From the NCBI GenBank assembly GCA_031370645.1, contig JANMQV010000152.1, forward strand, positions 102,473 through 166,472: a stretch of 64,000 bases of DNA, given 5' to 3'. The DNA is from Candidatus Eiseniibacteriota bacterium (lineage in GTDB: Bacteria; Eisenbacteria; RBG-16-71-46; SZUA-252). Position 1 is the first letter of the stretch, and each line of letters starts with the position of its first letter. Shown here piece after piece: positions 1 to 64,000 of the stretch. The notes below the pieces were generated by a model, which was not told the DNA's origin, searched no databases, and worked only from the letters and a program-made list of their open reading frames with translations. Both the position numbers and the translations under genes were made by a program.

Positions 1-1
1 C

Positions 2-490
2 TTCTACCGTCTCGACGTCATTCGCATCGACGTGCCGCCCCTTCGCGAGCGGCCCGAGGACGTTCCGGCGCTCGTCGATCACTTCGTCGCGAACTTCAAC
101 CGGGAACTCGGGAAGTCGGTGAAGGGGGCTACGGACGAAGCGATGGGGCTCATGATGGCGTACCCCTGGAGGGGGAACGTCCGCGAGCTAAAGAACGTCC
201 TCGAGCGCACCATTCTCCTCGAATCGGATGAGTGGATCCTTCCCGAGCATCTCCCGTCGGAAATTGTCGGCGTCGGCGGTTCGGGAACGCAGGTGCTGGA
301 GGCCCGCCTCCACACGGAGGGGGGCGTGACGACGCTCGCGCAGGCGGAGCGCGTCGCGATCGAGATGGCGCTTTCTCACGCCGGCGGCAACAAGACGCGC
401 GCGGCCGAGGCGCTCGGCATCTCGCGCCAGACGCTTCGGACGAAGTTGAAGGAGTATCGGATCGAGGGCCCCGCCGGCCATGCCGGCTGA
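2..490 (+). CDS. Sigma-54-dependent Fis/NtrC-family transcriptional regulator, C-terminal part (5' end outside window)
   Basis: Frame from base 2 reads FYRLDVIRIDVPPLRER...YPWRGNVRELKN (AAA+ C-terminus), then a Fis HTH (GGNKTRAAEALGISRQTLRTKL). Confidence 0.93.
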   Translation, partial: FYRLDVIRIDVPPLRERPEDVPALVDHFVANFNRELGKSVKGATDEAMGLMMAYPWRGNVRELKNVLERTILLESDEWILPEHLPSEIVGVGGSGTQVLEARLHTEGGVTTLAQAERVAIEMALSHAGGNKTRAAEALGISRQTLRTKLKEYRIEGPAGHAG

Positions 491-1685
491 GCCGGCGCCC
501 TCCGCGGCGCCGGCGGACTTCTCGTTGGAGCGTGGCGGCGCCGTCTCGCCGCGCGCGGGGCTGCTTACGACCGGACACGGCGTCGTTCGCACGCCGGCCT
601 TCATGCCGGTCGGAACGCAGGGGACGGTGAAGGGGCTCTCCCCGGCCGATCTCCGCGTCTCAGGGACGCAGATCCTCCTCTCGAACACCTATCACCTGAT
701 GCTCCGACCTGGTGCGGAGCTGATCCGCTCGCTTGGCGGGCTCCACCGCTTCATGGGATGGGACGCGCCGATCCTCACTGACAGCGGCGGTTACCAAATC
801 CTGAGTCTCAAGGAGCGCGTGAAGATCACCGAGGAGGGCGTGGCGTTCCGCTCTCACCTGGACGGGCGCCCCGAACTCCTCACGCCGGAGCGAGCCATGG
901 AAGTGCAGGCCGATCTCGGCGTCGACATCGCGGTGACGCTCGACCACGCGATCTTGTTGCCGGCAACGCCGGAAGCGGTGCGCGACGCCGGGGAGCGGAC
1001 GATCCGGTGGACCGAGCGCTCCCTCGCCCACGCGGCCACGCTCGACACGCCGACCGGGCTTCCGCAGCTCCACTTCGCCATCGCGCAGGGAGGGGGCGAC
1101 CCCGCGCTGCGCGCGGAGATGGCGGAGCGGACCGCGCGAATGCCCTGCGACGGCTTTTGCATCGGCGGGCTCTCGGTGGGGGAATCGAAAGAGGAGACGT
1201 GGACGCTCGCGCGCGCGGCCACGGGCGCGCTCCCGGTCGACCGGCCGCGCTACCTCATGGGGATGGGCACGCCGCGCGACTTGTTGGATGGAGTCGCCTC
1301 GGGTGTCGATCTATTCGACTGTGTGCTCCCGACGCGGAACGCGCGAAACGGAATGGCCTTCACGCACGACGGCCCGATCAACATTCGAAACGCCGTCCAC
1401 GCGCGCGATCCGCGGCCGCTCGACACGGAATGCGGCTGCGAGGCCTGCGTCGAGTTTTCACGCGCCTATTTGCGGCATCTCCACATCGCCGGGGAGATCC
1501 TGGCGCACCGTATGCTCACCTTGCACAACGTCACGTTTTACCAGACACTCATGGCAGGCGCCCGCGCGGCGATCGAGCGGGGCGCCTACGATGAATTCCA
1601 CCGCGCGGTGACCGAACGCTACCGCGAGCGCGCCGGGGCCGACGAGCCACCCGCGCGCGATACCCACGCAGGAGATTCCGAATGA
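480..1685 (+). CDS. tgt: Queuine tRNA-ribosyltransferase (tRNA-guanine transglycosylase)
   Basis: Motifs TPAFMPVGT, LSNTYHL, LTDSGGYQ, GGLSVGE, FDCVLPTRNARNG and Zn site CGCEAC...H; lies upstream of yajC. Confidence 0.97.
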   Translation: MPAEPAPSAAPADFSLERGGAVSPRAGLLTTGHGVVRTPAFMPVGTQGTVKGLSPADLRVSGTQILLSNTYHLMLRPGAELIRSLGGLHRFMGWDAPILTDSGGYQILSLKERVKITEEGVAFRSHLDGRPELLTPERAMEVQADLGVDIAVTLDHAILLPATPEAVRDAGERTIRWTERSLAHAATLDTPTGLPQLHFAIAQGGGDPALRAEMAERTARMPCDGFCIGGLSVGESKEETWTLARAATGALPVDRPRYLMGMGTPRDLLDGVASGVDLFDCVLPTRNARNGMAFTHDGPINIRNAVHARDPRPLDTECGCEACVEFSRAYLRHLHIAGEILAHRMLTLHNVTFYQTLMAGARAAIERGAYDEFHRAVTERYRERAGADEPPARDTHAGDSE

Positions 1686-2002
1686 TCGAAGCCGTCTACG
1701 CCCAGGCGGCCGCCCCGGCGGCGCCCTCGGCGCAGGAGCAGATGCTGCATATGGTCGTGATCCTCGCCATCACGGTGGGGATTTTCTACTTCATGATCAT
1801 CCGGCCCCAGCAGAAGCGGCAGAAGGAGACCGAGTCCATGCTTGCCGCCATCAAGAAGGGGGACCGGGTGCTCACCACCGGAGGCATCTACGGCACCGTC
1901 GTCGGAACGAAGGACGACGTCGTGGTCCTGAAGGTGACCGAGGAGGTGAAGTTGGAATTTTCACGCGCGAGTATCGTGCAGGTGAAGGAGCGCGGTGAGT
2001 AG
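1682..2002 (+). CDS. yajC: Preprotein translocase subunit YajC
   Basis: TM helix followed by FYFMIIRPQQKRQK and KKGDRVLTTGGIYG; ATGA overlap with tgt. Confidence 0.96.
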   Translation: MIEAVYAQAAAPAAPSAQEQMLHMVVILAITVGIFYFMIIRPQQKRQKETESMLAAIKKGDRVLTTGGIYGTVVGTKDDVVVLKVTEEVKLEFSRASIVQVKERGE

Positions 2003-2573
2003 AGAGCCGCTCCCGCTTCGCTTTCTCGGCGATCCCGTTCTTCGCCGGAAGGCCGAAGCGATCCCCGAGGTGACGCTCGAGATCCGCGATCTCATCGAGG
2101 CGCTGTTCGCCACGATGTACTTCGAGGAGGGTGTCGGCCTTGCGGCGCCTCAGGTCGGGCGATCGGTCCGCCTCTTTGTCATCGACGTGGAGCCGGAGGA
2201 GGAGGGGGGCGCCCGCGTGAAGCAGGCATTCGTGAACCCCGTCATCCGCGAGCGCTCCGGTGAAATGGTCGGCGAGGAGGGATGTCTTTCGATCCCCGGG
2301 CTCCGCGCCGACGTGAAACGCGCCGCGCGCGTCGTCATGGAGGCGCTCGACGCCGACGGGAAGCCGGTCCGCATCGAAGCGGAGGGGATCGTGGCCCGCG
2401 CGCTCCAGCACGAACTGGATCACCTCGACGGCATCGTCTTCCTCGATCGCCTTGGCCCGATCACGCGCCGCCTCCTCGAAGCGAAGTGGAAGCGCGTGCG
2501 GCCCGACGTCGAATCCGACCGCGCCTCCCGCTCCACCGACGACGGCGCCTCGGGAGCCGCGCCGTCCCGCTGA
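1995..2573 (+). CDS. def: Peptide deformylase
   Basis: Motifs GVGLAAPQVG, EEGCLSIPG and QHELDHLDG; GTG start. Confidence 0.97.
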   Translation: MSREPLPLRFLGDPVLRRKAEAIPEVTLEIRDLIEALFATMYFEEGVGLAAPQVGRSVRLFVIDVEPEEEGGARVKQAFVNPVIRERSGEMVGEEGCLSIPGLRADVKRAARVVMEALDADGKPVRIEAEGIVARALQHELDHLDGIVFLDRLGPITRRLLEAKWKRVRPDVESDRASRSTDDGASGAAPSR

Positions 2574-2581
2574 GGGGCGCC

Positions 2582-3583
2582 ATGCGCCTCGTCTATTACG
2601 GCACGCCGGAACACGCCGTGCCACCGCTCCGCCGCCTTGTCGCCGATGGTGTGGCTCCGCTCCTCGTGGTCACGCGCCGCGACAAGCCGAAGGGCCGCGG
2701 ACTCACACTCTCCCCTTCGCCCGTTCGCGCCGCCGCCGAATCGCTCGGCATTCCGGTCGTCACGCCCGATCGCGCCAGCGCCGAGGAGGAAGTGGAACGC
2801 GTGCGCTCGTTCTCGCCCGATCTTCTGGTGGTCGTCGCCTACGGACAGATTCTGAGCCCTGCGCTTTTGGCGGTGCCGCGGCTCGGGGCCTTGAACGTTC
2901 ACTTCTCGCTCTTGCCGCGCCATCGCGGTGCCGCGCCGATCCAGGCGGCCATCCTGGCGGGAGACGAGGAGACCGGCGTCAGCACCATGTGGATGACCGA
3001 GGGTCTCGACGAGGGGCCGGTATTTCTCGAACGTGCCACGCCGATCGCCTCCGGCGAGAACGCGGCGATGTTGGGGAATCGATTGGCGGAGATGGGAGCG
3101 GAGTTGCTGGCGGAGTCGCTTGCGTTGTCGGCGCGCGGCGTGGTGACGCGGCGCGCGCAGGATCACGCGAGGGCCACGTACGCTCCGAAGTTGAAAACCT
3201 CCGATGCTCGTCTCGCGGTGAGCGGTTCCTCGGACGACCTGGAGCGTCGCGTGCGCGCCTACACGCCGGAGCCTGGCGCTTGGCTCGATCTGGGGTCGGG
3301 GAGGCTCGTCGTCCTGGCCGCGACCGCGGACCCGGCCGCAGCGACGACCGGTGCGGGTGTCGTCGCCGCGCCGCCCGGTACGGCCGCCGTCGCCGCGCCG
3401 CCCGCCGGAACCGTGATCGCCATCGACCGCGCGCGCGGGTTGGGTGTCGCCTGCGGCCACGGCACGCTCTGGCTCTCGAGAGTCCGCCCCGCGGGGCGGA
3501 AGGAAATGTCGGGCGCCGACTACGCGAACGGCGCGCGGCTTCAGCCCGGCTCGCCCCTCCCGCTTCGCGCGGGGACGGCATGA
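2582..3583 (+). CDS. fmt: Methionyl-tRNA formyltransferase
   Basis: Start at ATG 2582 (MRLVYYGTP); VVAYGQIL, NVHFSLLPRHRGAAPI, ATYAPKL; follows def. Confidence 0.95.
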   Translation: MRLVYYGTPEHAVPPLRRLVADGVAPLLVVTRRDKPKGRGLTLSPSPVRAAAESLGIPVVTPDRASAEEEVERVRSFSPDLLVVVAYGQILSPALLAVPRLGALNVHFSLLPRHRGAAPIQAAILAGDEETGVSTMWMTEGLDEGPVFLERATPIASGENAAMLGNRLAEMGAELLAESLALSARGVVTRRAQDHARATYAPKLKTSDARLAVSGSSDDLERRVRAYTPEPGAWLDLGSGRLVVLAATADPAAATTGAGVVAAPPGTAAVAAPPAGTVIAIDRARGLGVACGHGTLWLSRVRPAGRKEMSGADYANGARLQPGSPLPLRAGTA

Positions 3584-4956
3584 GCGCTCCTCCGCGCCGC
3601 ACGCCGCCGCGCCGGAGAAAGACTTCTCCGCGCGAGCTCGCGCTCCAGATTCTCCACGACGCCGAGAGCCGAAGCGCCTACGCCGACCGCCTCCTCGAAA
3701 CGCGCCTTCGGGCGAACGCGCTCGAGCCGCGCGACGCCGCATTCGTCACGACCCTCGTGCAGGGAACACTTCGATACCGTGCGCTCCTCGACCATCATCT
3801 CGACGCGCTCCTGGGCGCGCGCCAGGATGGCATGGCGGGCCTTCCGCTCTGGATTCGCACCGCACTTCGCCTCGGGGCGTATCAGATGCTGGTCCTCACG
3901 CGAGTGCCGGCTTCGGCCGCGGTGACGGAGAGCGTGGAGCTGGCGAAGCAGTACGGCCACCCCGGGACGGCGGGGCTCGTGAACGCGGTGCTCCGGAAAC
4001 TCGCGTCCGGGGAGCGCGCTCCGCTGCCTCCGCTCGAAGTCGATCCAGTCGCTCACCTCGCGGTCGCCACGTCGCATCCGCGATGGCTCGTGGAACGATG
4101 GGTCGCGCGATGGGGGGTGGAGGAGGCCGCGCGGCTCCTCCACGCCGACAACGACGAGCCGGCCATCACCGTGCGGCCGAATCTCCACCGGCTCCGCCTG
4201 GCGGCCTTCGAGGAGGCGCTCCGCGCGGAAGGGCACGAATCGATCCCCGGGGCGAATGGCGGGCCCGTTCGTGTCGTCGCCCCCGGCTATGTGCCGAGCC
4301 GCTCGCAACTCTTCCGGCAGGGAATGCTCTGGCTTCAAGACGAAGCGGAGTCGGTGGTGCCGCTCCTTCTCGGCGTGAAGCCGGGGATGCGCGTGCTCGA
4401 CTACTGCGCGGCACCCGGCGGGAAAGCGGCGGCGCTGGCCGAGGCCGTGGCGCCGAACGGACTCATCGTCGCCATGGAACGCCACCAGAGCCGAGCGCGC
4501 TCCATGCGCGAGAACTTGGCCGAGCGACTCCGCATGCCGCGCATCTCCGTCGTCTGCGCCGACGGTGTGCGGCCTCCGTTCGCCGCGCCGTTCGACGCGA
4601 TCCTCGTCGACGCTCCGTGCAGCGGCCTGGGCGTCCTTCGCCGTCGCGCGGATGCGCGGTGGCGGAAAGAGGCGCCGATCATCGCGGAGATGGCGGCGCT
4701 CCAACGCTCGCTCCTCCACGCTGCCGCGGCGCTCGTCCGTCGGGGCGGCGTCATGGTGTATAGTGTCTGCTCGTTGGAACCAGAAGAGACCGACGCGACC
4801 GTGAAGGAGTTTCTCGACACGCATTCCGACTTCGTCCACGAGGACGCGCGTCCGTTCGTGCCGCCGAAATTCCGCGGCGCCGACTCCGCGATCCGGGCGC
4901 TTCCCCACATTCACGGGACCGACGGCGTCTACGCCGTACGGCTCCGACGCGCATGA
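3580..4956 (+). CDS. rsmB: 16S rRNA m5C967 methyltransferase RsmB/Sun (NusB-like N-terminal domain)
   Basis: ATG 3580 overlaps fmt stop; GLVNAVLRK, SHPRWLV, LDYCAAPGGK, ILVDAPCSGLG, VYSVCSL. Confidence 0.95.
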   Translation: MSAPPRRTPPRRRKTSPRELALQILHDAESRSAYADRLLETRLRANALEPRDAAFVTTLVQGTLRYRALLDHHLDALLGARQDGMAGLPLWIRTALRLGAYQMLVLTRVPASAAVTESVELAKQYGHPGTAGLVNAVLRKLASGERAPLPPLEVDPVAHLAVATSHPRWLVERWVARWGVEEAARLLHADNDEPAITVRPNLHRLRLAAFEEALRAEGHESIPGANGGPVRVVAPGYVPSRSQLFRQGMLWLQDEAESVVPLLLGVKPGMRVLDYCAAPGGKAAALAEAVAPNGLIVAMERHQSRARSMRENLAERLRMPRISVVCADGVRPPFAAPFDAILVDAPCSGLGVLRRRADARWRKEAPIIAEMAALQRSLLHAAAALVRRGGVMVYSVCSLEPEETDATVKEFLDTHSDFVHEDARPFVPPKFRGADSAIRALPHIHGTDGVYAVRLRRA

Positions 4957-5756
4957 GCGATATCGAGAAAGACAAAGTCTCCATCGACGAGCTGGCCCCC
5001 GAAGTCGAAGCGCCGCGGCCGTCCGACCGCCGGCGCGGCCTCCGTTTCAACCTCATCACCGGCACGCTTCTCCTCTCCGCCATCGCCTTGGCCGGCGGGT
5101 TCTTCATCGTAAATCTCGTCCTCATGCCTTCGTTGACGCGGCAGGGAGAGGAAGTTCGCGTGCCCGACATCGTGGGGCTGAGCGAGCGCGAGGCCGAACG
5201 CTCCTTGGGGGGAGGCGATCTTCGCCTGTCCAAAATCTCCGAGCAATGGAGCCCCGACGTACCGCGCGGCTACGTCTCGCGGCAAGATCCGGAACCGGGC
5301 TCGGTGGTGAAGCGCGGACGGCGGATCTCGGTCGTCGTGAGCCTCGGCGCTCAAGGGACGACGGTGCCGGTCGTGGATGGGGAATCGCTCCAGCGCGCCG
5401 AGATCATGCTCGTAGGAGCGGGGCTTCGCCGCGGACGCACCGCGCGCGTTTACACCGACGAAGCGCCGCGCGATGCGGTCGTCGCGAGCGATCCGCCCGG
5501 CGATACCGTAGTTCAGCAGGAGACTACGGTAGACCTGCTCGTCAGCATGGGACCCTTGCCGCGCGGATATGTCCTTCCCGATCTGACTGGTCGCGAGGTG
5601 GTGCCGGTCGCGAGAGCGCTTCGAGACGAGGGATTCCTCGTGATCACGCGCGCGGGGGGGCCGCGGGAGAGGAGCGGGTTCGTCTCGGCGCAGCAGCCGA
5701 CGCCGGGCAGCCGCGTGGCGCCGCGCGACTCGATCGTTCTCTACGCCAACCCATGA
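4953..5756 (+). CDS. Membrane-anchored protein with three PASTA domains and no kinase domain
   Basis: One TM helix, then repeats VPDIVG..., VPVVDG... and LPDLTG..., each with QxPxPG-like motifs. Confidence 0.88.
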   Translation: MSDIEKDKVSIDELAPEVEAPRPSDRRRGLRFNLITGTLLLSAIALAGGFFIVNLVLMPSLTRQGEEVRVPDIVGLSEREAERSLGGGDLRLSKISEQWSPDVPRGYVSRQDPEPGSVVKRGRRISVVVSLGAQGTTVPVVDGESLQRAEIMLVGAGLRRGRTARVYTDEAPRDAVVASDPPGDTVVQQETTVDLLVSMGPLPRGYVLPDLTGREVVPVARALRDEGFLVITRAGGPRERSGFVSAQQPTPGSRVAPRDSIVLYANP

Positions 5757-6466
5757 GCGCCGCCGCGAACTGGGCGAAGCCGCCAGAGACGCGGCTCTGC
5801 CCCTCGATCCTCTCCGCCGATTTCGCGCACCTTGGCGAGCAGATCGCGCTCGTGCAGCGGGCCGGCGCCGATTTTCTCCACGTTGACGTCATGGACGCCC
5901 AGTTCGTCCCGAATCTCACGTTCGGGCCGATCATCGTGGAGGCGTGCCGGAAACTCACCTCGTTGCCGCTCGATGTGCACTTGATGGTGGTCGAGCCGAT
6001 GCGGTTTCTCGAAGGGTTCGCGCGCGCCGGGGCGGATCATCTGACGGTGCATCTCGAAGCGGTGACCGATCCCGCGGCCGCGGCTCGGGCGATTCGTGAT
6101 CGCGGGCTCCGCGCCGGCATTGCCATCAAGCCGGGGACGCCGATCGAACAGATCCTTCCGGTGTTGGGCGACGTCGATCTCGCGCTGGTGATGACGGTGG
6201 AACCTGGCGCGGGCGGGCAGTCGTTCCTTCCCGACTCGCTACGTCGGATCGCGCGCGTTCGACAGACAATCGCCGCCGGCGATCTCGACTGCTTGCTGCA
6301 AGTGGATGGTGGAATCTCCAAGGAAACGATCGCCGGCGCCGCGGAGGCGGGCGCCGACACGTTCGTCGCCGGGAATTCCGTCTTCCGCGCTCCCGATCCC
6401 GCCAAAGCCCTCCATGAACTCCGCGAGGCGCTCAAAGCCGCGCCAGGCCGCGCCAAGCGCGCATGA
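5753..6466 (+). CDS. rpe: Ribulose-phosphate 3-epimerase
   Basis: ATG 5753; PSILSADF, HVDVMD, LDVHLMV, MTVEPGAGGQ, LQVDGGI. Confidence 0.96.
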   Translation: MSAAANWAKPPETRLCPSILSADFAHLGEQIALVQRAGADFLHVDVMDAQFVPNLTFGPIIVEACRKLTSLPLDVHLMVVEPMRFLEGFARAGADHLTVHLEAVTDPAAAARAIRDRGLRAGIAIKPGTPIEQILPVLGDVDLALVMTVEPGAGGQSFLPDSLRRIARVRQTIAAGDLDCLLQVDGGISKETIAGAAEAGADTFVAGNSVFRAPDPAKALHELREALKAAPGRAKRA

Positions 6467-7446
6467 ACTTCCTCGTCGTCGGGGGCGCCGGCTACATCGG
6501 AAGCGTCGTCTGCGAAGAGCTGGTTCGGGCGCGGAACTCCGTGATCGTGCTGGACGATCTCTCCACCGGGCACCGCGACGCCGTTCCGGCGTTGGCGTAT
6601 CTGGTGGAGGGAAGCCTCACGGATGAGGCTGCGCTGAAGGAGGCGCTGACGGTCAAGGAGATCGACGTCGTCATTCACCTGGCGGCGAAGTCGATCGTCG
6701 GCGAGTCGGTGCGTGAGCCCGAGGCCTACCAGGAGGCGAACGTCACGAATGGCGTGCGGCTCCTGGATGCCATGCAACGCCACGATGTTCGACGAATCGT
6801 CTTCTCTTCGACCGCGGCGGTCTACGATCCCGCGGCCGCCATGCCGCTTCGCGAGTCGTCCTCGCTCCGACCACTCAATCCATACGGCGCCACGAAACTC
6901 GCGTTCGAGCGCATCTTGTCCGAGCGCGCGGGGGTCGGTTCGATCTCGCACGTCACGCTCCGCTATTTCAACGTCGCCGGCGCGAGCATCGATCACGGCG
7001 AGGACCATCGCGACGAGACGCATCTCATTCCGTTGTTGCTCGACGCGGTCCGAGGCGCGCGAGGGCCGGTGCCGGTATATGGAACGGACTATTCCACGCC
7101 CGATGGAACGGCTGTCCGCGACTACGTTCACGTGTTGGATTTAGCGGAGGCTCACGTCCGGGCGGCGAAGTACCTGGCTGCCGATGGCGAGCCGGTCACG
7201 CTGAATCTCGGCTCGGAACGGGGCGCCTCCGTGCGGGAAGTGATCGGCGCCGTGCGCCGCGTGACCGGAAGCGACGTCCCGACCGCGGACGCCGACCGTC
7301 GCGAGGGCGATCCGCCGCTCCTCATCGCCTCGTCCGAATCGGCCCGGCGCGTGTTAGGCTGGAAGCCCCAGTTCGGAGAGCTCGACACCATCGTGGAAAC
7401 GGCGTGGACCTGGCGCCAACGCTACCCGGAGGGCTACGAGTCATGA
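6463..7446 (+). CDS. galE: UDP-glucose 4-epimerase
   Basis: GGAGYIGS Rossmann motif, FSSTAAVY, PYGATK, LRYFNVAGA, DGTAVRDYVHV. Confidence 0.94.
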   Translation: MNFLVVGGAGYIGSVVCEELVRARNSVIVLDDLSTGHRDAVPALAYLVEGSLTDEAALKEALTVKEIDVVIHLAAKSIVGESVREPEAYQEANVTNGVRLLDAMQRHDVRRIVFSSTAAVYDPAAAMPLRESSSLRPLNPYGATKLAFERILSERAGVGSISHVTLRYFNVAGASIDHGEDHRDETHLIPLLLDAVRGARGPVPVYGTDYSTPDGTAVRDYVHVLDLAEAHVRAAKYLAADGEPVTLNLGSERGASVREVIGAVRRVTGSDVPTADADRREGDPPLLIASSESARRVLGWKPQFGELDTIVETAWTWRQRYPEGYES

Positions 7447-7748
7447 GCGAAGACGAACGTCTGGTATCGGTACGACGCGTCCAAGACGAGACGACGGCGA
7501 CCCTGCTGGTCGATTTTCTCCGCTCGAACGGCGTCCCCGCGACGGCCGTGGCGATGCAAATTCCGTGGCTTCCCGGCGTCGAGACGTTCCGCCAGGGATT
7601 TTGGGGGCACGTGGAAGTGATGGAGCGCGACGCCGAGCGCGCGAAGGTGTTGATCGACGATTTCTTCGCCGGCGACGTGCAGGATGAGCCGGGTTTGGAG
7701 ACGACGACGAACGGCGCCGATCTGACCGACGATGAGGAGCGGGAGTGA
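7443..7748 (+). CDS. Small DUF2007-like (putative signal-transducing) protein with acidic tail
   Basis: ATG 7443 overlaps galE stop; pattern A..L...LRSNGVPA...VEV..RD.ERAK.LI resembles DUF2007. Confidence 0.65.
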   Translation: MSEDERLVSVRRVQDETTATLLVDFLRSNGVPATAVAMQIPWLPGVETFRQGFWGHVEVMERDAERAKVLIDDFFAGDVQDEPGLETTTNGADLTDDEERE

Positions 7749-8770
7749 ATCCGGCTTCCATGGCGACGCGACGGGCTCCCTCGTTCACGCGTAGTGCCTT
7801 GGCCGCTCGCGTTGGTGAGTTCCGCGGCAAACGGGTGCTCGTGATCGGCGACGTGATCCTCGATCGCTACCTCTGGGGGCGCGCCACGCGCGTCTCTCCC
7901 GAGGCACCGGTGCTGGTCGTGGATGTCGATCGTGAGGAGTTTCGGCTTGGCGGCGCCGCCAACGTGGCACATAACGTGGCATCGCTCGGCGCGAAGCCCG
8001 TCTTGTTCGGCGTCTGTGGGACGGATTTGGCGTCGGGTGCCTTGGCGCGGCTCTTGAGCGAGCGCGGCGTCGATCCCGAAGCGGGCATGATCACCGACGC
8101 CTCGCGCCGCACGACCGTGAAGACGCGGATCATTGCTCATCACCAGCAGGTGCTCCGGGCCGACGAAGAAACGCGCGACGCCTGCGCCGATTCGACCCGC
8201 GCGCGTTTATTGGATCGTATTGTGTCAGGGCTCGATGGCGCCGATGCCGTGATCGTGTCGGATTACGGCAAGGGCGTCCTGTCCCAGCCCTTATTGGACT
8301 CGTTGCTCCCCGAATTGACGCGCCGCGGTATTCCAACCGCCGTCGATCCCAAAGAAGAGCAGTTCTTCCGCTACAAAGGCGTCACCGTCATCACGCCCAA
8401 CCTGAGCGAAGCGTCGCAAGCGTGGGGCCGGCGAATTCGGAGCGAAGTCGAACTCGCTGAGGCGGGGTTCGGTCTTCGCGAGAAGTTGGGTTCGCGTTCG
8501 GTTCTGATCACGCGCGGCGAGGACGGCATGTCGCTCTTCGACGAGGAAGGGCACACGCACATCCCGACCAAGGCGCGGGAGGTCTACGACGTCACCGGCG
8601 CCGGCGACACGGTTGTAGCGACCATGGGCGTGGCGCTAGCCGCGCGGGCGCCCTTGGCCGAGGCGTGCGTCTTGGCGAATCACGCGGCGGGGCTGGTGGT
8701 GGCGCACTTGGGCACGGCCGCCGCGACCGCCGATGATCTCATCGCTTCGCTGCAAGACTTGGAAGGGTAG
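7745..8770 (+). CDS. rfaE1: D-glycero-beta-D-manno-heptose-7-phosphate kinase (HldE domain I)
   Basis: GDVILDRY, RVSPEAPVLV, GGAANVA, SDYGKG, TPNLSE, DVTGAGDTV (PfkB family). Alternative start ATG 7760. Confidence 0.93.
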   Translation: MNPASMATRRAPSFTRSALAARVGEFRGKRVLVIGDVILDRYLWGRATRVSPEAPVLVVDVDREEFRLGGAANVAHNVASLGAKPVLFGVCGTDLASGALARLLSERGVDPEAGMITDASRRTTVKTRIIAHHQQVLRADEETRDACADSTRARLLDRIVSGLDGADAVIVSDYGKGVLSQPLLDSLLPELTRRGIPTAVDPKEEQFFRYKGVTVITPNLSEASQAWGRRIRSEVELAEAGFGLREKLGSRSVLITRGEDGMSLFDEEGHTHIPTKAREVYDVTGAGDTVVATMGVALAARAPLAEACVLANHAAGLVVAHLGTAAATADDLIASLQDLEG

Positions 8771-8777
8771 GGGACTC

Positions 8778-9239
8778 GTGGGCGAAGTGCTAAGCCTCGA
8801 AGACGCACTCCGCCGCCGCGCATCGGTGCGCGTAAGAGGCATGAAGTTCGTGTTCACGAATGGTTGCTTCGATCTCATTCATCCGGGGCATGTGGCGCTG
8901 TTGCGGGAGGCACGGAAGCAGGGCGATTACCTACTGGTCGCGATCAACAGCGATCGCTCTGCGCGCGGATTGAAGGGCGAGGGAAGGCCGGTGCAGAACG
9001 AAGCGGATCGGGCCGAAGTACTCGCCGCGATGCGCGATGTCGATGGGGTCGTGGTGTTCGACGAGGAGACACCGGCGAAGGTGATCGAAGCGATCAAGCC
9101 GGATGTGCTGGTGAAGGGTGGGGACTACACGCCGGACAACGTCGTCGGGCGTGAAGTCGTGGAGAAGGCTGGCGGCCGCGTCCACATCGTGCCACTCGTA
9201 CCGGGGAAGAGCTCCAGCGCCCTCGCTGGGAATGCCTAA
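8778..9239 (+). CDS. rfaE2: D-glycero-beta-D-manno-heptose-1-phosphate adenylyltransferase (HldE domain II)
   Basis: VFTNGCFDLIHPGH, NSDRS, LKGEGRP, PDVLVKGGDY; GTG start inferred at 8778. Confidence 0.93.
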   Translation: MGEVLSLEDALRRRASVRVRGMKFVFTNGCFDLIHPGHVALLREARKQGDYLLVAINSDRSARGLKGEGRPVQNEADRAEVLAAMRDVDGVVVFDEETPAKVIEAIKPDVLVKGGDYTPDNVVGREVVEKAGGRVHIVPLVPGKSSSALAGNA

Positions 9240-9248
9240 TAGCAGCGC

Positions 9249-10469
<1,221 letters not shown>

Positions 10470-10476
10470 GGCCGCG

Positions 10477-11799
10477 CTACCTCCCTCCGCCCGAGCGGCC
10501 GCCGCCGGTGTTACCGCCGCGCTGACCGCCACCGCCGGGTGCCGGCTGGAACGGATTCGTCGTCTGTTTCTTTCCGTTATCCACTACTTCCTGTCCCACG
10601 ACGACCATGGCGCCCTCGTCCAACGAGCCCGGAAGGAGTTCGGTAAGCGTGCCGTCGGTGATCCCGACGCGAACGTGGACCGCCTTGGGCGCCTTCTTGC
10701 CGCTCGAATCGGCGAGCACGTAGACCGTAGCGGGGCGACCGGGGCGAGCTTCGCGCATCGCGCGTCCGCCCTTGCCGCCGGCGCTCGTGTCGGCGCCGGC
10801 GCCACCGCCACCGCGGCCCGCTCGCGCCCCACGACCACTCGTGCCTTCCGCCATACCGGCGCCGCTACCACCACCACCGCCGGCCCGCGCATTGAGCGGC
10901 CGGAAGCGGAGCGCGGCGTTCGGCACCTTCAACGCCTCAGGCCGCGACGCCGAAACGATCGTCACGTTTGCCGTCATCCCGGGGAGAAGTTTTGAATCAG
11001 CGTTCGGCACGCGCGAAACGACGATGTAGGAAACCACGCCCGCCTCGGTGATCGGCTCGGCGCGGATCTGGCGCACGTGTCCTTCGAACACGCGATCCGG
11101 AAACGCATCGACCGAGAAGGAGATTGGCATTCCGTCTTCCACCTGCCCGATGTCCGCTTCATCGACGCGCGACTCCAACTCCATCTCGGTCAGATCGCGC
11201 GCGAGCGTGAAGAGGTTCGGCGACTGCAAACTCGCCGCCACCGTCTGTCCGACATCGATATTCCGAGCGATCACCGTCCCCGAAATCGGAGCCGTGATCG
11301 TCGTGTTCGCCATGTTCACGCGCGCACGCTCGGCGGAAGCCTGGGCCTGACGGAGATCGGCGCGTCGCGAATCAACCAAAGCCTGCGCCGTTTCGAGATC
11401 GGTCTTCGCGATCAGTCCCTGCGCCATGAGGTCCTTCGCCCGCTTAAGACCGCGCTCCCCATCGGCCAGCTGCACCTTGGCTTTTTCGATCGCGGCATCG
11501 GCCTCGCCCCACGCCGCGCGGAACAATGAAGGTTCGATCTGCGCCAAGACCTGTCCCTTCTTCACGCGATCGTTGTAATCGACGTTCACCTTCGCCAGCG
11601 TTCCCGAAACCTGGCTCCCGACCTCCACCTGATCAACCGGATTGAGCGTCCCCGTGGCGGAGACCTGGCTCTGGATCGGCCCGCGCGAAACGGCCGCTTC
11701 CCGGTACTGCGCCGGTTTCGCTTTTCCGCGCCACGGACCGAACCAACCGACCGCTACCGCCACCCCGATGCACACCGCGATCCATGCGCCACGCTTCAT
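10477..11799 (-). CDS. MacA/HlyD-like efflux periplasmic adaptor subunit
   Basis: ATGTLNP..VEVGSQVSG, VKKGQVLAQI, ITAPISGTVI, GQTVAASLQSP, VDEADIG, LLPGMTA; Gly-rich insertions. Confidence 0.92.
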   Translation of the reverse strand: MKRGAWIAVCIGVAVAVGWFGPWRGKAKPAQYREAAVSRGPIQSQVSATGTLNPVDQVEVGSQVSGTLAKVNVDYNDRVKKGQVLAQIEPSLFRAAWGEADAAIEKAKVQLADGERGLKRAKDLMAQGLIAKTDLETAQALVDSRRADLRQAQASAERARVNMANTTITAPISGTVIARNIDVGQTVAASLQSPNLFTLARDLTEMELESRVDEADIGQVEDGMPISFSVDAFPDRVFEGHVRQIRAEPITEAGVVSYIVVSRVPNADSKLLPGMTANVTIVSASRPEALKVPNAALRFRPLNARAGGGGGSGAGMAEGTSGRGARAGRGGGGAGADTSAGGKGGRAMREARPGRPATVYVLADSSGKKAPKAVHVRVGITDGTLTELLPGSLDEGAMVVVGQEVVDNGKKQTTNPFQPAPGGGGQRGGNTGGGRSGGGR

Positions 11800-11848
11800 C
11801 CGGACCAAACTCCTCCATAGGGCCCGGAAATGGCGTCCGGGCGCACCC

Positions 11849-11878
11849 TTGACAGCCCCGGTAGGGGGCGGGTAACGT
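11849..11878 (+). promoter_or_regulatory. Putative sigma-70 promoter for the arcE-like/sucCD operon
   Basis: TTGACA (11849-11854), 18-nt spacer, TAACGT (11873-11878), in the divergent intergenic region. Confidence 0.5.
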
Positions 11879-12022
11879 CCATTGATTTCCTAGGATTTGA
11901 GAAACACCGACGTGCTTCGTCCGGGGCCGTCCTCGCCGTGGCGAGCGCCTCGAAGCTCCCGCCGCACCGATGCCGTGTCCGTACCCGGCGGCCCCCGGTC
12001 ACTTTCCACCTTTGAAGGAGGC

Positions 12023-13468
12023 ATGCCTCGAGTGAAACGGACACGTCGTGTGGTAATTATGGGCGCCGGTGGGCGCGATTTCCATAACTTCAATGTTTTC
12101 TTCAAGAACCGGGCGGAGTACGAGGTCGTGGCGTTCACCGCTTCGGCCCAAATTCCGGGGATCGACGACCGCCGCTACCCGCGTTCGCTCGCCGGCCCCC
12201 GGTACCCCAAGGGGATTCCGATCTACTCCGAGCAGGAGCTCCCGGAACTGATCCGCGACGAGAACGTCGACCTGGTGGTCTTCGCCTACAGCGACGTCTC
12301 GCACGAATACGTGATGCACAAGGCCTCCTGGGTGATGGGCATGGGCCCCGATTTCATGCTCATGGGCCCCGGCACCACCATGCTGAAGAGCAAAGTCCCG
12401 GTCGTCGCCGTGAACGCGGTTCGGACCGGCGCCGGGAAGAGCCAGACCACCCGGCGCGTTTGCGAGATCTTGAAGGCGATGGGGAAGAAGGTCGTCGCCA
12501 TCCGCCATCCGATGCCGTACGGCAATCTCGCCCACCAGGGAGTTCAGCGCTTCGCCACCTACGCCGATCTCGACCGTCACAAGTGCACCATCGAGGAGCG
12601 AGAAGAGTACGAACCGCATCTCGACCGCGGCACGATTGTCTACGCGGGCGTCGACTACGCCGAGATTCTCGCCAAGGCGGAGAAGGAAGCCGACGTCATC
12701 GTCTGGGACGGCGGCAACAACGACTTCTCCTTCTATAAGCCCGACCTTCAAGTCGTCGTGGCCGACCCGCATCGTCCCGGCCACGAGCGCACCTACCATC
12801 CCGGCGAAACGAACATTCGCTTAGCCGACGTCGTGGTCTTGAACAAGATCGACTCCTCCGATCCCGCGAACGTGGAGAAGGTTCGTGCCTCGGTGGCGCA
12901 GATCAATCCGAACGCCGTGATCGTTGACGCCGCGTCGCCGATTTCGGTCGATCGTCCCGAATTGATCAAGGGACATCGCGCGCTGGTCATCGAGGACGGC
13001 CCGACCCTGACGCACGGCGAAATGAAGTACGGCGCCGGCGTCATCGCCGCGAAGAAGCATGGTGCGCGCGAAATCGTCGATCCGCGCCCCTGGCTTGTCG
13101 GTTCGCTTCGGGACACGTTCAATCAGTACCCCAACATCGGCGCCTTGCTCCCGGCCATGGGGTACTCGAACGAACAGATTCGCGACATGGAGCGGACGGT
13201 GAACGCGACCGAATGCGACGTCGTCATCGTCGCGACGCCGATCGATCTCCGCCGCCTGATCAAGATCAAGCATCCGGCGGTCCGCGTCGGGTACGAATTG
13301 CAGGAAATAGGCACGCCCACGCTCCACGACGCCATCGCCGACGCGCTCGCGCGTCTCGGGAAGGGCCATGCACCCGCGCGGAAGGGCGCCCCGGCCACGA
13401 AGGCCGCGAAGGCCGCGAAGAAGGCTCCTGCCCGGAAGACTGCGAAGGCCACTCGGAGACGGAAATGA
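12023..13468 (+). CDS. Arginine synthetase ArcE-like P-loop ATPase (often annotated 'GTPase' or cyclic 2,3-diphosphoglycerate synthase-like), with a Lys/Ala-rich C-terminal tail
   Basis: GAAGGAGG RBS before ATG 12023; MGAGGRDFHNFN, AQIPGI..RRYP, AVRTGAGKSQT, IRHPMPYG, TIEEREEYEPH, WDGGNNDF, EDGPTLTHG, LPAMGY. Confidence 0.8.
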   Translation: MPRVKRTRRVVIMGAGGRDFHNFNVFFKNRAEYEVVAFTASAQIPGIDDRRYPRSLAGPRYPKGIPIYSEQELPELIRDENVDLVVFAYSDVSHEYVMHKASWVMGMGPDFMLMGPGTTMLKSKVPVVAVNAVRTGAGKSQTTRRVCEILKAMGKKVVAIRHPMPYGNLAHQGVQRFATYADLDRHKCTIEEREEYEPHLDRGTIVYAGVDYAEILAKAEKEADVIVWDGGNNDFSFYKPDLQVVVADPHRPGHERTYHPGETNIRLADVVVLNKIDSSDPANVEKVRASVAQINPNAVIVDAASPISVDRPELIKGHRALVIEDGPTLTHGEMKYGAGVIAAKKHGAREIVDPRPWLVGSLRDTFNQYPNIGALLPAMGYSNEQIRDMERTVNATECDVVIVATPIDLRRLIKIKHPAVRVGYELQEIGTPTLHDAIADALARLGKGHAPARKGAPATKAAKAAKKAPARKTAKATRRRK

Positions 13469-14601
13469 ACCTCCACGAATACCAGGGCAAGGACGTCTTC
13501 CGCGCGGGCGGCATTCCCGTTCCGCCGGGCGAGGTCGCGCGCACCGTCGAGGAGGCCGAGACGTTCGCAGCCCGACTCGGATTCCCGGTCGTGATCAAGG
13601 CACAGGTCTTGATCGGCGGCCGCGGCAAGGCGGGCGGCGTGAAGGTCGTGAAGAACGGCCAGGATTTCACGCGCGAAGCGGGGCGCATCCTCGGCATGGA
13701 CATCAAGGGACACGCGGTGCGGAAAATTCTCATCACGCCCGCGACCGCAATCGACAAGGAGTTCTACGCGGGGATCGTCCTCGACCGGAAGTACGAGACG
13801 CCGCTCCTCATGGTGAGCCCCGCCGGCGGCGTGGACATCGAGGACGTGGCGCGCCAGACGCCGGAGAAGATCCTTCGCCTCCACTTGGACGAGCGCGGGC
13901 TCCCGGCGTATCGGGCGCGGGCCGCGGCGCGGTTCCTCGATCCGCGCCCCAAGGTGCAGAAGCAACTCGCGAGCGTGATCTCCAAACTCGCGAAGGTCTA
14001 CTACAGCCGGGACTGCTCGCTCGCGGAGATCAACCCGCTCGTCGTGACGCCGTCGGAGGAGGTCTGGGCTCTCGACGCGAAGGTCGTCATCGACGACAAC
14101 GCGCTCGACCGTCACGCCGATCTCGCCGACATGCGCGATTTGGGCGCCGAGGATCCGGGCGAAGTCGAATCGCGCGAGAAGGGGCTCTCCTACGTGCGGC
14201 TCGAGGGCTCGATCGGCTGCGTGGTGAACGGCGCCGGGCTCGCCATGGCGACGATGGATCTCATCCAGTTCCACGGCGGGAAGCCGGCTAACTTCCTCGA
14301 CATCGGCGGCTCGTCGAATCCCGACAAGGTGACGGCGGCCATGAACATTCTCACGAGAGACCAGCGCGTTCGCGCGGTGCTCTTCAACATTTTCGGCGGC
14401 ATTACGCGCTGCGACGACGTGGCGCGCGGACTCCTCGCCGCGCTCGACCGGATCGGCACCAAGCTTCCGATCGTGATCCGGCTCACCGGCACGAACGAGA
14501 AGGAAGCGCGCGCGTTGCTGAGCGCGCGCGGCATGACGGCGTTGAGCGACATGGACGAGGCGGTTCGCTCGGTGATTGCGCGCGCGGCGGAGGCGGCGTG
14601 A
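13465..14601 (+). CDS. sucC: Succinate--CoA ligase beta subunit
   Basis: [64 protein letters not shown] overlap with upstream gene. Confidence 0.97.
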
Positions 14602-15704
14602 GCATTTTCGTCGGACGCGATTCGCGCGTACTCGTGCAGGGAATCACCGGCCGCGACGGCTCGTTCCACGCGCGCGGCATGAAGGAATACGGCACCAAGG
14701 TCGTCGCGGGCGTCACCCCCGGCAAGGGCGGGACGAACCTCGACGGCATCCCGGTCTTCGACTCGGTGGACGAAGCGGTAGCTCGGACGAAGGCGAACGT
14801 CGCGGTGATCTACGTTCCGGCGCCGTTGGCGCAGGACGCGATCTACGAAGCGGTCGACGCCGAGATCCCGCTCGTCGTCTGCATCACCGAGGGAGTCCCG
14901 ATTCGCGACATGATCGAAGTCGCGAGCTATCTCCGCGGCAAGTCGACGCGCTTGATCGGCCCGAATTGCCCCGGCCTCATCACGCCGGGTCAGTGCAAGG
15001 TCGGCATCATGCCGGGCTTCATCCATGTGCCCGGCAGGATCGGGCTCGTGAGCCGAAGCGGAACGCTGACCTACGAAGTCGTCTGGCAGCTGACGCGCGC
15101 CAAGATGGGGCAGTCGACCTGTATCGGCATCGGCGGCGACCCGATCGTCGGCACGCGCTTCGTCGATACGCTCGCGCAGTTCGAGGCCGACGACGACACC
15201 GACGCGATCGTCTTGATCGGCGAAATCGGCGGAACCGACGAGGAAGACGCGGCGGCCCTGATCGAGAAGCACATCTCGAAGCCGGTCGTTGCCTTCATCG
15301 CGGGCCAGACCGCACCCGCCGGGAAGCGGATGGGACACGCCGGCGCCATCGTTTCGGGCGGGGCGGGAACGGCGGCGGAGAAGATGGCGCGCTTCGAGCG
15401 CGCGGGAGTGCCGGTGGCGAGGGTGCCGTCTGAGATCCCGGGGCTCGTCGCCGCGGCGCTCGCCAAGCGGGCGAAGAAGGCGGGGCTGAAGGTTGTCATG
15501 GGTGGGGTTGTGATGGGCGGAAAGGGCGTGAAGAAGAGCGCTCCCAAGTCCGCCGCGAGGCCGGTGAAGAAGCCGGCGAAGAAGCCGGCCAAGAAATCGG
15601 CTCCGAAAGCCGCGAAGCGCTCGGCGAAGCCGGCCGCGCGTAAATCCTCGCCGAAGAAGTCGGCATCCAAGAAGAAGGCCGTCGCGAAGAAGGGCCGGCA
15701 CTAG
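14598..15704 (+). CDS. sucD: Succinate--CoA ligase alpha subunit with a 79-aa Lys-rich C-terminal extension
   Basis: [48 protein letters not shown] (phospho-His); GTGA overlap with sucC. Confidence 0.97.
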
Positions 15705-15726
15705 CCCACGGCGATCGTGAAATCAT

Positions 15727-15763
15727 CGCCGCGGCCGGCCCGTCGCGCCGGCCGCGGCGTTTC
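15727..15763 (+). terminator. GC-rich hairpin between sucD and ndk (possible weak terminator or processing site)
   Basis: 13-bp perfect stem CGCCGCGGCCGGC/GCCGGCCGCGGCG with a 7-nt loop, followed by TTTC. Confidence 0.45.
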
Positions 15764-15799
15764 CTATCCCAACCAGGCGACGCCAACCGGAGGAATCCC

Positions 15800-16222
15800 G
15801 TGTCGATGCAAGAGACGCTGTTCATGATCAAGCCCGACGCCGTCAAGGGACGGAAGATCGGCCTCATCCTCGCCAAGATCGAAGAGGCGGGATTCGAGAT
15901 CGTCGAGATGCGCCAGGTTCGCCTGACGGCCGACCAGGCTCGCCGCTTCTATGCCGTGCACGAAGGAAAGCCGTTCCTGAACGAACTGGTCGCCTTCATG
16001 TCATCGGGTCCCGCCGTGCCGTGCCGCCTCCGCCGCGAGAACGCGGTGCTCGGCCTCCGCGAACTGATCGGCGCTACCGACCCGAAGGAAGCGAAGCCGG
16101 GCACGATCCGCGCGCTCTACGCCGAGAGCAAGGGGCTGAACGCGGTCCATGCCTCGGATTCACCGGAAAACGCTGCGATCGAAATCGAGTTCATGTTCGG
16201 GGCCGTAGGAGCCACTCGTTAG
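15800..16222 (+). CDS. ndk: Nucleoside-diphosphate kinase
   Basis: TLFMIKPDAV, FYAVHEGKPF, GATDP..A.PGTIR, NAVHASDS. Alternative start ATG 15806. Confidence 0.97.
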   Translation: MSMQETLFMIKPDAVKGRKIGLILAKIEEAGFEIVEMRQVRLTADQARRFYAVHEGKPFLNELVAFMSSGPAVPCRLRRENAVLGLRELIGATDPKEAKPGTIRALYAESKGLNAVHASDSPENAAIEIEFMFGAVGATR

Positions 16223-16249
16223 GCCCGGACTGACGCCGAGGAAGCCATT

Positions 16250-16735
16250 GTGAATATCGACCTAAGAGAACTCCCCGACGGCCTTTCCACCCTCGAACTC
16301 GAGCTTCCGGGCGAGGCGTTCGGGCTGGCCAAGACGGAAGTCGAGCTGGAGGGGCCGCTTCAGGTCCAACTGATCCTCGACAGGCGGGAGGACGAGATCT
16401 GGGTCCGGGGCAAAGCTCAGGGCGCGGCGCGGCAGGAGTGCTCCCGATGCCTGGTGGAATACGCCCAGAATCTCGAATTGGAGTTCGATGTCTTCTGTGC
16501 TAAGGTATCTAATCCCAACGTGGTGAGCCACAAGGCCGTAGACGAAGAGGATGGGGGCATTCACACCCACGACGGCCGGGTTCTCTCCATTGACGGCGAG
16601 ATCCGGGAGGCCGTGATTTTGGCGCTTCCGATGAAACCGCTCTGCCGGGAAGCCTGCGCGGGACTCTGTCCACGCTGCGGCGAAGATCTGAACCAGGGCC
16701 CTTGCCGCTGCGCACGCGCCGCGGCCGGGGGATGA
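16250..16735 (+). CDS. yceD: YceD/DUF177 family protein
   Basis: ECSRCL, LALPMKPLCREACAGLCPRCGEDLN; lies upstream of rpmF. Confidence 0.92.
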   Translation: MNIDLRELPDGLSTLELELPGEAFGLAKTEVELEGPLQVQLILDRREDEIWVRGKAQGAARQECSRCLVEYAQNLELEFDVFCAKVSNPNVVSHKAVDEEDGGIHTHDGRVLSIDGEIREAVILALPMKPLCREACAGLCPRCGEDLNQGPCRCARAAAGG

Positions 16736-16791
16736 GACGCGCCCGGACCGGCCCGGGACCAAGCGCGCCCCGCAACCAGAGGATGTAGCGA

Positions 16792-16983
16792 ATGGCAGTT
16801 CCCAAGCGACGCCACTCCAGCACCCGAGGCAAGAACCGCCGCACGAACTGGAAGTTGCGGAAGCCCTCGAGGTCGCTCTGCTCGCACTGCAGCCAGCCCA
16901 AGCTTCCGCATCGGGTCTGCGCGCACTGCGGTTATTACGCCGGCGAAGAGGTGATCGTTCAGGAGTCCGCCCGCACCGCGTAG
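16792..16983 (+). CDS. rpmF: 50S ribosomal protein L32 (zinc-ribbon form)
   Basis: MAVPKRRHS, CSHC...HRVCAHCGYY. Confidence 0.97.
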   Translation: MAVPKRRHSSTRGKNRRTNWKLRKPSRSLCSHCSQPKLPHRVCAHCGYYAGEEVIVQESARTA

Positions 16984-16996
16984 CCTCCCAACGACG

Positions 16997-18028
16997 ATGG
17001 ACCAGGGACGGAAGCGACCGGTCATCGGGGTGGACGCCATGGGCGGCGACCTCGCACCCCGCGTGAACATCCAAGGGGCGCTCGAGGCGATTGCCGAATC
17101 CGCGTCCGCGTTCGACGTGGTCTTGGTGGGCGACGAAACGGCCATCCGCGAAGAAGCGAAGCGGCTCGGCGTCACCGATCGGCTTCCGCGCGTCATTCAC
17201 GCGGCGGAGCAGGTCGAGATGTCCGAACACGCGGCGCAAGCCGTCCGGAAGAAGCGCGACTCCTCCATCGTCGTCTGCGCGCGTCTTCACAAAGCGGGCG
17301 AGGTCGACGCGATCGTCTCGGCCGGCAACACCGGTGCCGTCGTCGCGTCGGGTCTCTTCGAACTCGGACGCATCGAACAGATTCAGCGGCCCGCCATCGC
17401 CACCGTGCTTCCGACGCCTCAAGGAAACGTGGTGATCCTGGACGTCGGCGCCACCTCCGACTGCAAACCCGCCCACCTCGCCCAATTCGCCATCATGGGG
17501 AGCATCTACGCGCGGCTCGTTCTGAAGATCGAGAAGCCGCGGGTCGGGCTCCTGAACATCGGTGAAGAGGCAGAAAAAGGGAGCGAGCTCTACTACGAGG
17601 CGCATCAGCTCCTCAAGCGGAGCCCGGTCCACTTCGTCGGAAACATCGAAGGGCGTGAAGTCATTCTCGGCACCGCCGACGTCGTCGTCTGCGACGGCTT
17701 CGTCGGCAACGTGTTGCTCAAATTCGCGGAGAGCGTCATTCCGAGCATTTCGACGATGATCAAGGACGAGATCGCGGCCCATCCGCTGAGCGCCATGGCC
17801 GGGCTTCTTCTAAAGCCGGCGTTCCGGCGCTTGAAGCGGAAGCTCGACTATGCAGAGGTCGGCGGCGCTCCTCTTCTCGGCGTGGCCGGCACCTGCATCA
17901 TCGCGCACGGCCGTTCCAACGTCCGCGCCATCAAGAACGCCATCAAAGTGGCGGCGCGCTGCGCCGAGGCGCGCGTGGCCGACTCCATTCGCGATCAGTT
18001 GCGAGGACTGGAGCCGCAAGCCGCATGA
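16997..18028 (+). CDS. plsX: Phosphate acyltransferase PlsX
   Basis: VDAMGGD, SAGNTGA, LDVGA, LLNIGEE, GNIEG, DGFVGN, GGAPLLGV, HGRS. Confidence 0.97.
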   Translation: MDQGRKRPVIGVDAMGGDLAPRVNIQGALEAIAESASAFDVVLVGDETAIREEAKRLGVTDRLPRVIHAAEQVEMSEHAAQAVRKKRDSSIVVCARLHKAGEVDAIVSAGNTGAVVASGLFELGRIEQIQRPAIATVLPTPQGNVVILDVGATSDCKPAHLAQFAIMGSIYARLVLKIEKPRVGLLNIGEEAEKGSELYYEAHQLLKRSPVHFVGNIEGREVILGTADVVVCDGFVGNVLLKFAESVIPSISTMIKDEIAAHPLSAMAGLLLKPAFRRLKRKLDYAEVGGAPLLGVAGTCIIAHGRSNVRAIKNAIKVAARCAEARVADSIRDQLRGLEPQAA

Positions 18029-19017
18029 TCGCACCCGCCCGCGACGTCCACATCATCGGCACCGGCTCCTACACACCGTCGCACGTGCTCACAAACAAGG
18101 ATCTCGAGGCGATCGTCGATACGTCGGACGAGTGGATCGTCTCCCGCACCGGCATCCGCGAACGCCGCATTTCCGATCCGAAGACGCCTTCCTCGTTCCT
18201 TGCGTCCGAGGCGGCGAAGCGCGCCCTCGCCGACGCCGGCGTTGCTCCCATGGAGCTCGATCAGATCATTGTTGGAACCGTGACGGGCGATCGCATTTTC
18301 CCCTCGACGGCTTGCCGCGTGCAGGACGACCTCGGAGCGAAGAACGCGCACGCCTTCGACGTCTCCGCCGCGTGCGCTGGATTTCTCTACGGACTCTCGG
18401 TCGGGCGCGACTCCATTCGCTCGGGCTCGGCGAACACGGTGCTCGTGGTGGGTGTGGAGACGTTGAGCAAGATCGTCAACTGGACGGACCGAAACACCTG
18501 TGTGCTCTTCGGCGACGCCGCGGGCGCGGTGGTGCTTCGCTCCACGGGACAATCGGGCGGCATTCTCGCGACACGGGTCCATAGCGACGGCTCGCTCGTC
18601 CATCTTCTCGAGATGCCGGCGGGCGGATCGCTGATGCCGCCGTCGCATCAAACGGTCGAGGCGCGGCTCCACACGATCCACATGAGCGGGAACGACGTCT
18701 TCAAGCACGCGGTGCGCGCCATGCAGTCGGTCGCGATCGAGACGCTGGAAGCGGCTGGACGCACGGCGGAGGATCTGACGCTCCTCGTGCCGCATCAGGC
18801 GAATCTTCGAATCGTCGAGGCCACCGCCCACCGGCTCGGCGTGCCGATGGAAAAGGTCTTCGTGAATCTCGAGAAGTACGGCAACACCTCGTCGGCCTCG
18901 ATTCCCTTGGCACTCGATGAAGCGCGTCGCTCGGGGCGAATCAAGGCGGGCGACCTGGTGGCGATGGTCACGTTCGGAGGCGGCTTCACGTGGGCCTCGG
19001 CGGTGGTGGAATGGTGA
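18025..19017 (+). CDS. fabH: Beta-ketoacyl-ACP synthase III
   Basis: DTSDEWI..RTGI.ERR, AACAGF, LFGDAAGA, PHQAN, GNTSSAS. Confidence 0.97.
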   Translation: MIAPARDVHIIGTGSYTPSHVLTNKDLEAIVDTSDEWIVSRTGIRERRISDPKTPSSFLASEAAKRALADAGVAPMELDQIIVGTVTGDRIFPSTACRVQDDLGAKNAHAFDVSAACAGFLYGLSVGRDSIRSGSANTVLVVGVETLSKIVNWTDRNTCVLFGDAAGAVVLRSTGQSGGILATRVHSDGSLVHLLEMPAGGSLMPPSHQTVEARLHTIHMSGNDVFKHAVRAMQSVAIETLEAAGRTAEDLTLLVPHQANLRIVEATAHRLGVPMEKVFVNLEKYGNTSSASIPLALDEARRSGRIKAGDLVAMVTFGGGFTWASAVVEW

Positions 19018-19961
19018 GCGCCGCGGCCGCGTTTCTATTCCCGGGGCAGGGTTCGCAGGCGGTCGGCATGGGGAAGGCGCTCGCCGAGCGCTATCCCGAA
19101 GCGCGCGCCGTCTTCGCGGAGGCCGATCAGGTACTGGGATTCGCGCTCTCGACGCTCTGCTTCGAAGGGCCGGTCGAGGAATTGACGCAGACGCAGAACA
19201 CGCAGCCGGCGCTCCTCGTCACGAGTGTCGCGGCCTACCGCGTCCTCGAAGCGCGCGGGGTGCGGCCTTCGTGCGCGGCGGGGCATAGCGCGGGCGAATA
19301 CGCGGCGCACGTCGCGGCGGGCTCGCTCACGTTCGCCGACGGATTACGACTGATTCGCCGGCGCGGGGAGGCGATGGCGGGCGCGGGTTCCACTCGCCCG
19401 GGCTCGATGATGGCGATTCTCGGACTGACGGGGGAGCAGATCGACGAGGTGCTTCGCGCGGTGAATCTCCCGCGGGATCTCGCGGCCGCGAACTACAACT
19501 CGCCGGGGCAGGTCGTCCTGTCGGGGACGCCGGAGGCGCTGTTGCGAGCCGGTGAGGAGGCGAAGAAACTCGGCGCGAAGAAAGTGATCCCGCTCCAGGT
19601 GAGCGCGGCGTTTCACTCGCCGCTCATGGAGACCGCGGTCGCGTCGCTCAACGAAGCGCTCGACGCCGTGCCGATCGCGAAGGCCGCCTTCCCGGTCTAC
19701 GCGAACGTCTCGGCTGAGCCGGTCAGCGATCCGGAGGCGATCCGCTCCACGCTTCGCGCGCAGTTGCTCGGGGCGGTTCGCTGGGAGCAGACGCTTCGCG
19801 CCATGATCGCGACGGGCGTCCGTTCGTTCGTCGAAGTCGGGCACGGGAAGATCCTTCGCGGGCTCGTGCGCGGCGTGGACAAGGAAGCGACCCTTTTTGG
19901 ATCGGACGAGCCGGAGACGCTCGAAGCGGCCGCCCAGGCGCTGGCGGGAGCCCACGCGTGA
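19011..19961 (+). CDS. fabD: Malonyl-CoA:ACP transacylase
   Basis: FPGQGSQ, TQPAL, GHSAGEY, ANYNSPGQ.V.SG, VSAAFHS; ATG 19011. Confidence 0.96.
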   Translation: MVSAAAAFLFPGQGSQAVGMGKALAERYPEARAVFAEADQVLGFALSTLCFEGPVEELTQTQNTQPALLVTSVAAYRVLEARGVRPSCAAGHSAGEYAAHVAAGSLTFADGLRLIRRRGEAMAGAGSTRPGSMMAILGLTGEQIDEVLRAVNLPRDLAAANYNSPGQVVLSGTPEALLRAGEEAKKLGAKKVIPLQVSAAFHSPLMETAVASLNEALDAVPIAKAAFPVYANVSAEPVSDPEAIRSTLRAQLLGAVRWEQTLRAMIATGVRSFVEVGHGKILRGLVRGVDKEATLFGSDEPETLEAAAQALAGAHA

Positions 19962-20704
19962 CCAAGGCGATGGAAGGACGCGTCGCCGTCGTCACCGGAG
20001 GGGGGAAGGGGATCGGACTCGCCATCGCGCGGACCTTCCGCGACGCGGGGGCCGCGGTGGTTGTGACGGGACGGGATCAAGTCGCGCTCGACGCCTTCGT
20101 CGCGGAGACGACGGCGGCCGGCGGACGCGCGATCTCGGTCGTGGCCGACATGGCGAAGGCGGGAGAAGCCGACCGCGTCTGCGCCGCCACGCTCGAGGCG
20201 TACGGAAAAGCGGATTGCCTGGTGAACAACGCGGGCATCACGCGCGACGGACTCCTGGTCCGCATGTCGGACGAGGACTGGGACGCGGTGCTCGACACGA
20301 ATCTGAAGGGGGCCTTTCGCGCCATTCGCGCCTTCACGCGCCCGATGATGAAAGCGCGCTGGGGACGGATCGTGAACATCACGTCGGTCATCGGATTGAT
20401 CGGAAACGCGGGGCAGGCGAACTATGCCGCCTCCAAAGCGGGTTTGATCGGTCTGACGAAGGCGGTTGCGAAGGAATTGGCCTCTCGTCATATTACGGTG
20501 AACGCCGTGGCGCCGGGGTTCATCGAAACGGCGATGACCGAAGCGCTCGGAGAAAACGTGCGGGCAGGGCTTCAAGCCCAGATCCCGCTCGGCCGGCTTG
20601 GATCGGCCGTAGACGTGGCGCACGCGGTGGCCTTCCTCTGCTCGGAGGACGCCGGGTACGTCACGGGACAAGTGCTGCCGGTCGACGGCGGCATGGTGAT
20701 GTAG
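19958..20704 (+). CDS. fabG: 3-oxoacyl-ACP reductase
   Basis: VTGGGKGIG, NNAGITRD, GQANYAASKAG, VAPGFIET. Confidence 0.96.
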   Translation: MTKAMEGRVAVVTGGGKGIGLAIARTFRDAGAAVVVTGRDQVALDAFVAETTAAGGRAISVVADMAKAGEADRVCAATLEAYGKADCLVNNAGITRDGLLVRMSDEDWDAVLDTNLKGAFRAIRAFTRPMMKARWGRIVNITSVIGLIGNAGQANYAASKAGLIGLTKAVAKELASRHITVNAVAPGFIETAMTEALGENVRAGLQAQIPLGRLGSAVDVAHAVAFLCSEDAGYVTGQVLPVDGGMVM

Positions 20705-20754
20705 GCGCGTTCTCGCAACGGCGGGAATGCAACGAACGGGAGGTGTAGAAGCGT

Positions 20755-21003
20755 ATGGCGACTTTTAGTGAGGATCGGGTCAAGCAGATCATCGTGGATC
20801 AGTTGGGCGTAGCGCCGGAGCAGGTCACGCCGGAAGCGTCGTTCATCGACGACTTGGGCGCCGACTCTCTGGACACGGTGGAGTTGGTCATGGCCCTCGA
20901 GGAGGCGTTCGACCTGGAAATTCCGGACGAGGACGCCGAGAAGATGACGACGGTCGCGGATGCCATCAAGTACCTCGAGTCCCACGTCCCGAAGAACGCC
21001 TAG
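20755..21003 (+). CDS. acpP: Acyl carrier protein
   Basis: [18 protein letters not shown] phosphopantetheine site; GGAGGT RBS. Confidence 0.98.
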
Positions 21004-21081
21004 GGAACGCGCGAACGCGCGCGCGGTGCGCCCCGGAGCCGTTCGTCCGGGAGTCGCGCCGTCACGGAGCGAATTCACGTC

Positions 21082-22338
21082 ATGATGAAGTCTGAAACGT
21101 CGCGCCGCGTCGTCGTCACCGGGCTGGGGGTCGTCTCGCCCCTCGGTTCGGAGGTCGAGACGTTCTGGCGGCGGCTCGTCGCGGGCGAGTCGGGGATCGG
21201 CCAAGTCACTCGGTTCGATACCACCGGCTACGACACCACGATCGCGGGCGAAGCGCAGGGCTTCAAGGCCGAGGACTATCTCGACCGGAAGGAAGTCCGG
21301 CGGGCCGATCTTTTCGTCCAGTTCGCGATCGGAGCGGCGGTGCAGGCCGTGAAACAGGCCGGCGTTTCGCCGGAAACCGTCGATGCCACGCGCTACGGCG
21401 TGATCGTCGGTTCCGGAATCGGCGGCATCGCCACGCTCGAGGATCAGCACCGCGTGCTCCTCGAGAAGGGACCGGGACGGGTCAGCCCGTTCTTCATCCC
21501 GATGATGATTTCCGATATGGCCGCGGGTCAAATTTCGATCCAGCTCGGCGCCAAGGGACCGAACTACTGCACGGTCTCGGCATGCGCGTCGGGGGCCCAC
21601 GCGATCGGACAGGCGATGCGCCACATTCAGCGCGGTGAAGCGGACGTGATGATCACGGGAGGCGCGGAAGCGCCGGTGACGCCCGTCGCGTTCGCGGGAT
21701 TCTGCTCCATGAAGGCCATGTCCACCAGGAACGACGAGCCGGTTCGGGCGTCGCGTCCCTTCGATGCCCAGCGCGACGGATTCGTGATGGGCGAAGGGTC
21801 GGGAATCCTCGTCATCGAGGAACTCGAGCACGCGAAGCGCCGGGGCGTTCCGATTCTGGCGGAACTGGTCGGTTACGGCGCCACGGGAGATGCCCATCAC
21901 ATGACCGCGCCCGCCCCCGAGGGTGAGGGTGCGGCGCGGGCCATGAGGGCGGCAATCGCCGATTCGGATTTGCCCATCGAATCGTTCGGTTACCTGAACG
22001 CCCACGGCACCTCCACGCCTCTCAACGATAAGTTCGAAACACAAGCCATCAAGTCGGTGCTCGGGGAACACGCACGAAAGGTCGCCATCAGCTCGACGAA
22101 GTCGATGACGGGGCACCTTCTCGGAGCCGCCGGAGGGCTCGAGACCGTGATTTGCGTTCTCGCCCTGGAGCGAAAGACGCTTCCCCCGACGATCAATTAC
22201 GAACACCCCGATCCCGACTGTGATCTCGACTACGTCCCCAACACTGCGCGAACGGTCGAAGTGCAGGCAGCCCTTTCCAATTCACTGGGCTTTGGCGGGC
22301 ATAACGTCACCCTGGCGTTGTCGCGATACGTGGCATAA
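21082..22338 (+). CDS. fabF: Beta-ketoacyl-ACP synthase II
   Basis: [51 protein letters not shown]. Confidence 0.97.
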
Positions 22339-22371
22339 GGGGATTCCGCCGATGAGTGGAGTCCGAAACTC

Positions 22372-23427
22372 GTGAGATTTCTAAGAAAACTGTTCGGCCT
22401 GGACCGCCCCGCGGCCCCGGCTCATCGCGGCAAAGACCGCGATTTCGATTTGGCTGGTTTGGAACGCTGCGTTCACTACAAGTTCAAGGATCCGGCGCTC
22501 GCGCGTCTGGCCATGACCCACCGTTCCTATCTCCACGCGACCCCCGGACGCGGCGGAGAGTCGAACGAGCGCCTGGAATTCCTCGGCGACTCGGTGGTGG
22601 GTCTCGTGGTGAACGAATTCCTCTTCAAGAAATTCACGAAACTGCGCGAAGGCGAACTGACGAAGATGAAGTCGCTCCTCGTGAGCCGGGTCATCCTCTC
22701 GCGCACCGCGAGTCACATGGGCCTCGGCAAGCACATCCTCTTGAGCGAAGCCGAAGGCGGATCGGGCGGCCGAAACCGCGCCTCCATCCTCGCCGACACC
22801 CTGGAAGGGGTCATCGGCGCCATCTATCTCGACGGCGGCTTGGAGCCGGCGCAGCAACTGACCGCGCGCCTCCTCCTGAAGGAAGTCCACACGATCCTGG
22901 GCGACGCGAATCTGGCGAACTACAAGTCGATGCTCCAGGAGTACGTGCAGGGCGAGTTCAAGACGCACCCCCAGTACCGCATTTCGAGCGAGAACGGCCC
23001 CGACCACCAGAAGCTCTTCACGGTGGAAGTCGTCGTTTCCGGAAAGTCGCTCGGCCGCGGGCATGGGCAGAACAAGAAGGAAGCCGAGCAGGAAGCGGCC
23101 CGCGACGCGCTCCTCCATTTCGAGAAGATGTCGGGGAAGAGCGAGAAGCGACCGCATTCGACTCGCCCGCATTCCGTTCCCGCCCCCGCCGAGCCCGGTA
23201 GTCCCGCGGCGGCGGTGCAGGCCGCCGAGAGCGCGGCCGACCGGGAAGGGCGCCGCCGGCGCCGCCGGGGAGGCAGGGGTCGCCGTGGTGGACGAGGTCG
23301 GGGAGACGGGAAGCCCGACGGTGGAGAGTCCGGATCGTCCAGCTCTTCCTCGCGGTCGGGCGGAGGCTCCTCGTCGCACGAGCCGCCGGTCACCTCGGGG
23401 TCATCGTCCTTGCATGGCGATTCATAG
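22372..23427 (+). CDS. rnc: Ribonuclease III with a ~100-aa low-complexity C-terminal extension
   Basis: NERLEFLGDSV signature, ADTLEGVIGAIYLD, dsRBD (NYKSMLQE...GPDHQKLF...KKEAEQEAA). Confidence 0.96.
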   Translation: MRFLRKLFGLDRPAAPAHRGKDRDFDLAGLERCVHYKFKDPALARLAMTHRSYLHATPGRGGESNERLEFLGDSVVGLVVNEFLFKKFTKLREGELTKMKSLLVSRVILSRTASHMGLGKHILLSEAEGGSGGRNRASILADTLEGVIGAIYLDGGLEPAQQLTARLLLKEVHTILGDANLANYKSMLQEYVQGEFKTHPQYRISSENGPDHQKLFTVEVVVSGKSLGRGHGQNKKEAEQEAARDALLHFEKMSGKSEKRPHSTRPHSVPAPAEPGSPAAAVQAAESAADREGRRRRRRGGRGRRGGRGRGDGKPDGGESGSSSSSSRSGGGSSSHEPPVTSGSSSLHGDS

Positions 23428-23438
23428 CACGGTATAAT
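23410..23438 (+). promoter_or_regulatory. Sigma-70 promoter upstream of the TPR gene
   Basis: TTGCAT (23410-23415), 17-nt spacer, TATAAT (23433-23438). Confidence 0.7.
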
Positions 23439-23517
23439 TCTCACTGTCGTCTCGATCAGGGGGGGAAGGCTCTCGGGCCTTCCTCGTCCCTTTTCGAACC
23501 CTTTCGGGAGACGACCC

Positions 23518-25188
23518 GTGCGCGATGATCAAAGACTGAACCAGGCGATTCCGCCCCTTGTAGTCGCGCTATTCCTCGCCGCCTTCGCGGTTCCGCAGGC
23601 TCACGCCCAGTACCGTCTTCTCCCGCCGACCGACATGACGCTCGTCGCGCGCTCCTCCTTGGCCGAAGCCGCGGGCGAGCCCGAAGCCGCCATCGCTTGG
23701 GCCGAATCGCTCTCCCGTCTGGAGCCTCGGAGCGCTTTCGCCCATGCCCGCGTGGCGGTCCTTCACGAGGCGATGGGACAGGATTTTGAAGCGCTCGCGT
23801 GGGGCGAAAAAGCCCTCGCCTGCGACAGTCTCAATATCGACGCCGCCATGCTGGTCGGGCGGATGCGGTTGCGTTCGGGGGAGAGTCAGGGCGCCGTGCA
23901 GGTCCTGACGCCCCCGCTACGCCAACTCGGCGCGCCGCCCGAGCTCTACGGGCTCCGCGCGCTGGCGCACGAACTCTCCCGCACCTATGACGCCGCGCTC
24001 GCGGATCTCAAGCGGACCGACGTCCTGCTCCCCGATTTCGCCTGGATCGCCACGGGAATCTTGAGCCTGTCGCTCGAGGACGGCCGGCTGGAGGAAGCGA
24101 AGCAAGCCCTTCAGCTGGCCCTCGAGCTCAGGCCGGAAGACGCCCGGGTCTTGACGCTCGGCGTCTCGCTAGCCCAGAAAACGGAAGATCCGCTCCTCGA
24201 GGAAACGCTCCTTCGCGCCCTGGCGCTCCTGCCGGAGACGCGGACGGCCGATGTCGCCTCCTACAGCGCGTTCCTCCATCGGCACGGGAAAGACGGTGAA
24301 TTCCGCCAGTTGGTCAAATGGGCGGTTTCAAGGGGACTCGCCGAGGGTGATCTCCGGATCGAGGCGTCCCGCCAGCTCTTCCAGGCGGGGTTCAACGAAG
24401 ACGCGATCGCCCTGGTGAAGCCGGTGGACGACCCGAGGGCGACGGCCCTCCGGGCGCGGGCCTCCGTCTCCATGGGGAATGAGGTCGAAGCACTGACCCA
24501 ATACCGACGACTCCTCCCCGCCATGGGGATCTCGCGCGAGGAATCGCTGGTGGTCGCCTACTTGGAAATCCGGAAAGGGGACGAGCGCGTCGGCGTGAAT
24601 CTCCTCGAGACGGCCCGCTCGTTTGGATTCGACACCCCGCGCCAGGTCCTGGCGGCGAGCCTGTGCTACGCTCTCCTCGGCCATCCGGACGAGTCGGTGG
24701 CCCTGATTCGGGCCAGCGCCGCCCGAGGCATCGCCAGCGCCTCGCTCTACCAGGAGCTCGGCTCGGCCGCCTCCGCGATGGGGGACAAGCTCCTCGCACA
24801 GTGGGCCTTTGAGCGCGTCCGGGAGCTGGGAGGAGAATCGTCGGAATGCTTGACCTTCCTCGCCACGACCGATCTGGCCCGTGGGAAGCCCGATCGGGCG
24901 GTCCCGCAGCTGGAGCGGGCCATCCAGATCAACCCCAAGAACGGCAAGGCGTTGCTGATGCTCGGCAGGCTCCGCCGCCAGTGGGGGCAGCTGGAATTGG
25001 CGCGGGAGTACCTCCGCCGCGCGGCCGATTGTCCCGAGTCGTCCGGGGACGCGAACGCGGTTCTGGCGGAAGTTTGCCGGAGCCTCCGCCTCGACACCGA
25101 AGCGAAGGAAGCCGCCGCCAAGGCCCGGGCCATCCGGGTTCGGCCGGCTGCCCCGGGGCTCTCCCTCTTCCAAGGCGAAGCGCGCTAG
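23518..25188 (+). CDS. Exported tetratricopeptide-repeat protein
   Basis: Signal-peptide-like N-terminus ending PQAHA|Q; helical repeats such as AVPQLERAIQINPKNGKALLMLG. Confidence 0.8.
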   Translation: MRDDQRLNQAIPPLVVALFLAAFAVPQAHAQYRLLPPTDMTLVARSSLAEAAGEPEAAIAWAESLSRLEPRSAFAHARVAVLHEAMGQDFEALAWGEKALACDSLNIDAAMLVGRMRLRSGESQGAVQVLTPPLRQLGAPPELYGLRALAHELSRTYDAALADLKRTDVLLPDFAWIATGILSLSLEDGRLEEAKQALQLALELRPEDARVLTLGVSLAQKTEDPLLEETLLRALALLPETRTADVASYSAFLHRHGKDGEFRQLVKWAVSRGLAEGDLRIEASRQLFQAGFNEDAIALVKPVDDPRATALRARASVSMGNEVEALTQYRRLLPAMGISREESLVVAYLEIRKGDERVGVNLLETARSFGFDTPRQVLAASLCYALLGHPDESVALIRASAARGIASASLYQELGSAASAMGDKLLAQWAFERVRELGGESSECLTFLATTDLARGKPDRAVPQLERAIQINPKNGKALLMLGRLRRQWGQLELAREYLRRAADCPESSGDANAVLAEVCRSLRLDTEAKEAAAKARAIRVRPAAPGLSLFQGEAR

Positions 25189-25262
25189 GGGCCTCCCGCC
25201 CCGGCCTCGCCGTTTCGCCCCCGCCGGCCCCCTTCCGGGCCGGTCAACCCTCCATGAATCCA

Positions 25263-25290
25263 GGAACCTGGCCGACACCCCGGGGTAACA
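25263..25290 (+). promoter_or_regulatory. Putative ECF-sigma autoregulatory promoter (near-leaderless transcript)
   Basis: GGAAC-N17-GTAAC ending a few nt before the ECF sigma ATG; resembles ECF AAC...GT-type consensus promoters. Confidence 0.45.
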
Positions 25291-25294
25291 GACG

Positions 25295-25942
25295 ATGAAC
25301 CCGGAGGATGACGACGTGCCCCTGGAGCTTGTTCGATTGAAACGGCTCGACAGCCTGGCCGAGCTAAGCGACGAAGACGTCATGGAGCGCTGTGCGACCG
25401 GCTCCGAGATCGCCTTCCGCGCTCTCGTGAAGCGCTACCGCGGCCGGATCATGAATCTCGTCTCTCGGTTCATCAACGATCGCGACCGCGCGGAGGAGAT
25501 CTCTCAGGAAGTCTTCCTGCGCGTCTTTCGAAACCGCGAGCGCTACCGCAAGAGCGGCAAGTTCTCGACGTGGATTTTCACGATCGCCGTCAATTTGACT
25601 AAAAACGAAATCCGGAGCCGGGTTCGCCACAAGGGGACCTTTAGCCTCGACGCCCTGGAAGAAGAAACCGGGGGACAGGGGCTGCCGTATCCGGATACGA
25701 ATCCCCTCCCCGATGAAGACCTGAGCCGCGGCGAGATCCGCGAAAAGGTCGCTGAGGCGCTCCGCAAACTTCCCCCTCGTTATCGCGAGGCGGTGGTGCT
25801 TCGAGATATCGAGGGAATGAGCTACGAAGAGGTGGGGCAGATCCTCGGCATTCCCGGCGGGACGGTGCGTTCGCGCATCAATCGCGCCCGGCTGATGCTG
25901 AAGGAGCGGCTCAAGCCCTTCCTGACCCTGGAGGACGTATGA
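25295..25942 (+). CDS. ECF RNA polymerase sigma factor (RpoE/SigW-like)
   Basis: AEEISQEVFLRVF, FSTWIFTIAVN (region 2); LPPRYREAVVLRDIEGMSYEEV..ILGIP.GTVRSRINRAR (region 4). Confidence 0.95.
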   Translation: MNPEDDDVPLELVRLKRLDSLAELSDEDVMERCATGSEIAFRALVKRYRGRIMNLVSRFINDRDRAEEISQEVFLRVFRNRERYRKSGKFSTWIFTIAVNLTKNEIRSRVRHKGTFSLDALEEETGGQGLPYPDTNPLPDEDLSRGEIREKVAEALRKLPPRYREAVVLRDIEGMSYEEVGQILGIPGGTVRSRINRARLMLKERLKPFLTLEDV

Positions 25943-26703
25943 ACTGCCGGAACGCCGAATCACTCTTCTCCGCCTTTCTCGACGATGAACTCACGCAGGG
26001 CGAGAGGCGACATTTCGAGTCGCATCTCCTCGGCTGCCGCCGCTGCTCGCAGTCGGTCCGCGAACTGAAGGGCGCCATGGCGCTCGTCAACGACGCGGTG
26101 ACCGCCTCGGCCGTCGAGACGGGGCCCCACTTCGAGGACGATCTGATGGATCGCATTCGCTCCGGCGAGGCGATGCGCCCGACCGTGATCGAATGGATCC
26201 AGAGCTTCCTCGTGCCCGATCGACTTCGCCCCGTCTTCATCGTCGGCGCGAGCGCCTGCGCGGTGTTCGTGGCGGTCATCCTGTTCCAGGGCGGCAACAA
26301 GAAGGCGGACGACGCGAACGGCCCGGCCATGGCGTCGCACGCCACGGAGGCTCCGAGTATCGCTTCCACGACCTCGCCCGAGATTTCGACGCCGGCCACG
26401 ACGCCGGTGGTGACGCCGCCTGCGACCACGCTCGCGAGCGCCGCTCCCGCACCGTCCACCGCGAAGAGCACGGCACCGCATGCGACCGGCGGCAACGGCA
26501 TCGTGGAGATCGCGGACCGCGTGGTTCCCGCGAATGGCGGCGAGGGCGGTTCATCGATTCCGAATCCCGACGCGCAATTCGTCGACGAGTACGTGAACGA
26601 CAACTTCTTCCTGCAGCGCGGAGCGGTCGTCGCGGATCCGCAGCAGCCGTCGCTCGTACCCGTCTCGGACAAGGGTTCCGATGGCGTGTACATCGAGTTC
26701 TAG
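25939..26703 (+). CDS. Zinc-binding (zf-HC2) transmembrane anti-sigma factor
   Basis: MNC...LDDEL...HLLGCRRC (HxxxCxxC), one TM helix, Thr/Pro/Ala-rich extracytoplasmic tail; ATGA overlap with the sigma gene. Confidence 0.9.
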   Translation: MNCRNAESLFSAFLDDELTQGERRHFESHLLGCRRCSQSVRELKGAMALVNDAVTASAVETGPHFEDDLMDRIRSGEAMRPTVIEWIQSFLVPDRLRPVFIVGASACAVFVAVILFQGGNKKADDANGPAMASHATEAPSIASTTSPEISTPATTPVVTPPATTLASAAPAPSTAKSTAPHATGGNGIVEIADRVVPANGGEGGSSIPNPDAQFVDEYVNDNFFLQRGAVVADPQQPSLVPVSDKGSDGVYIEF

Positions 26704-27904
26704 CCGCTTCCTCCCAGAGCGCGGCGCGGTCCTCCCGGCCCGCCGCGCTGCGGCGTTTCTAGTCGTCGCGCTCCTCCTCGGCCTCGCGGCTCCCGCGCGC
26801 GCCATTGACGATCCCAAGCCGATTCGCGAAGAAGAAGTTGGCATCCTGAATGGCGTCGACGCGGCCAATCAGAGCGTCGTCACGGTCATCGGCTATCCGA
26901 TGCGCTACGGCCCGCCGCGCCCCGGCCACAAGCTGAAGCGGCTCATCGGCACGGCCGTCGTCTCCTCCGAACATCGCCTCATCACGACCGCGAGCATGGC
27001 GCTTCCCGGCGGGACGCTCGGCGTCCTCCTCGGGAAGGGCGTGGAGAAGGAAGCGCATCTCCTCGGCGTGGACCGGAAGTCGAACCTCGCGCTCTTCGAG
27101 GTTCCCGACGCCGACCTGAGGGTGCTTCGCCGCGCCTCGCCGCGATCGCTCGCGGTGGGCGCGTGGGTCGCCGTCATCTCGAACGTCTCGATCACGCGTC
27201 CGCAGGCGGCCCTCGGCCGCGTGGCGGGGCGCGGCGAGCGGATCGACTTTCCTTTCGCGGGAGATATCGTGGAGATCGACGCGCCGAGCTACCTCGGCGC
27301 CACCGGGGCCGCCGTGCTGAACGAAGAAGGCGACTGGGTGGCGGTGGTGGTCGGACGCGCCGCAACGGCCCCTCCGGCGGGCGCTGGGACGCCCAACGGG
27401 GGAACGAGCGCCGAAGAGCCCGCCCAGCCGAACAGCGTGTTGCTCGCGCTTCCGGTCGATCAGGTGGATCGCATCGCGGCCGATCTGGCCGAGCATGGCG
27501 CGGTCCGCCACGCCTTCCTCGGCGTGGGACTTCGCGTCGACCCCAACGACACGCTCGGCGTCCGCGTCGTGAAGGTGGCGCCCGGAAGCCCGGCGGAAGC
27601 GGCCGGGGTTCGAATCGGCGACCGCATCCTCGCCATCGACGCCGAGGAGATGCGAACGTCCGACGAGATAACGGCCCTCGTCCGCGGCATGCGGCCGGGG
27701 GATGAGATCTCCCTCACGATTCTCCGCGACGAGGAGATTCGCCCGCTCGTCGCCACGCTCGGCGCCGCCACAGCGGACGCCGTCTCCGGCGCCGTTCCAC
27801 GCGAGGCGGAGATCAAGGCGCTCCGCGAAAACCTCGACCGGCTGCGCGATGAATCGCAAAAGGTCGAAGAGCGCCTGAAGGCGCTAGAAACGCCGCGCCG
27901 CTAG
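26681..27904 (+). CDS. HtrA/DegS-like trypsin-fold + PDZ protein, apparently catalytically inactive
   Basis: Signal peptide, degenerate protease domain, PDZ (AFLGV...V.PGSPAEAAGVRIGDRILAID), C-terminal coiled coil; triad motifs read TTASM, KSNLA and GATGA. Confidence 0.82.
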   Translation: MACTSSSSRFLPERGAVLPARRAAAFLVVALLLGLAAPARAIDDPKPIREEEVGILNGVDAANQSVVTVIGYPMRYGPPRPGHKLKRLIGTAVVSSEHRLITTASMALPGGTLGVLLGKGVEKEAHLLGVDRKSNLALFEVPDADLRVLRRASPRSLAVGAWVAVISNVSITRPQAALGRVAGRGERIDFPFAGDIVEIDAPSYLGATGAAVLNEEGDWVAVVVGRAATAPPAGAGTPNGGTSAEEPAQPNSVLLALPVDQVDRIAADLAEHGAVRHAFLGVGLRVDPNDTLGVRVVKVAPGSPAEAAGVRIGDRILAIDAEEMRTSDEITALVRGMRPGDEISLTILRDEEIRPLVATLGAATADAVSGAVPREAEIKALRENLDRLRDESQKVEERLKALETPRR

Positions 27905-27940
27905 TCCCCTCCGCGGCCGTGTGGTAGCCTGCGGGCCGCC

Positions 27941-28939
27941 ATGCGATCCTGGCTACTCGCCCTCCTCCTCGTCTCCAGCGTGTCGTGCGGGGGACGTCCG
28001 TTCGCGGAGGGATCGAGCCGCGAACTGACCGTCATCACCTCGCTCCCCAACGACGCCCCCGAAATTCTCCTCCTTCGTGCCATCGTGGAACGAACCGCCA
28101 TCCGAATCGACGACGAGAAAGCCTACGTCGTTCGCGTGGTGACTCCGGCGGACAAGAGCGCCTACCGGGCGCGAAACGTCATCGTCGTGGGCTACGGCCC
28201 CGCCGGAGCGGTGCCGCGGCCGGCGCGGCGCCTCTACGATCTCCTTCAGAGCGGAGCGCGTTCGAACGGTTCAGCGAAACGGGCCGGTGCGACGGCGGTC
28301 TCCCTCTTCACGCCCGACCTCTGGCTCCGCGGGCAGGCGGCCGGCATCATCTGGACCGACACGCGCGAAGCGTGGAGCCCCGCGGTGGCCGCCGAGCAGA
28401 ATCGCCTCTTCCAGTCGCTCGATCGCGCCACCTTCGCCGGCGTTCGCGAGCGGATTCTCTCCATGCCGCGGGATGAATCCGCCGAGCGCCAGTTGTCCGA
28501 AGCGCTCGGCGTCGCGATGCGTGTCCCGCGCGGCATGAGCCTTCGGCTCAACGGCCCCGCGCATGCCGCGCTCCTGCTCGAGCAGGGTCCGCCGGCGAGG
28601 CTTCTTCGCCTCGCGGTGGCCACCGCGCCGCCCGACGCCGATCCCCGCCGCGCGCGGGAGTCGCTGGCGATCCGCTTTCGCCCCGACGAGCAGACGCTCG
28701 ACATCAGCGAGCCGCTCCTCTCGCCCGATGTGATGGCGGGAGCGACGCGGCAACTCCACGGCCGCTGGGAAGACTCCGAGGTCAGCGCGGCCGGTCCGTT
28801 CCGGTACTATGAGGTCACGCGCGGCGCGCTCCGGCTCCAGATCGATCTGGCCGTGTTCGCGCCGGGGAAGCCGAAGCTTCCTTACCTAAGAGAACTCCAA
28901 GCCATTGCCGAGACCGCGGAGCCGTCGCACGGCCCATGA
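27941..28939 (+). CDS. Lipoprotein, DUF4837-like
   Basis: Lipobox-like SSVSC; C-terminus AGPFRYY...VFAPGKPKLPYLRELQAIAET resembles DUF4837 (recognised by eye). Confidence 0.55.
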   Translation: MRSWLLALLLVSSVSCGGRPFAEGSSRELTVITSLPNDAPEILLLRAIVERTAIRIDDEKAYVVRVVTPADKSAYRARNVIVVGYGPAGAVPRPARRLYDLLQSGARSNGSAKRAGATAVSLFTPDLWLRGQAAGIIWTDTREAWSPAVAAEQNRLFQSLDRATFAGVRERILSMPRDESAERQLSEALGVAMRVPRGMSLRLNGPAHAALLLEQGPPARLLRLAVATAPPDADPRRARESLAIRFRPDEQTLDISEPLLSPDVMAGATRQLHGRWEDSEVSAAGPFRYYEVTRGALRLQIDLAVFAPGKPKLPYLRELQAIAETAEPSHGP

Positions 28940-28979
28940 GAACGAACCGACGTGACGCCACCGTGCAAGAGAGGGATTC

Positions 28980-30089
28980 ATGCCGACCATCGCCGTGAAG
29001 ATCCCCGGGCGCCCCGTGCGCTACGCCGTTCGCGTCGAGCGCGGGCTGCTCGACAAGATCGGCGCGCGCCTGCGCCGCGACGTTGGTATGAAGCCGGGCA
29101 CCATCGTGGCGCTCGTCACCGACAGGACCGTGGCGCGCCTCTACGCCGCCCGCGTGGAACGAAGCCTCCGAGCCGCCGGCTACGACGTCCGCCGCTACGT
29201 CGTGCCGCCCGGTGAGCCGTCGAAGGATCTCGCCGTGGCGGCGCGTCTCTTCGAGTGGTGGGCGCGCGACGGCGTGGGGAAAGACGCCCTCGTCGTGGCG
29301 CTCGGCGGAGGGGTGGTCTCCGATGTGACCGGCTTCGCCGCCGCCACCTTCGGACGCGGCCTCGCGTGGGTCGCCGTTCCCACGACGCTTCTCTCCCAGG
29401 CCGACGCCGCCATCGGGGGGAAGACGGGGGTGAATCTGAAGGCGGGGAAGAACCTCGTCGGCGCCTTCCATCATCCGCGCGCCGTCTACGCCGATCCCGA
29501 CGCGCTCCGCTCGCTCCCGCGACGCGCCATCCGCTCCGGCCTGGCCGAGGTCGTGAAGATGGGTGTCGTTCGCGATCCGAGCATTCTCGTCCGCATGGCC
29601 TCGCTCCTTCGTCGCGGCCGCGGGCTCGACCCGAGGGCGCTCGCACCCTTGGTTCGCGCCTGCGCCGTTTCGAAGGCGTGGTTCGTCTCAAAGGACGAAC
29701 GCGACAAGGGGATTCGCCGCGTGCTCAACTTCGGTCACACCGTCGGGCACGCGCTCGAAGCATCGGAGGGGTATCGCGCGTTTCACCACGGGGAAGCCGT
29801 CGCGGTCGGAATGGTAGCGGCGCTCCGCCTGAGCGTGTTGGAGACACGCCTCGATCCGATCGCCGCGCTCCGTGTCGAGTGGATGCTGAAAGCGATCGGC
29901 CTGCCGACCGGATTGAAGCGCCCCGTGAAGCCGAGCTTCTGGAAGGCGGTTCTCCGGGACAAGAAGCGTGGACGCGCGGGCGTCCGAGTGGTATTGTGCC
30001 CCGCGATCGGCAAGGCTAAAGTGATTGCGTTGCCGTCGCTTACCCCGCTGGAGCGGGTGGTCGCCAGCCTGGTTCGTGGCGGATCATAG
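28980..30089 (+). CDS. aroB: 3-dehydroquinate synthase
   Basis: ALGGGVVSD, VPTTLLSQADAAIGGKTGVN, KNLVGAFH, LNFGHTVGHALE, HGEAV. Confidence 0.96.
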   Translation: MPTIAVKIPGRPVRYAVRVERGLLDKIGARLRRDVGMKPGTIVALVTDRTVARLYAARVERSLRAAGYDVRRYVVPPGEPSKDLAVAARLFEWWARDGVGKDALVVALGGGVVSDVTGFAAATFGRGLAWVAVPTTLLSQADAAIGGKTGVNLKAGKNLVGAFHHPRAVYADPDALRSLPRRAIRSGLAEVVKMGVVRDPSILVRMASLLRRGRGLDPRALAPLVRACAVSKAWFVSKDERDKGIRRVLNFGHTVGHALEASEGYRAFHHGEAVAVGMVAALRLSVLETRLDPIAALRVEWMLKAIGLPTGLKRPVKPSFWKAVLRDKKRGRAGVRVVLCPAIGKAKVIALPSLTPLERVVASLVRGGS

Positions 30090-30098
30090 AGGAGGCGC

Positions 30099-31301
30099 AT
30101 GAGCACGGAAGCGCTCCCCAGCGCAGCAGTTTCCCTGGAGGAAATCGTCGCCACGGATCCCTCGTCGGCGCTCTACCTGCCGCTCGCGGAGCGACTCCTT
30201 TCGCGCGGACAGGTTTCGGAGGCCGTCCGGCTCTGTGAGGACCGCCGCGCCCGCCCCGGGCGAGGCGTCGGAGATCACATCGTCCTCGGCCGCTGCTATC
30301 TGGCCGACGGCCGCCTGGCCGAAGCGCGCGAGCAGTTCCACGCCGCCCTCGCCCTCGATCGCGAGAACGTCGTCGCGTTGAAGTCGATGGCAGGCATTCT
30401 CTCGCACGATGGGCGCCACGCCGAAGCCGCCGATCTCTACCGGGCGGTTTGCCGCGTCGATGCCGGCGACCTCGAATCGCAATCGGCGCTTCACCAGATC
30501 ACCTCGGGCGACTATCCCGAGGTGCGTCCGCCGGAAGTGATCGTCTCGCAGGGCGATCTCCGCTGGCAGCCGGTCCGCCTCACGCGCGAGGAAGATCACC
30601 TCTCGGAACTCGGGCTCGGACTTCGCACCTTCGAGTCGCTCGATGCGGGATCACTTCGCCCCTCGGTGCCGATCGCCGGAATGGCGTCGCCCGGCTCCGC
30701 CTCGATTCCAACGATGCCCGCGAATCTGCCGTGGCCGGTCGATCCCGAGGAGATGATCCTCAGGCCCGAAGAGCTCACGATCGGTCCGCGCTTCCCGCAC
30801 GAAGCGAATCCCGAACCGCCGACGCCGACTCCCGCGCCGAGGCGTCCCGAAGTCGTGGTTCCGGCGGGCGCGGTGCCCGACGGCGGACTTCACAACCGGC
30901 TCGGCTCTCTCGACGTGCAGGAATTCCAGGTGAGCGCGCTCGAGCGAATCGACGATGCCCTTCGGCCTGTGGAAATTCGAGAACTCGGGGAAGTGGCGGC
31001 GCCCGATGCGACGGCCCCGCCGCCAATCGTTTCGCCAATCGTTCCGGCCCTGGAGTCGAAGACTCAGGAAGGGACTCGTCCGCGCATGGCCCCGACGCGT
31101 TCCGCCGTCTGGGGCGAGGAGCCCGTTTCGGCCGATTCGTCTCCTCCCGCCGCGACCCTGAACGAATCGAATCTCGACTCGCCGGCGAGCGAGCCGTCCG
31201 CGATCGCCGACTCGGGCGATCCATCGGCGGACCCGCGTCCGATCGTCGAAGGGAATCGCACCGCGTTCGAGACCTGGCTTCGACGGCTGGGAGGGAAGTA
31301 G
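30099..31301 (+). CDS. N-terminal TPR protein with a long Pro/acidic disordered region and short C-terminal helix (FETWLRRL)
   Basis: TPR-like S.LYLPLAE...LGRCYLADG...ALALD.EN in the first ~135 aa; remainder is low complexity. Confidence 0.78.
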   Translation: MSTEALPSAAVSLEEIVATDPSSALYLPLAERLLSRGQVSEAVRLCEDRRARPGRGVGDHIVLGRCYLADGRLAEAREQFHAALALDRENVVALKSMAGILSHDGRHAEAADLYRAVCRVDAGDLESQSALHQITSGDYPEVRPPEVIVSQGDLRWQPVRLTREEDHLSELGLGLRTFESLDAGSLRPSVPIAGMASPGSASIPTMPANLPWPVDPEEMILRPEELTIGPRFPHEANPEPPTPTPAPRRPEVVVPAGAVPDGGLHNRLGSLDVQEFQVSALERIDDALRPVEIRELGEVAAPDATAPPPIVSPIVPALESKTQEGTRPRMAPTRSAVWGEEPVSADSSPPAATLNESNLDSPASEPSAIADSGDPSADPRPIVEGNRTAFETWLRRLGGK

Positions 31302-31303
31302 GG

Positions 31304-31768
31304 ATGGCGCAGGACGTGTGGGTCCTCCACGGACCGAATCTGAATCTCCTCGGACGGCGCGAACCGAAGATCTACGGCCGCGACACGCTCGCCGTCATCG
31401 ATGCGCGCCTGGCGGCGCTCGGAGAAGAACTCGGGCTCCGGGTCACGTCGTTCCAGAGCAACCACGAGGGAGCCCTGATCGACCGGCTCCAGATCGCCAT
31501 GGACGAGGCCGACGGCGTCGTCCTGAACGCGGGGGCGCTCACGCACACGAGCATGGCGCTCGGCGACACGCTCCGCGCGATGACGATCCCGGTCGTCGAA
31601 GTCCATCTCTCCAACCTGTACGCCCGCGAGCGCGAGCGACAGGCGAACCTCACGGCGGCGGCCGCGGCCGGCGTCATCATGGGGTTCGGCCCGGTCGGAT
31701 ACGAGTTGGCGCTGCGGGCGCTCTCGGCGCGTTTCCGGCCCCGCCGTAAGCGAGGGGGGAAGGCATGA
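31304..31768 (+). CDS. aroQ: Type II 3-dehydroquinate dehydratase
   Basis: ATG 31304; [39 protein letters not shown]. Confidence 0.96.
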
Positions 31769-32244
31769 GCCTTCGCGGCATGATTCAAGAACTGCTGCAG
31801 ATCATGAAGGACGAGAACCTTGCGGAGATCGAAGTGCGCCGCTGGTTCACGACGATCCGCCTCCGGCGCCCGGGCGCGGAGCATGTCGCCGTGAGCGCTC
31901 CGGTTCAGCCCGCGCCGTCCGCGCTGGCGGGTTCCGCGGCGGCGACCACGGCCGCGGTATCGGACGCGCCGCACGCGGCGGACGCGTCGAAGAATCTCGT
32001 CCCGATCCGATCGCCGATGGTCGGAACCTTCTATCGCTCCCCGGCGCCCGACGCCGACCCGTACATCGAGGTGAACAGCCCGGTCGACGTGGGGCAGACC
32101 GTCTGCATCGTCGAAGCGATGAAGCTGATGAACGAAATCGAATCGGAAGTGCGCGGCCGCATTCATCAGGTGCTCGTGGAAAACGCGACGCCCGTGGAGT
32201 ACGGCCAGGTGCTCTTCCTGGTGGAAGTGGATCGCGCGGCGTAG
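31765..32244 (+). CDS. accB: Acetyl-CoA carboxylase biotin carboxyl carrier protein
   Basis: [23 protein letters not shown] biotinylation motif, PVEYGQ.LF. Confidence 0.97.
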
Positions 32245-32262
32245 GCCGCGCCGGAGGGTGGG

Positions 32263-33384
32263 ATGAACGTCAAACGCGTGCTGCAGAAGGTGGTCGAGAT
32301 GAAGGCCTCGGACCTGCACGTCAAGGTCGGCACCAAGCCGATCGCGCGCGTGAACGGCGAGTTGGTCATGATCGACGAGCCGGCGCCGACTCAGGCGGAC
32401 CTCGACACCGTGGTGGATCAGATCCTCACGGGGAAACAGAAACGGGTGTTCGAGGAGACGAAGGAGATCGACTTCGCCTTCGGCGTCACGGGGCTCGCCC
32501 GCTTTCGCACGAACTTCTACCAGCAGCGCGGCACGACCGCGATGGTCTTCCGGCAGGTGCCGGCCAACGTTCCGGCGTTCGAGGATCTGAACCTTCCGAC
32601 GATTATCGAAGACGTGGCGTCGCGGCAGCGCGGGCTGATTCTCGTCTGCGGCACGGTCGGCTCGGGCAAGTCGACGACGCTCGCCGCCATGCTCGACAGT
32701 GTGAACCGCCGCGAGGCGAAGAACATCATCACCATCGAGGACCCGGTCGAGTTCCTCTTCCGAGACAAGAAGTCGTGCATCTCCCAGCGCGAGGTCGGGC
32801 TCGATACCGAGACGTTCCACGAGGGGCTGAAGCACATCCTCCGCCAGGATCCCGACGTCATCATGATCGGTGAAATCCGGGACGCGGAGACGATGCGGAC
32901 CGCCCTCATGGCGGCCGACACCGGGCACCTTGTCTTCTCCACGCTCCACACGATCGACGCCGCGCAGACGGTGAACCGAATCATCTCCTTCTTCCCGCCG
33001 CACCAGCACGAGGAGATCCGCTACCTCCTGGCCGGGACGCTCCAAGCGGTGATCGCGCTCCGACTCATTCCGCGCTCGGACGTTGAAGGACGCGTGCCGG
33101 CGTGCGAAGTGATGCTCGTCACTTCCACGATCCGCGAGTACCTGCGCGATCCCGAGAAGACATCGCTCATCTCGAGCGCCATCGCCGACGGCGTGTCGCA
33201 GTACAACATGCAGTCGTTCGACCAGTCGATCATGCGCTTCTACACGGAAGGGAAGATCACCCTCGAAAACGCGCTTCGTTACTCGTCGAATCCGACCGAG
33301 TTCGAACTGCGCGTGAAGGGGATCCACGCCACCTCGGACGAATCATGGAAGACGTTCGAGGCGAAGGTAGAGCCGGCCTCCTAG
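32263..33384 (+). CDS. Type IV pilus retraction ATPase, PilT/PilU family
   Basis: ASDLH, Walker A GTVGSGKSTT, Asp box TIEDPVE, Walker B PDVIMIGEIRD, His box GHLVFSTLH; AIRNLIRE-equivalent reads TIREYLRD. Confidence 0.93.
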   Translation: MNVKRVLQKVVEMKASDLHVKVGTKPIARVNGELVMIDEPAPTQADLDTVVDQILTGKQKRVFEETKEIDFAFGVTGLARFRTNFYQQRGTTAMVFRQVPANVPAFEDLNLPTIIEDVASRQRGLILVCGTVGSGKSTTLAAMLDSVNRREAKNIITIEDPVEFLFRDKKSCISQREVGLDTETFHEGLKHILRQDPDVIMIGEIRDAETMRTALMAADTGHLVFSTLHTIDAAQTVNRIISFFPPHQHEEIRYLLAGTLQAVIALRLIPRSDVEGRVPACEVMLVTSTIREYLRDPEKTSLISSAIADGVSQYNMQSFDQSIMRFYTEGKITLENALRYSSNPTEFELRVKGIHATSDESWKTFEAKVEPAS

Positions 33385-33408
33385 CGGCCGGCCGCCACGC
33401 CCCTTCCG

Positions 33409-34770
33409 ATGATCCAGAAGATCCTCGTCGCCAATCGCGGAGAAATCGCGCTCCGCGTCGTGCGCGCGGCGCGCGAGCTCGGTATCAAGACGGTCGCCGT
33501 CTACTCCGAGGCCGACCGGGAATCGCTTCACGTGCGGCTCGCCGACGAGGCCGTCTGCATCGGGCCGGCCCCCTCGTCCGCCTCCTATCTCTACATCCCC
33601 CGCATCATCAGCGCCGCCGAGATCACGGCGTGCGACGCCATTCATCCCGGCTACGGTTTCCTCTCCGAGAACGCGCACTTCGCCGAGATCTGCGAGTCGT
33701 GCAACATCCGCTTCATCGGCCCGACGTCGGAGATGATCCGGACGATGGGAGACAAGGCCGTCGCGCGGAAGACCGCCGTCGAGGCCGGCGTCCCCGTCAC
33801 GCCGGGGAGCGCGGGCGTTCTGAATTCGCCCGAGGAGGCCGTGGACACGGCGAAGGCGCTCGGCTACCCGGTCATCATCAAGGCGGCGGCGGGCGGAGGC
33901 GGGAAGGGAATGCGCGTGGCGCACGACGAGGCGTCGCTTCGAAACGGCGTCCTCACCGCGCAGGCGGAAGCCGAGGCGAACTTCGGATCGGGGCAGGTCT
34001 ACCTGGAGCGCTACGTCGAGAAGCCGCGCCACATCGAATTCCAGATCATCGGCGACCGGCAGGGGAACATCGTCCATCTCGGCGAGCGCGAGTGCTCCAT
34101 TCAGCGCCGACATCAGAAACTGATCGAAGAGTCGCCGAGCGTGGCGTTGACGCCCGAGCTCCGGACGAAGATGGGGGAGGCGGCGGTTCGCGCCGCGGCC
34201 GCCATTCGCTACGAGAGCACCGGGACGATCGAATTTCTGCTCGCGCCGAACGGCGAGTTCTACTTCATGGAGATGAACACGCGCATCCAGGTGGAGCATC
34301 CGGTCACCGAGGAGGTCACGAAACTCGACCTCATCAAGGCGCAGATCGCCGTGGCGGCGGGGGAGCCGCTTCCCTGGAAGCAGTCGGAGATCACGTTCCA
34401 AGGGCACGCGCTCGAATGCCGGATCAACGCCGAGAGCGCCGACAAGAATTTCCGTCCCTCGCCGGGTCTCGTGAAGTACTTCCACGCGCCCGGCGGTCCC
34501 GGCGTGCGCGTCGACAGTCACCTCTACTCCGGCTACACCGTGCCGCCCTACTACGATTCGATGGTGGCGAAGATCATCTGCTGGGGCCGCGACCGCGAGG
34601 AGTCGATCGCGCGGATGCGCCGCGCGCTCCTCGAGATCGTGGTCGACGGCATCGAGACGACCATTCCGTTCCACCGCCGCATCCTGGATGACGAGGGGTT
34701 CCTGAAGGGGGACATCCACACCGGCTATCTGGAATCGTGGCTTCAGGCGAACGCGGCGGCGACGCCGTGA
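33409..34770 (+). CDS. accC: Acetyl-CoA carboxylase biotin carboxylase subunit
   Basis: [60 protein letters not shown]. Confidence 0.97.
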
Positions 34771-35534
34771 CCCCCCGCGCGATCGGACGAATCGACCTCC
34801 ACGACACGCCGCACGAAGTCGAGCGAGGGGCGCTCGAGAATCGGCAACTCGTGGTGGTCGACGTGCTTCGGAGCTGCACCACGATCGCCACCGCGCTTCG
34901 AAACGGCGCCGCGAAGGTGATTCCGGTGGCGACGGTGGAAGAGGCGATGCGCCTCGCGCAGACGATGGACGCGAAGCAGCGGCTCCTCTGCGGCGAGCGC
35001 GACGGCGAGAAGGTGAACGGCTTCGACCTCGGGAACTCCCCCCTCGAATACGACAAGGCCCGCGTCGAAGGGAAGACGCTCCTCTTCGCCTCCACGAACG
35101 CGAGCCCGGTCATGGCGGGACTCTTGTCGGGATTCGAGCAGCGGCTTCTTGCCTACGTCAACGTGAGCGCGGTGGCGGACGCGGTGCGGAACGAGGGGGC
35201 GGATCTCACGATCGTCTGCTCCGGGCGAAACGGGCGCCTCTCGCTGGAGGATACGGCCTGCGCCGGAGCGCTCATTCGGCGCGTGATGGAGGGCGCGGGG
35301 AAGAGCGGTTCCGGCAAGGGGAGTGCGAAGCCGGAGTTGAACGACGCGGCCGAGATGGCGGCCGCCTACGACAAAGTCCACGGTGGCGATCCGGAGAAGA
35401 TCCTCCGTCGGAGCGACCATGGGCGCTATCTCATCGAACTCGGATTCGAGGACGACCTGCCGCTCTGCGCGGCGGTCGATTCCGTGCCGGTCGTGCCGCT
35501 CCTGCGGGACGGGCGGATCACGAACGGCGGTTAG
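34767..35534 (+). CDS. comB: 2-phosphosulfolactate phosphatase-like (ComB family)
   Basis: [40 protein letters not shown] start overlaps accC stop. Confidence 0.88.
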
Positions 35535-35565
35535 CGCAGGGTCTCATTCCAGCGCGCGATCCCGC

Positions 35566-36648
35566 TCATCCACCTCTCCTCGCTCGTCGGAAGAGCTCCA
35601 GCGCCAAGATGCCGAACACGAGATTCCCGAGCCATGCCGCGAGCATCGGCGGAAGCGCGCCGTTATGCCCGAGCGCCTGCCCCGTTCTGATGAGCGCGTA
35701 GTAGATGAAGGAGATGAAGACCGAAAGACCGAACGCGATCGCGAGCCCGCCGCGCCGGTTTCGAAGTGCGAGGGCCACGCCGATCAAGACGACGATCAGG
35801 TTCGTGAGCGGGAAGGAAATCTTGAGGTAGAGCTCCACGAGATACTTCTGCACGCGGCTCCCGCTCTGGTGGAGCCGGTCGATGTAGTTCTCGAGTTGCC
35901 AGTAGGAGAGTCCCTTCGGATCTTCTTCCGCTTCCGCGAAATCCTCGGGGCGCTCCTTCAATCCGGGAATCGTCAGCTCGTTGAACTGCGCGGCGGTCTC
36001 GCCGCCGCGATCGAAGCGCCGCGTGTAGCCGTTCCGGAAGACCCAGCGCCCCTTCTCCCACTTGCCCGTGGCGGCGTCGATGCGTCCCGTGAGGGCGTTC
36101 TCGCGCACTTCCTGGATCACGACCTCTCTCATCTCCTTCTGAGCGATGAGATAGGAGCGAATGAGAAACGTCCGTCCGCCCGAGCCGAGGTACGCGAGAT
36201 TCGTCCGCGCTTGCGGCCCCTCGAGGTTCTCCTTCTTGATCTCCCCCCGGTAGAGCCGAATTCGCCGCGCGTTCAAGTCGGGGAGGACCATCTCGTTCAC
36301 CGTGAACGCGAGGAGGCTCACGATCACCGCCATGCCGATCAGCGGTGCGGCGATCCGCGCCGGGCCGAGCCCCGCCGTTCGCATGGCGTTCAATTCGTTC
36401 GTGCGTCCGAGTTGCCCCAGGGCGAGGAGGCACGAGAGAAGCATGGCCATCGGCAGCACCTGAAGCGCGATGCCGGGAACGCCCATGGCGTAATAGGCCG
36501 CCACGATGTGGGCGGGGACGTGATTGTCGAGGTAGGTGTCGATCTTCTCGAAGAGGTCGACCACGATGAAGACCACGACGAAGAAGACGAGCGCCGCGAA
36601 GAGGGCGGAGAGCGTTTCGCGAAGGACGTAGCGATCGAGGATCTTCAC
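35566..36648 (-). CDS. lptG: LPS export ABC transporter permease LptG
   Basis: GTG 36648 (VKILDRYVLRE); NELNAMRTAG, multiple TM helices, KISFP, WLGN. Confidence 0.88.
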   Translation of the reverse strand: MKILDRYVLRETLSALFAALVFFVVVFIVVDLFEKIDTYLDNHVPAHIVAAYYAMGVPGIALQVLPMAMLLSCLLALGQLGRTNELNAMRTAGLGPARIAAPLIGMAVIVSLLAFTVNEMVLPDLNARRIRLYRGEIKKENLEGPQARTNLAYLGSGGRTFLIRSYLIAQKEMREVVIQEVRENALTGRIDAATGKWEKGRWVFRNGYTRRFDRGGETAAQFNELTIPGLKERPEDFAEAEEDPKGLSYWQLENYIDRLHQSGSRVQKYLVELYLKISFPLTNLIVVLIGVALALRNRRGGLAIAFGLSVFISFIYYALIRTGQALGHNGALPPMLAAWLGNLVFGILALELFRRARRGG

Positions 36649-38081
36649 GCGGGGGTCGCCGGGGCGTGAGGAGGCGTGGTGCGGCGGCGGCGCTTCGGAC
36701 GCCGGATCACCTCGGCGGCCTGCAGCGTGAGGACGGCGCCGATCGCGCCGATGACGATGTTCGGCGCCCACATGGCGAACCAGGGGACGAGAATCCGCCG
36801 GTCCGCGAGCTCTTCTCCGCCGGCGAGGCAGAGGTAGTAGAAAACGAAGAAGAGGATCGAGAGAAACGCGACCGAAATTCCGCTCTTCCGCGCGCGCATG
36901 CCAAGCGGCGCCCCGACGAGCACGAAGACGAGGCAGGCGGCGGGGATCGAGAACTTCTTCTGCACTTCCACCTCGAGGCTGTTCGCGCGGCGCTCGAGTC
37001 CGTCGATCTCCAACTGCCGCATCTGAATCAGATCCATCGTGACCGGCGAGATGACGCGGACCGCGCTCGTGCCGCCGTCGCGCGCTCGCTCGGGGAGCCC
37101 GGTGGCGATCACGCCGACCGATCCGAGGGCGCGAAGCGCGTTCCGGAGCCACGCCTGGATGCCCCGTGGCGCCGGGTGGGGCACCGCCGCGCGAACGAAT
37201 TCGTCGTACGACTCGAAGCCGGCGCTCTCCAAAATCTGGTTTCGAACCTCTTTCGCCGCGTCTAAGTCATGACGCACCAGCCGGATGGCCTCCTGCATCA
37301 TGCCCAAGTTCATCTCCCGGTCGCCGCGGGCGGACTTGTTCCTCCGCTCCAGATCGGTCCCCGGTGACCGAATATTAATGAGGTGCGTCTTGAACATAAG
37401 CCGCCGGTAGGTCCGTTCGTCGTCGTTGGGCGGAACTTCGTGGATCTCGCCGTCGTGCAGCTCGAGCGTCATCACGCGGCCATCAGGCGTGTTGTGGATC
37501 CTTCCCCACTCGGCGAGGATCGTCGTGGGGCGCGCGGTGGTGTTCAACTGATAGATCTTAACGCCCCGGATCTCGTTCGTCCGGCTGTTCACTTTTTCGA
37601 CGAAGATGTTGTACCCCTCGAAGGCGTCGATGAAGACCCCTTCGGTGATCTGCGCGGTGGGGCGCTTTCGGCTCACGTCGGACATGAGGCTCGCGAGCGC
37701 GTGATTCGACTCGGGCAGGACCAGGTTGTTGAAGAGGACCAGGAGCCCCGCGAGCACCGCGGCCGCGCCGAGTGGCGCGCCGATGATGCGCGCGAGATTC
37801 ACGCCGGTCGAGCGCATGGCGGAAATCTCGTTGTCTTGCGAGAGGCGGCCGAACGCCGCGAGCGACGCGATGAGGACCGCGCAGGGGAACGCCAGCGCCA
37901 CCATGTAGCCGAGGGAGAGGACGAAGAGTTCCAGGACGATCCCGAGGCTCACGCCCTTTCCGATGGCGAGATCGACGAGATCGAAGAGGAAATCGAGCGT
38001 CAACAAGAACACGACGATGCTGAACCCGATGAGAAACGGGAACAGGTGCTCGCGGAGGACGTAACGTTCGAGTATTCTCAT
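36645..38081 (-). CDS. lptF: LPS export ABC transporter permease LptF
   Basis: ATG 38081 (MRILERYVLRE); GRLSQDNEISAMRSTG, KKFSIPAACLVF..VGAPLG, MWAPN; paired with lptG. Confidence 0.88.
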   Translation of the reverse strand: MRILERYVLREHLFPFLIGFSIVVFLLTLDFLFDLVDLAIGKGVSLGIVLELFVLSLGYMVALAFPCAVLIASLAAFGRLSQDNEISAMRSTGVNLARIIGAPLGAAAVLAGLLVLFNNLVLPESNHALASLMSDVSRKRPTAQITEGVFIDAFEGYNIFVEKVNSRTNEIRGVKIYQLNTTARPTTILAEWGRIHNTPDGRVMTLELHDGEIHEVPPNDDERTYRRLMFKTHLINIRSPGTDLERRNKSARGDREMNLGMMQEAIRLVRHDLDAAKEVRNQILESAGFESYDEFVRAAVPHPAPRGIQAWLRNALRALGSVGVIATGLPERARDGGTSAVRVISPVTMDLIQMRQLEIDGLERRANSLEVEVQKKFSIPAACLVFVLVGAPLGMRARKSGISVAFLSILFFVFYYLCLAGGEELADRRILVPWFAMWAPNIVIGAIGAVLTLQAAEVIRRPKRRRRTTPPHAPATPA

Positions 38082-38118
38082 TCGGGTCGCCGAGGCGAGC
38101 CCCGGCAGGTCTAGGCGC

Positions 38119-38148
38119 AGTATAGGGAGCCCCGCCGACCCGGCGCAA
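38119..38148 (-). promoter_or_regulatory. Putative sigma-70 promoter for lptFG
   Basis: Minus strand reads TTGCGC, 18-nt spacer, TATACT, about 40 nt upstream of the lptF ATG. Confidence 0.4.
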
Positions 38149-38194
38149 TCCTCTGGGTGGATTCCAACTCCTTCCGAGAGAATCGTTTCCGGTT

Positions 38195-38222
38195 CGAACT
38201 TCACCGTGCGAGAGGGGTACAA
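38195..38222 (+). promoter_or_regulatory. Putative ECF-sigma promoter upstream of sprA
   Basis: GAACTT-N15-GTACAA; aligns without gaps to the motif upstream of the ECF sigma gene (shared GAAC.T..CCG.......GGGGTA..A). Confidence 0.4.
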
Positions 38223-38257
38223 GGACTGTCGTCGGCCCCGAATTCCCCGGGGCCGTA

Positions 38258-41200
38258 GTGCGTGAAGGGATGCCCAACGCTCAACTCGTCAGCCGCACCA
38301 AGATCCGCCGCTCGCTGGTATGGCCCGGGGCGTGGCCCGGCCCGCCGGGGGCTCGCATCGGCGTGCCCGGAGTGAGGGGAGAGCGTCGGACCTCGATCGC
38401 GACGGGGGCGCTCCTCGTCGCCGCCGCCCTCCTCGCCATCGCGCCCCACGCTGCCGCCGATCTTCGCTTCGACCCCCTCGACCCTCAAGCCCAGGCGGCC
38501 GATCCCACCGCCGAATCCATGCCGCCCGGATTTCCGAAAGGATGGCGGCTCACCGTCGAATCACCGATCCCGGGGACGTCGGCCTGGCAGACGCAGGTCG
38601 CCCTCGATCCCTCCACCGGCACCGTGCGCGAGCGCTATCGCGCCGGGAACGTGGAGGTTCGGGAGCCCCTCGTCGCACCGACTCTCGACTACAACGAACT
38701 CCTGACCGAACGGACCGAGCGACGGCTCTGGCGCGAGCGGACGAAGTCGACGCGCTCCGTGAACAAGACGGTAACCCGTCGAGGGGCCGGCCTCGTCTTC
38801 AAGTTTCCCCTGGTCCTTCCACCGGCAGTACGGAGCATCGTCGGTAACGGCGCTCCTAGCATCGAGGTCTCCGGAAGCGAACGGATCTCCATTCTCGGCA
38901 CGAGCGACTGGCTCGCTCGCGGCAATCTCTACCAGGGGATTTCCGGTGAGCGACAGCGCCAGGGCGCGTTCCCCGCCTTCGAAATGAAGCAGGAGCTGAG
39001 CGTCAACATGACCGGCTCCATCGGCGACAAGATCAAAGTCGACGTCGATCAGTCGAGCAACGTCAGCACCAATCTCGACAACAAGGTGAAGCTCCGCTAC
39101 GAAGGCGACGAAGACGACATGATCAAGACGATCGACCTCGGAAACACGAACCTCTCGCTGCAGGGGGCGTCGCTTCGCCAGGAGGGGCTCTTCGGTATCA
39201 AGACCGCGGCGAAGATGGGGAATTTCGACGTCACCCTCATCGCGAGCAAGCAGGACGCGAAGACGGAGACGGCGCGCTTCACCCCCTCCGGCGAGAAGCG
39301 GGCGGTGAAGGTCACCGACATCGAATGCATTCGCCGGACCTATTACTTCATCGCCGATCACCCCATCGATGCGTCGGCGATGAACTTGATCGTCTACCGG
39401 GCCGACCCGTCCTACAACGCCACCTCCTTTCCCGGCGACGGGCGCCTCGATCCGACGTTGCCCGCCGACTCGATCTCGACTCCCGGAAACCCGCAGCAGT
39501 TCGGGCGCTGGTTGCCGCTCACCATCGGGCAGGACTACGACCTCATCTATCCCTACGTGCTGACGAACACGCCGGGAAACGTGAAGATTCCCGTGATTCG
39601 CCTGCGCGCACAACTCGGCACGTCCCAGATGCTCGGCGTCTCCTATTACGACCTCGGAAGGCAGGTCCAGGTCGGCTTGACGGACAAGGTAGAGAACCTC
39701 GCTCTCGGAAAGCCGGCGGGAGAATACCTGCTCCTGAAAATGTTGAAGCCGCCCGAGGGCGAGTTCACGACGACCGCGAATGACCTCTTCGACCGGAACG
39801 CGCCCTGGTTCCCGGCGCTCGCGTACGAACTGCGGAATTTCTACGATCTGGGCGGCCGAGAGATCGACCGTTCGTCGCTCTCGATCAAGGTGCGGAAGAT
39901 CGACAACAGCCTCCCGACGCATCCGGACGAAGTGGGCGGCGTGCCGCTCGTGAGGATTCTCGGCCTCGACCACCAGGGAAAGGCGGGGAGCGACGAGCCG
40001 TTTCAGCCCGACGGCCTGGTGGACGACCAGTTCATCGATACCGACACCGGCATCATGTTCTTTCCCGACCTCCACCCCTTCGCTCCCGACACGAGTGCCG
40101 CGTACCGCGCCCTCTGCGGTCCCGACGCGGGCGGATTTCTCTGCCTCGACAATTTGAAAACGAACACCCTCTGGGCCGATTCGAACTTCGTGAACCTGAA
40201 CGTCTACTACGACCGGCAGCCCGATCCAGGGAAGGACGAGCGCTACTTCATCGACGCGGAGTTCAAGAGCAGCCAGCAGGGCTTCTATCTCGGCCGGTTC
40301 GGCATCTTGGAGAACTCCGAGCAGGTGAAGGTGGACGGCATCCCGCAGCGGCGCGTTTCCGACTATCGGATCGATTACGACACCGGGCTCCTCACCTTCA
40401 CGAAGGCTCCCGGTCCGGAGCAGGTGATCACCGCCGACTTCTCCTACGCGCCGGGCTTCGGCCAGGTGCAACGCTCCCTCGTCGGTTTCTCGGGCGGCTA
40501 CAACCCGTCGTCGAATTTCTCCCTCTCCTCGAGCCTCCTTCGCGAGGCGCGCGGGGCGCAGGAGACGAACCCGAAGCTAGGCGAAGAGCCCGCGACCTCC
40601 ATGCTCGGTGATTTCGGCGCGGTCATGTCGTTCCGGCCGTTCTGGATGACGCGGCTCGCCGACCAGGTGCCCGGGATCACGACCGATCAGCAGTCGGCGC
40701 TCAACGTTCAGGGGAATTTCTCGGTCAGCCTTCCGAATCCGAACACGAAGGGCGAGGCCTACATCGACGACATGGAAGGGAACCGCGAGTCGAACACGAT
40801 CGGCTTGGGGCGCCTCTCCTGGTTCTGGAGCAGCGTCCCCGTGAATCGGCAGAAGCCGCGAAAGGCCGGCTTGCCCCCCGCCGATTCGATCGCGAACGCA
40901 GCCCTCACGCCTGTCTCGAGCCTCGTCACCGACCACGCCCGGCTCGAGTGGTTCAATCCGCGCCCCGACGGCCCCACCGCCGCGCAAGAGTGGGACATCA
41001 AGCCGGTCTTGAAACAGTCGGAGGGGGGGGACAACAACCACCAGGTGCTCGAGCTGAACGTGAGAGCACCCGATGACACCACGCTGATCGACAGCGCCGA
41101 TTGGACCGGAATCACGCAATCGCTCTCCACGGTGGGACAGGACTTCTCTCGCGTCCGCTTCGTGGAGGTCTGGGTGAATGACTTCACGAAGGACCACGAC

Positions 41201-44200
41201 TCCACGAAGGCGTACCTCCACTTGAGCCTCGGCCGGGTGAGCGAAGACGCCTTCTGGAGCCCGAGCGAGGCGCCAAATCTAAAACTCGACACCGAGGATA
41301 AGAACTTCGACGGGAAGCTCGACTTGGGAAGCGGGGAAGACGACCCGAACTTCGAAGACACCGGGCTCGACGGGATTGTGAACAAGAACGAGCCGGGCTA
41401 CAACGCGACGACGAATCCCGATCCGAACCAGGACAACTACGACTACGACGTTCGAAATAACGCGAACGACTTCTCGACGATCAACCGCTTCGAGCGAAAC
41501 GGGCTCGGCGAGGCGAACGCGCGCCCCGATACCGAGGACTTGAACCGGAATACGATCCTGGACAGCAACAACAACTACTACGAGGCCTCCATCGATCTCG
41601 CGGACACCCAGTTCGTCGCGATCGACGTGCCCGTGCTCTACCCCAGCGCCTCGTACACGAATGTCAAGGCCGACAACGGATGGCGGCTCTTCCGGATTCC
41701 GATCAACGGCGACACCTTCCGCCCGGTCGGCTCTCCGTCGTGGCAGAACATCCAGCACCTCCGCCTCTGGGTGAGCGGAATCGAGCGGCCAATCAAGATT
41801 CAGGTCGGCGGAGTCGAATTCGCCGGGAGCCGCTGGCTCGAGGCGGCGATCCTCGACCCCGACATGACCGCGCGCGACGTGGAGCTGGACGTCCGCTCCC
41901 GAAACAACAAGGACGACGCGGGCATCTACCAGCCACCCTACGAAGTCCAGAACCAGGTCGGCTCTTCCGCCGATCGCCGCGAGCAATCGCTGGCGCTCGG
42001 ATATACGCGCATGGCCGAGGGCGACACGCTCCTCGCGTTCAAGACGCTTGGCGACCCCGGCACCGGTCTCGGTTGGGCGCAATACCGTCAGATCAAGTTC
42101 TACGTTCACGGAGAGCAGGGCGTGGAGACGCAGAACCTCCGAGCCGTCGCCCGATTCGGTCCCGACACACTGAACTATTACGAGTACAGCCTGCCGGTCC
42201 GAACCGACTGGCAGAAGATCACGATCCCGATGGAGACGCTCTCGCGCCTGAAGGAAGTCCGCTCCGATTCCCAGTACGTCTACGTCGACTCCCTCACGGG
42301 GGCGGCCAGCAGCGAGGTCTTCACGGTCGTCGGAAATCCGAGCTTCACGCGCATCTCGCGGCTCAGTTTCGGGCTCGCGGTGAAGGGCTCGGCCATCGGG
42401 GCGCCGCCGGCGTCCGGCGAGGTTTGGATCGACGAACTCCGTCTGGCGGACGTCCGGAGAGAGACGGGGACGAGCAGCAATGTCTCGATCCAGGCCAACT
42501 TCGCCGACCTCTTGGCGCTGAACGTCAGCCTTCAGAAGCAGGACCAGAATTTCTTCCGCGTCGGACAGGGTGGGAACCAGGGGAGCGGGCTCGATCACAC
42601 GGCGCTCGGATTCTCGACGACGCTCAATGTCGATCGCTTCCTGCCGGCGAGCAACATCACGCTTCCGGTCCGGCTCTCGGTTCAGCACGCGACGGACGTC
42701 CCGAAATTCCGCACCGGGTCGGACGTGACGTTGGACGCGGGCCAATCCGACATCGAGACGCGGCGGCTCGACCAGCAGACGCTCGACGTCTCCTATCGCC
42801 GGAGCAGCTCCATTCGCCGCGGGATCTCCAAATATACGATCGACGCCATCAGCAGCACGATGAGCTATTCGCGCCGGGCCTCGATCAATCCGCAATCAGC
42901 CGAATCGTCGTGGGCGTTCAGTTCGAGTTTCGGCTACGACCTTCCGATCGGTGGCGGCGGTTTCCGACTGGGAAAGAAGTTCAGGGTGGGCCTCCTACCT
43001 GAAGTGATCGGCTTCAACGTCGGCTGGAGGTCAGAACGCTCGCTCGTCTATTCGCGCGAAATCTTCCGCGACGACGACTCGGTGACGCTTCGCTCCGACG
43101 TGAAAGTGCGCCTTCTGTCGCTCGGCACGAACGTCTCCTACGTTCCCTTCTCCTCCGTCCGAGTGCAGTACACCCTCAATTCGACGCGCGACATGCTCGA
43201 CCATCGCGAAGGACCGATGGGATTCAACAAGGGGAAGGAAGTCGAGAAGAACCAGACCGCCTCGGTGAACTGGACACCGCGGTGGCTCTCCTTTCTGCAG
43301 CCGAATGTGACGCTGAAGGGGCAATACAACGAGTCCGCCCGCCGCGAACTCCGCCTCGCGCCGACCGATCCCCAGGACTTGAAGAGCATCCGGAACAATG
43401 GCGCCGCGAATCTGACGATGAGTCTTCCGATCTCCCGGCTGGGCGGCGGCGGGAGACACGCGCGCCCGGCGGCCGGGGGAGCGAAGAAGGGCGAATCGTT
43501 CTCGCCGCTCGCTCCATTCCGGGGCTTCTTCCGAAAGATGCAGGACATCCAAACATCATTCACCTTCGACCGCGGCGCCACCCTGAGCCGCGTCGTCGGC
43601 GACGCGGGGGTCCCGTTCAAGTCGGGGTTCAGCGAGGTGACCGCCGAAGACTTGCGGAACATCTCGGGATCGAACGGGACTACGAATCGCCGATTCACGA
43701 CGCGCGCCTCCACCGCGTTCCGTCCCAGCAGCTCGCTGACGATCGACATACGCGGCGACCACTCCCTTTCCTTCACCGACCAGTCGTTCGGCGAGCGGCG
43801 CACGCAACGGGTCCAGTGGCCCGATCTCCAGGGTCGATGGGTCGACGTGCATCGCCACCTTCATCTCGACCAGACGCTCACCAGTCTCACGGTCCGCTCC
43901 GGCTATTCGCACGTGGCCGACGAGGACGGCCCTCTCGACGCGGCGGTGGAACGGACGATCAAGACCGACACCTACGGCCCGATTCTCGGATGGGATTTCG
44001 TCTTCCGAAACGGCGTGCGCGCCAGCGTGGCGAGCTCGCTCACGCGCGCGGCCACGATCGACGCGCGCGTCTACGGCGTGACGCGGGACAAGAAGACGAC
44101 GAACTCGGACGTCCGAGTCACGAAGACCTTTCCGGCCGCGAAGGGGATTCATCTCCCCTTCAGCAAGAAGACCATCCGGCTGCCGAACGACCTCAACTTG

Positions 44201-44431
44201 AATCTGACCTGCAACCTGGCGGGGGATCGGCAGATCGTGAGCCGTTCCGGCGAGCGGAATTACACGGAGAGCGACACGAAAAGTTTGAAGGTTGGGACCG
44301 GAACGACCTACAATTTCAGCCGCGCCATCACGGGAGGGTTCAATTTCGAATACCGGCAGAACGACGACCGAAAGCTCGGAATCAAGCGGCGCGGAATCAC
44401 GGTTGATCTCAACGCGGCCTTCACGTTCTAA
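38258..44431 (+). CDS. sprA: SprA/Sov-like outer-membrane translocon of the type IX secretion system (start uncertain: 38258, 38270, 38363 or 38372)
   Basis: 2057 aa; signal peptide ...APHAAA; SprA-like segments QELSVNMTGSIGDK...LRYEGDEDDMIKTIDLGN...GLFGIK, DYRIDYDTG, GEAYIDDMEG, PDTEDLNRN, GEVWIDELRL; beta-barrel-type C-terminus ending in Phe. Confidence 0.85.
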   Translation: MREGMPNAQLVSRTKIRRSLVWPGAWPGPPGARIGVPGVRGERRTSIATGALLVAAALLAIAPHAAADLRFDPLDPQAQAADPTAESMPPGFPKGWRLTVESPIPGTSAWQTQVALDPSTGTVRERYRAGNVEVREPLVAPTLDYNELLTERTERRLWRERTKSTRSVNKTVTRRGAGLVFKFPLVLPPAVRSIVGNGAPSIEVSGSERISILGTSDWLARGNLYQGISGERQRQGAFPAFEMKQELSVNMTGSIGDKIKVDVDQSSNVSTNLDNKVKLRYEGDEDDMIKTIDLGNTNLSLQGASLRQEGLFGIKTAAKMGNFDVTLIASKQDAKTETARFTPSGEKRAVKVTDIECIRRTYYFIADHPIDASAMNLIVYRADPSYNATSFPGDGRLDPTLPADSISTPGNPQQFGRWLPLTIGQDYDLIYPYVLTNTPGNVKIPVIRLRAQLGTSQMLGVSYYDLGRQVQVGLTDKVENLALGKPAGEYLLLKMLKPPEGEFTTTANDLFDRNAPWFPALAYELRNFYDLGGREIDRSSLSIKVRKIDNSLPTHPDEVGGVPLVRILGLDHQGKAGSDEPFQPDGLVDDQFIDTDTGIMFFPDLHPFAPDTSAAYRALCGPDAGGFLCLDNLKTNTLWADSNFVNLNVYYDRQPDPGKDERYFIDAEFKSSQQGFYLGRFGILENSEQVKVDGIPQRRVSDYRIDYDTGLLTFTKAPGPEQVITADFSYAPGFGQVQRSLVGFSGGYNPSSNFSLSSSLLREARGAQETNPKLGEEPATSMLGDFGAVMSFRPFWMTRLADQVPGITTDQQSALNVQGNFSVSLPNPNTKGEAYIDDMEGNRESNTIGLGRLSWFWSSVPVNRQKPRKAGLPPADSIANAALTPVSSLVTDHARLEWFNPRPDGPTAAQEWDIKPVLKQSEGGDNNHQVLELNVRAPDDTTLIDSADWTGITQSLSTVGQDFSRVRFVEVWVNDFTKDHDSTKAYLHLSLGRVSEDAFWSPSEAPNLKLDTEDKNFDGKLDLGSGEDDPNFEDTGLDGIVNKNEPGYNATTNPDPNQDNYDYDVRNNANDFSTINRFERNGLGEANARPDTEDLNRNTILDSNNNYYEASIDLADTQFVAIDVPVLYPSASYTNVKADNGWRLFRIPINGDTFRPVGSPSWQNIQHLRLWVSGIERPIKIQVGGVEFAGSRWLEAAILDPDMTARDVELDVRSRNNKDDAGIYQPPYEVQNQVGSSADRREQSLALGYTRMAEGDTLLAFKTLGDPGTGLGWAQYRQIKFYVHGEQGVETQNLRAVARFGPDTLNYYEYSLPVRTDWQKITIPMETLSRLKEVRSDSQYVYVDSLTGAASSEVFTVVGNPSFTRISRLSFGLAVKGSAIGAPPASGEVWIDELRLADVRRETGTSSNVSIQANFADLLALNVSLQKQDQNFFRVGQGGNQGSGLDHTALGFSTTLNVDRFLPASNITLPVRLSVQHATDVPKFRTGSDVTLDAGQSDIETRRLDQQTLDVSYRRSSSIRRGISKYTIDAISSTMSYSRRASINPQSAESSWAFSSSFGYDLPIGGGGFRLGKKFRVGLLPEVIGFNVGWRSERSLVYSREIFRDDDSVTLRSDVKVRLLSLGTNVSYVPFSSVRVQYTLNSTRDMLDHREGPMGFNKGKEVEKNQTASVNWTPRWLSFLQPNVTLKGQYNESARRELRLAPTDPQDLKSIRNNGAANLTMSLPISRLGGGGRHARPAAGGAKKGESFSPLAPFRGFFRKMQDIQTSFTFDRGATLSRVVGDAGVPFKSGFSEVTAEDLRNISGSNGTTNRRFTTRASTAFRPSSSLTIDIRGDHSLSFTDQSFGERRTQRVQWPDLQGRWVDVHRHLHLDQTLTSLTVRSGYSHVADEDGPLDAAVERTIKTDTYGPILGWDFVFRNGVRASVASSLTRAATIDARVYGVTRDKKTTNSDVRVTKTFPAAKGIHLPFSKKTIRLPNDLNLNLTCNLAGDRQIVSRSGERNYTESDTKSLKVGTGTTYNFSRAITGGFNFEYRQNDDRKLGIKRRGITVDLNAAFTF

Positions 44432-45338
44432 GCTCTCGGTAGCGCTCCTCATCCTCGCGCTCTTGCTCCCATCGTGCGGGCGCCCCAAGGCGGCCTCGTT
44501 CGACGGCCGGAAAGCCTACGGATGGGTGGAGCGCCAGCTCGCCTTCGGCCCCCGCGCCCCCGGTACCGCCGCGCATGACTCCTGCTTCCAATTCCTCGAA
44601 GCGACGATGCGCGGCTACGCCGACGCCGTGGAGGTCGACACCTTCAGCTACTACGTCCCTCGGCTCGCGAAGGAAGTCCGGCTCTACAATCTTCGCGCCC
44701 GCTTCGCGTCCGACGCCGAGCAGCGGATCGTCCTCGGCGCGCACTGGGACACGCGCCCCTGGGCCGACCAGGATCCCGTGGCGACGCGCCGGAACGAGCC
44801 GATTCTCGGCGCGAACGACGGCGGCTCCGGCGTGGCCGTCCTTCTCGAACTGGCCCGCATGCTCCACGAGCAAAAGCCGAAGGTCGGCGTCGACATCGTC
44901 TTCTTCGACGGCGAAGACCTCGGCACTCCGGAGGACCAGGCGGGGTGGTTCCGCGGCTCGAAGGAGTACGTGTCGCGCCGCCTTCGCGAGCCGAAGCCGC
45001 TCTTCGCCATCGTGGTCGACATGGTCGGGAAGCGCGACCTGGCGCTTCATTGGGAGGGGAACTCCTATGAACAGGCGGCGAATATCGTCGACCTGGTTTG
45101 GGGCGTGGCCCGGCAGTTGAACATCCGGTCGTTCCGCTCCGACGTCCGCCACCGCGTCTTCGACGACCACATGCCGTTCCTCGAAGCGGGCATTCCGGCC
45201 ATTGTCCTCATCGATTTCGCGTTCCCCGAATGGCATACCCACCAGGACACCCTCGGCGTCGTCGAACCCTCGAGCCTCGAGGGCGTCGGGCGGGTCCTCC
45301 AGTCCCTCGTATACGACCCGAGTTACCTCTCCGACTGA
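44403..45338 (+). CDS. M28-family zinc lipoprotein resembling Bacteroidota type II glutaminyl cyclases
   Basis: Inferred TTG start inside the sprA 3' end gives signal ...LLILALLLPSC; motifs FGPR.PG, AHWDTRP.AD.D, GANDGGSG, FFDGED.G, DMVG, DDH.PF, WHT..D. Confidence 0.8.
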   Translation: MISTRPSRSKLSVALLILALLLPSCGRPKAASFDGRKAYGWVERQLAFGPRAPGTAAHDSCFQFLEATMRGYADAVEVDTFSYYVPRLAKEVRLYNLRARFASDAEQRIVLGAHWDTRPWADQDPVATRRNEPILGANDGGSGVAVLLELARMLHEQKPKVGVDIVFFDGEDLGTPEDQAGWFRGSKEYVSRRLREPKPLFAIVVDMVGKRDLALHWEGNSYEQAANIVDLVWGVARQLNIRSFRSDVRHRVFDDHMPFLEAGIPAIVLIDFAFPEWHTHQDTLGVVEPSSLEGVGRVLQSLVYDPSYLSD

Positions 45339-45347
45339 AGTTTTCCC

Positions 45348-45376
45348 TTGAACCCCCGGGTCCCGGCCGGTAGGTT
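45348..45376 (+). promoter_or_regulatory. Sigma-70 promoter of the rimP-nusA-infB operon
   Basis: TTGAAC (45348-45353), 17-nt spacer, TAGGTT (45371-45376). Confidence 0.55.
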
Positions 45377-45385
45377 CAGGGGTCC

Positions 45386-45414
45386 GAGCGGACATCTGTC
45401 CGCTCTTTCTTCTT
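45386..45414 (+). terminator. rimP-leader-type terminator/attenuator hairpin
   Basis: GAGCGGACA-TC-TGTCCGCTC followed by TTTCTTCTT, located between the promoter and the rimP start. Confidence 0.65.
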
Positions 45415-45458
45415 GGGTCCCCCAAATGGGGCTCCGATAACACGGGACTAAGTCTAAG

Positions 45459-45977
45459 ATGAGAAGCGAGTTACGGGAGGACCTGACCCGGCGCTTTGGG
45501 GCCCTTTTGGCTGAAGAGGCGTTCGACCTATGGGACCTGGAGGTCGCCTCTCAGTCGGGTCATATGGTGCTCCGGGTATTCGTCGACCGGCCCCCCGGCG
45601 TCGCCGCCGGCGTTACCGTCGGCGAATGCTCGTATTGGAGCAAGAAACTTAGCCGGTATCTGGAGGCCGAGAACCTGCTGCGCGGAACCTTCGCGCTGGA
45701 GGTCGGGTCGCCGGGAATCGAACGAGCGCTGACGAGGCCGGATCATTACGCCCGGTTCGTCGGGCACCAAGTGGAAGTACGCCTCCACGATCCGAAGGAG
45801 GGTCGGCGCAACTTCCGGGGGGAACTCCGGGCGGCGAGCGCCGACACGATCATCGTCGAGGACGCGGAAGTGGGAACGGTCTCGCTCCCGCTCGCGCAGG
45901 TCAAGCGGTCGCACGTGATCGCGGACCCGTGGGAGGGATTGCGAGAGCCGAAACGCAAGCACGGCCAGACACCATAG
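45459..45977 (+). CDS. rimP: Ribosome maturation factor RimP
   Basis: LRVFVDR, GVTVGEC, LEVGSPGIERAL, GRRNFRG; first gene before nusA. Confidence 0.93.
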   Translation: MRSELREDLTRRFGALLAEEAFDLWDLEVASQSGHMVLRVFVDRPPGVAAGVTVGECSYWSKKLSRYLEAENLLRGTFALEVGSPGIERALTRPDHYARFVGHQVEVRLHDPKEGRRNFRGELRAASADTIIVEDAEVGTVSLPLAQVKRSHVIADPWEGLREPKRKHGQTP

Positions 45978-46017
45978 ACTTCGCCAGCATCGATTCCATC
46001 GGAACGGGGTCCCATTC

Positions 46018-47460
46018 GTGGCACGAGAGCCGCAGCGAAATACGAACTATGAGCTGATCGAGGCGATGGCCCAGATCGCGCGCGAAAAGAGCGTCGATAA
46101 GGCCACCGTCATCGACACGCTGGTCGCCGGACTCCTTTCGGCCGGCCGAAAGCGCTTCGGCCTGGACGCCAAGCTCGAAGTCTCGTTCGACGAAGCGAGC
46201 GGCCGCATCGTCATGAAGCTCACGCGGACGGTGGTCGAGGACGCCGAGGATGCGGGCCTCGAGATCGATCTCTCCGAGGCGCAGAGCGTCGACGAGAAGG
46301 CCGTCATCGGGCAGGAACTGACGTCCGAACTCACGCTCGAAGACCTCGGGCGAAACGCGATCTCGGCCGCGAAGCAGGTGCTGGTCCAGAAGGTGCGCGA
46401 GGCCGAGCGCGAGCGGATCTACGAGGATTATCACGACCGCGTCGGCGAAATGGTGCGCGGCACCGTGCAGCAAGTGGACCGCGGCAACATCTACGTGAAG
46501 CTGGAGCGCTCGGAGGCGATTCTACCGCCGCGCGAGCAGATCGCGCGCGACCGCTTTCACCAGGGCGACCACATCAAGGCCTACATCATCGCCGTGGACA
46601 AGGCGGCCCGCGGACCGCAGGTCGTCCTTTCGAGGACGCATCCGGAATTTCTGCGCCGGCTCTTCGAGGCGGAAGTTCCCGAAGTATCGGAGAAGATCAT
46701 CGAGATCAAGGGAATCGCCCGCGAACCGGGCTCCCGCGCGAAGATCTCGGTGGTTTCGAACGACGACAAGATCGATCCGGTCGGAGCGTGCGTCGGCATC
46801 AAGGGCTCGCGCGTGCAGGCGATCGTGCGGGAACTGGGCGGCGAGAAGATCGACATCGTTCCCTGGAGCGCCGACCCGGTCGTCTTCGTGACGCGGGCGC
46901 TTTCCCCGGCGAAGGTCATCGAGGCGCAGGTGATCGAGGCGGAGCAGAAGGTGCTCGTCACGGTGGCCGACGATCAGCTCTCGCTCGCCATCGGCAAGGG
47001 GGGCCAGAACGCCCGACTGGCCGCGCGGCTCACGGGCTGGAAGATCGATCTCATTTCAAAGAGCGAACGCGAGCGCCAGCGCGACTTCGAGCGCCGCGCC
47101 CGCATCGATATCGAGGAACTGGAAGGCGCCGGCCCGAAGCTGGTGGAGAAGCTGATTCGCGAGGGGATCGAAACGGTGCAGGACCTTCTGAAGACACCGT
47201 TCGAACAGATCCTCGCCATCCAGGGAATCGGCGAGAAGACCGCGGAGAAGCTGCTCGAGGAGGCTCGGGCATTACAGGAAAGACGAAATCAGGAACTAGC
47301 GGAAGAGGCTGCACGTGCCGAGGCCGAAGCGGCCGCGGCCGGTGCGGACGACGAAGCGGAAGCGGAAATCGCGGAAGTGGCGCCCGTCGTGGCCGGGGAC
47401 GCGGAAGAAGCGACGGCGGCGGCGGCGACGGCGGACGAAGAGCGGACGCCCGAAGCCTAG
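46018..47460 (+). CDS. nusA: Transcription termination/antitermination factor NusA
   Basis: GRNAISAAKQ, S1 domain, KH domains AREPGSRAKI and DPVGACVG..GSRV, LSLAIGKGGQNARLA, HhH repeats, acidic tail. Confidence 0.97.
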   Translation: MAREPQRNTNYELIEAMAQIAREKSVDKATVIDTLVAGLLSAGRKRFGLDAKLEVSFDEASGRIVMKLTRTVVEDAEDAGLEIDLSEAQSVDEKAVIGQELTSELTLEDLGRNAISAAKQVLVQKVREAERERIYEDYHDRVGEMVRGTVQQVDRGNIYVKLERSEAILPPREQIARDRFHQGDHIKAYIIAVDKAARGPQVVLSRTHPEFLRRLFEAEVPEVSEKIIEIKGIAREPGSRAKISVVSNDDKIDPVGACVGIKGSRVQAIVRELGGEKIDIVPWSADPVVFVTRALSPAKVIEAQVIEAEQKVLVTVADDQLSLAIGKGGQNARLAARLTGWKIDLISKSERERQRDFERRARIDIEELEGAGPKLVEKLIREGIETVQDLLKTPFEQILAIQGIGEKTAEKLLEEARALQERRNQELAEEAARAEAEAAAAGADDEAEAEIAEVAPVVAGDAEEATAAAATADEERTPEA

Positions 47461-47481
47461 CCAGGGCTCCATCGGAGATTC

Positions 47482-49719
47482 ATGACGAGCGGAAAGAAAC
47501 GAGTTTACGAAGCGGCGAAGGAGATGGGGATGTCGAGCGAAGCGCTCGTCACAATCCTCAAGTCCATGTCCGTGGAAGTGAAGAGCCACATGAGCTCGAT
47601 CGGCGACGAGGTCCTCGGGCAGGTGCGGTCGAAGCTGGCGCGCGAGAAGGAAGCAGTCAAGGAAGAGGAGGCGCGCCGGAAAGAGAAGGCCGCGCAGGTC
47701 GCGCGCGTGGCCGCCGAAGCGCAGCGCCGTACCGCGCCTCCGCCTGCGGGCGGCGGGAGCAGTGGCGGTAGCAGCGGTGGCGGCGGCGGCGGGCTGAAGA
47801 TCGGCGTCGGCGGAGGCGGACGTCCCGGCAAGAAGAAGAAGCGCGCCGTGGACGAGAAGCTCGTCGCCGCGGCCGTGCGCCGCACCGTGGCCGATATGGA
47901 GACGTCGAAGCGCCGCCATCACCGCCGGGATCGCGAGGACGACGCCGCTGTGGGGGTGGAGGAAGCGCCGCGCGTCATCCGGCTCGCCGAGTTCGCCTCC
48001 GTGGCTGAGCTGGCCGCCCGGATCGAAATGAAGCCGTCGGAAGTGATCGCGGCCTGTCTTCGACTCGGAATCATGGCGAACATCAACCGCCGTCTCGATC
48101 GCGACTCGATCATGGCGGTGGCCGACGAATTCGGGTTCGCGGTCGACTTCGTCTCCGTGCTGGGCGAAGAAATCGAGGTCGCATCGCCCGCCGAGGAGCA
48201 ACTCGAGCCTCGCGCGCCCGTCGTGACCGTCATGGGCCACGTCGATCACGGCAAGACTTCGCTCCTCGACTACATCCGTAAAGAGAACGTCATCGCCGGC
48301 GAGGCCGGCGGCATCACGCAGCACATCGGCGCGTACGAAGTGACGCTCCCCGACGGCCACAAAATCGCCTTCCTCGACACGCCGGGCCACGAGGCCTTCA
48401 CGGCCATGCGCGCCCGCGGCGCCCAGGTGACCGACATCGTGGTCCTCGTCGTGGCGGCGGACGACCGCGTCATGCCGCAGACGGTTGAAGCGATCGACCA
48501 CGCCCGCGCGGCGAACGTGCCGATCATCATCGCGATCAACAAAATCGATCTCCCCGCGGCCAACGTGGAACAGGTCCGCCAGGAGCTTTCGCAGCACAAC
48601 ATCCTCACCGAAGAGTGGGGCGGAAAGACGATCGCCGTTCCGATCTCCGCCAAGAAGGGAACGAACATCGACAAGCTGCTGGAGATGATCCTCCTGCAGG
48701 CCGAGTTGATGGAACTTCAAGCCGACCCCCACAAGGCGGCGCGCGGCGTCATCGTCGAAGCGCGGCTCGACAAGGGGCGCGGCATCGTGGCGACCGTCCT
48801 CGTGCAGAAGGGGACGCTCCGCGTCGGGGACGCCTTCGTGGCGGGCTCGAAGAGCGGCAAGGTCCGCGCGCTTCAGAACGAGCGCGGTCAGAAGGTGGAA
48901 GAGGCGGGACCGTCGACGCCGGTGGAAGTGCTCGGTTGGGCCGAGCCGCCGCAGGCGGGCGACACCTTCGCGGTGGTCGAGGACGAGCGCGAGGCCCGCG
49001 AGCTGGCCGGCAAGCGCGCCATTCTCCTCCGCGAGCAGGAACTCCGCGTGCAGAAGCACGTGACGCTCACCGACCTCTTCACGCAGATGAAGGAAGGAAA
49101 GGTGAACGAGCTCCTCGTCGTCCTGAAGGGCGACGTGGACGGCTCGGTGGAGGCGCTCCAGGACACGCTGACGAAGCTCTCCACGGCCGAGATCAAACTG
49201 CGCGTCATCCATCGCGGCGTCGGCCAGATCACCGAGTCCGACGTGCTCCTCGCGGCCGCGTCGAACGCCGTCATCATCGGCTTCCATGTGAAGCCCGATC
49301 CGAAGGCGGTCGAACTGGCGGCGAAGGAGAAGGTGGACGTCCGCCTCTACGACATCATCTATCAGGCCGTGGAAAACGTGAAGGACGCCATGGCCGGGCT
49401 TCTGGCCCCCGAGATCGTCGAGACGGTGGTGGGACAGGCCGAGGTGCGGAAGATCTTCCGCCCGTCGAAGTCGGGCGTGGTGGCCGGCTGCATGGTCCTC
49501 TCCGGCACGATTCAGCGGAACGCCCGGGCGCGCCTCCTCCGTGGAGGGGCGGCGGTCTGGGAAGGAAAGATCGAGTCGCTCAAGCGCTTCAAGGACGACG
49601 CGAAGGAAGTGGCGAGCGGCTTCGAATGCGGCATCTCTCTCGAGAGCCGCGACGACATTCAGGAAAAGGATGTGATCGAGGCCTACGTCCTGGAGGAAGT
49701 CGCCCGCAAGTTGGAGTGA
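47482..49719 (+). CDS. infB: Translation initiation factor IF-2
   Basis: [53 protein letters not shown]. Confidence 0.98.
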
Positions 49720-49720
49720 G

Positions 49721-50002
49721 ATGCTCATCGGCTCGCTGCGGCTCGAAATCCACCTTCCCGCGGCCGACTCCCTCAAGGCGAAGCGCTCCGTCGTGAATCA
49801 CGTGAAGGAGCGCGTCCGCCATCGGTTCAACGCGGCGATCGCGGAAGTGGGGCACCAGGACCTCTGGCAGCGGACCACGCTCGGAGTGGCCGTCGTCGGG
49901 GAAGAGGCGCCCGTCCTGGAGCGGGCGCTGCACGAGATTTTGGCGGTGATCGAGCGCGAAGATCGTCTCGCGGTGCTCGACTACGCCATCGAGATCGCCT
50001 GA
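49721..50002 (+). CDS. DUF503 (YlxP-like) protein
   Basis: SLKAKRSVV, RFNAAIAEVGHQDLWQR; conserved position between infB and rbfA. Confidence 0.9.
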   Translation: MLIGSLRLEIHLPAADSLKAKRSVVNHVKERVRHRFNAAIAEVGHQDLWQRTTLGVAVVGEEAPVLERALHEILAVIEREDRLAVLDYAIEIA

Positions 50003-50039
50003 GCCGGCCGTACGCCGCCGCTCGCCGGAACGAAATCCC

Positions 50040-50513
50040 ATGAACCGACCGACCGAAACTCCGAGAACGCGACGCGTCGCCGACCGGATCGTCCAAGTGC
50101 TCGCCGAGATCTTCGAGCGGCACACGGAGGATCCGAGGCTACGCATGATCACCGTGACCGGCGCGCGCGTGGCGCGCGACCTGGGAACGGCGCGCGTCTG
50201 GATCACGGGAGGCTTCACGCCCGCCGACGAGCCGAAGGTGCTCTCGGCGCTGGCGCACGCCACGCCCCGGTTCCGCTCGATGCTGGCGCCGCAACTGGGC
50301 CTTCGCATCGTGCCGACCCTTCACTTCGTCATCGATCACTCCTCCGCCGCGGGAGCGCGCATCGAGGATCTCTTGCGCGAAATCCGCGACGAGCAGAGCG
50401 GGCGCGCCGCGGCCGGCGAAGCGGAGCCCGCGGGCCCGGAGACGGACGCCGAACCGGATTCCGACTCCGAGCCGAAATCCCCTTCCGACCCCAACCCGAC
50501 CAGCGAGGCATGA
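50040..50513 (+). CDS. rbfA: Ribosome-binding factor A
   Basis: RTRRVA, DPRL, DLGTARVW, LRIVPTLHF..D.S; acidic/Pro-rich tail. Confidence 0.93.
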   Translation: MNRPTETPRTRRVADRIVQVLAEIFERHTEDPRLRMITVTGARVARDLGTARVWITGGFTPADEPKVLSALAHATPRFRSMLAPQLGLRIVPTLHFVIDHSSAAGARIEDLLREIRDEQSGRAAAGEAEPAGPETDAEPDSDSEPKSPSDPNPTSEA

Positions 50514-51502
50514 TGCCGTTCGAGCGGTTCCGCGCGTTTTTCGACGCCCACACCGATTTCGCCATTTTCTCCCACGTCGATCCCGACGGCGACGCCATCG
50601 GCTCCGCCCTCGGTCTCGCCTGGGCGCTTCGCGAGATGGGCCGCGGCGCCGTCGTGATCAACGAGTCGCCCCTTCCGGCCAACCTCGACTTCCTGCCGGG
50701 GGCGGAAACCGTGCGTCGTCCCGATGCCTTCGCGGGCACCACATTCGACGCGGTCATCGTGCTCGACTGCTCGTCCCTCGAGCGGCTCGGTCCGAACGCC
50801 GCGCGGCTCGTGGCTCCGACGGCGACGATCGCCTGCGTCGATCACCACGTCGGGAACGCCGGATTTGGCGACCCCCGGCTGGTCGTGCCGGAGGCGAGCG
50901 CCACGGCCGAATTGATCCACGATCTGCTCGACGCGTGCCAGGTGCCTCTCACGCCTGAGACGGCGCAGTGCCTCTACACGGGGCTCGCTTCCGACACGGG
51001 CGCGTTCCGCTTTCAGAACACGACCCCGAAGGCGCTCCGTCTCGCGGCTCGCCTCGTCGATCACGGCGCGGAGCCGTCGCAGGTGGCCGACTGGCTCTAC
51101 GCGAAGAAGAGCGCCGGGAGCCTTCGCATTCTCGGGCTCGCGCTCGCATCGCTCGAATCGCGCGCGAACGGACAGGTGAGCGCGCTGACGATCTCGCGAG
51201 GCATGTTCGACCGCGCCGAAGCCTCGAGTGAGGACGCCGACGGCATCGTTCAGTACGCGAAGTCGCTCACCGGCGCGCGCGTCGGCGTGCTCTTCCAGGA
51301 GTTCGCGCCGGGGCAGATCCGCCTCAGTTTCCGAAGCGACGGCACCGTGGACGTGAACGAACTCGCCGGGAAATTCGGCGGCGGCGGCCACCGGGTCGCG
51401 GCCGGCGCTCGGATGGAGGGGGAACTCGGTTCCGTGCGGGAAACCGTGCTCGGTGCTCTGGAGCACGCCGTGAATGGCGGATCTCCTGCATCTCATCGAT
51501 AA
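50510..51502 (+). CDS. nrnA: DHH/DHHA1 phosphoesterase (NrnA-like oligoribonuclease/pAp phosphatase)
   Basis: HVDPDGDAIGS, LDC, VDHH, DTGAF, SFRS, FGGGGH..AAG. Confidence 0.9.
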   Translation: MMPFERFRAFFDAHTDFAIFSHVDPDGDAIGSALGLAWALREMGRGAVVINESPLPANLDFLPGAETVRRPDAFAGTTFDAVIVLDCSSLERLGPNAARLVAPTATIACVDHHVGNAGFGDPRLVVPEASATAELIHDLLDACQVPLTPETAQCLYTGLASDTGAFRFQNTTPKALRLAARLVDHGAEPSQVADWLYAKKSAGSLRILGLALASLESRANGQVSALTISRGMFDRAEASSEDADGIVQYAKSLTGARVGVLFQEFAPGQIRLSFRSDGTVDVNELAGKFGGGGHRVAAGARMEGELGSVRETVLGALEHAVNGGSPASHR

Positions 51503-52487
51503 GCCGGAGGGGTGGACCTCCCACGACGTGGTCGCGCGGCTTCGCCACATTCTCGGTGAACGGCGCGTCGGGCATTCCGGAACGCTCGATCCCTTCGCGA
51601 CCGGACTCCTGGTCGCGGCGGAGGGACGGGCGACGTCGCTCCTCGGCGCGCTCGGACTCCTGCCGAAGCGTTATCTCGCCACGCTCCGCCTGGGCGTCGC
51701 GACCGACACGCAGGATCGTACCGGCACTCCGATTCGAACCGAACCGGCCTCGGCGCTTCCGACCGCCGCCGCGTTCGACGCGGCGCTCGCTCGCTTTCGT
51801 GGAAGACTGGAACAGCAGCCGCCTCTCTACTCGGCGGTGAAGGTCGCGGGGGAGCGACTCTACAAGGCGGCGAGACGCGGGGAATCGGTGGAGCGCCCGG
51901 CGCGTCCGGTCCACGTCTACGCGCTCGAGCGTGTGGCGCCCGAATCCGCCGCGGCGGCCGCCACGCCCATGCCGCCCCTGTCGCCGGTGGTGAACGGCGA
52001 GCCGCGGCTTACCGCGACCCTCGCCGAGGCGACGCTGGACCTGACGGTGAGCCGCGGCACCTACGTTCGAACACTCGCGCACGATCTCGGCGAGGCGCTC
52101 GGCTGCGGCGCTCATCTGGTCGCGCTTCGGCGGCTCAGCATCGGGCCGTTCGATGTTTCGCGCGCCGGACGGGTGGAGCGGGACGGCGGATGGGACGCGG
52201 CGTCGTTTCGCGATCGGTCGATCGCGCCGGCGGAAGCCCTTTCCTTTCTTCCGCGCGTGCGGCTGACCCCGGATGAAGCGGCGCGCCTCCGGTTCGGTGC
52301 GGCGCCGTCGCCGGAGGCCGAGCGTGTCGAACCGTCGTCCTCCGACTACCCGCTTCCGCCGGGTGCCGGCGGATGGCCCGTGGCGCTCCTCGATCCCGAC
52401 GGCGCGCTCCTCGGGATGGCGGAGCCGTGGGAAGCGCAGACGCCCGGCATGCCGCTTCGGCTTCAGCGCGTGCTGGCCGACAACTAG
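51474..52487 (+). CDS. truB: tRNA pseudouridine(55) synthase
   Basis: DKPEGWTSHDVV, GHSGTLDPFATG, QQPPLYSAVKV.GERLYK.AR, GTYVRTLA.D. Confidence 0.96.
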   Translation: MADLLHLIDKPEGWTSHDVVARLRHILGERRVGHSGTLDPFATGLLVAAEGRATSLLGALGLLPKRYLATLRLGVATDTQDRTGTPIRTEPASALPTAAAFDAALARFRGRLEQQPPLYSAVKVAGERLYKAARRGESVERPARPVHVYALERVAPESAAAAATPMPPLSPVVNGEPRLTATLAEATLDLTVSRGTYVRTLAHDLGEALGCGAHLVALRRLSIGPFDVSRAGRVERDGGWDAASFRDRSIAPAEALSFLPRVRLTPDEAARLRFGAAPSPEAERVEPSSSDYPLPPGAGGWPVALLDPDGALLGMAEPWEAQTPGMPLRLQRVLADN

Positions 52488-52517
52488 CGCCCTCGAGAAG
52501 AGACGAGAACGAACGAG

Positions 52518-53471
52518 ATGACGCCCGCGAATCGTCCCATCGCCCTCACGATCGGAGTCTTCGATGGCCTCCACCGGGGCCATCAGGCGATCGTGCGCGC
52601 GGTGGTGGAGGCGGCTCGCGCGCGCGGCGGCGCCGCGTGGGTGGCGACGTTCGACCCGCATCCCGACGCGGTGCTCCGCGGCGTGGAGCAGCGCCCCTGG
52701 ATCACGCCGCCGGAAGAGCGCGCGGCGTTGCTTCACGCGATGGGGATCGACCGGGTAGAGGTCATTCGGTTCGACCGCTCGGTGAGCATGCTACTGCCGG
52801 AGGAGTTCCTCGACCAAATCCTCGGCGTCGGCGCACACCTCTCGGCGCTCGTTATTGGGGCCGACTTCAGAATGGGCCGCGGACGGATGGGTGACCGCGC
52901 CTACCTGGAAGCCCTGGGACGCCGCCGCGGCTTCGAGGTGATCGAGGTGCCAATCCTGCCGGCGGCCGGGGTCCTCGCCACGCCCGGCGGCTCGCCGGAG
53001 AAGATCTCGAGCACGGCCATTCGGCGCGCCATCGAGGCGGGGAAGATGGAGGAGGCCGAGGCGATGATGGGGCGTCCCTACGCGCTCGAGGGGACGGTCG
53101 GCTCCGGTGCCGGGAGAGGCACGGTTCTTGGTTTTCCAACCGCGAACCTCGAAATCCACCCGAAGAAGCTCTTGCCTCCGGCCGGTATCTATTTGTCAGA
53201 TAATGAGATGGATGGAGGTCAGGCGCGCGGACTCACGTACGTGGGGAGCGCCCCGACGTTCGGACCCGGGCCGACCCGCGCCGAGGTCTTCTTGATCGAC
53301 TTCGAGGGGAGTCTCCGAGGCCGGCTGCTGAAAACGCTGCTCCGATCGAAGCTACGTGCCGATAAGGTCTTCGGGTCGCCTGAAGCGTTGGTGGAGGCGA
53401 TGAACGAAGACGTCGCGAGAGCCCGCGAGATTTGGGCTCGGCAGGATGCTGAATCATCGAGGGCTCGGTGA
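52518..53471 (+). CDS. ribF: Bifunctional riboflavin kinase/FAD synthetase
   Basis: GVFDGLHRGHQ, TFDPHP, GADF..G, KISSTAIR, GRG..LGFPTANL. Confidence 0.95.
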   Translation: MTPANRPIALTIGVFDGLHRGHQAIVRAVVEAARARGGAAWVATFDPHPDAVLRGVEQRPWITPPEERAALLHAMGIDRVEVIRFDRSVSMLLPEEFLDQILGVGAHLSALVIGADFRMGRGRMGDRAYLEALGRRRGFEVIEVPILPAAGVLATPGGSPEKISSTAIRRAIEAGKMEEAEAMMGRPYALEGTVGSGAGRGTVLGFPTANLEIHPKKLLPPAGIYLSDNEMDGGQARGLTYVGSAPTFGPGPTRAEVFLIDFEGSLRGRLLKTLLRSKLRADKVFGSPEALVEAMNEDVARAREIWARQDAESSRAR

Positions 53472-53501
53472 GCCCCCTTGCACTCATTCGTGAAGAAACG
53501 C

Positions 53502-53529
53502 TTGCAACCCTCATTCCATTTGCTACATT
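53502..53529 (+). promoter_or_regulatory. Putative rpsO promoter (extended -10)
   Basis: TTGCAA, 16-nt spacer, TACATT with TG at the extended -10 position; AGGAGG RBS downstream. Confidence 0.5.
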
Positions 53530-53565
53530 CCCTGCTCCAGAAAAGAAAGAGGGAATGTCAAGGAG

Positions 53566-53844
53566 GTGGCACCGGTGCCGTTGACCCCAGATCAGAAGCG
53601 CGTCGTAATCCAGCAGTTCCGAGTCCATGAAGGCGATTCTGGCTCGGCCGAGGTACAAATCGCGCTTCTCACCGAACGCATCAAGTACCTGACGGAGCAC
53701 TTCAAGGTCCACAAGCGCGACCATCATAGTCGCCGGGGCCTGCTCCGAATGGTGGGTCAGCGCCGTAGACTGCTCGACTACTTGAAGGCCACGAAAGTCG
53801 AGCGGTACCGGGCCGTGGTCAAAGAGCTCGGCCTCCGCAAGTAG
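53566..53844 (+). CDS. rpsO: 30S ribosomal protein S15
   Basis: [43 protein letters not shown]. Alternative start GTG 53575. Confidence 0.98.
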
Positions 53845-53901
53845 GCCGTCACCCGCTTCCGCGGGGACCTCAGCAGTACCCTCCCCTCGACACTCCATCG
53901 G

Positions 53902-53934
53902 CTTCCCCTGGCGCCAACCGAGCGCCAGGGGAAG
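53902..53934 (+). promoter_or_regulatory. Stem-loop in the rpsO-pnp intergenic region (candidate RNase III processing element)
   Basis: 13-bp perfect stem CTTCCCCTGGCGC/GCGCCAGGGGAAG with a 7-nt loop; no U tract follows. Confidence 0.5.
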
Positions 53935-53981
53935 ACCGTCCGTTGTCCCGAAGCAGATCGTGGCGTGAAAAGGAGAAACGA

Positions 53982-56180
53982 ATGGCAGAATCCGTAAGCC
54001 TCGAGCTAGGCGGTCGCCGCCTCACGATTGAGGTAGGCAAGGTCGCCAAGCAGGCGAGTGGCGCGACGTGGATCCAGTACGGCGAGACCGTCGTCTTGAC
54101 GGCGATGGTCGTCAGCAAGGATCCCGTGGAAAAGGACTTCTTCCCGCTCCAAGTCGAATACCGCGAGAGGACCTACGCGGCGGGACGCATCCCGGGCGGC
54201 TTCTTCAAGCGCGAGGGTCGTCCGACGGAGAAGGAGATCCTTTCGAGCCGGCTCATCGACCGGCCGCTGCGTCCGATGTTCCCGGACGGCTATCGGCACG
54301 AAATCCAGATCATGTCGACCGTCCTCTCCTCCGATCAGACGAACGACGCCGACATTCTCGGCATCACCGGCGCTTCCGCCGCCCTCATGATCTCCGAAGT
54401 CGCGTTCCCCGAGGCCGTCTCGGCCGTCCGCGTCGGCTCGGTCGAGGGAAATCTCATCCTCAATCCCACCATCCAGGAACTCGACGACTCGGACCTCGAC
54501 CTCGTGGTCGCGGCCACCGACTCGAGCATCGTGATGGTCGAAGCGGGCGCGCGTGAAGTGACCGAGGAGCTGCTCGTGAAGGCCCTCGAGTTCGCGCACG
54601 CGGCCATCCGCCAGTTGAACGAAATGCAGCGGGAACTGGTCCGCCGCGTCGGCAAGCCGAAGCGCGCGTGGAACGGCCCGGCCCGCGACGAGTCGCTGGT
54701 GAAGGATATCGAGGCCGCGTACAGCGACCGCATTCACAAGGCGAACAGCATCACGGAGAAGCTGGAGCGCCAGGCGGCTCTCGACGCGATTGCCGCGGAT
54801 GCGGCCACTCGCTTCACCTCGAGCCACCCCGGCACCGAGAAGTTCGTGAAGTCGGTGTTGAATCACCTCGAAGAGAAGTCGGTCCGGAAGCTCATCGTGA
54901 AGGACAAGCGCCGTCCCGATGGCCGCGGCTTCGACGATATCCGCCCGATCACGATCGAGGTCGCCACGCTCCCGCGCACGCATGGCTCCGCGCTCTTCAC
55001 GCGCGGCCAGACCCAGGCCCTCGTCGTCGCGACCCTCGGCACCAAGGTGGACGAGCAGCGGATCGAGGAAATGGAAGGGCAGAGCTGGAAGAGCTTCATG
55101 CTCCACTACAATTTCCCGTCCTACAGCGTCGGCGAAGTGCGGCCGATGCGCGGACCGGGTCGCCGCGAGATCGGACACGGCGCGCTCGCCGAACGCGCGC
55201 TCGAGCCGCTCATCCCGAGCGACATCGACTTCCCCTACACGGTCCGCCTCGTCTCCGAAATTCTGGAGTCGAACGGCTCCTCATCCATGGCGACGATCTG
55301 CGGCGGCAGCCTCGCGTTGATGGACGCGGGCGTGCCGATCAAGACGCACGTCGCCGGCGTGGCGATGGGCCTCGTCCAGGAAGGCAGCGACGTGGCCATC
55401 CTGACCGACATCCAGGGCGTCGAGGATCACCTTGGCGACATGGACTTCAAGGTGGCCGGCACGCGCGATGGCATCACCGCGTTGCAAATGGACATCAAGA
55501 TCAAGGGCCTCTCCTCCGCGTTGATGTCGGAAGCGCTCGCCAAAGCCAAGAAGGCGCGCCTCTTCCTGCTCGACACGATGGAGTCGGCACTTCGCGAGCC
55601 GCGTGCGGAGCTGTCGCCGTACGCGCCACGCATCTACATCATGATGATCGACCCGGACAAGATCCGCGAGGTCATCGGACCGGGCGGCAAGATGATCAAG
55701 AAGATCTGCGCCGAAACCGGCACCCAGATCGATATCGAGGATACGGGAGAGGTCCGGATCGCGGCCTTCAGCGGCGCGGACGGAGACAAGGCCCGCGACA
55801 TCATCCGCTCGATCACCGAGGATCCGGAGATCGGCCGTGTCTACCAGGGCATCGTCCGCCGCGTCGTGCCGTTCGGTGCGTTCGTGGAGATCAGCCCGGG
55901 CAAGGATGGCCTGGTTCACATCTCCGAGCTCGAAATGAAGCGCGTCGAGAAGGTCGAGGACGTCATCAACGAGGGCGACACGGTCCTCGTGAAGGTCATC
56001 GCCATCGACTCGGAAGGAAAGGTCAAGCTGAGCCGCAAGCAGGCGCTGCCGGAGTACGCGGCGGCGCTCGCCGCGGGCGAGATTCAGGAGTCGGCGCCCG
56101 GCGGGGATCGCGGTCCTCGCGGCCGTGGCGGAGACCGTGGCGGCCCGCGTGGCCGGCGGCCGGAGCCGTCTCGCCGTTGA
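53982..56180 (+). CDS. pnp: Polyribonucleotide nucleotidyltransferase (PNPase)
   Basis: AAGGAG RBS and ATG 53982; DFFPL.V.Y.E, GRIPGGFFKREG, RREIGHG, SNGSSSMA, GDMDFKVAG, KH and S1 domains, RGG tail. Confidence 0.98.
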   Translation: MAESVSLELGGRRLTIEVGKVAKQASGATWIQYGETVVLTAMVVSKDPVEKDFFPLQVEYRERTYAAGRIPGGFFKREGRPTEKEILSSRLIDRPLRPMFPDGYRHEIQIMSTVLSSDQTNDADILGITGASAALMISEVAFPEAVSAVRVGSVEGNLILNPTIQELDDSDLDLVVAATDSSIVMVEAGAREVTEELLVKALEFAHAAIRQLNEMQRELVRRVGKPKRAWNGPARDESLVKDIEAAYSDRIHKANSITEKLERQAALDAIAADAATRFTSSHPGTEKFVKSVLNHLEEKSVRKLIVKDKRRPDGRGFDDIRPITIEVATLPRTHGSALFTRGQTQALVVATLGTKVDEQRIEEMEGQSWKSFMLHYNFPSYSVGEVRPMRGPGRREIGHGALAERALEPLIPSDIDFPYTVRLVSEILESNGSSSMATICGGSLALMDAGVPIKTHVAGVAMGLVQEGSDVAILTDIQGVEDHLGDMDFKVAGTRDGITALQMDIKIKGLSSALMSEALAKAKKARLFLLDTMESALREPRAELSPYAPRIYIMMIDPDKIREVIGPGGKMIKKICAETGTQIDIEDTGEVRIAAFSGADGDKARDIIRSITEDPEIGRVYQGIVRRVVPFGAFVEISPGKDGLVHISELEMKRVEKVEDVINEGDTVLVKVIAIDSEGKVKLSRKQALPEYAAALAAGEIQESAPGGDRGPRGRGGDRGGPRGRRPEPSRR

Positions 56181-56218
56181 CCCAGTTCGAGACGCCCCGA
56201 GTTCGATTCGCCGCAACG

Positions 56219-56248
56219 CAACGGAGGCTTCGGCCTCCGTTGTCGTTT
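56219..56248 (+). terminator. Intrinsic terminator after pnp
   Basis: CAACGGAGGC-TTCG-GCCTCCGTTG (10-bp stem with cUUCGg loop), then TCGTTT. Confidence 0.7.
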
Positions 56249-56277
56249 GCCGGCCGGAGGGTCTCCACCTGAGCCCC

Positions 56278-57564
56278 GTGGCCGAACCGCGTTTCCACCA
56301 CCTCGTCCTCCCCTCGGGCATCACGCTCGTCGGCGAAGAGGTCGACTCCGTCCGCTCGGTCGCCGTCGGCGTCTGGGTAAAGGTCGGTGCGCGGCACGAA
56401 ACGGCGGGGGAGAGCGGCCTCTCGCATTTCCTCGAACACATGCTCTTCAAAGGAACGCGGACGCGCGACGCCTTCCAGATCGCCTGGAGCCTCGAAGCAG
56501 TCGGCGGGCACCTCGACGCCTTCACGGGCCGCGAATCGACCTGCTACTACGCGCGCGCCCTCGACGAGCATCTCGACCTGGCGCTCGACGTCCTGGCCGA
56601 TCTCGCGCTTCGCCCCCGTCTCGATCCCTCCGACGTGACGAAGGAGAAGCAGGTCATCCTGGAGGAAATCCACAACAGCGAAGACACGCCCGACGACCGC
56701 ATCCATGACCTCTTCGCCGACGTGGTCTGGAAGGGGCATCCGCTCGGGCATCGCATTCTCGGGAGCAAGGAGTCGGTCTCCGGGTTCGCCACCGAGACGG
56801 TCGCCGGTTATCACCGCCGTCACTACGTCGCGCCGAACTTCCTCATTTCGATCGCGGGGAATTTCGAGTGGGACCGCTTCGTGTCGGAGGCCGCCGCGCG
56901 CTTCGGCGACGCCTCGCTCGGCGCAGCGACGCCGACGCCCCCCTCCTCGTCGGGAGGGCGCGCGGTCGTCCATCGCGTCGAAGAGCTGCAGCAGCAGTAT
57001 CTCTGCGTCGGCGGGCCCGGTCTCTCGCATGAGCACCCCGACCGAACCACGCTCGCGCTCCTCTCCACCGTCCTCGGGGGCGGCATGTCGAGCCGACTGT
57101 TCCAGCGCGTGCGGGAGCAGGAGGGGCTTGCGTACGCGGTCTACACATACGCCGATTCGTACGAGGACTCGGGCATCTTCTGCGCCGCGATGAACGTGCA
57201 GCCGGAGCACGGCCGGAAGGCCTTGCGACTCACGCTGGAAGAGTTCGACCGAATCGCGCAGGATGGGCTCCCGGCTGCGGACCTGGAGGCGGCCAAGGCG
57301 CAGCTGAAGGGGGGGCTCCTGCTCAGCCTGGAGAGCACGTCGAGCCGCATGCACCGGATCGCCCGCGCTCAGATGTACGCGGGGCGGATCGTGCCGGTGG
57401 AAGAGCTGGTGGCGGCGATCGAACGGATCACCTCCGAGGACGTGAAGCGGATCGCGGGCGGCCTACTGGCGCGCGACCGCCTCTCGATCGTGGCGCTGGG
57501 AGGGAGCGACGCGCGTCCCTACGGCGACGAGGACCTGGTGGCGGCGGAAGCCGCGAAAGCCTGA
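56278..57564 (+). CDS. M16 (pitrilysin/MPP-like) zinc peptidase
   Basis: Inverted zincin motif [50 protein letters not shown] start inferred. Confidence 0.93.
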
Positions 57565-57578
57565 CGGGGAGGAGCGCG

Positions 57579-58022
57579 ATGGAACGGGTGGTGGTAAAGG
57601 TCTCGCTGGAGCCGCACGCCTTCGAGGCGCCGGCCTACCAGACGGAGCATGCCGCGGGGATGGATCTCCACGCCGCGGTCGATCACGACGTCACGATCGA
57701 GCCGGGCCAGGTGATCGCCGTGCCGACGGGACTTCGCCTGGAGATTCCGCCCGGTTTCGAGGGGCAAATCCGCGGACGAAGCGGCCTGGCGGCGAAGCAC
57801 GCCATCGGCGTGCCGAACGCGCCGGGCACGATCGACGCCGACTACCGCGGGGAGGTGAAGGTGCTCCTCGTGAATTGGGGACGCGCTCCATTCACCGTGA
57901 AACGCGGCGAGCGGATCGCGCAGCTCGTGATCGCGTCGGTGGCGCGCGCGTCGCTCGACGTCGTGACGGAACTCTCCGCCACCGCGAGGGGCGACGGAGG
58001 GTTCGGGCACACGGGCCGATGA
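57579..58022 (+). CDS. dut: dUTP diphosphatase
   Basis: [41 protein letters not shown]. Confidence 0.97.
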
Positions 58023-58825
58023 CGGCGCGCGGGGCACTTCCGCCGCTCGTGCTCACGCTTCACCAAACACCCCGCCGCGCGACGTGGTCGCCGCTCGCCG
58101 TTGGCGCCGGCCCGCTTCGCTCGCTCCTGCACGATCTCCTGCGGCGGGGGTATCGATTCCTTCCGCTCGACGATATCGGTTCCGAGGGCCCGCCCCCGGG
58201 CACCGCCCTCCTCACCGTGGACGACGGCTACGCCTCCACCGTAGAGGTCTTGGCTCCCCTCGCGCGGGAACTAGGCATCCCCTGGTCCGTGTTCTTATTG
58301 GTAGGCGCCGTGGGTACCCGGAACGACTGGGACCTCCACGGCGTTTCGCTACCGGAGCGCCACCTCCGCGAGGAGGAAATCGTCGCGCTCGCCGGAGAGG
58401 GAGTCGGAATCGGATCGCACGGCGTACATCATCTCGACTGGACGCGCCTAAGCGACGGCGCGCTTCGCGAGGAGCTGACCGCCTCGCGCGCGTGGCTCGA
58501 ACGCGCCACCGGGCGTCGCATCGACGCGCTCTCCTATCCCTGGGGCCGCGTCGACGCGCGCGTCGCGGCGGCCGCTCGCGCCGCCGGCTACCGTCTTGGA
58601 TTCGCGCTGCGTGGCGTGCGCGACGCGGAGCGCGCCGAGCGGGCCGTGCCGGGACTGGCGATTCCTCGCCTCGCGCTCTACGCCCCCGACCAGATCCCCG
58701 GCCTCTTCGCGGCGACGGCCGTTCGCGCGCCGCGCGCGGGCCGGTTCCTCCGCGACCGGGCGGGGGCGCTCGGCGGGTGGCTCGTTGCTCGCGCGCTCGC
58801 GGCGTCGGGACGGGCGCATGCGTAG
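58019..58825 (+). CDS. Polysaccharide deacetylase (CE4/NodB family)
   Basis: [23 protein letters not shown] 58019 overlaps dut stop. Confidence 0.85.
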
Positions 58826-59771
58826 TTTCCTCTTAGCGCGGATCGCGCTCTGGGCGCGGCTCGTGATGGAGGCGCTTCGGGCGCCGCTCGGGATCGGCGC
58901 GCTTCTGCTCGCGTTTCTCCCCGCGCCGTTGGTCCTCCTCGGGCCCGCGCCGCTTTCGCCGGCGATGGCCGCGGAGCCGGGCGCCGCGGCGGTGGACGCG
59001 GACGAACCCGGAACCGCCGTCGCGCCCGCCGATTCCTCCGACGATCGCTACGGTGGAGCGTTTGTCGACGACGAGGAGCGGAAGCGGTTTGCGCCGGTGC
59101 CGTGGCGCATCGGCGAGTATTTCCAATTTTCCATCGACTGGAACGGCCTGAACGGGGGAAGCTCCCTCATGCAGGTGCAGAACTTCCATCTGGTGGACGG
59201 ACGGCGCTGCTACCGAATCGTCACCAAGGCCGAGTCGAACTCCTTCGTCTCACGCTTCTATAAGGTACGCGACCGCGCCGAGAGCAGCGTCGACGCCGAG
59301 TCGCTCTTCTCGCGGCGCTTCGTGAAGCGGCTCCGGGAGGGGGGCTACAAGAAGGACGTGGACGTCCGCTTCGACCAGGATTCGCGGAAGGCCCTCTACG
59401 CGAACGGCAAGGAGTTCGACGTGGCCTCCCGGGTGCACGACGTCCTCTCGGCCTTCTACTATGTGCGCACCCAGCCGCTCCCCGCTGGGGCGACGCTCAG
59501 CGTGCCGACCCATGACAACGAGAAGAGCTACGACATGGAGGTGCAAGTCCTCCGCCGCGAAAAGGTCGAAGTGCCGGCGGGGAAATTCTCCTGCGTGGTC
59601 GTGGAGCCGAAACTGAAGTCCGAGGGCATCTTCAAGTCGAAGGGATCGATGCAAGTCTGGCTGACCGACGACGATCGGCGGCTCCCCGTCATGGTGAAAA
59701 GCGCGGTGCCGGTCGGATCGATCTCGGTCCGGCTCACCGACTACCGCCTGGCCTTCGAGGGACGAAAATGA
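58818..59771 (+). CDS. Exported DUF3108-like protein
   Basis: Hydrophobic N-terminus; GEYF.F, FYKVRD, DVLSAFYYVR, VPAGKF.C, VWLTDD.RRLPV. Confidence 0.78.
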   Translation: MRSFLLARIALWARLVMEALRAPLGIGALLLAFLPAPLVLLGPAPLSPAMAAEPGAAAVDADEPGTAVAPADSSDDRYGGAFVDDEERKRFAPVPWRIGEYFQFSIDWNGLNGGSSLMQVQNFHLVDGRRCYRIVTKAESNSFVSRFYKVRDRAESSVDAESLFSRRFVKRLREGGYKKDVDVRFDQDSRKALYANGKEFDVASRVHDVLSAFYYVRTQPLPAGATLSVPTHDNEKSYDMEVQVLRREKVEVPAGKFSCVVVEPKLKSEGIFKSKGSMQVWLTDDDRRLPVMVKSAVPVGSISVRLTDYRLAFEGRK

Positions 59772-60724
59772 GCCGTCACGACGAGATCGATCTCGACTCC
59801 GTACGCACGATCCCCGTTTCGAAGCGCCCCACGAAGGTGCGCGTCGATCAGTTCGCGCCCGCTCCCGACCCGACGCAGCCGATCTCGTCGTTCGACCAAT
59901 TCCTGCCAGACCTCCTGTCGGGCGCGCAGCTGCGCGATCTGATCCAGGCGTGGATTCTGGCGCGGACCTCGGGACGCCCGGTCGTCGCGATGATGGGCGG
60001 TCATGTCATCAAGACCGGCGTGCAGCGCCCCCTGCTCTCGCTCCTCGACGCCGGCGCCTTCAGCGCCATCGCCATGAACGGCGCCGCGGCCATCCACGAC
60101 TTCGAGATCGCGCTTTTCGGCACGACCTCGGAGCCGGTGGAGGAGACTCTCGTCGGAGGGCAGTTCGGCATGGTGGAGGAGACGCCGGTTCTCATGAACC
60201 AGGCGGTGCAGGACGGAGCGGCGCGCGGCCTCGGCATGGGGGAGGCGCTCGGCGAGTTCCTCCTCGAAGCCGACGCCCCCTACGTCTCCCTCTCGCTCCT
60301 CGCGCAGGCGGCTTCGCGCGCGCTGCCGCTCACGGTGCACGTCGCCATCGGCACCGACACGATCCATCAGCACCCGTCCTTCGACGGAGCGGCGACCGGG
60401 GCGGTGACGGCTCGCGATTTCCGCATCTTCGCCGCCGCGCTCCGCGAGCTGGAGGACGGGGTCGTGCTCAACTTCGGCTCCGCCGTCATTCTTCCCGAAG
60501 TCTTCCTGAAGGCGCTCTCCACCGTCCGGAATCTGGGTCACACGGCGGGGCGCTTCACCGCCGCCTCCTTCGATCAAATTCGCCATTACCGGCCGGAGAA
60601 GAACATCCTCGAGCGCCCCACGCGCGCGGGGGGGAAGGGGTACGCCTTCGTCGGCCCGCACGAACTCTGGATTCCGCTCTTGGCCGCGCTCTACCTCGGC
60701 CGGGCCCCGCGACTCGCTCCATGA
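59768..60724 (+). CDS. Conserved hypothetical protein, deoxyhypusine-synthase-like fold suspected
   Basis: MGGHVIK.G, AMNGA.AIHDFE, HVAIGTD..HQHP, NFGSAVILPEVFLKA, GPHE..IP; N-x-G-S-A-V-x-x-P pattern resembles DHS-like NAD-binding proteins. Confidence 0.55.
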   Translation: MSRHDEIDLDSVRTIPVSKRPTKVRVDQFAPAPDPTQPISSFDQFLPDLLSGAQLRDLIQAWILARTSGRPVVAMMGGHVIKTGVQRPLLSLLDAGAFSAIAMNGAAAIHDFEIALFGTTSEPVEETLVGGQFGMVEETPVLMNQAVQDGAARGLGMGEALGEFLLEADAPYVSLSLLAQAASRALPLTVHVAIGTDTIHQHPSFDGAATGAVTARDFRIFAAALRELEDGVVLNFGSAVILPEVFLKALSTVRNLGHTAGRFTAASFDQIRHYRPEKNILERPTRAGGKGYAFVGPHELWIPLLAALYLGRAPRLAP

Positions 60725-61707
60725 CGCGGGGTCGCATGGCGCTGACGGCGTTCGGCGTCGTGCTGAGCGTACTCGCCATCGTGGCGCTTCTCCGCGCGGT
60801 TCGCGCGGCCGACCTGGCCGAGCATCTCCGCGCCACGCGTCTCGAATGGCTCGCAGCGGGACTCCTCGTGACGACGTTTGGCTACGTGCTCCGCGCCTAT
60901 CGCTGGCGCGCGCTCCTCGCCCCGCAGCGCATGCTTCCCATCTCGCGCGTCTTCGGACCGACGGTCGTCGGGTTCCTCGCCATCAACACCCTTCCCGCGC
61001 GACTGGGGGAGTTCGTCCGCGCCTATCTCCTCGCGCGCTTCGAGAAGATTCCGACCGCTGGCGTCCTCGGCAGTTGCGCGCTCGAGCGGGTGCTCGATTT
61101 GGGATTCCTCGCGCTTTTCTGGGGCGTTTCGCTCCTCTTCGCTCCCTATCCCGAGTGGTTTCGGCTGAGCGGCTACCTGACATTCGGGCTCGGCGGCGTG
61201 GCCGCGGCGGCGCTCTGGCTCTTCCAGGCCCGCCGCGCCCAGACGGAGCGTTCGCTCGACTCCGGCTTTCTCTCCCGGCTGCCGGCGGGCCTGAAAGAGA
61301 CCATGAAGGGCGCCATTCCGGCCTTTTCGGAGGCGCTCACCGCGCTCGGCGCACCGGGAGTTCTCCCCCGAGCGACGGCCTGGTCCGCCGCGATGTGGCT
61401 CGTGAACGGGAGCGTCTTTCTTCTTATCGGTTACGCGGCAGGCCTTTCGCTCCCTTGGTGGTCCCCCTTCCTCCTCACGTTCGTGGTCTGCGTGGCAATC
61501 CTCCTCCCTTCATCGCCCGGTTTCGTGGGGGTCATGGAGGCGGCCTGCGTCGTGGGGCTCGCCCTCCTCGGAGTGGACAAGGCGAGCGGCCTTGCCTTCG
61601 GCCTCCTCTATCATTTGAGCCAAATCCTGCCTCTGGTCCTCCTCGGATCGGCTTTCGCCCTCCGCGCCCACCTCAAGCCGGCCGACCTCGCCCCTCAAGA
61701 ACCCTAA
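60721..61707 (+). CDS. UPF0104 / lysylphosphatidylglycerol-synthase TM (flippase-like) membrane protein
   Basis: LRAYRWR.LL, GFLAINTLPARLGEFVRA, LERVLD, LPSSPGFVGV.E; about 8 TM helices. Confidence 0.88.
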   Translation: MTRGRMALTAFGVVLSVLAIVALLRAVRAADLAEHLRATRLEWLAAGLLVTTFGYVLRAYRWRALLAPQRMLPISRVFGPTVVGFLAINTLPARLGEFVRAYLLARFEKIPTAGVLGSCALERVLDLGFLALFWGVSLLFAPYPEWFRLSGYLTFGLGGVAAAALWLFQARRAQTERSLDSGFLSRLPAGLKETMKGAIPAFSEALTALGAPGVLPRATAWSAAMWLVNGSVFLLIGYAAGLSLPWWSPFLLTFVVCVAILLPSSPGFVGVMEAACVVGLALLGVDKASGLAFGLLYHLSQILPLVLLGSAFALRAHLKPADLAPQEP

Positions 61708-61774
61708 ATAGGCAACGTCAGGCGACACCGACGGTCCAAACCCGGCCAGTTCGTTGACTGTAAAGCTTTTTTAG

Positions 61775-61803
61775 TTGACGGAGGGGGGGGGCGTTGGTAT
61801 ACT
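61775..61803 (+). promoter_or_regulatory. Sigma-70 promoter with a G9 homopolymer in the spacer
   Basis: TTGACG (61775-61780), 17-nt spacer containing G x9 (61783-61791), TG-n-TATACT (61795-61803). Confidence 0.72.
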
Positions 61804-61867
61804 GACTCGTGCAATAAATCCGCGCTCAGAGGGCACTTAGCGCAGGACGACGGGGAACGGAGGGTGG

Positions 61868-63865
61868 ATGGAGTCTTCCCAGAGGGAGACACATTCTGCT
61901 GTCGGCATTGACACCACCAGTCGTCTTGCTCTTTTTACCCTGATCGTCGTTGTAGGTTTCACCGCGTGGTTTTGGAATGCGGCAAAGCCCTGGGGTGTTT
62001 TCGGATTTCGGTTCGCCGGACTCGCGGCCCTGGCGGCGGTTTCGCTCCAGTACGCGAGAGGACGTCTTGAAGGAAGCAATCGGAGCGCGGGCGCAGCGCT
62101 CCTCGCGATAGGCGTCGTGATCGTGGCCGCCTGCAGCGCGGTCGGTTCGGTTCACCAAGGCAAGAGTCTCGAGGCCATGCTCAACCTACTCGCCATCCTA
62201 GGACTCTTCCTCGCCGCGATTTTCCTCGTGCGCGGCTCTCGCCACGCGCGCTGGCTTGTCTCCGCACAACTCCTCTGCGCCATTCCCGTCGCCGTCGTCG
62301 GCATCCTTCAGCACTTCCGCCCCGAACTCGTTCCCGCTGGATCCTCCTACCCGGGTCGTGCCCTCGGCCCCTTGGGACCCTTCGGACAACCGAATCGGCT
62401 CGGCGGATATTTGATCGCGGCGCTGCCGCTCGCGGTCACGCTCGCGTTTCTGGTTCAGGACCGGATGATTCGCGGAGCGCTCCTCGCCTCCGCGTTCGTT
62501 CTCGCCCTCTGCTTGGTCCTCACCTACTCGCGCGGCGCCTGGATCGCTTTCGCGGTCGCCGGATCGATGTTCGTGCTTCTTCTGGCGCGATGGCCGGTGC
62601 TCACGCCCCGCCCGCTGCTCCTCGGAGCCGCGCTCGCGGTGATCGTGCTGCCGGCGCTTCTGCTCCTTCCCTCGATGCTGTCTCGTGTCGCGCCTCGACC
62701 GGATTCCGGCAAGGCGTGGAATCTTCCGTTCGATCCCGAACGGGAGGGAAGCGCCGCCATGCGCGCCTCGGTGTGGCAGGGTTCGTTCGCGGCCGCGGCT
62801 TCGCGCCCGGTCTTCGGGTGGGGCGTCGGCGCGTTTCGCGAAGCGTTCGATCGCTCGAAGAGCGACACGATGAAGCGGCTGGAAGCCGAGGGAGGCCGGA
62901 CGGCCGACCAGGCTCACGGCTACTACCTGGCGACGCTGGTGGAGCGAGGCGTCCCCGGGCTCGCGATCTTCGCCCTGCTCGCGGTGGCCGCATTGGCCGC
63001 GGGCGTGGCGACGATCGGTTCTGGAGCGCCCGCCGAGGCGCGGCTACTCGCCGCCGGTCTCGTGGCCTCGGTCACGGCGCTCCTTGCTCACGCGCTCCTG
63101 GAGGACAACCTCGCGTTCGCGCCGCACGCCGTCATCTTGCACGCGAATCTGGGGCTTCTCCTCGCGACCGCTCCCGGGGCCCGCACGAAGCGGCGGGGAC
63201 TTCCGCTCTTCGGAGCGGCGGGAGTCGCGGTGGCGCTCGTGGCCGCTGGATTCGGCCTCCAGAGCGCCCGCGCCGAGGCTTCGGCGCTTGCAGCCGCGCA
63301 GGTCGGAGCGAGCGGTTCGGCACGCGCCGCGGAAGCCGGGTACGCCAGGGCCGGGCGGTTCGCGCCGTGGAGCGACGTCTACGCTCTCGGCGAAGCGAAG
63401 TCGGCCGAAGCGGCCGGCGAGTACCTTCGGGCCGAAACGGCGTACCGGCGCGCGGTCGATCTCAATCCGAGCGATCCGGTCACGAAACATGAATTCGCGC
63501 GGCTCTACCTCGGACACGAAGAGCGTTTCGGCGCTTCGGCTCGTCCCCGGGCGACCGCGCTCCTGGAAGCGGCCCTGGCGCAGAATCCGCACTATGCCGA
63601 GATCCGAAACGACCTCGGCGTGGCGCGGCTCCGCGCCGGCGACCGCGCGGGCGCGATCCGCGAGTTCCGCGAAGCCGCGGACGGACGGGCCGCGTTCGTC
63701 GATCCGCTGGTCAATCTCGCGGCTTTGGCGCTCGAGGATGGCGATCGCGCGGCGGCCGTCTCGTGGGCCCGGCGAGCGCTCGAGCGGAACCCCGGTTCCG
63801 CTCCGGCGCGCGCCATCGCGTCCGACCTCGGAATGGCCGAAGCCGGCTCCGCAGGCAACCCGTAA
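61868..63865 (+). CDS. O-antigen ligase / O-oligosaccharyltransferase-like (Wzy_C) membrane protein with C-terminal TPR repeats
   Basis: Many TM helices; GPFGQPN..GGYL, LTYSRGAW, PVFGWGVG.F, AHGYYL..LVE.G; TPRs such as YRRAVDLNP and NDLGVA. Confidence 0.85.
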   Translation: MESSQRETHSAVGIDTTSRLALFTLIVVVGFTAWFWNAAKPWGVFGFRFAGLAALAAVSLQYARGRLEGSNRSAGAALLAIGVVIVAACSAVGSVHQGKSLEAMLNLLAILGLFLAAIFLVRGSRHARWLVSAQLLCAIPVAVVGILQHFRPELVPAGSSYPGRALGPLGPFGQPNRLGGYLIAALPLAVTLAFLVQDRMIRGALLASAFVLALCLVLTYSRGAWIAFAVAGSMFVLLLARWPVLTPRPLLLGAALAVIVLPALLLLPSMLSRVAPRPDSGKAWNLPFDPEREGSAAMRASVWQGSFAAAASRPVFGWGVGAFREAFDRSKSDTMKRLEAEGGRTADQAHGYYLATLVERGVPGLAIFALLAVAALAAGVATIGSGAPAEARLLAAGLVASVTALLAHALLEDNLAFAPHAVILHANLGLLLATAPGARTKRRGLPLFGAAGVAVALVAAGFGLQSARAEASALAAAQVGASGSARAAEAGYARAGRFAPWSDVYALGEAKSAEAAGEYLRAETAYRRAVDLNPSDPVTKHEFARLYLGHEERFGASARPRATALLEAALAQNPHYAEIRNDLGVARLRAGDRAGAIREFREAADGRAAFVDPLVNLAALALEDGDRAAAVSWARRALERNPGSAPARAIASDLGMAEAGSAGNP

Positions 63866-63904
63866 GCGTTCATGAATTCGAAAATGATGATAGGAGGATT
63901 TACC

Positions 63905-63943
63905 ATGGAGTATCGAGATCGAGAGGAGGTGAGCAGCCGGTAG
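63905..63943 (+). CDS. Possible 12-aa small ORF (MEYRDREEVSSR)
   Basis: AGGAGG Shine-Dalgarno about 7 nt before the ATG, in an AT-richer intergenic stretch. Confidence 0.25.
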   Translation: MEYRDREEVSSR

Positions 63944-64000
63944 TCATCGGTTGTCCGTAAGTCTCGAAAGCAGCTTTGTTCCGAGTTTCATAATTCGTTC

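What the first reader, a model, noticed from the sequence alone, without database searches (positions are those of the whole stretch)
35566..44431. T9SS translocon SprA in a high-GC, apparently non-Bacteroidota genome, divergent from lptFG
Seen: a 2057-aa exported protein with SprA-type segments and a terminal Phe, containing several Asp/Asn-rich loops (DTEDKNFDGKLD, EDTGLDG, DPNQDNY, DTEDLNRN) that resemble Ca-binding motifs. It is head-to-head with lptF-lptG, and no porKLMN/gldKLMN or porV is in the window. Known: SprA is the 36-stranded T9SS channel characterised in Bacteroidota, and T9SS cargo is anchored to LPS in Porphyromonas. Inference: this is an ancestral or minimal T9SS-like system, perhaps with a different energiser, co-regulated with LPS export.
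Basis: partly seen in the sequence, partly recalled or inferred. Interest (0 to 1): 0.75.

Follow-up and report, generated by a model that had tools for sequence, protein, structure and literature searches.

The report
Type IX pore without known motor
This uncultured soil/sediment bacterium has the giant outer-membrane pore and most export parts of type IX protein secretion, plus about 67 cargo proteins, but none of the recognisable motor genes that power this system in the bacteria where it has been studied.

Summary
The 2057-aa gene is a true SprA: TIGR04189 532 bits against a cut-off of 200, and its C-terminal model matches F. johnsoniae SprA to the end. The host is Ca. Eisenbacteria (nearest SprAs 81% identical). 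The system is not minimal. Elsewhere the genome has PorU-PorV, 8 PorV-family barrels, 67 C-terminal type-A cargo domains, a PorZ-like protein and a single-copy SprE-like lipoprotein (99 of 101 phylum genomes). In those 101 genomes PorU is universal, GldK never reaches its cut-off, and GldL/M/N were not found; the GldL/M/N searches lack a positive control. The acidic loops are ordinary SprA features. lptFG is the housekeeping LPS permease. It is divergent from sprA in 50 of 60 related loci, but each gene has its own, different promoter-like motif, so co-regulation is unproven. An ExbBD-TonB operon with a PorV-type barrel is in only 34 of 101 genomes, so it is not the general engine. Verdict: a working type-A T9SS variant without the Gld energy chain, energiser unknown. 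One paper notes a partial system in Ignavibacteria, and this scan has found SprA in Eisenbacteria before on other DNA (14 notes).

The parts
38258..44431 (+). sprA/sov, T9SS outer-membrane translocon, 2057 aa (start GTG 38258 or ATG 38270)
   Evidence: TIGR04189 532 bits > 200; PF14349; phmmer to 6h3i/6h3j E 1e-41; C-terminal model matches 8gl6/8gl8/6h3i
41288..41551 (+). Asp/Asn-rich loop cluster of SprA (aa 1011-1098)
   Evidence: positions and conservation in 15 homologues; three motifs align to F. johnsoniae SprA
36645..38081 (-). lptF, LPS export permease, 478 aa; the only copy found in the genome
   Evidence: PF03739; TIGR04407 200 bits, under its cut-off of 230; single locus by tblastn; start
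35566..36648 (-). lptG, LPS export permease, 360 aa, overlapping the lptF stop
   Evidence: TIGR04408 247 bits > 240; start
38119..38148 (-). conserved sigma-70-like promoter motif facing lptF (TTGC..N..TATACT)
   Evidence: 13 of 19 family intergenic regions; below the threshold of the consensus scan; function inferred
38196..38221 (+). conserved motif GAAC-N17-GT(A/T)(C/T)A facing sprA; ECF-sigma-like (resemblance recalled, from no call)
   Evidence: 16 of 19 family intergenic regions at a fixed place; 21 of 85 loci overall against 0.6 expected from shuffles; no genome-wide excess
44403..45338 (+). lipoprotein, M28 family, glutaminyl-cyclase-like; overlaps the sprA 3' end
   Evidence: PF04389; best PDB matches 6qro/6qql glutamine cyclotransferase, E 1e-50; inferred TTG start
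45459..49719 (+). rimP-nusA-infB, downstream part of the conserved block
31765..35534 (+). accB-pilT/U-accC-comB-like, upstream part of the conserved block, convergent on lptG

Best explanation
This locus encodes the translocon of a working, type-A type IX secretion system of Ca. Eisenbacteria that lacks the GldKLMN/PorKLMN energy chain. Shown here: the parts list (SprA, PorV, PorU with an intact-looking His/Cys pair, ~67 proteins with a C-terminal type-A-like domain, Skp, PorZ-like and SprE-like candidates). Inferred from the F. johnsoniae/P. gingivalis mechanism: cargo crosses the inner membrane by Sec; some cargo is N-terminally cyclised by the co-transcribed glutaminyl cyclase; cargo enters the SprA barrel and its C-terminal domain binds a PorV-family carrier docked at the lateral gate; the carrier-cargo pair leaves; PorU cleaves the domain and may couple the cargo to a surface glycolipid. 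The release step needs energy in F. johnsoniae. My lead for the replacement (about 0.4 within this explanation) is a Ton/Tol-family ExbB-ExbD motor acting through a periplasmic TPR scaffold (the SprE-like lipoprotein). Unpowered release made irreversible by PorU (about 0.3) and a motor too divergent for the models (about 0.3) remain open. The lptFG adjacency is an old gene order joining two outer-membrane biogenesis functions that are read from separate promoters.
For: SprA over cut-off here and in 29 of 31 relatives (31 of 31 match). The C-terminal 868 residues fold with mean pLDDT 86 into about 25 long strands; the top four Foldseek hits are all SprA (E 7e-36 to 2e-28, next hit 2e-7); VIA aligns 803 of 868 residues to SprA 1261-2401, Z 20.7, rmsd 13. 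PorU NF033707 scores 444.8 > 420 next to a PorV-family gene (223.7 > 90) and has GHG and SC motifs. PorU matches in 101 of 101 phylum genomes, 80 over cut-off. 67 of 68 FlgD-Ig matches end within 40 aa of the stop. In the same 101 genomes: GldM 0, GldN 0, GldL 1 weak, GldK 0 over cut-off; the GldK model does find FGE-domain relatives in 40 of 101 but nothing in this 95%-complete genome. The SprE-like lipoprotein is in 99 of 101 genomes, essentially one copy, and in 5 of 5 genomes of other phyla; its best natural PDB match with the 4-sequence profile is SprE 8gl8_I, in register from the N-terminus. The only periplasm-spanning proton motors I found are three ExbB/MotA-family genes in two Ton-type clusters, one of them in an operon with a PorV-family barrel and a CTD protein.
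Against: No Bacteroidia genome could be searched as a positive control for GldL, GldM, GldN or PorP (all gave zero), and a highly diverged motor would escape these models. PorV (146.8 < 250 on the strict model), the PorZ-like protein (70 < 260) and the SprE-like protein (55-109 < 250) are under their equivalog cut-offs. With a deeper profile, SprE scores no better than generic eukaryotic TPR proteins. The Ton operon with the PorV-type barrel was found in only 34 of 101 genomes and was not found with this query in near-complete genomes that have PorU. The other Ton cluster has ordinary clients (at least 4 TonB-dependent receptors) and no linkage to sprA. No expression or secretion data. The whole barrel was not folded.
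Confidence: 0.75

Rival explanations
1. Canonical T9SS whose GldLM motor and GldKN track are present but too divergent for Bacteroidota-trained HMMs.
For: SprA itself is only ~21% identical to Bacteroidota SprA; the PorZ-like and SprE-like candidates fall far below cut-off; there is no positive control for GldL/M/N. In F. johnsoniae, removing the motor traps substrates on the translocon (PMC10994853, passages).
Against: SprA, PorU and PorV are detected easily by the same pipeline. GldK belongs to the FGE-sulfatase fold, which the model detects at 50-110 bits in unrelated proteins, yet this genome gave no candidate and 61 of 101 phylum genomes no match at 1e-10.
Confidence: 0.15
2. The eight-gene operon (CTD cargo, PorV-FlgD barrel, large TPR, ExbB, ExbD, ExbD, TonB, FlgD-Ig protein) is the dedicated replacement engine of the translocon.
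For: It joins a PorV-family carrier to a proton motor; gene order is kept, with all 8 genes in 14 of 18 fetched loci, 7 of 8 in one, and three cut by contig ends.
Against: The orthologous barrel (E < 1e-100) is in 34 of 101 genomes while PorU is in 101 of 101, and it was not found with this query in G051, G089, G035, G025 or G053 (1-20 contigs, 90-100% complete). It fits better as a private carrier/motor for one surface protein.
Confidence: 0.1
3. sprA and lptFG are co-regulated from a shared bidirectional promoter because cargo anchoring is coupled to LPS export.
For: Divergent pair in 19 of 20 class loci and 50 of 60 wider loci, including Fermentibacteria/Aegiribacteria, where the downstream neighbours differ; the intergenic gap is short (~180 nt); lipid A genes are present.
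Against: There are two distinct, non-overlapping motifs, one for each gene. The pair is absent in Zixibacteria-type loci, in L065, L076, L103 and in P. distasonis. Neighbouring housekeeping genes (acc, rimP-nusA-infB) are about as conserved within the class. Kin are not independent.
Confidence: 0.25
4. SprA here is a relic or serves another role (for example an S-layer or nutrient pore) and is not a secretion channel.
For: No known energy chain; no functional data.
Against: Full-length, intact and near-universal in the class, co-occurring with PorU, PorV and dozens of C-terminal sorting domains.
Confidence: 0.05

Closest known systems
SprA (F. johnsoniae; PDB 6H3I, 6H3J, 8GL6, 8GL8) / Sov (P. 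gingivalis)
   Same: Collinear from the N-terminal Skp-binding region to the C-terminus, with the same acidic loops and a terminal aromatic residue
   Different: About 350 aa shorter and ~21% identical to P. distasonis SprA; gene lies between lptFG and a glutaminyl cyclase, not after ruvA
Bacteroidota type IX secretion system (SprA, PorV, PorU, SprE, SkpA, GldKLMN, PorG; PMC10994853, PMC12635249, passages read)
   Same: Translocon, carrier, sortase, type-A-like cargo, and Skp, SprE-like and PorZ-like candidates
   Different: No GldK, and GldL/M/N and PorP/SprF not found; no gene between clpC and bamA, where F. johnsoniae locus numbers place porG close to skpA
Partial T9SS of Melioribacter and Ignavibacterium (PMC11705866, passage)
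   Same: SprA and PorV without the other core T9SS proteins in a non-Bacteroidia FCB lineage
   Different: That paper reports it in one sentence from BLAST of an oral-microbiome database; here PorU, cargo, an SprE-like candidate and phylum-wide counts are added for Eisenbacteria
LptB2FG LPS extractor (E. coli)
   Same: Single lptF-lptG pair, with lptB beside kdsD and rpoN and lpxD/A/B beside bamA elsewhere
   Different: LptF has a ~100-aa periplasmic insertion with no informative atlas match; E. coli LptA and LptC gave no tblastn hit

Membership tests
SprA/Sov translocon | TIGR04189 above curated cut-off | tested here: met
   532 bits vs 200
SprA/Sov translocon | full-length collinearity with solved SprA, including the C-terminal barrel half | tested here: met
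   phmmer aa 130-1495; profile match; model aa 1190-2057 aligned to SprA 1261-2401
SprA/Sov translocon | closed 36-strand barrel with lateral gate | tested here: inconclusive
   only the C-terminal 868 aa were folded: ~25 long strands, rmsd 13 to SprA
canonical T9SS | PorV carrier | tested here: met
   PF19572 and NF033709 over cut-off, gene directly after porU; strict NF033710 146.8 < 250
canonical T9SS | PorU sortase with C25 His/Cys pair | tested here: met
   NF033707 444.8 > 420; GHG and SC motifs
canonical T9SS | cargo with C-terminal type-A sorting domain | tested here: met
   67 of 68 FlgD-Ig matches are C-terminal; TIGR04183 over cut-off in the one beside porV
canonical T9SS | GldK/PorK track protein | tested here: not met
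   no candidate in own genome; 0 of 101 over cut-off, best 110 vs 350 bits and FGE domain only; the model rang in control genomes
canonical T9SS | GldL/GldM motor and GldN | tested here: inconclusive
   GldM 0 of 101, GldN 0 of 101, GldL 1 of 101 weak; no positive-control genome was available
canonical T9SS | SprE/PorW lipoprotein | tested here: inconclusive
   single-copy TPR lipoprotein in 99 of 101 genomes; matches SprE from the N-terminus but scores 55-109 vs 250 bits
canonical T9SS | PorZ and PorP/SprF | tested here: inconclusive
   733-aa repeat protein with CTD scores 70 vs 260 bits; PorP 0 in own genome without a ringing control
canonical T9SS | PorG, PorT, PorE, PorD, Plug, PPI | not tested
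   no family search was run for these
canonical T9SS | proton-motive-force-dependent secretion and attachment of cargo to LPS | not testable with these tools
   needs a cultured relative
LptF/LptG permease | PF03739 pair, with lptB and lipid A genes in the genome | tested here: met
   (LptF slightly under its TIGR cut-off)

The most novel reading that the evidence does not exclude
The extended translocon (SprA, PorV, Skp, SprE-like lipoprotein) with PorU is ancestral to many FCB phyla and works without the gliding track, powered by a Ton/Tol-type motor or by no motor. The GldKLMN energy chain would then be a later Bacteroidota addition, which reverses the published inference that type IX transport first evolved as part of the gliding machinery.
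Probability: 0.45. Interest if true: 0.78.

Novelty: new variant of a known kind. Interest (0 to 1): 0.5.

Why it matters
In F. johnsoniae the Gld energy chain is needed to eject carrier-cargo pairs from SprA (PMC10994853, passages), and a 2025 paper infers that type IX transport first evolved within Bacteroidota gliding (PMC12635249, Discussion passage). A phylum with translocon, sortase and dozens of cargo proteins but no recognisable track shows either another way to power the pore or that power is dispensable, and it bears on the order in which secretion and gliding evolved. It is testable in cultured relatives reported to have SprA and PorV alone (Melioribacter, Ignavibacterium; PMC11705866). 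The gene itself is a routine annotation, and the lptFG link is probably only old gene order.

Tried and rejected
(1) Positive control for GldL/M/N: the genomes behind loci labelled Ignavibacteria have Zixibacteria-type gene order, and their phylum gave 0 of 41 for GldM; a P. distasonis record with sprA and porU held no gldM; viral contigs gave nothing. The control is still missing. (2) Single-sequence fold of the 1103-aa SprA-like protein of the porU operon: pLDDT 31, unusable; no PDB sequence match. (3) ECF-like regulon: the motif matrix gave 8 genome hits over 14 bits against 6-11 in shuffles, so no regulon is shown; the motif is nearly confined to the family. (4) The consensus promoter scan found nothing. 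(5) The two ~290-aa genes after porV have no Pfam or NCBIfam match; the first also has no PDB match and only an atlas lead, DUF5683 on 15-25% of members. (6) The LptF insertion gave no atlas hit of 0.9 or more. (8) The first tree timed out; it was redone with 33 sequences after dropping 16 redundant loci and has one long-branch Bacteroidota outgroup, so the root is weak. (9) The eight-gene Ton operon was rejected as the general engine on distribution. (10) A crude signal-peptide census gave Gln at +1 in 14 of 103 against a 2.7% background: enrichment, not a majority rule, and the method is rough.
Full report
Observation. The ORF at 38258-44431 (+) is 2057 aa and ends in Phe. It scores 532 bits on TIGR04189 (cut-off 200), matches PF14349 and hits only F. 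johnsoniae SprA in the PDB (E 1e-41, four stretches, aa 130-1495). Sequence evidence thinned towards the C-terminus, so I folded aa 1190-2057 with a 73-sequence alignment: mean pLDDT 86.4, pTM 0.63, about 25 long strands. Foldseek ranks four SprA entries first (E 7e-36 to 2e-28; next 2e-7) and VIA aligns 803 of 868 residues to SprA 1261-2401 (Z 20.7, rmsd 13). The N-terminal half was not folded, so the 36-strand count is untested. Three of the four acidic motifs align with F. johnsoniae SprA and all four are conserved in the class; they are family features. lptF (36645-38081) and lptG (35566-36648) are on the minus strand.

Host. The genome is 3.0 Mb, 66% GC and 95% complete. SprA matches in 31 of 31 relatives, 29 over cut-off. 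A 33-sequence tree (16 redundant loci dropped; one Bacteroidota outgroup) groups SprA by phylum, with Eisenbacteria as one clade (support 1.0) and Zixibacteria nearest P. distasonis. This fits vertical descent, but the root is weak.

The rest of the system is elsewhere in the genome. Contig C94 has porU (NF033707 444.8 > 420, with GHG and SC motifs), then a PorV-family gene, an M6-like CTD protein, two unknown genes, an NHL protein, a 1103-aa protein with a weak SprA match and an Omp85 protein. There are 8 PorV-family barrels. Of 68 FlgD-Ig matches, 67 lie within 40 aa of a stop codon, and 61 of these proteins end in Arg or Lys. A 733-aa repeat protein with a CTD is PorZ-like but under cut-off. 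skp follows bamA. A TPR lipoprotein between pyrC and pyrK (G000:C98) is present, essentially once, in 99 of 101 phylum genomes (four of them built the profile) and in 5 of 5 genomes from other phyla. Its best natural PDB match with a 4-sequence profile is SprE (8gl8_I, E 5e-17, in register), and one member matches NF052312 from model position 25. However, scores are 55-109 against a cut-off of 250, and with a 26-sequence profile SprE ties with eukaryotic TPR proteins. It is a candidate, not a proven orthologue.

The energy chain. In one sample of 101 phylum genomes (90 of them at least 90% complete; the tallies include the unpublished G041) PorU matches in 101, 80 over cut-off. In the same sample GldM matches in 0, GldN in 0, GldL in 1, weakly, and GldK over cut-off in 0, with FGE-domain-only hits of at most 110 bits in 40 and none in this genome. 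Four genomes from other phyla have PorU matches (three of them over cut-off) and no GldM; 41 genomes of a further phylum, probably Zixibacteria by gene order, had no GldM. PorP was not found in this genome. Against this reading: I could not obtain a Bacteroidia positive control for GldL/M/N or PorP, and very divergent motors would be missed.

Candidate energisers. The genome has three ExbB/MotA-family genes. One is in an eight-gene operon with a CTD protein, a PorV-FlgD barrel, a large TPR protein, ExbD, ExbD, TonB and an FlgD-Ig protein; all 8 genes were seen in 14 of 18 fetched loci. But its barrel has an orthologue (E < 1e-100) in only 34 of 101 genomes and was not found with this query in several near-closed genomes that have PorU, so it cannot be the general engine. 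The other two ExbB genes lie in a TPR-exbB-exbD-exbD-tonB-tonB-exbB-exbD cluster that has ordinary clients available (at least 4 TonB-dependent receptors). By inference I favour a Ton/Tol-type motor acting through the SprE-like scaffold (about 0.4) over unpowered release or an unrecognised motor (about 0.3 each).

lptFG. This is the only lptF-lptG pair found; lptB sits with kdsD and rpoN, and lpxD/A/B with bamA. It is divergent from sprA in 19 of 20 class loci and in 50 of 60 wider loci with enough flank (the sets overlap and kin are not independent). It is retained in Fermentibacteria, where the downstream genes differ, and lost in Zixibacteria-type loci, L065, L076 and L103 and in P. distasonis. 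The glutaminyl-cyclase-like gene follows sprA in 35 of 52 loci. The ~180-nt gap holds two separate conserved motifs: a sigma-70-like one facing lptF (13 of 19 family sequences) and GAAC-N17-GT(A/T)(C/T)A facing sprA (16 of 19; 21 of 85 overall against 0.6 expected). The second resembles ECF promoters (recalled, from no call); T9SS genes of P. gingivalis are under an ECF factor (PMC4800418, title and abstract start). The motif shows no genome-wide excess (8 vs 6-11), although the next-best site precedes a gene that looks by eye like an M48 peptidase. Co-regulation is therefore possible but not shown.

Literature. PMC10994853 (passages): energy is needed to release carrier-cargo from SprA, and SprE/SkpA are needed for release. 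PMC12635249 (passages): PorG is disulfide-linked to GldK, and the authors infer that T9SS first evolved within gliding. PMC4793230 (passages): T9SS restricted to Bacteroidetes in 2013 genomes. PMC11705866 (passages): Melioribacter and Ignavibacterium have PorV, SprA and Plug only. PMC11205867 (passages): T9SS in the FCB superphylum. PMC7323717: none of six taxon terms occurs in the main text. PMC5837995 and PMC10653852 (abstract starts): the Q-rule. Searches pairing T9SS with Eisenbacteria or Zixibacteria returned 0 papers; searches listed none on motorless systems in these phyla (one search listed 20 of 101). Subscription journals are not covered and no supplements were read.

Verdict. The gene is a known family member. 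The system is a variant of T9SS lacking at least GldK and probably the whole Gld chain. Interest 0.5.

Noticed in passing
G000:C98:5029-6333 (L191): Single-copy TPR lipoprotein between pyrC and pyrK, in 99 of 101 phylum genomes and 5 of 5 others; candidate SprE/PorW. Some families carry a ~130-aa insertion near profile position 250.
   Followed up: partly
G000:C105:19346-30408 (L128): Eight-gene operon: CTD cargo, PorV-FlgD barrel, 1056-aa TPR, ExbB, ExbD, ExbD, TonB, FlgD-Ig protein; order fixed, patchy in the phylum (34 of 101).
   Followed up: yes
G000:C94:27350-44221 (L045): porU-porV operon continues with an M6-like CTD protein, two ~290-aa unknowns (DUF5683 lead for one), an NHL protein, a 1103-aa protein with a weak SprA match and a terminal Phe, and an Omp85 protein.
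   Followed up: partly
G000:C189:10352-18438 and C195:615-11452 (L046, L047): TonB-dependent receptor, large secreted protein, PorV-family barrel and GWxTD protein clustered twice.
   Followed up: partly
window 44403-45338: Glutaminyl-cyclase-like lipoprotein overlapping the sprA 3' end; follows sprA in 35 of 52 loci; a crude census shows Gln enriched at +1 (14 of 103).
   Followed up: partly
G000:C131:63442-65643 (L184): 733-aa repeat (propeller-like) protein with a C-terminal sorting domain, PorZ-like but under cut-off.
   Followed up: partly
G000:C232:1631: Second-best genome match to the sprA upstream motif, 16 nt before a gene that looks like an M48 metallopeptidase.
   Followed up: no
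window 36645-38081: LptF has a ~100-aa periplasmic insertion relative to the TIGR model; no informative atlas match.
   Followed up: partly
L118, L122, L071, L099, L115: Record titles (Ignavibacteria, Saccharimonadales, Verrucomicrobiia, Methylomirabilota) disagree with gene order, and for L122 with SprA tree position, which look like Zixibacteria or Eisenbacteria.
   Followed up: no
L081, L086, L091, L092, L100, L101, L107, L113, L114, L121: In Fermentibacteria-type loci sprA is followed by three or four PilT/PilB-family ATPase genes instead of the cyclase; a possible alternative energy link.
   Followed up: no
window 32263-33384: A PilT/PilU ATPase gene is inserted between accB and accC in most class loci.
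   Followed up: no
L028 (G018): Many genes around sprA are frame-broken in this single-contig genome, as in uncorrected long-read assemblies.
   Followed up: no
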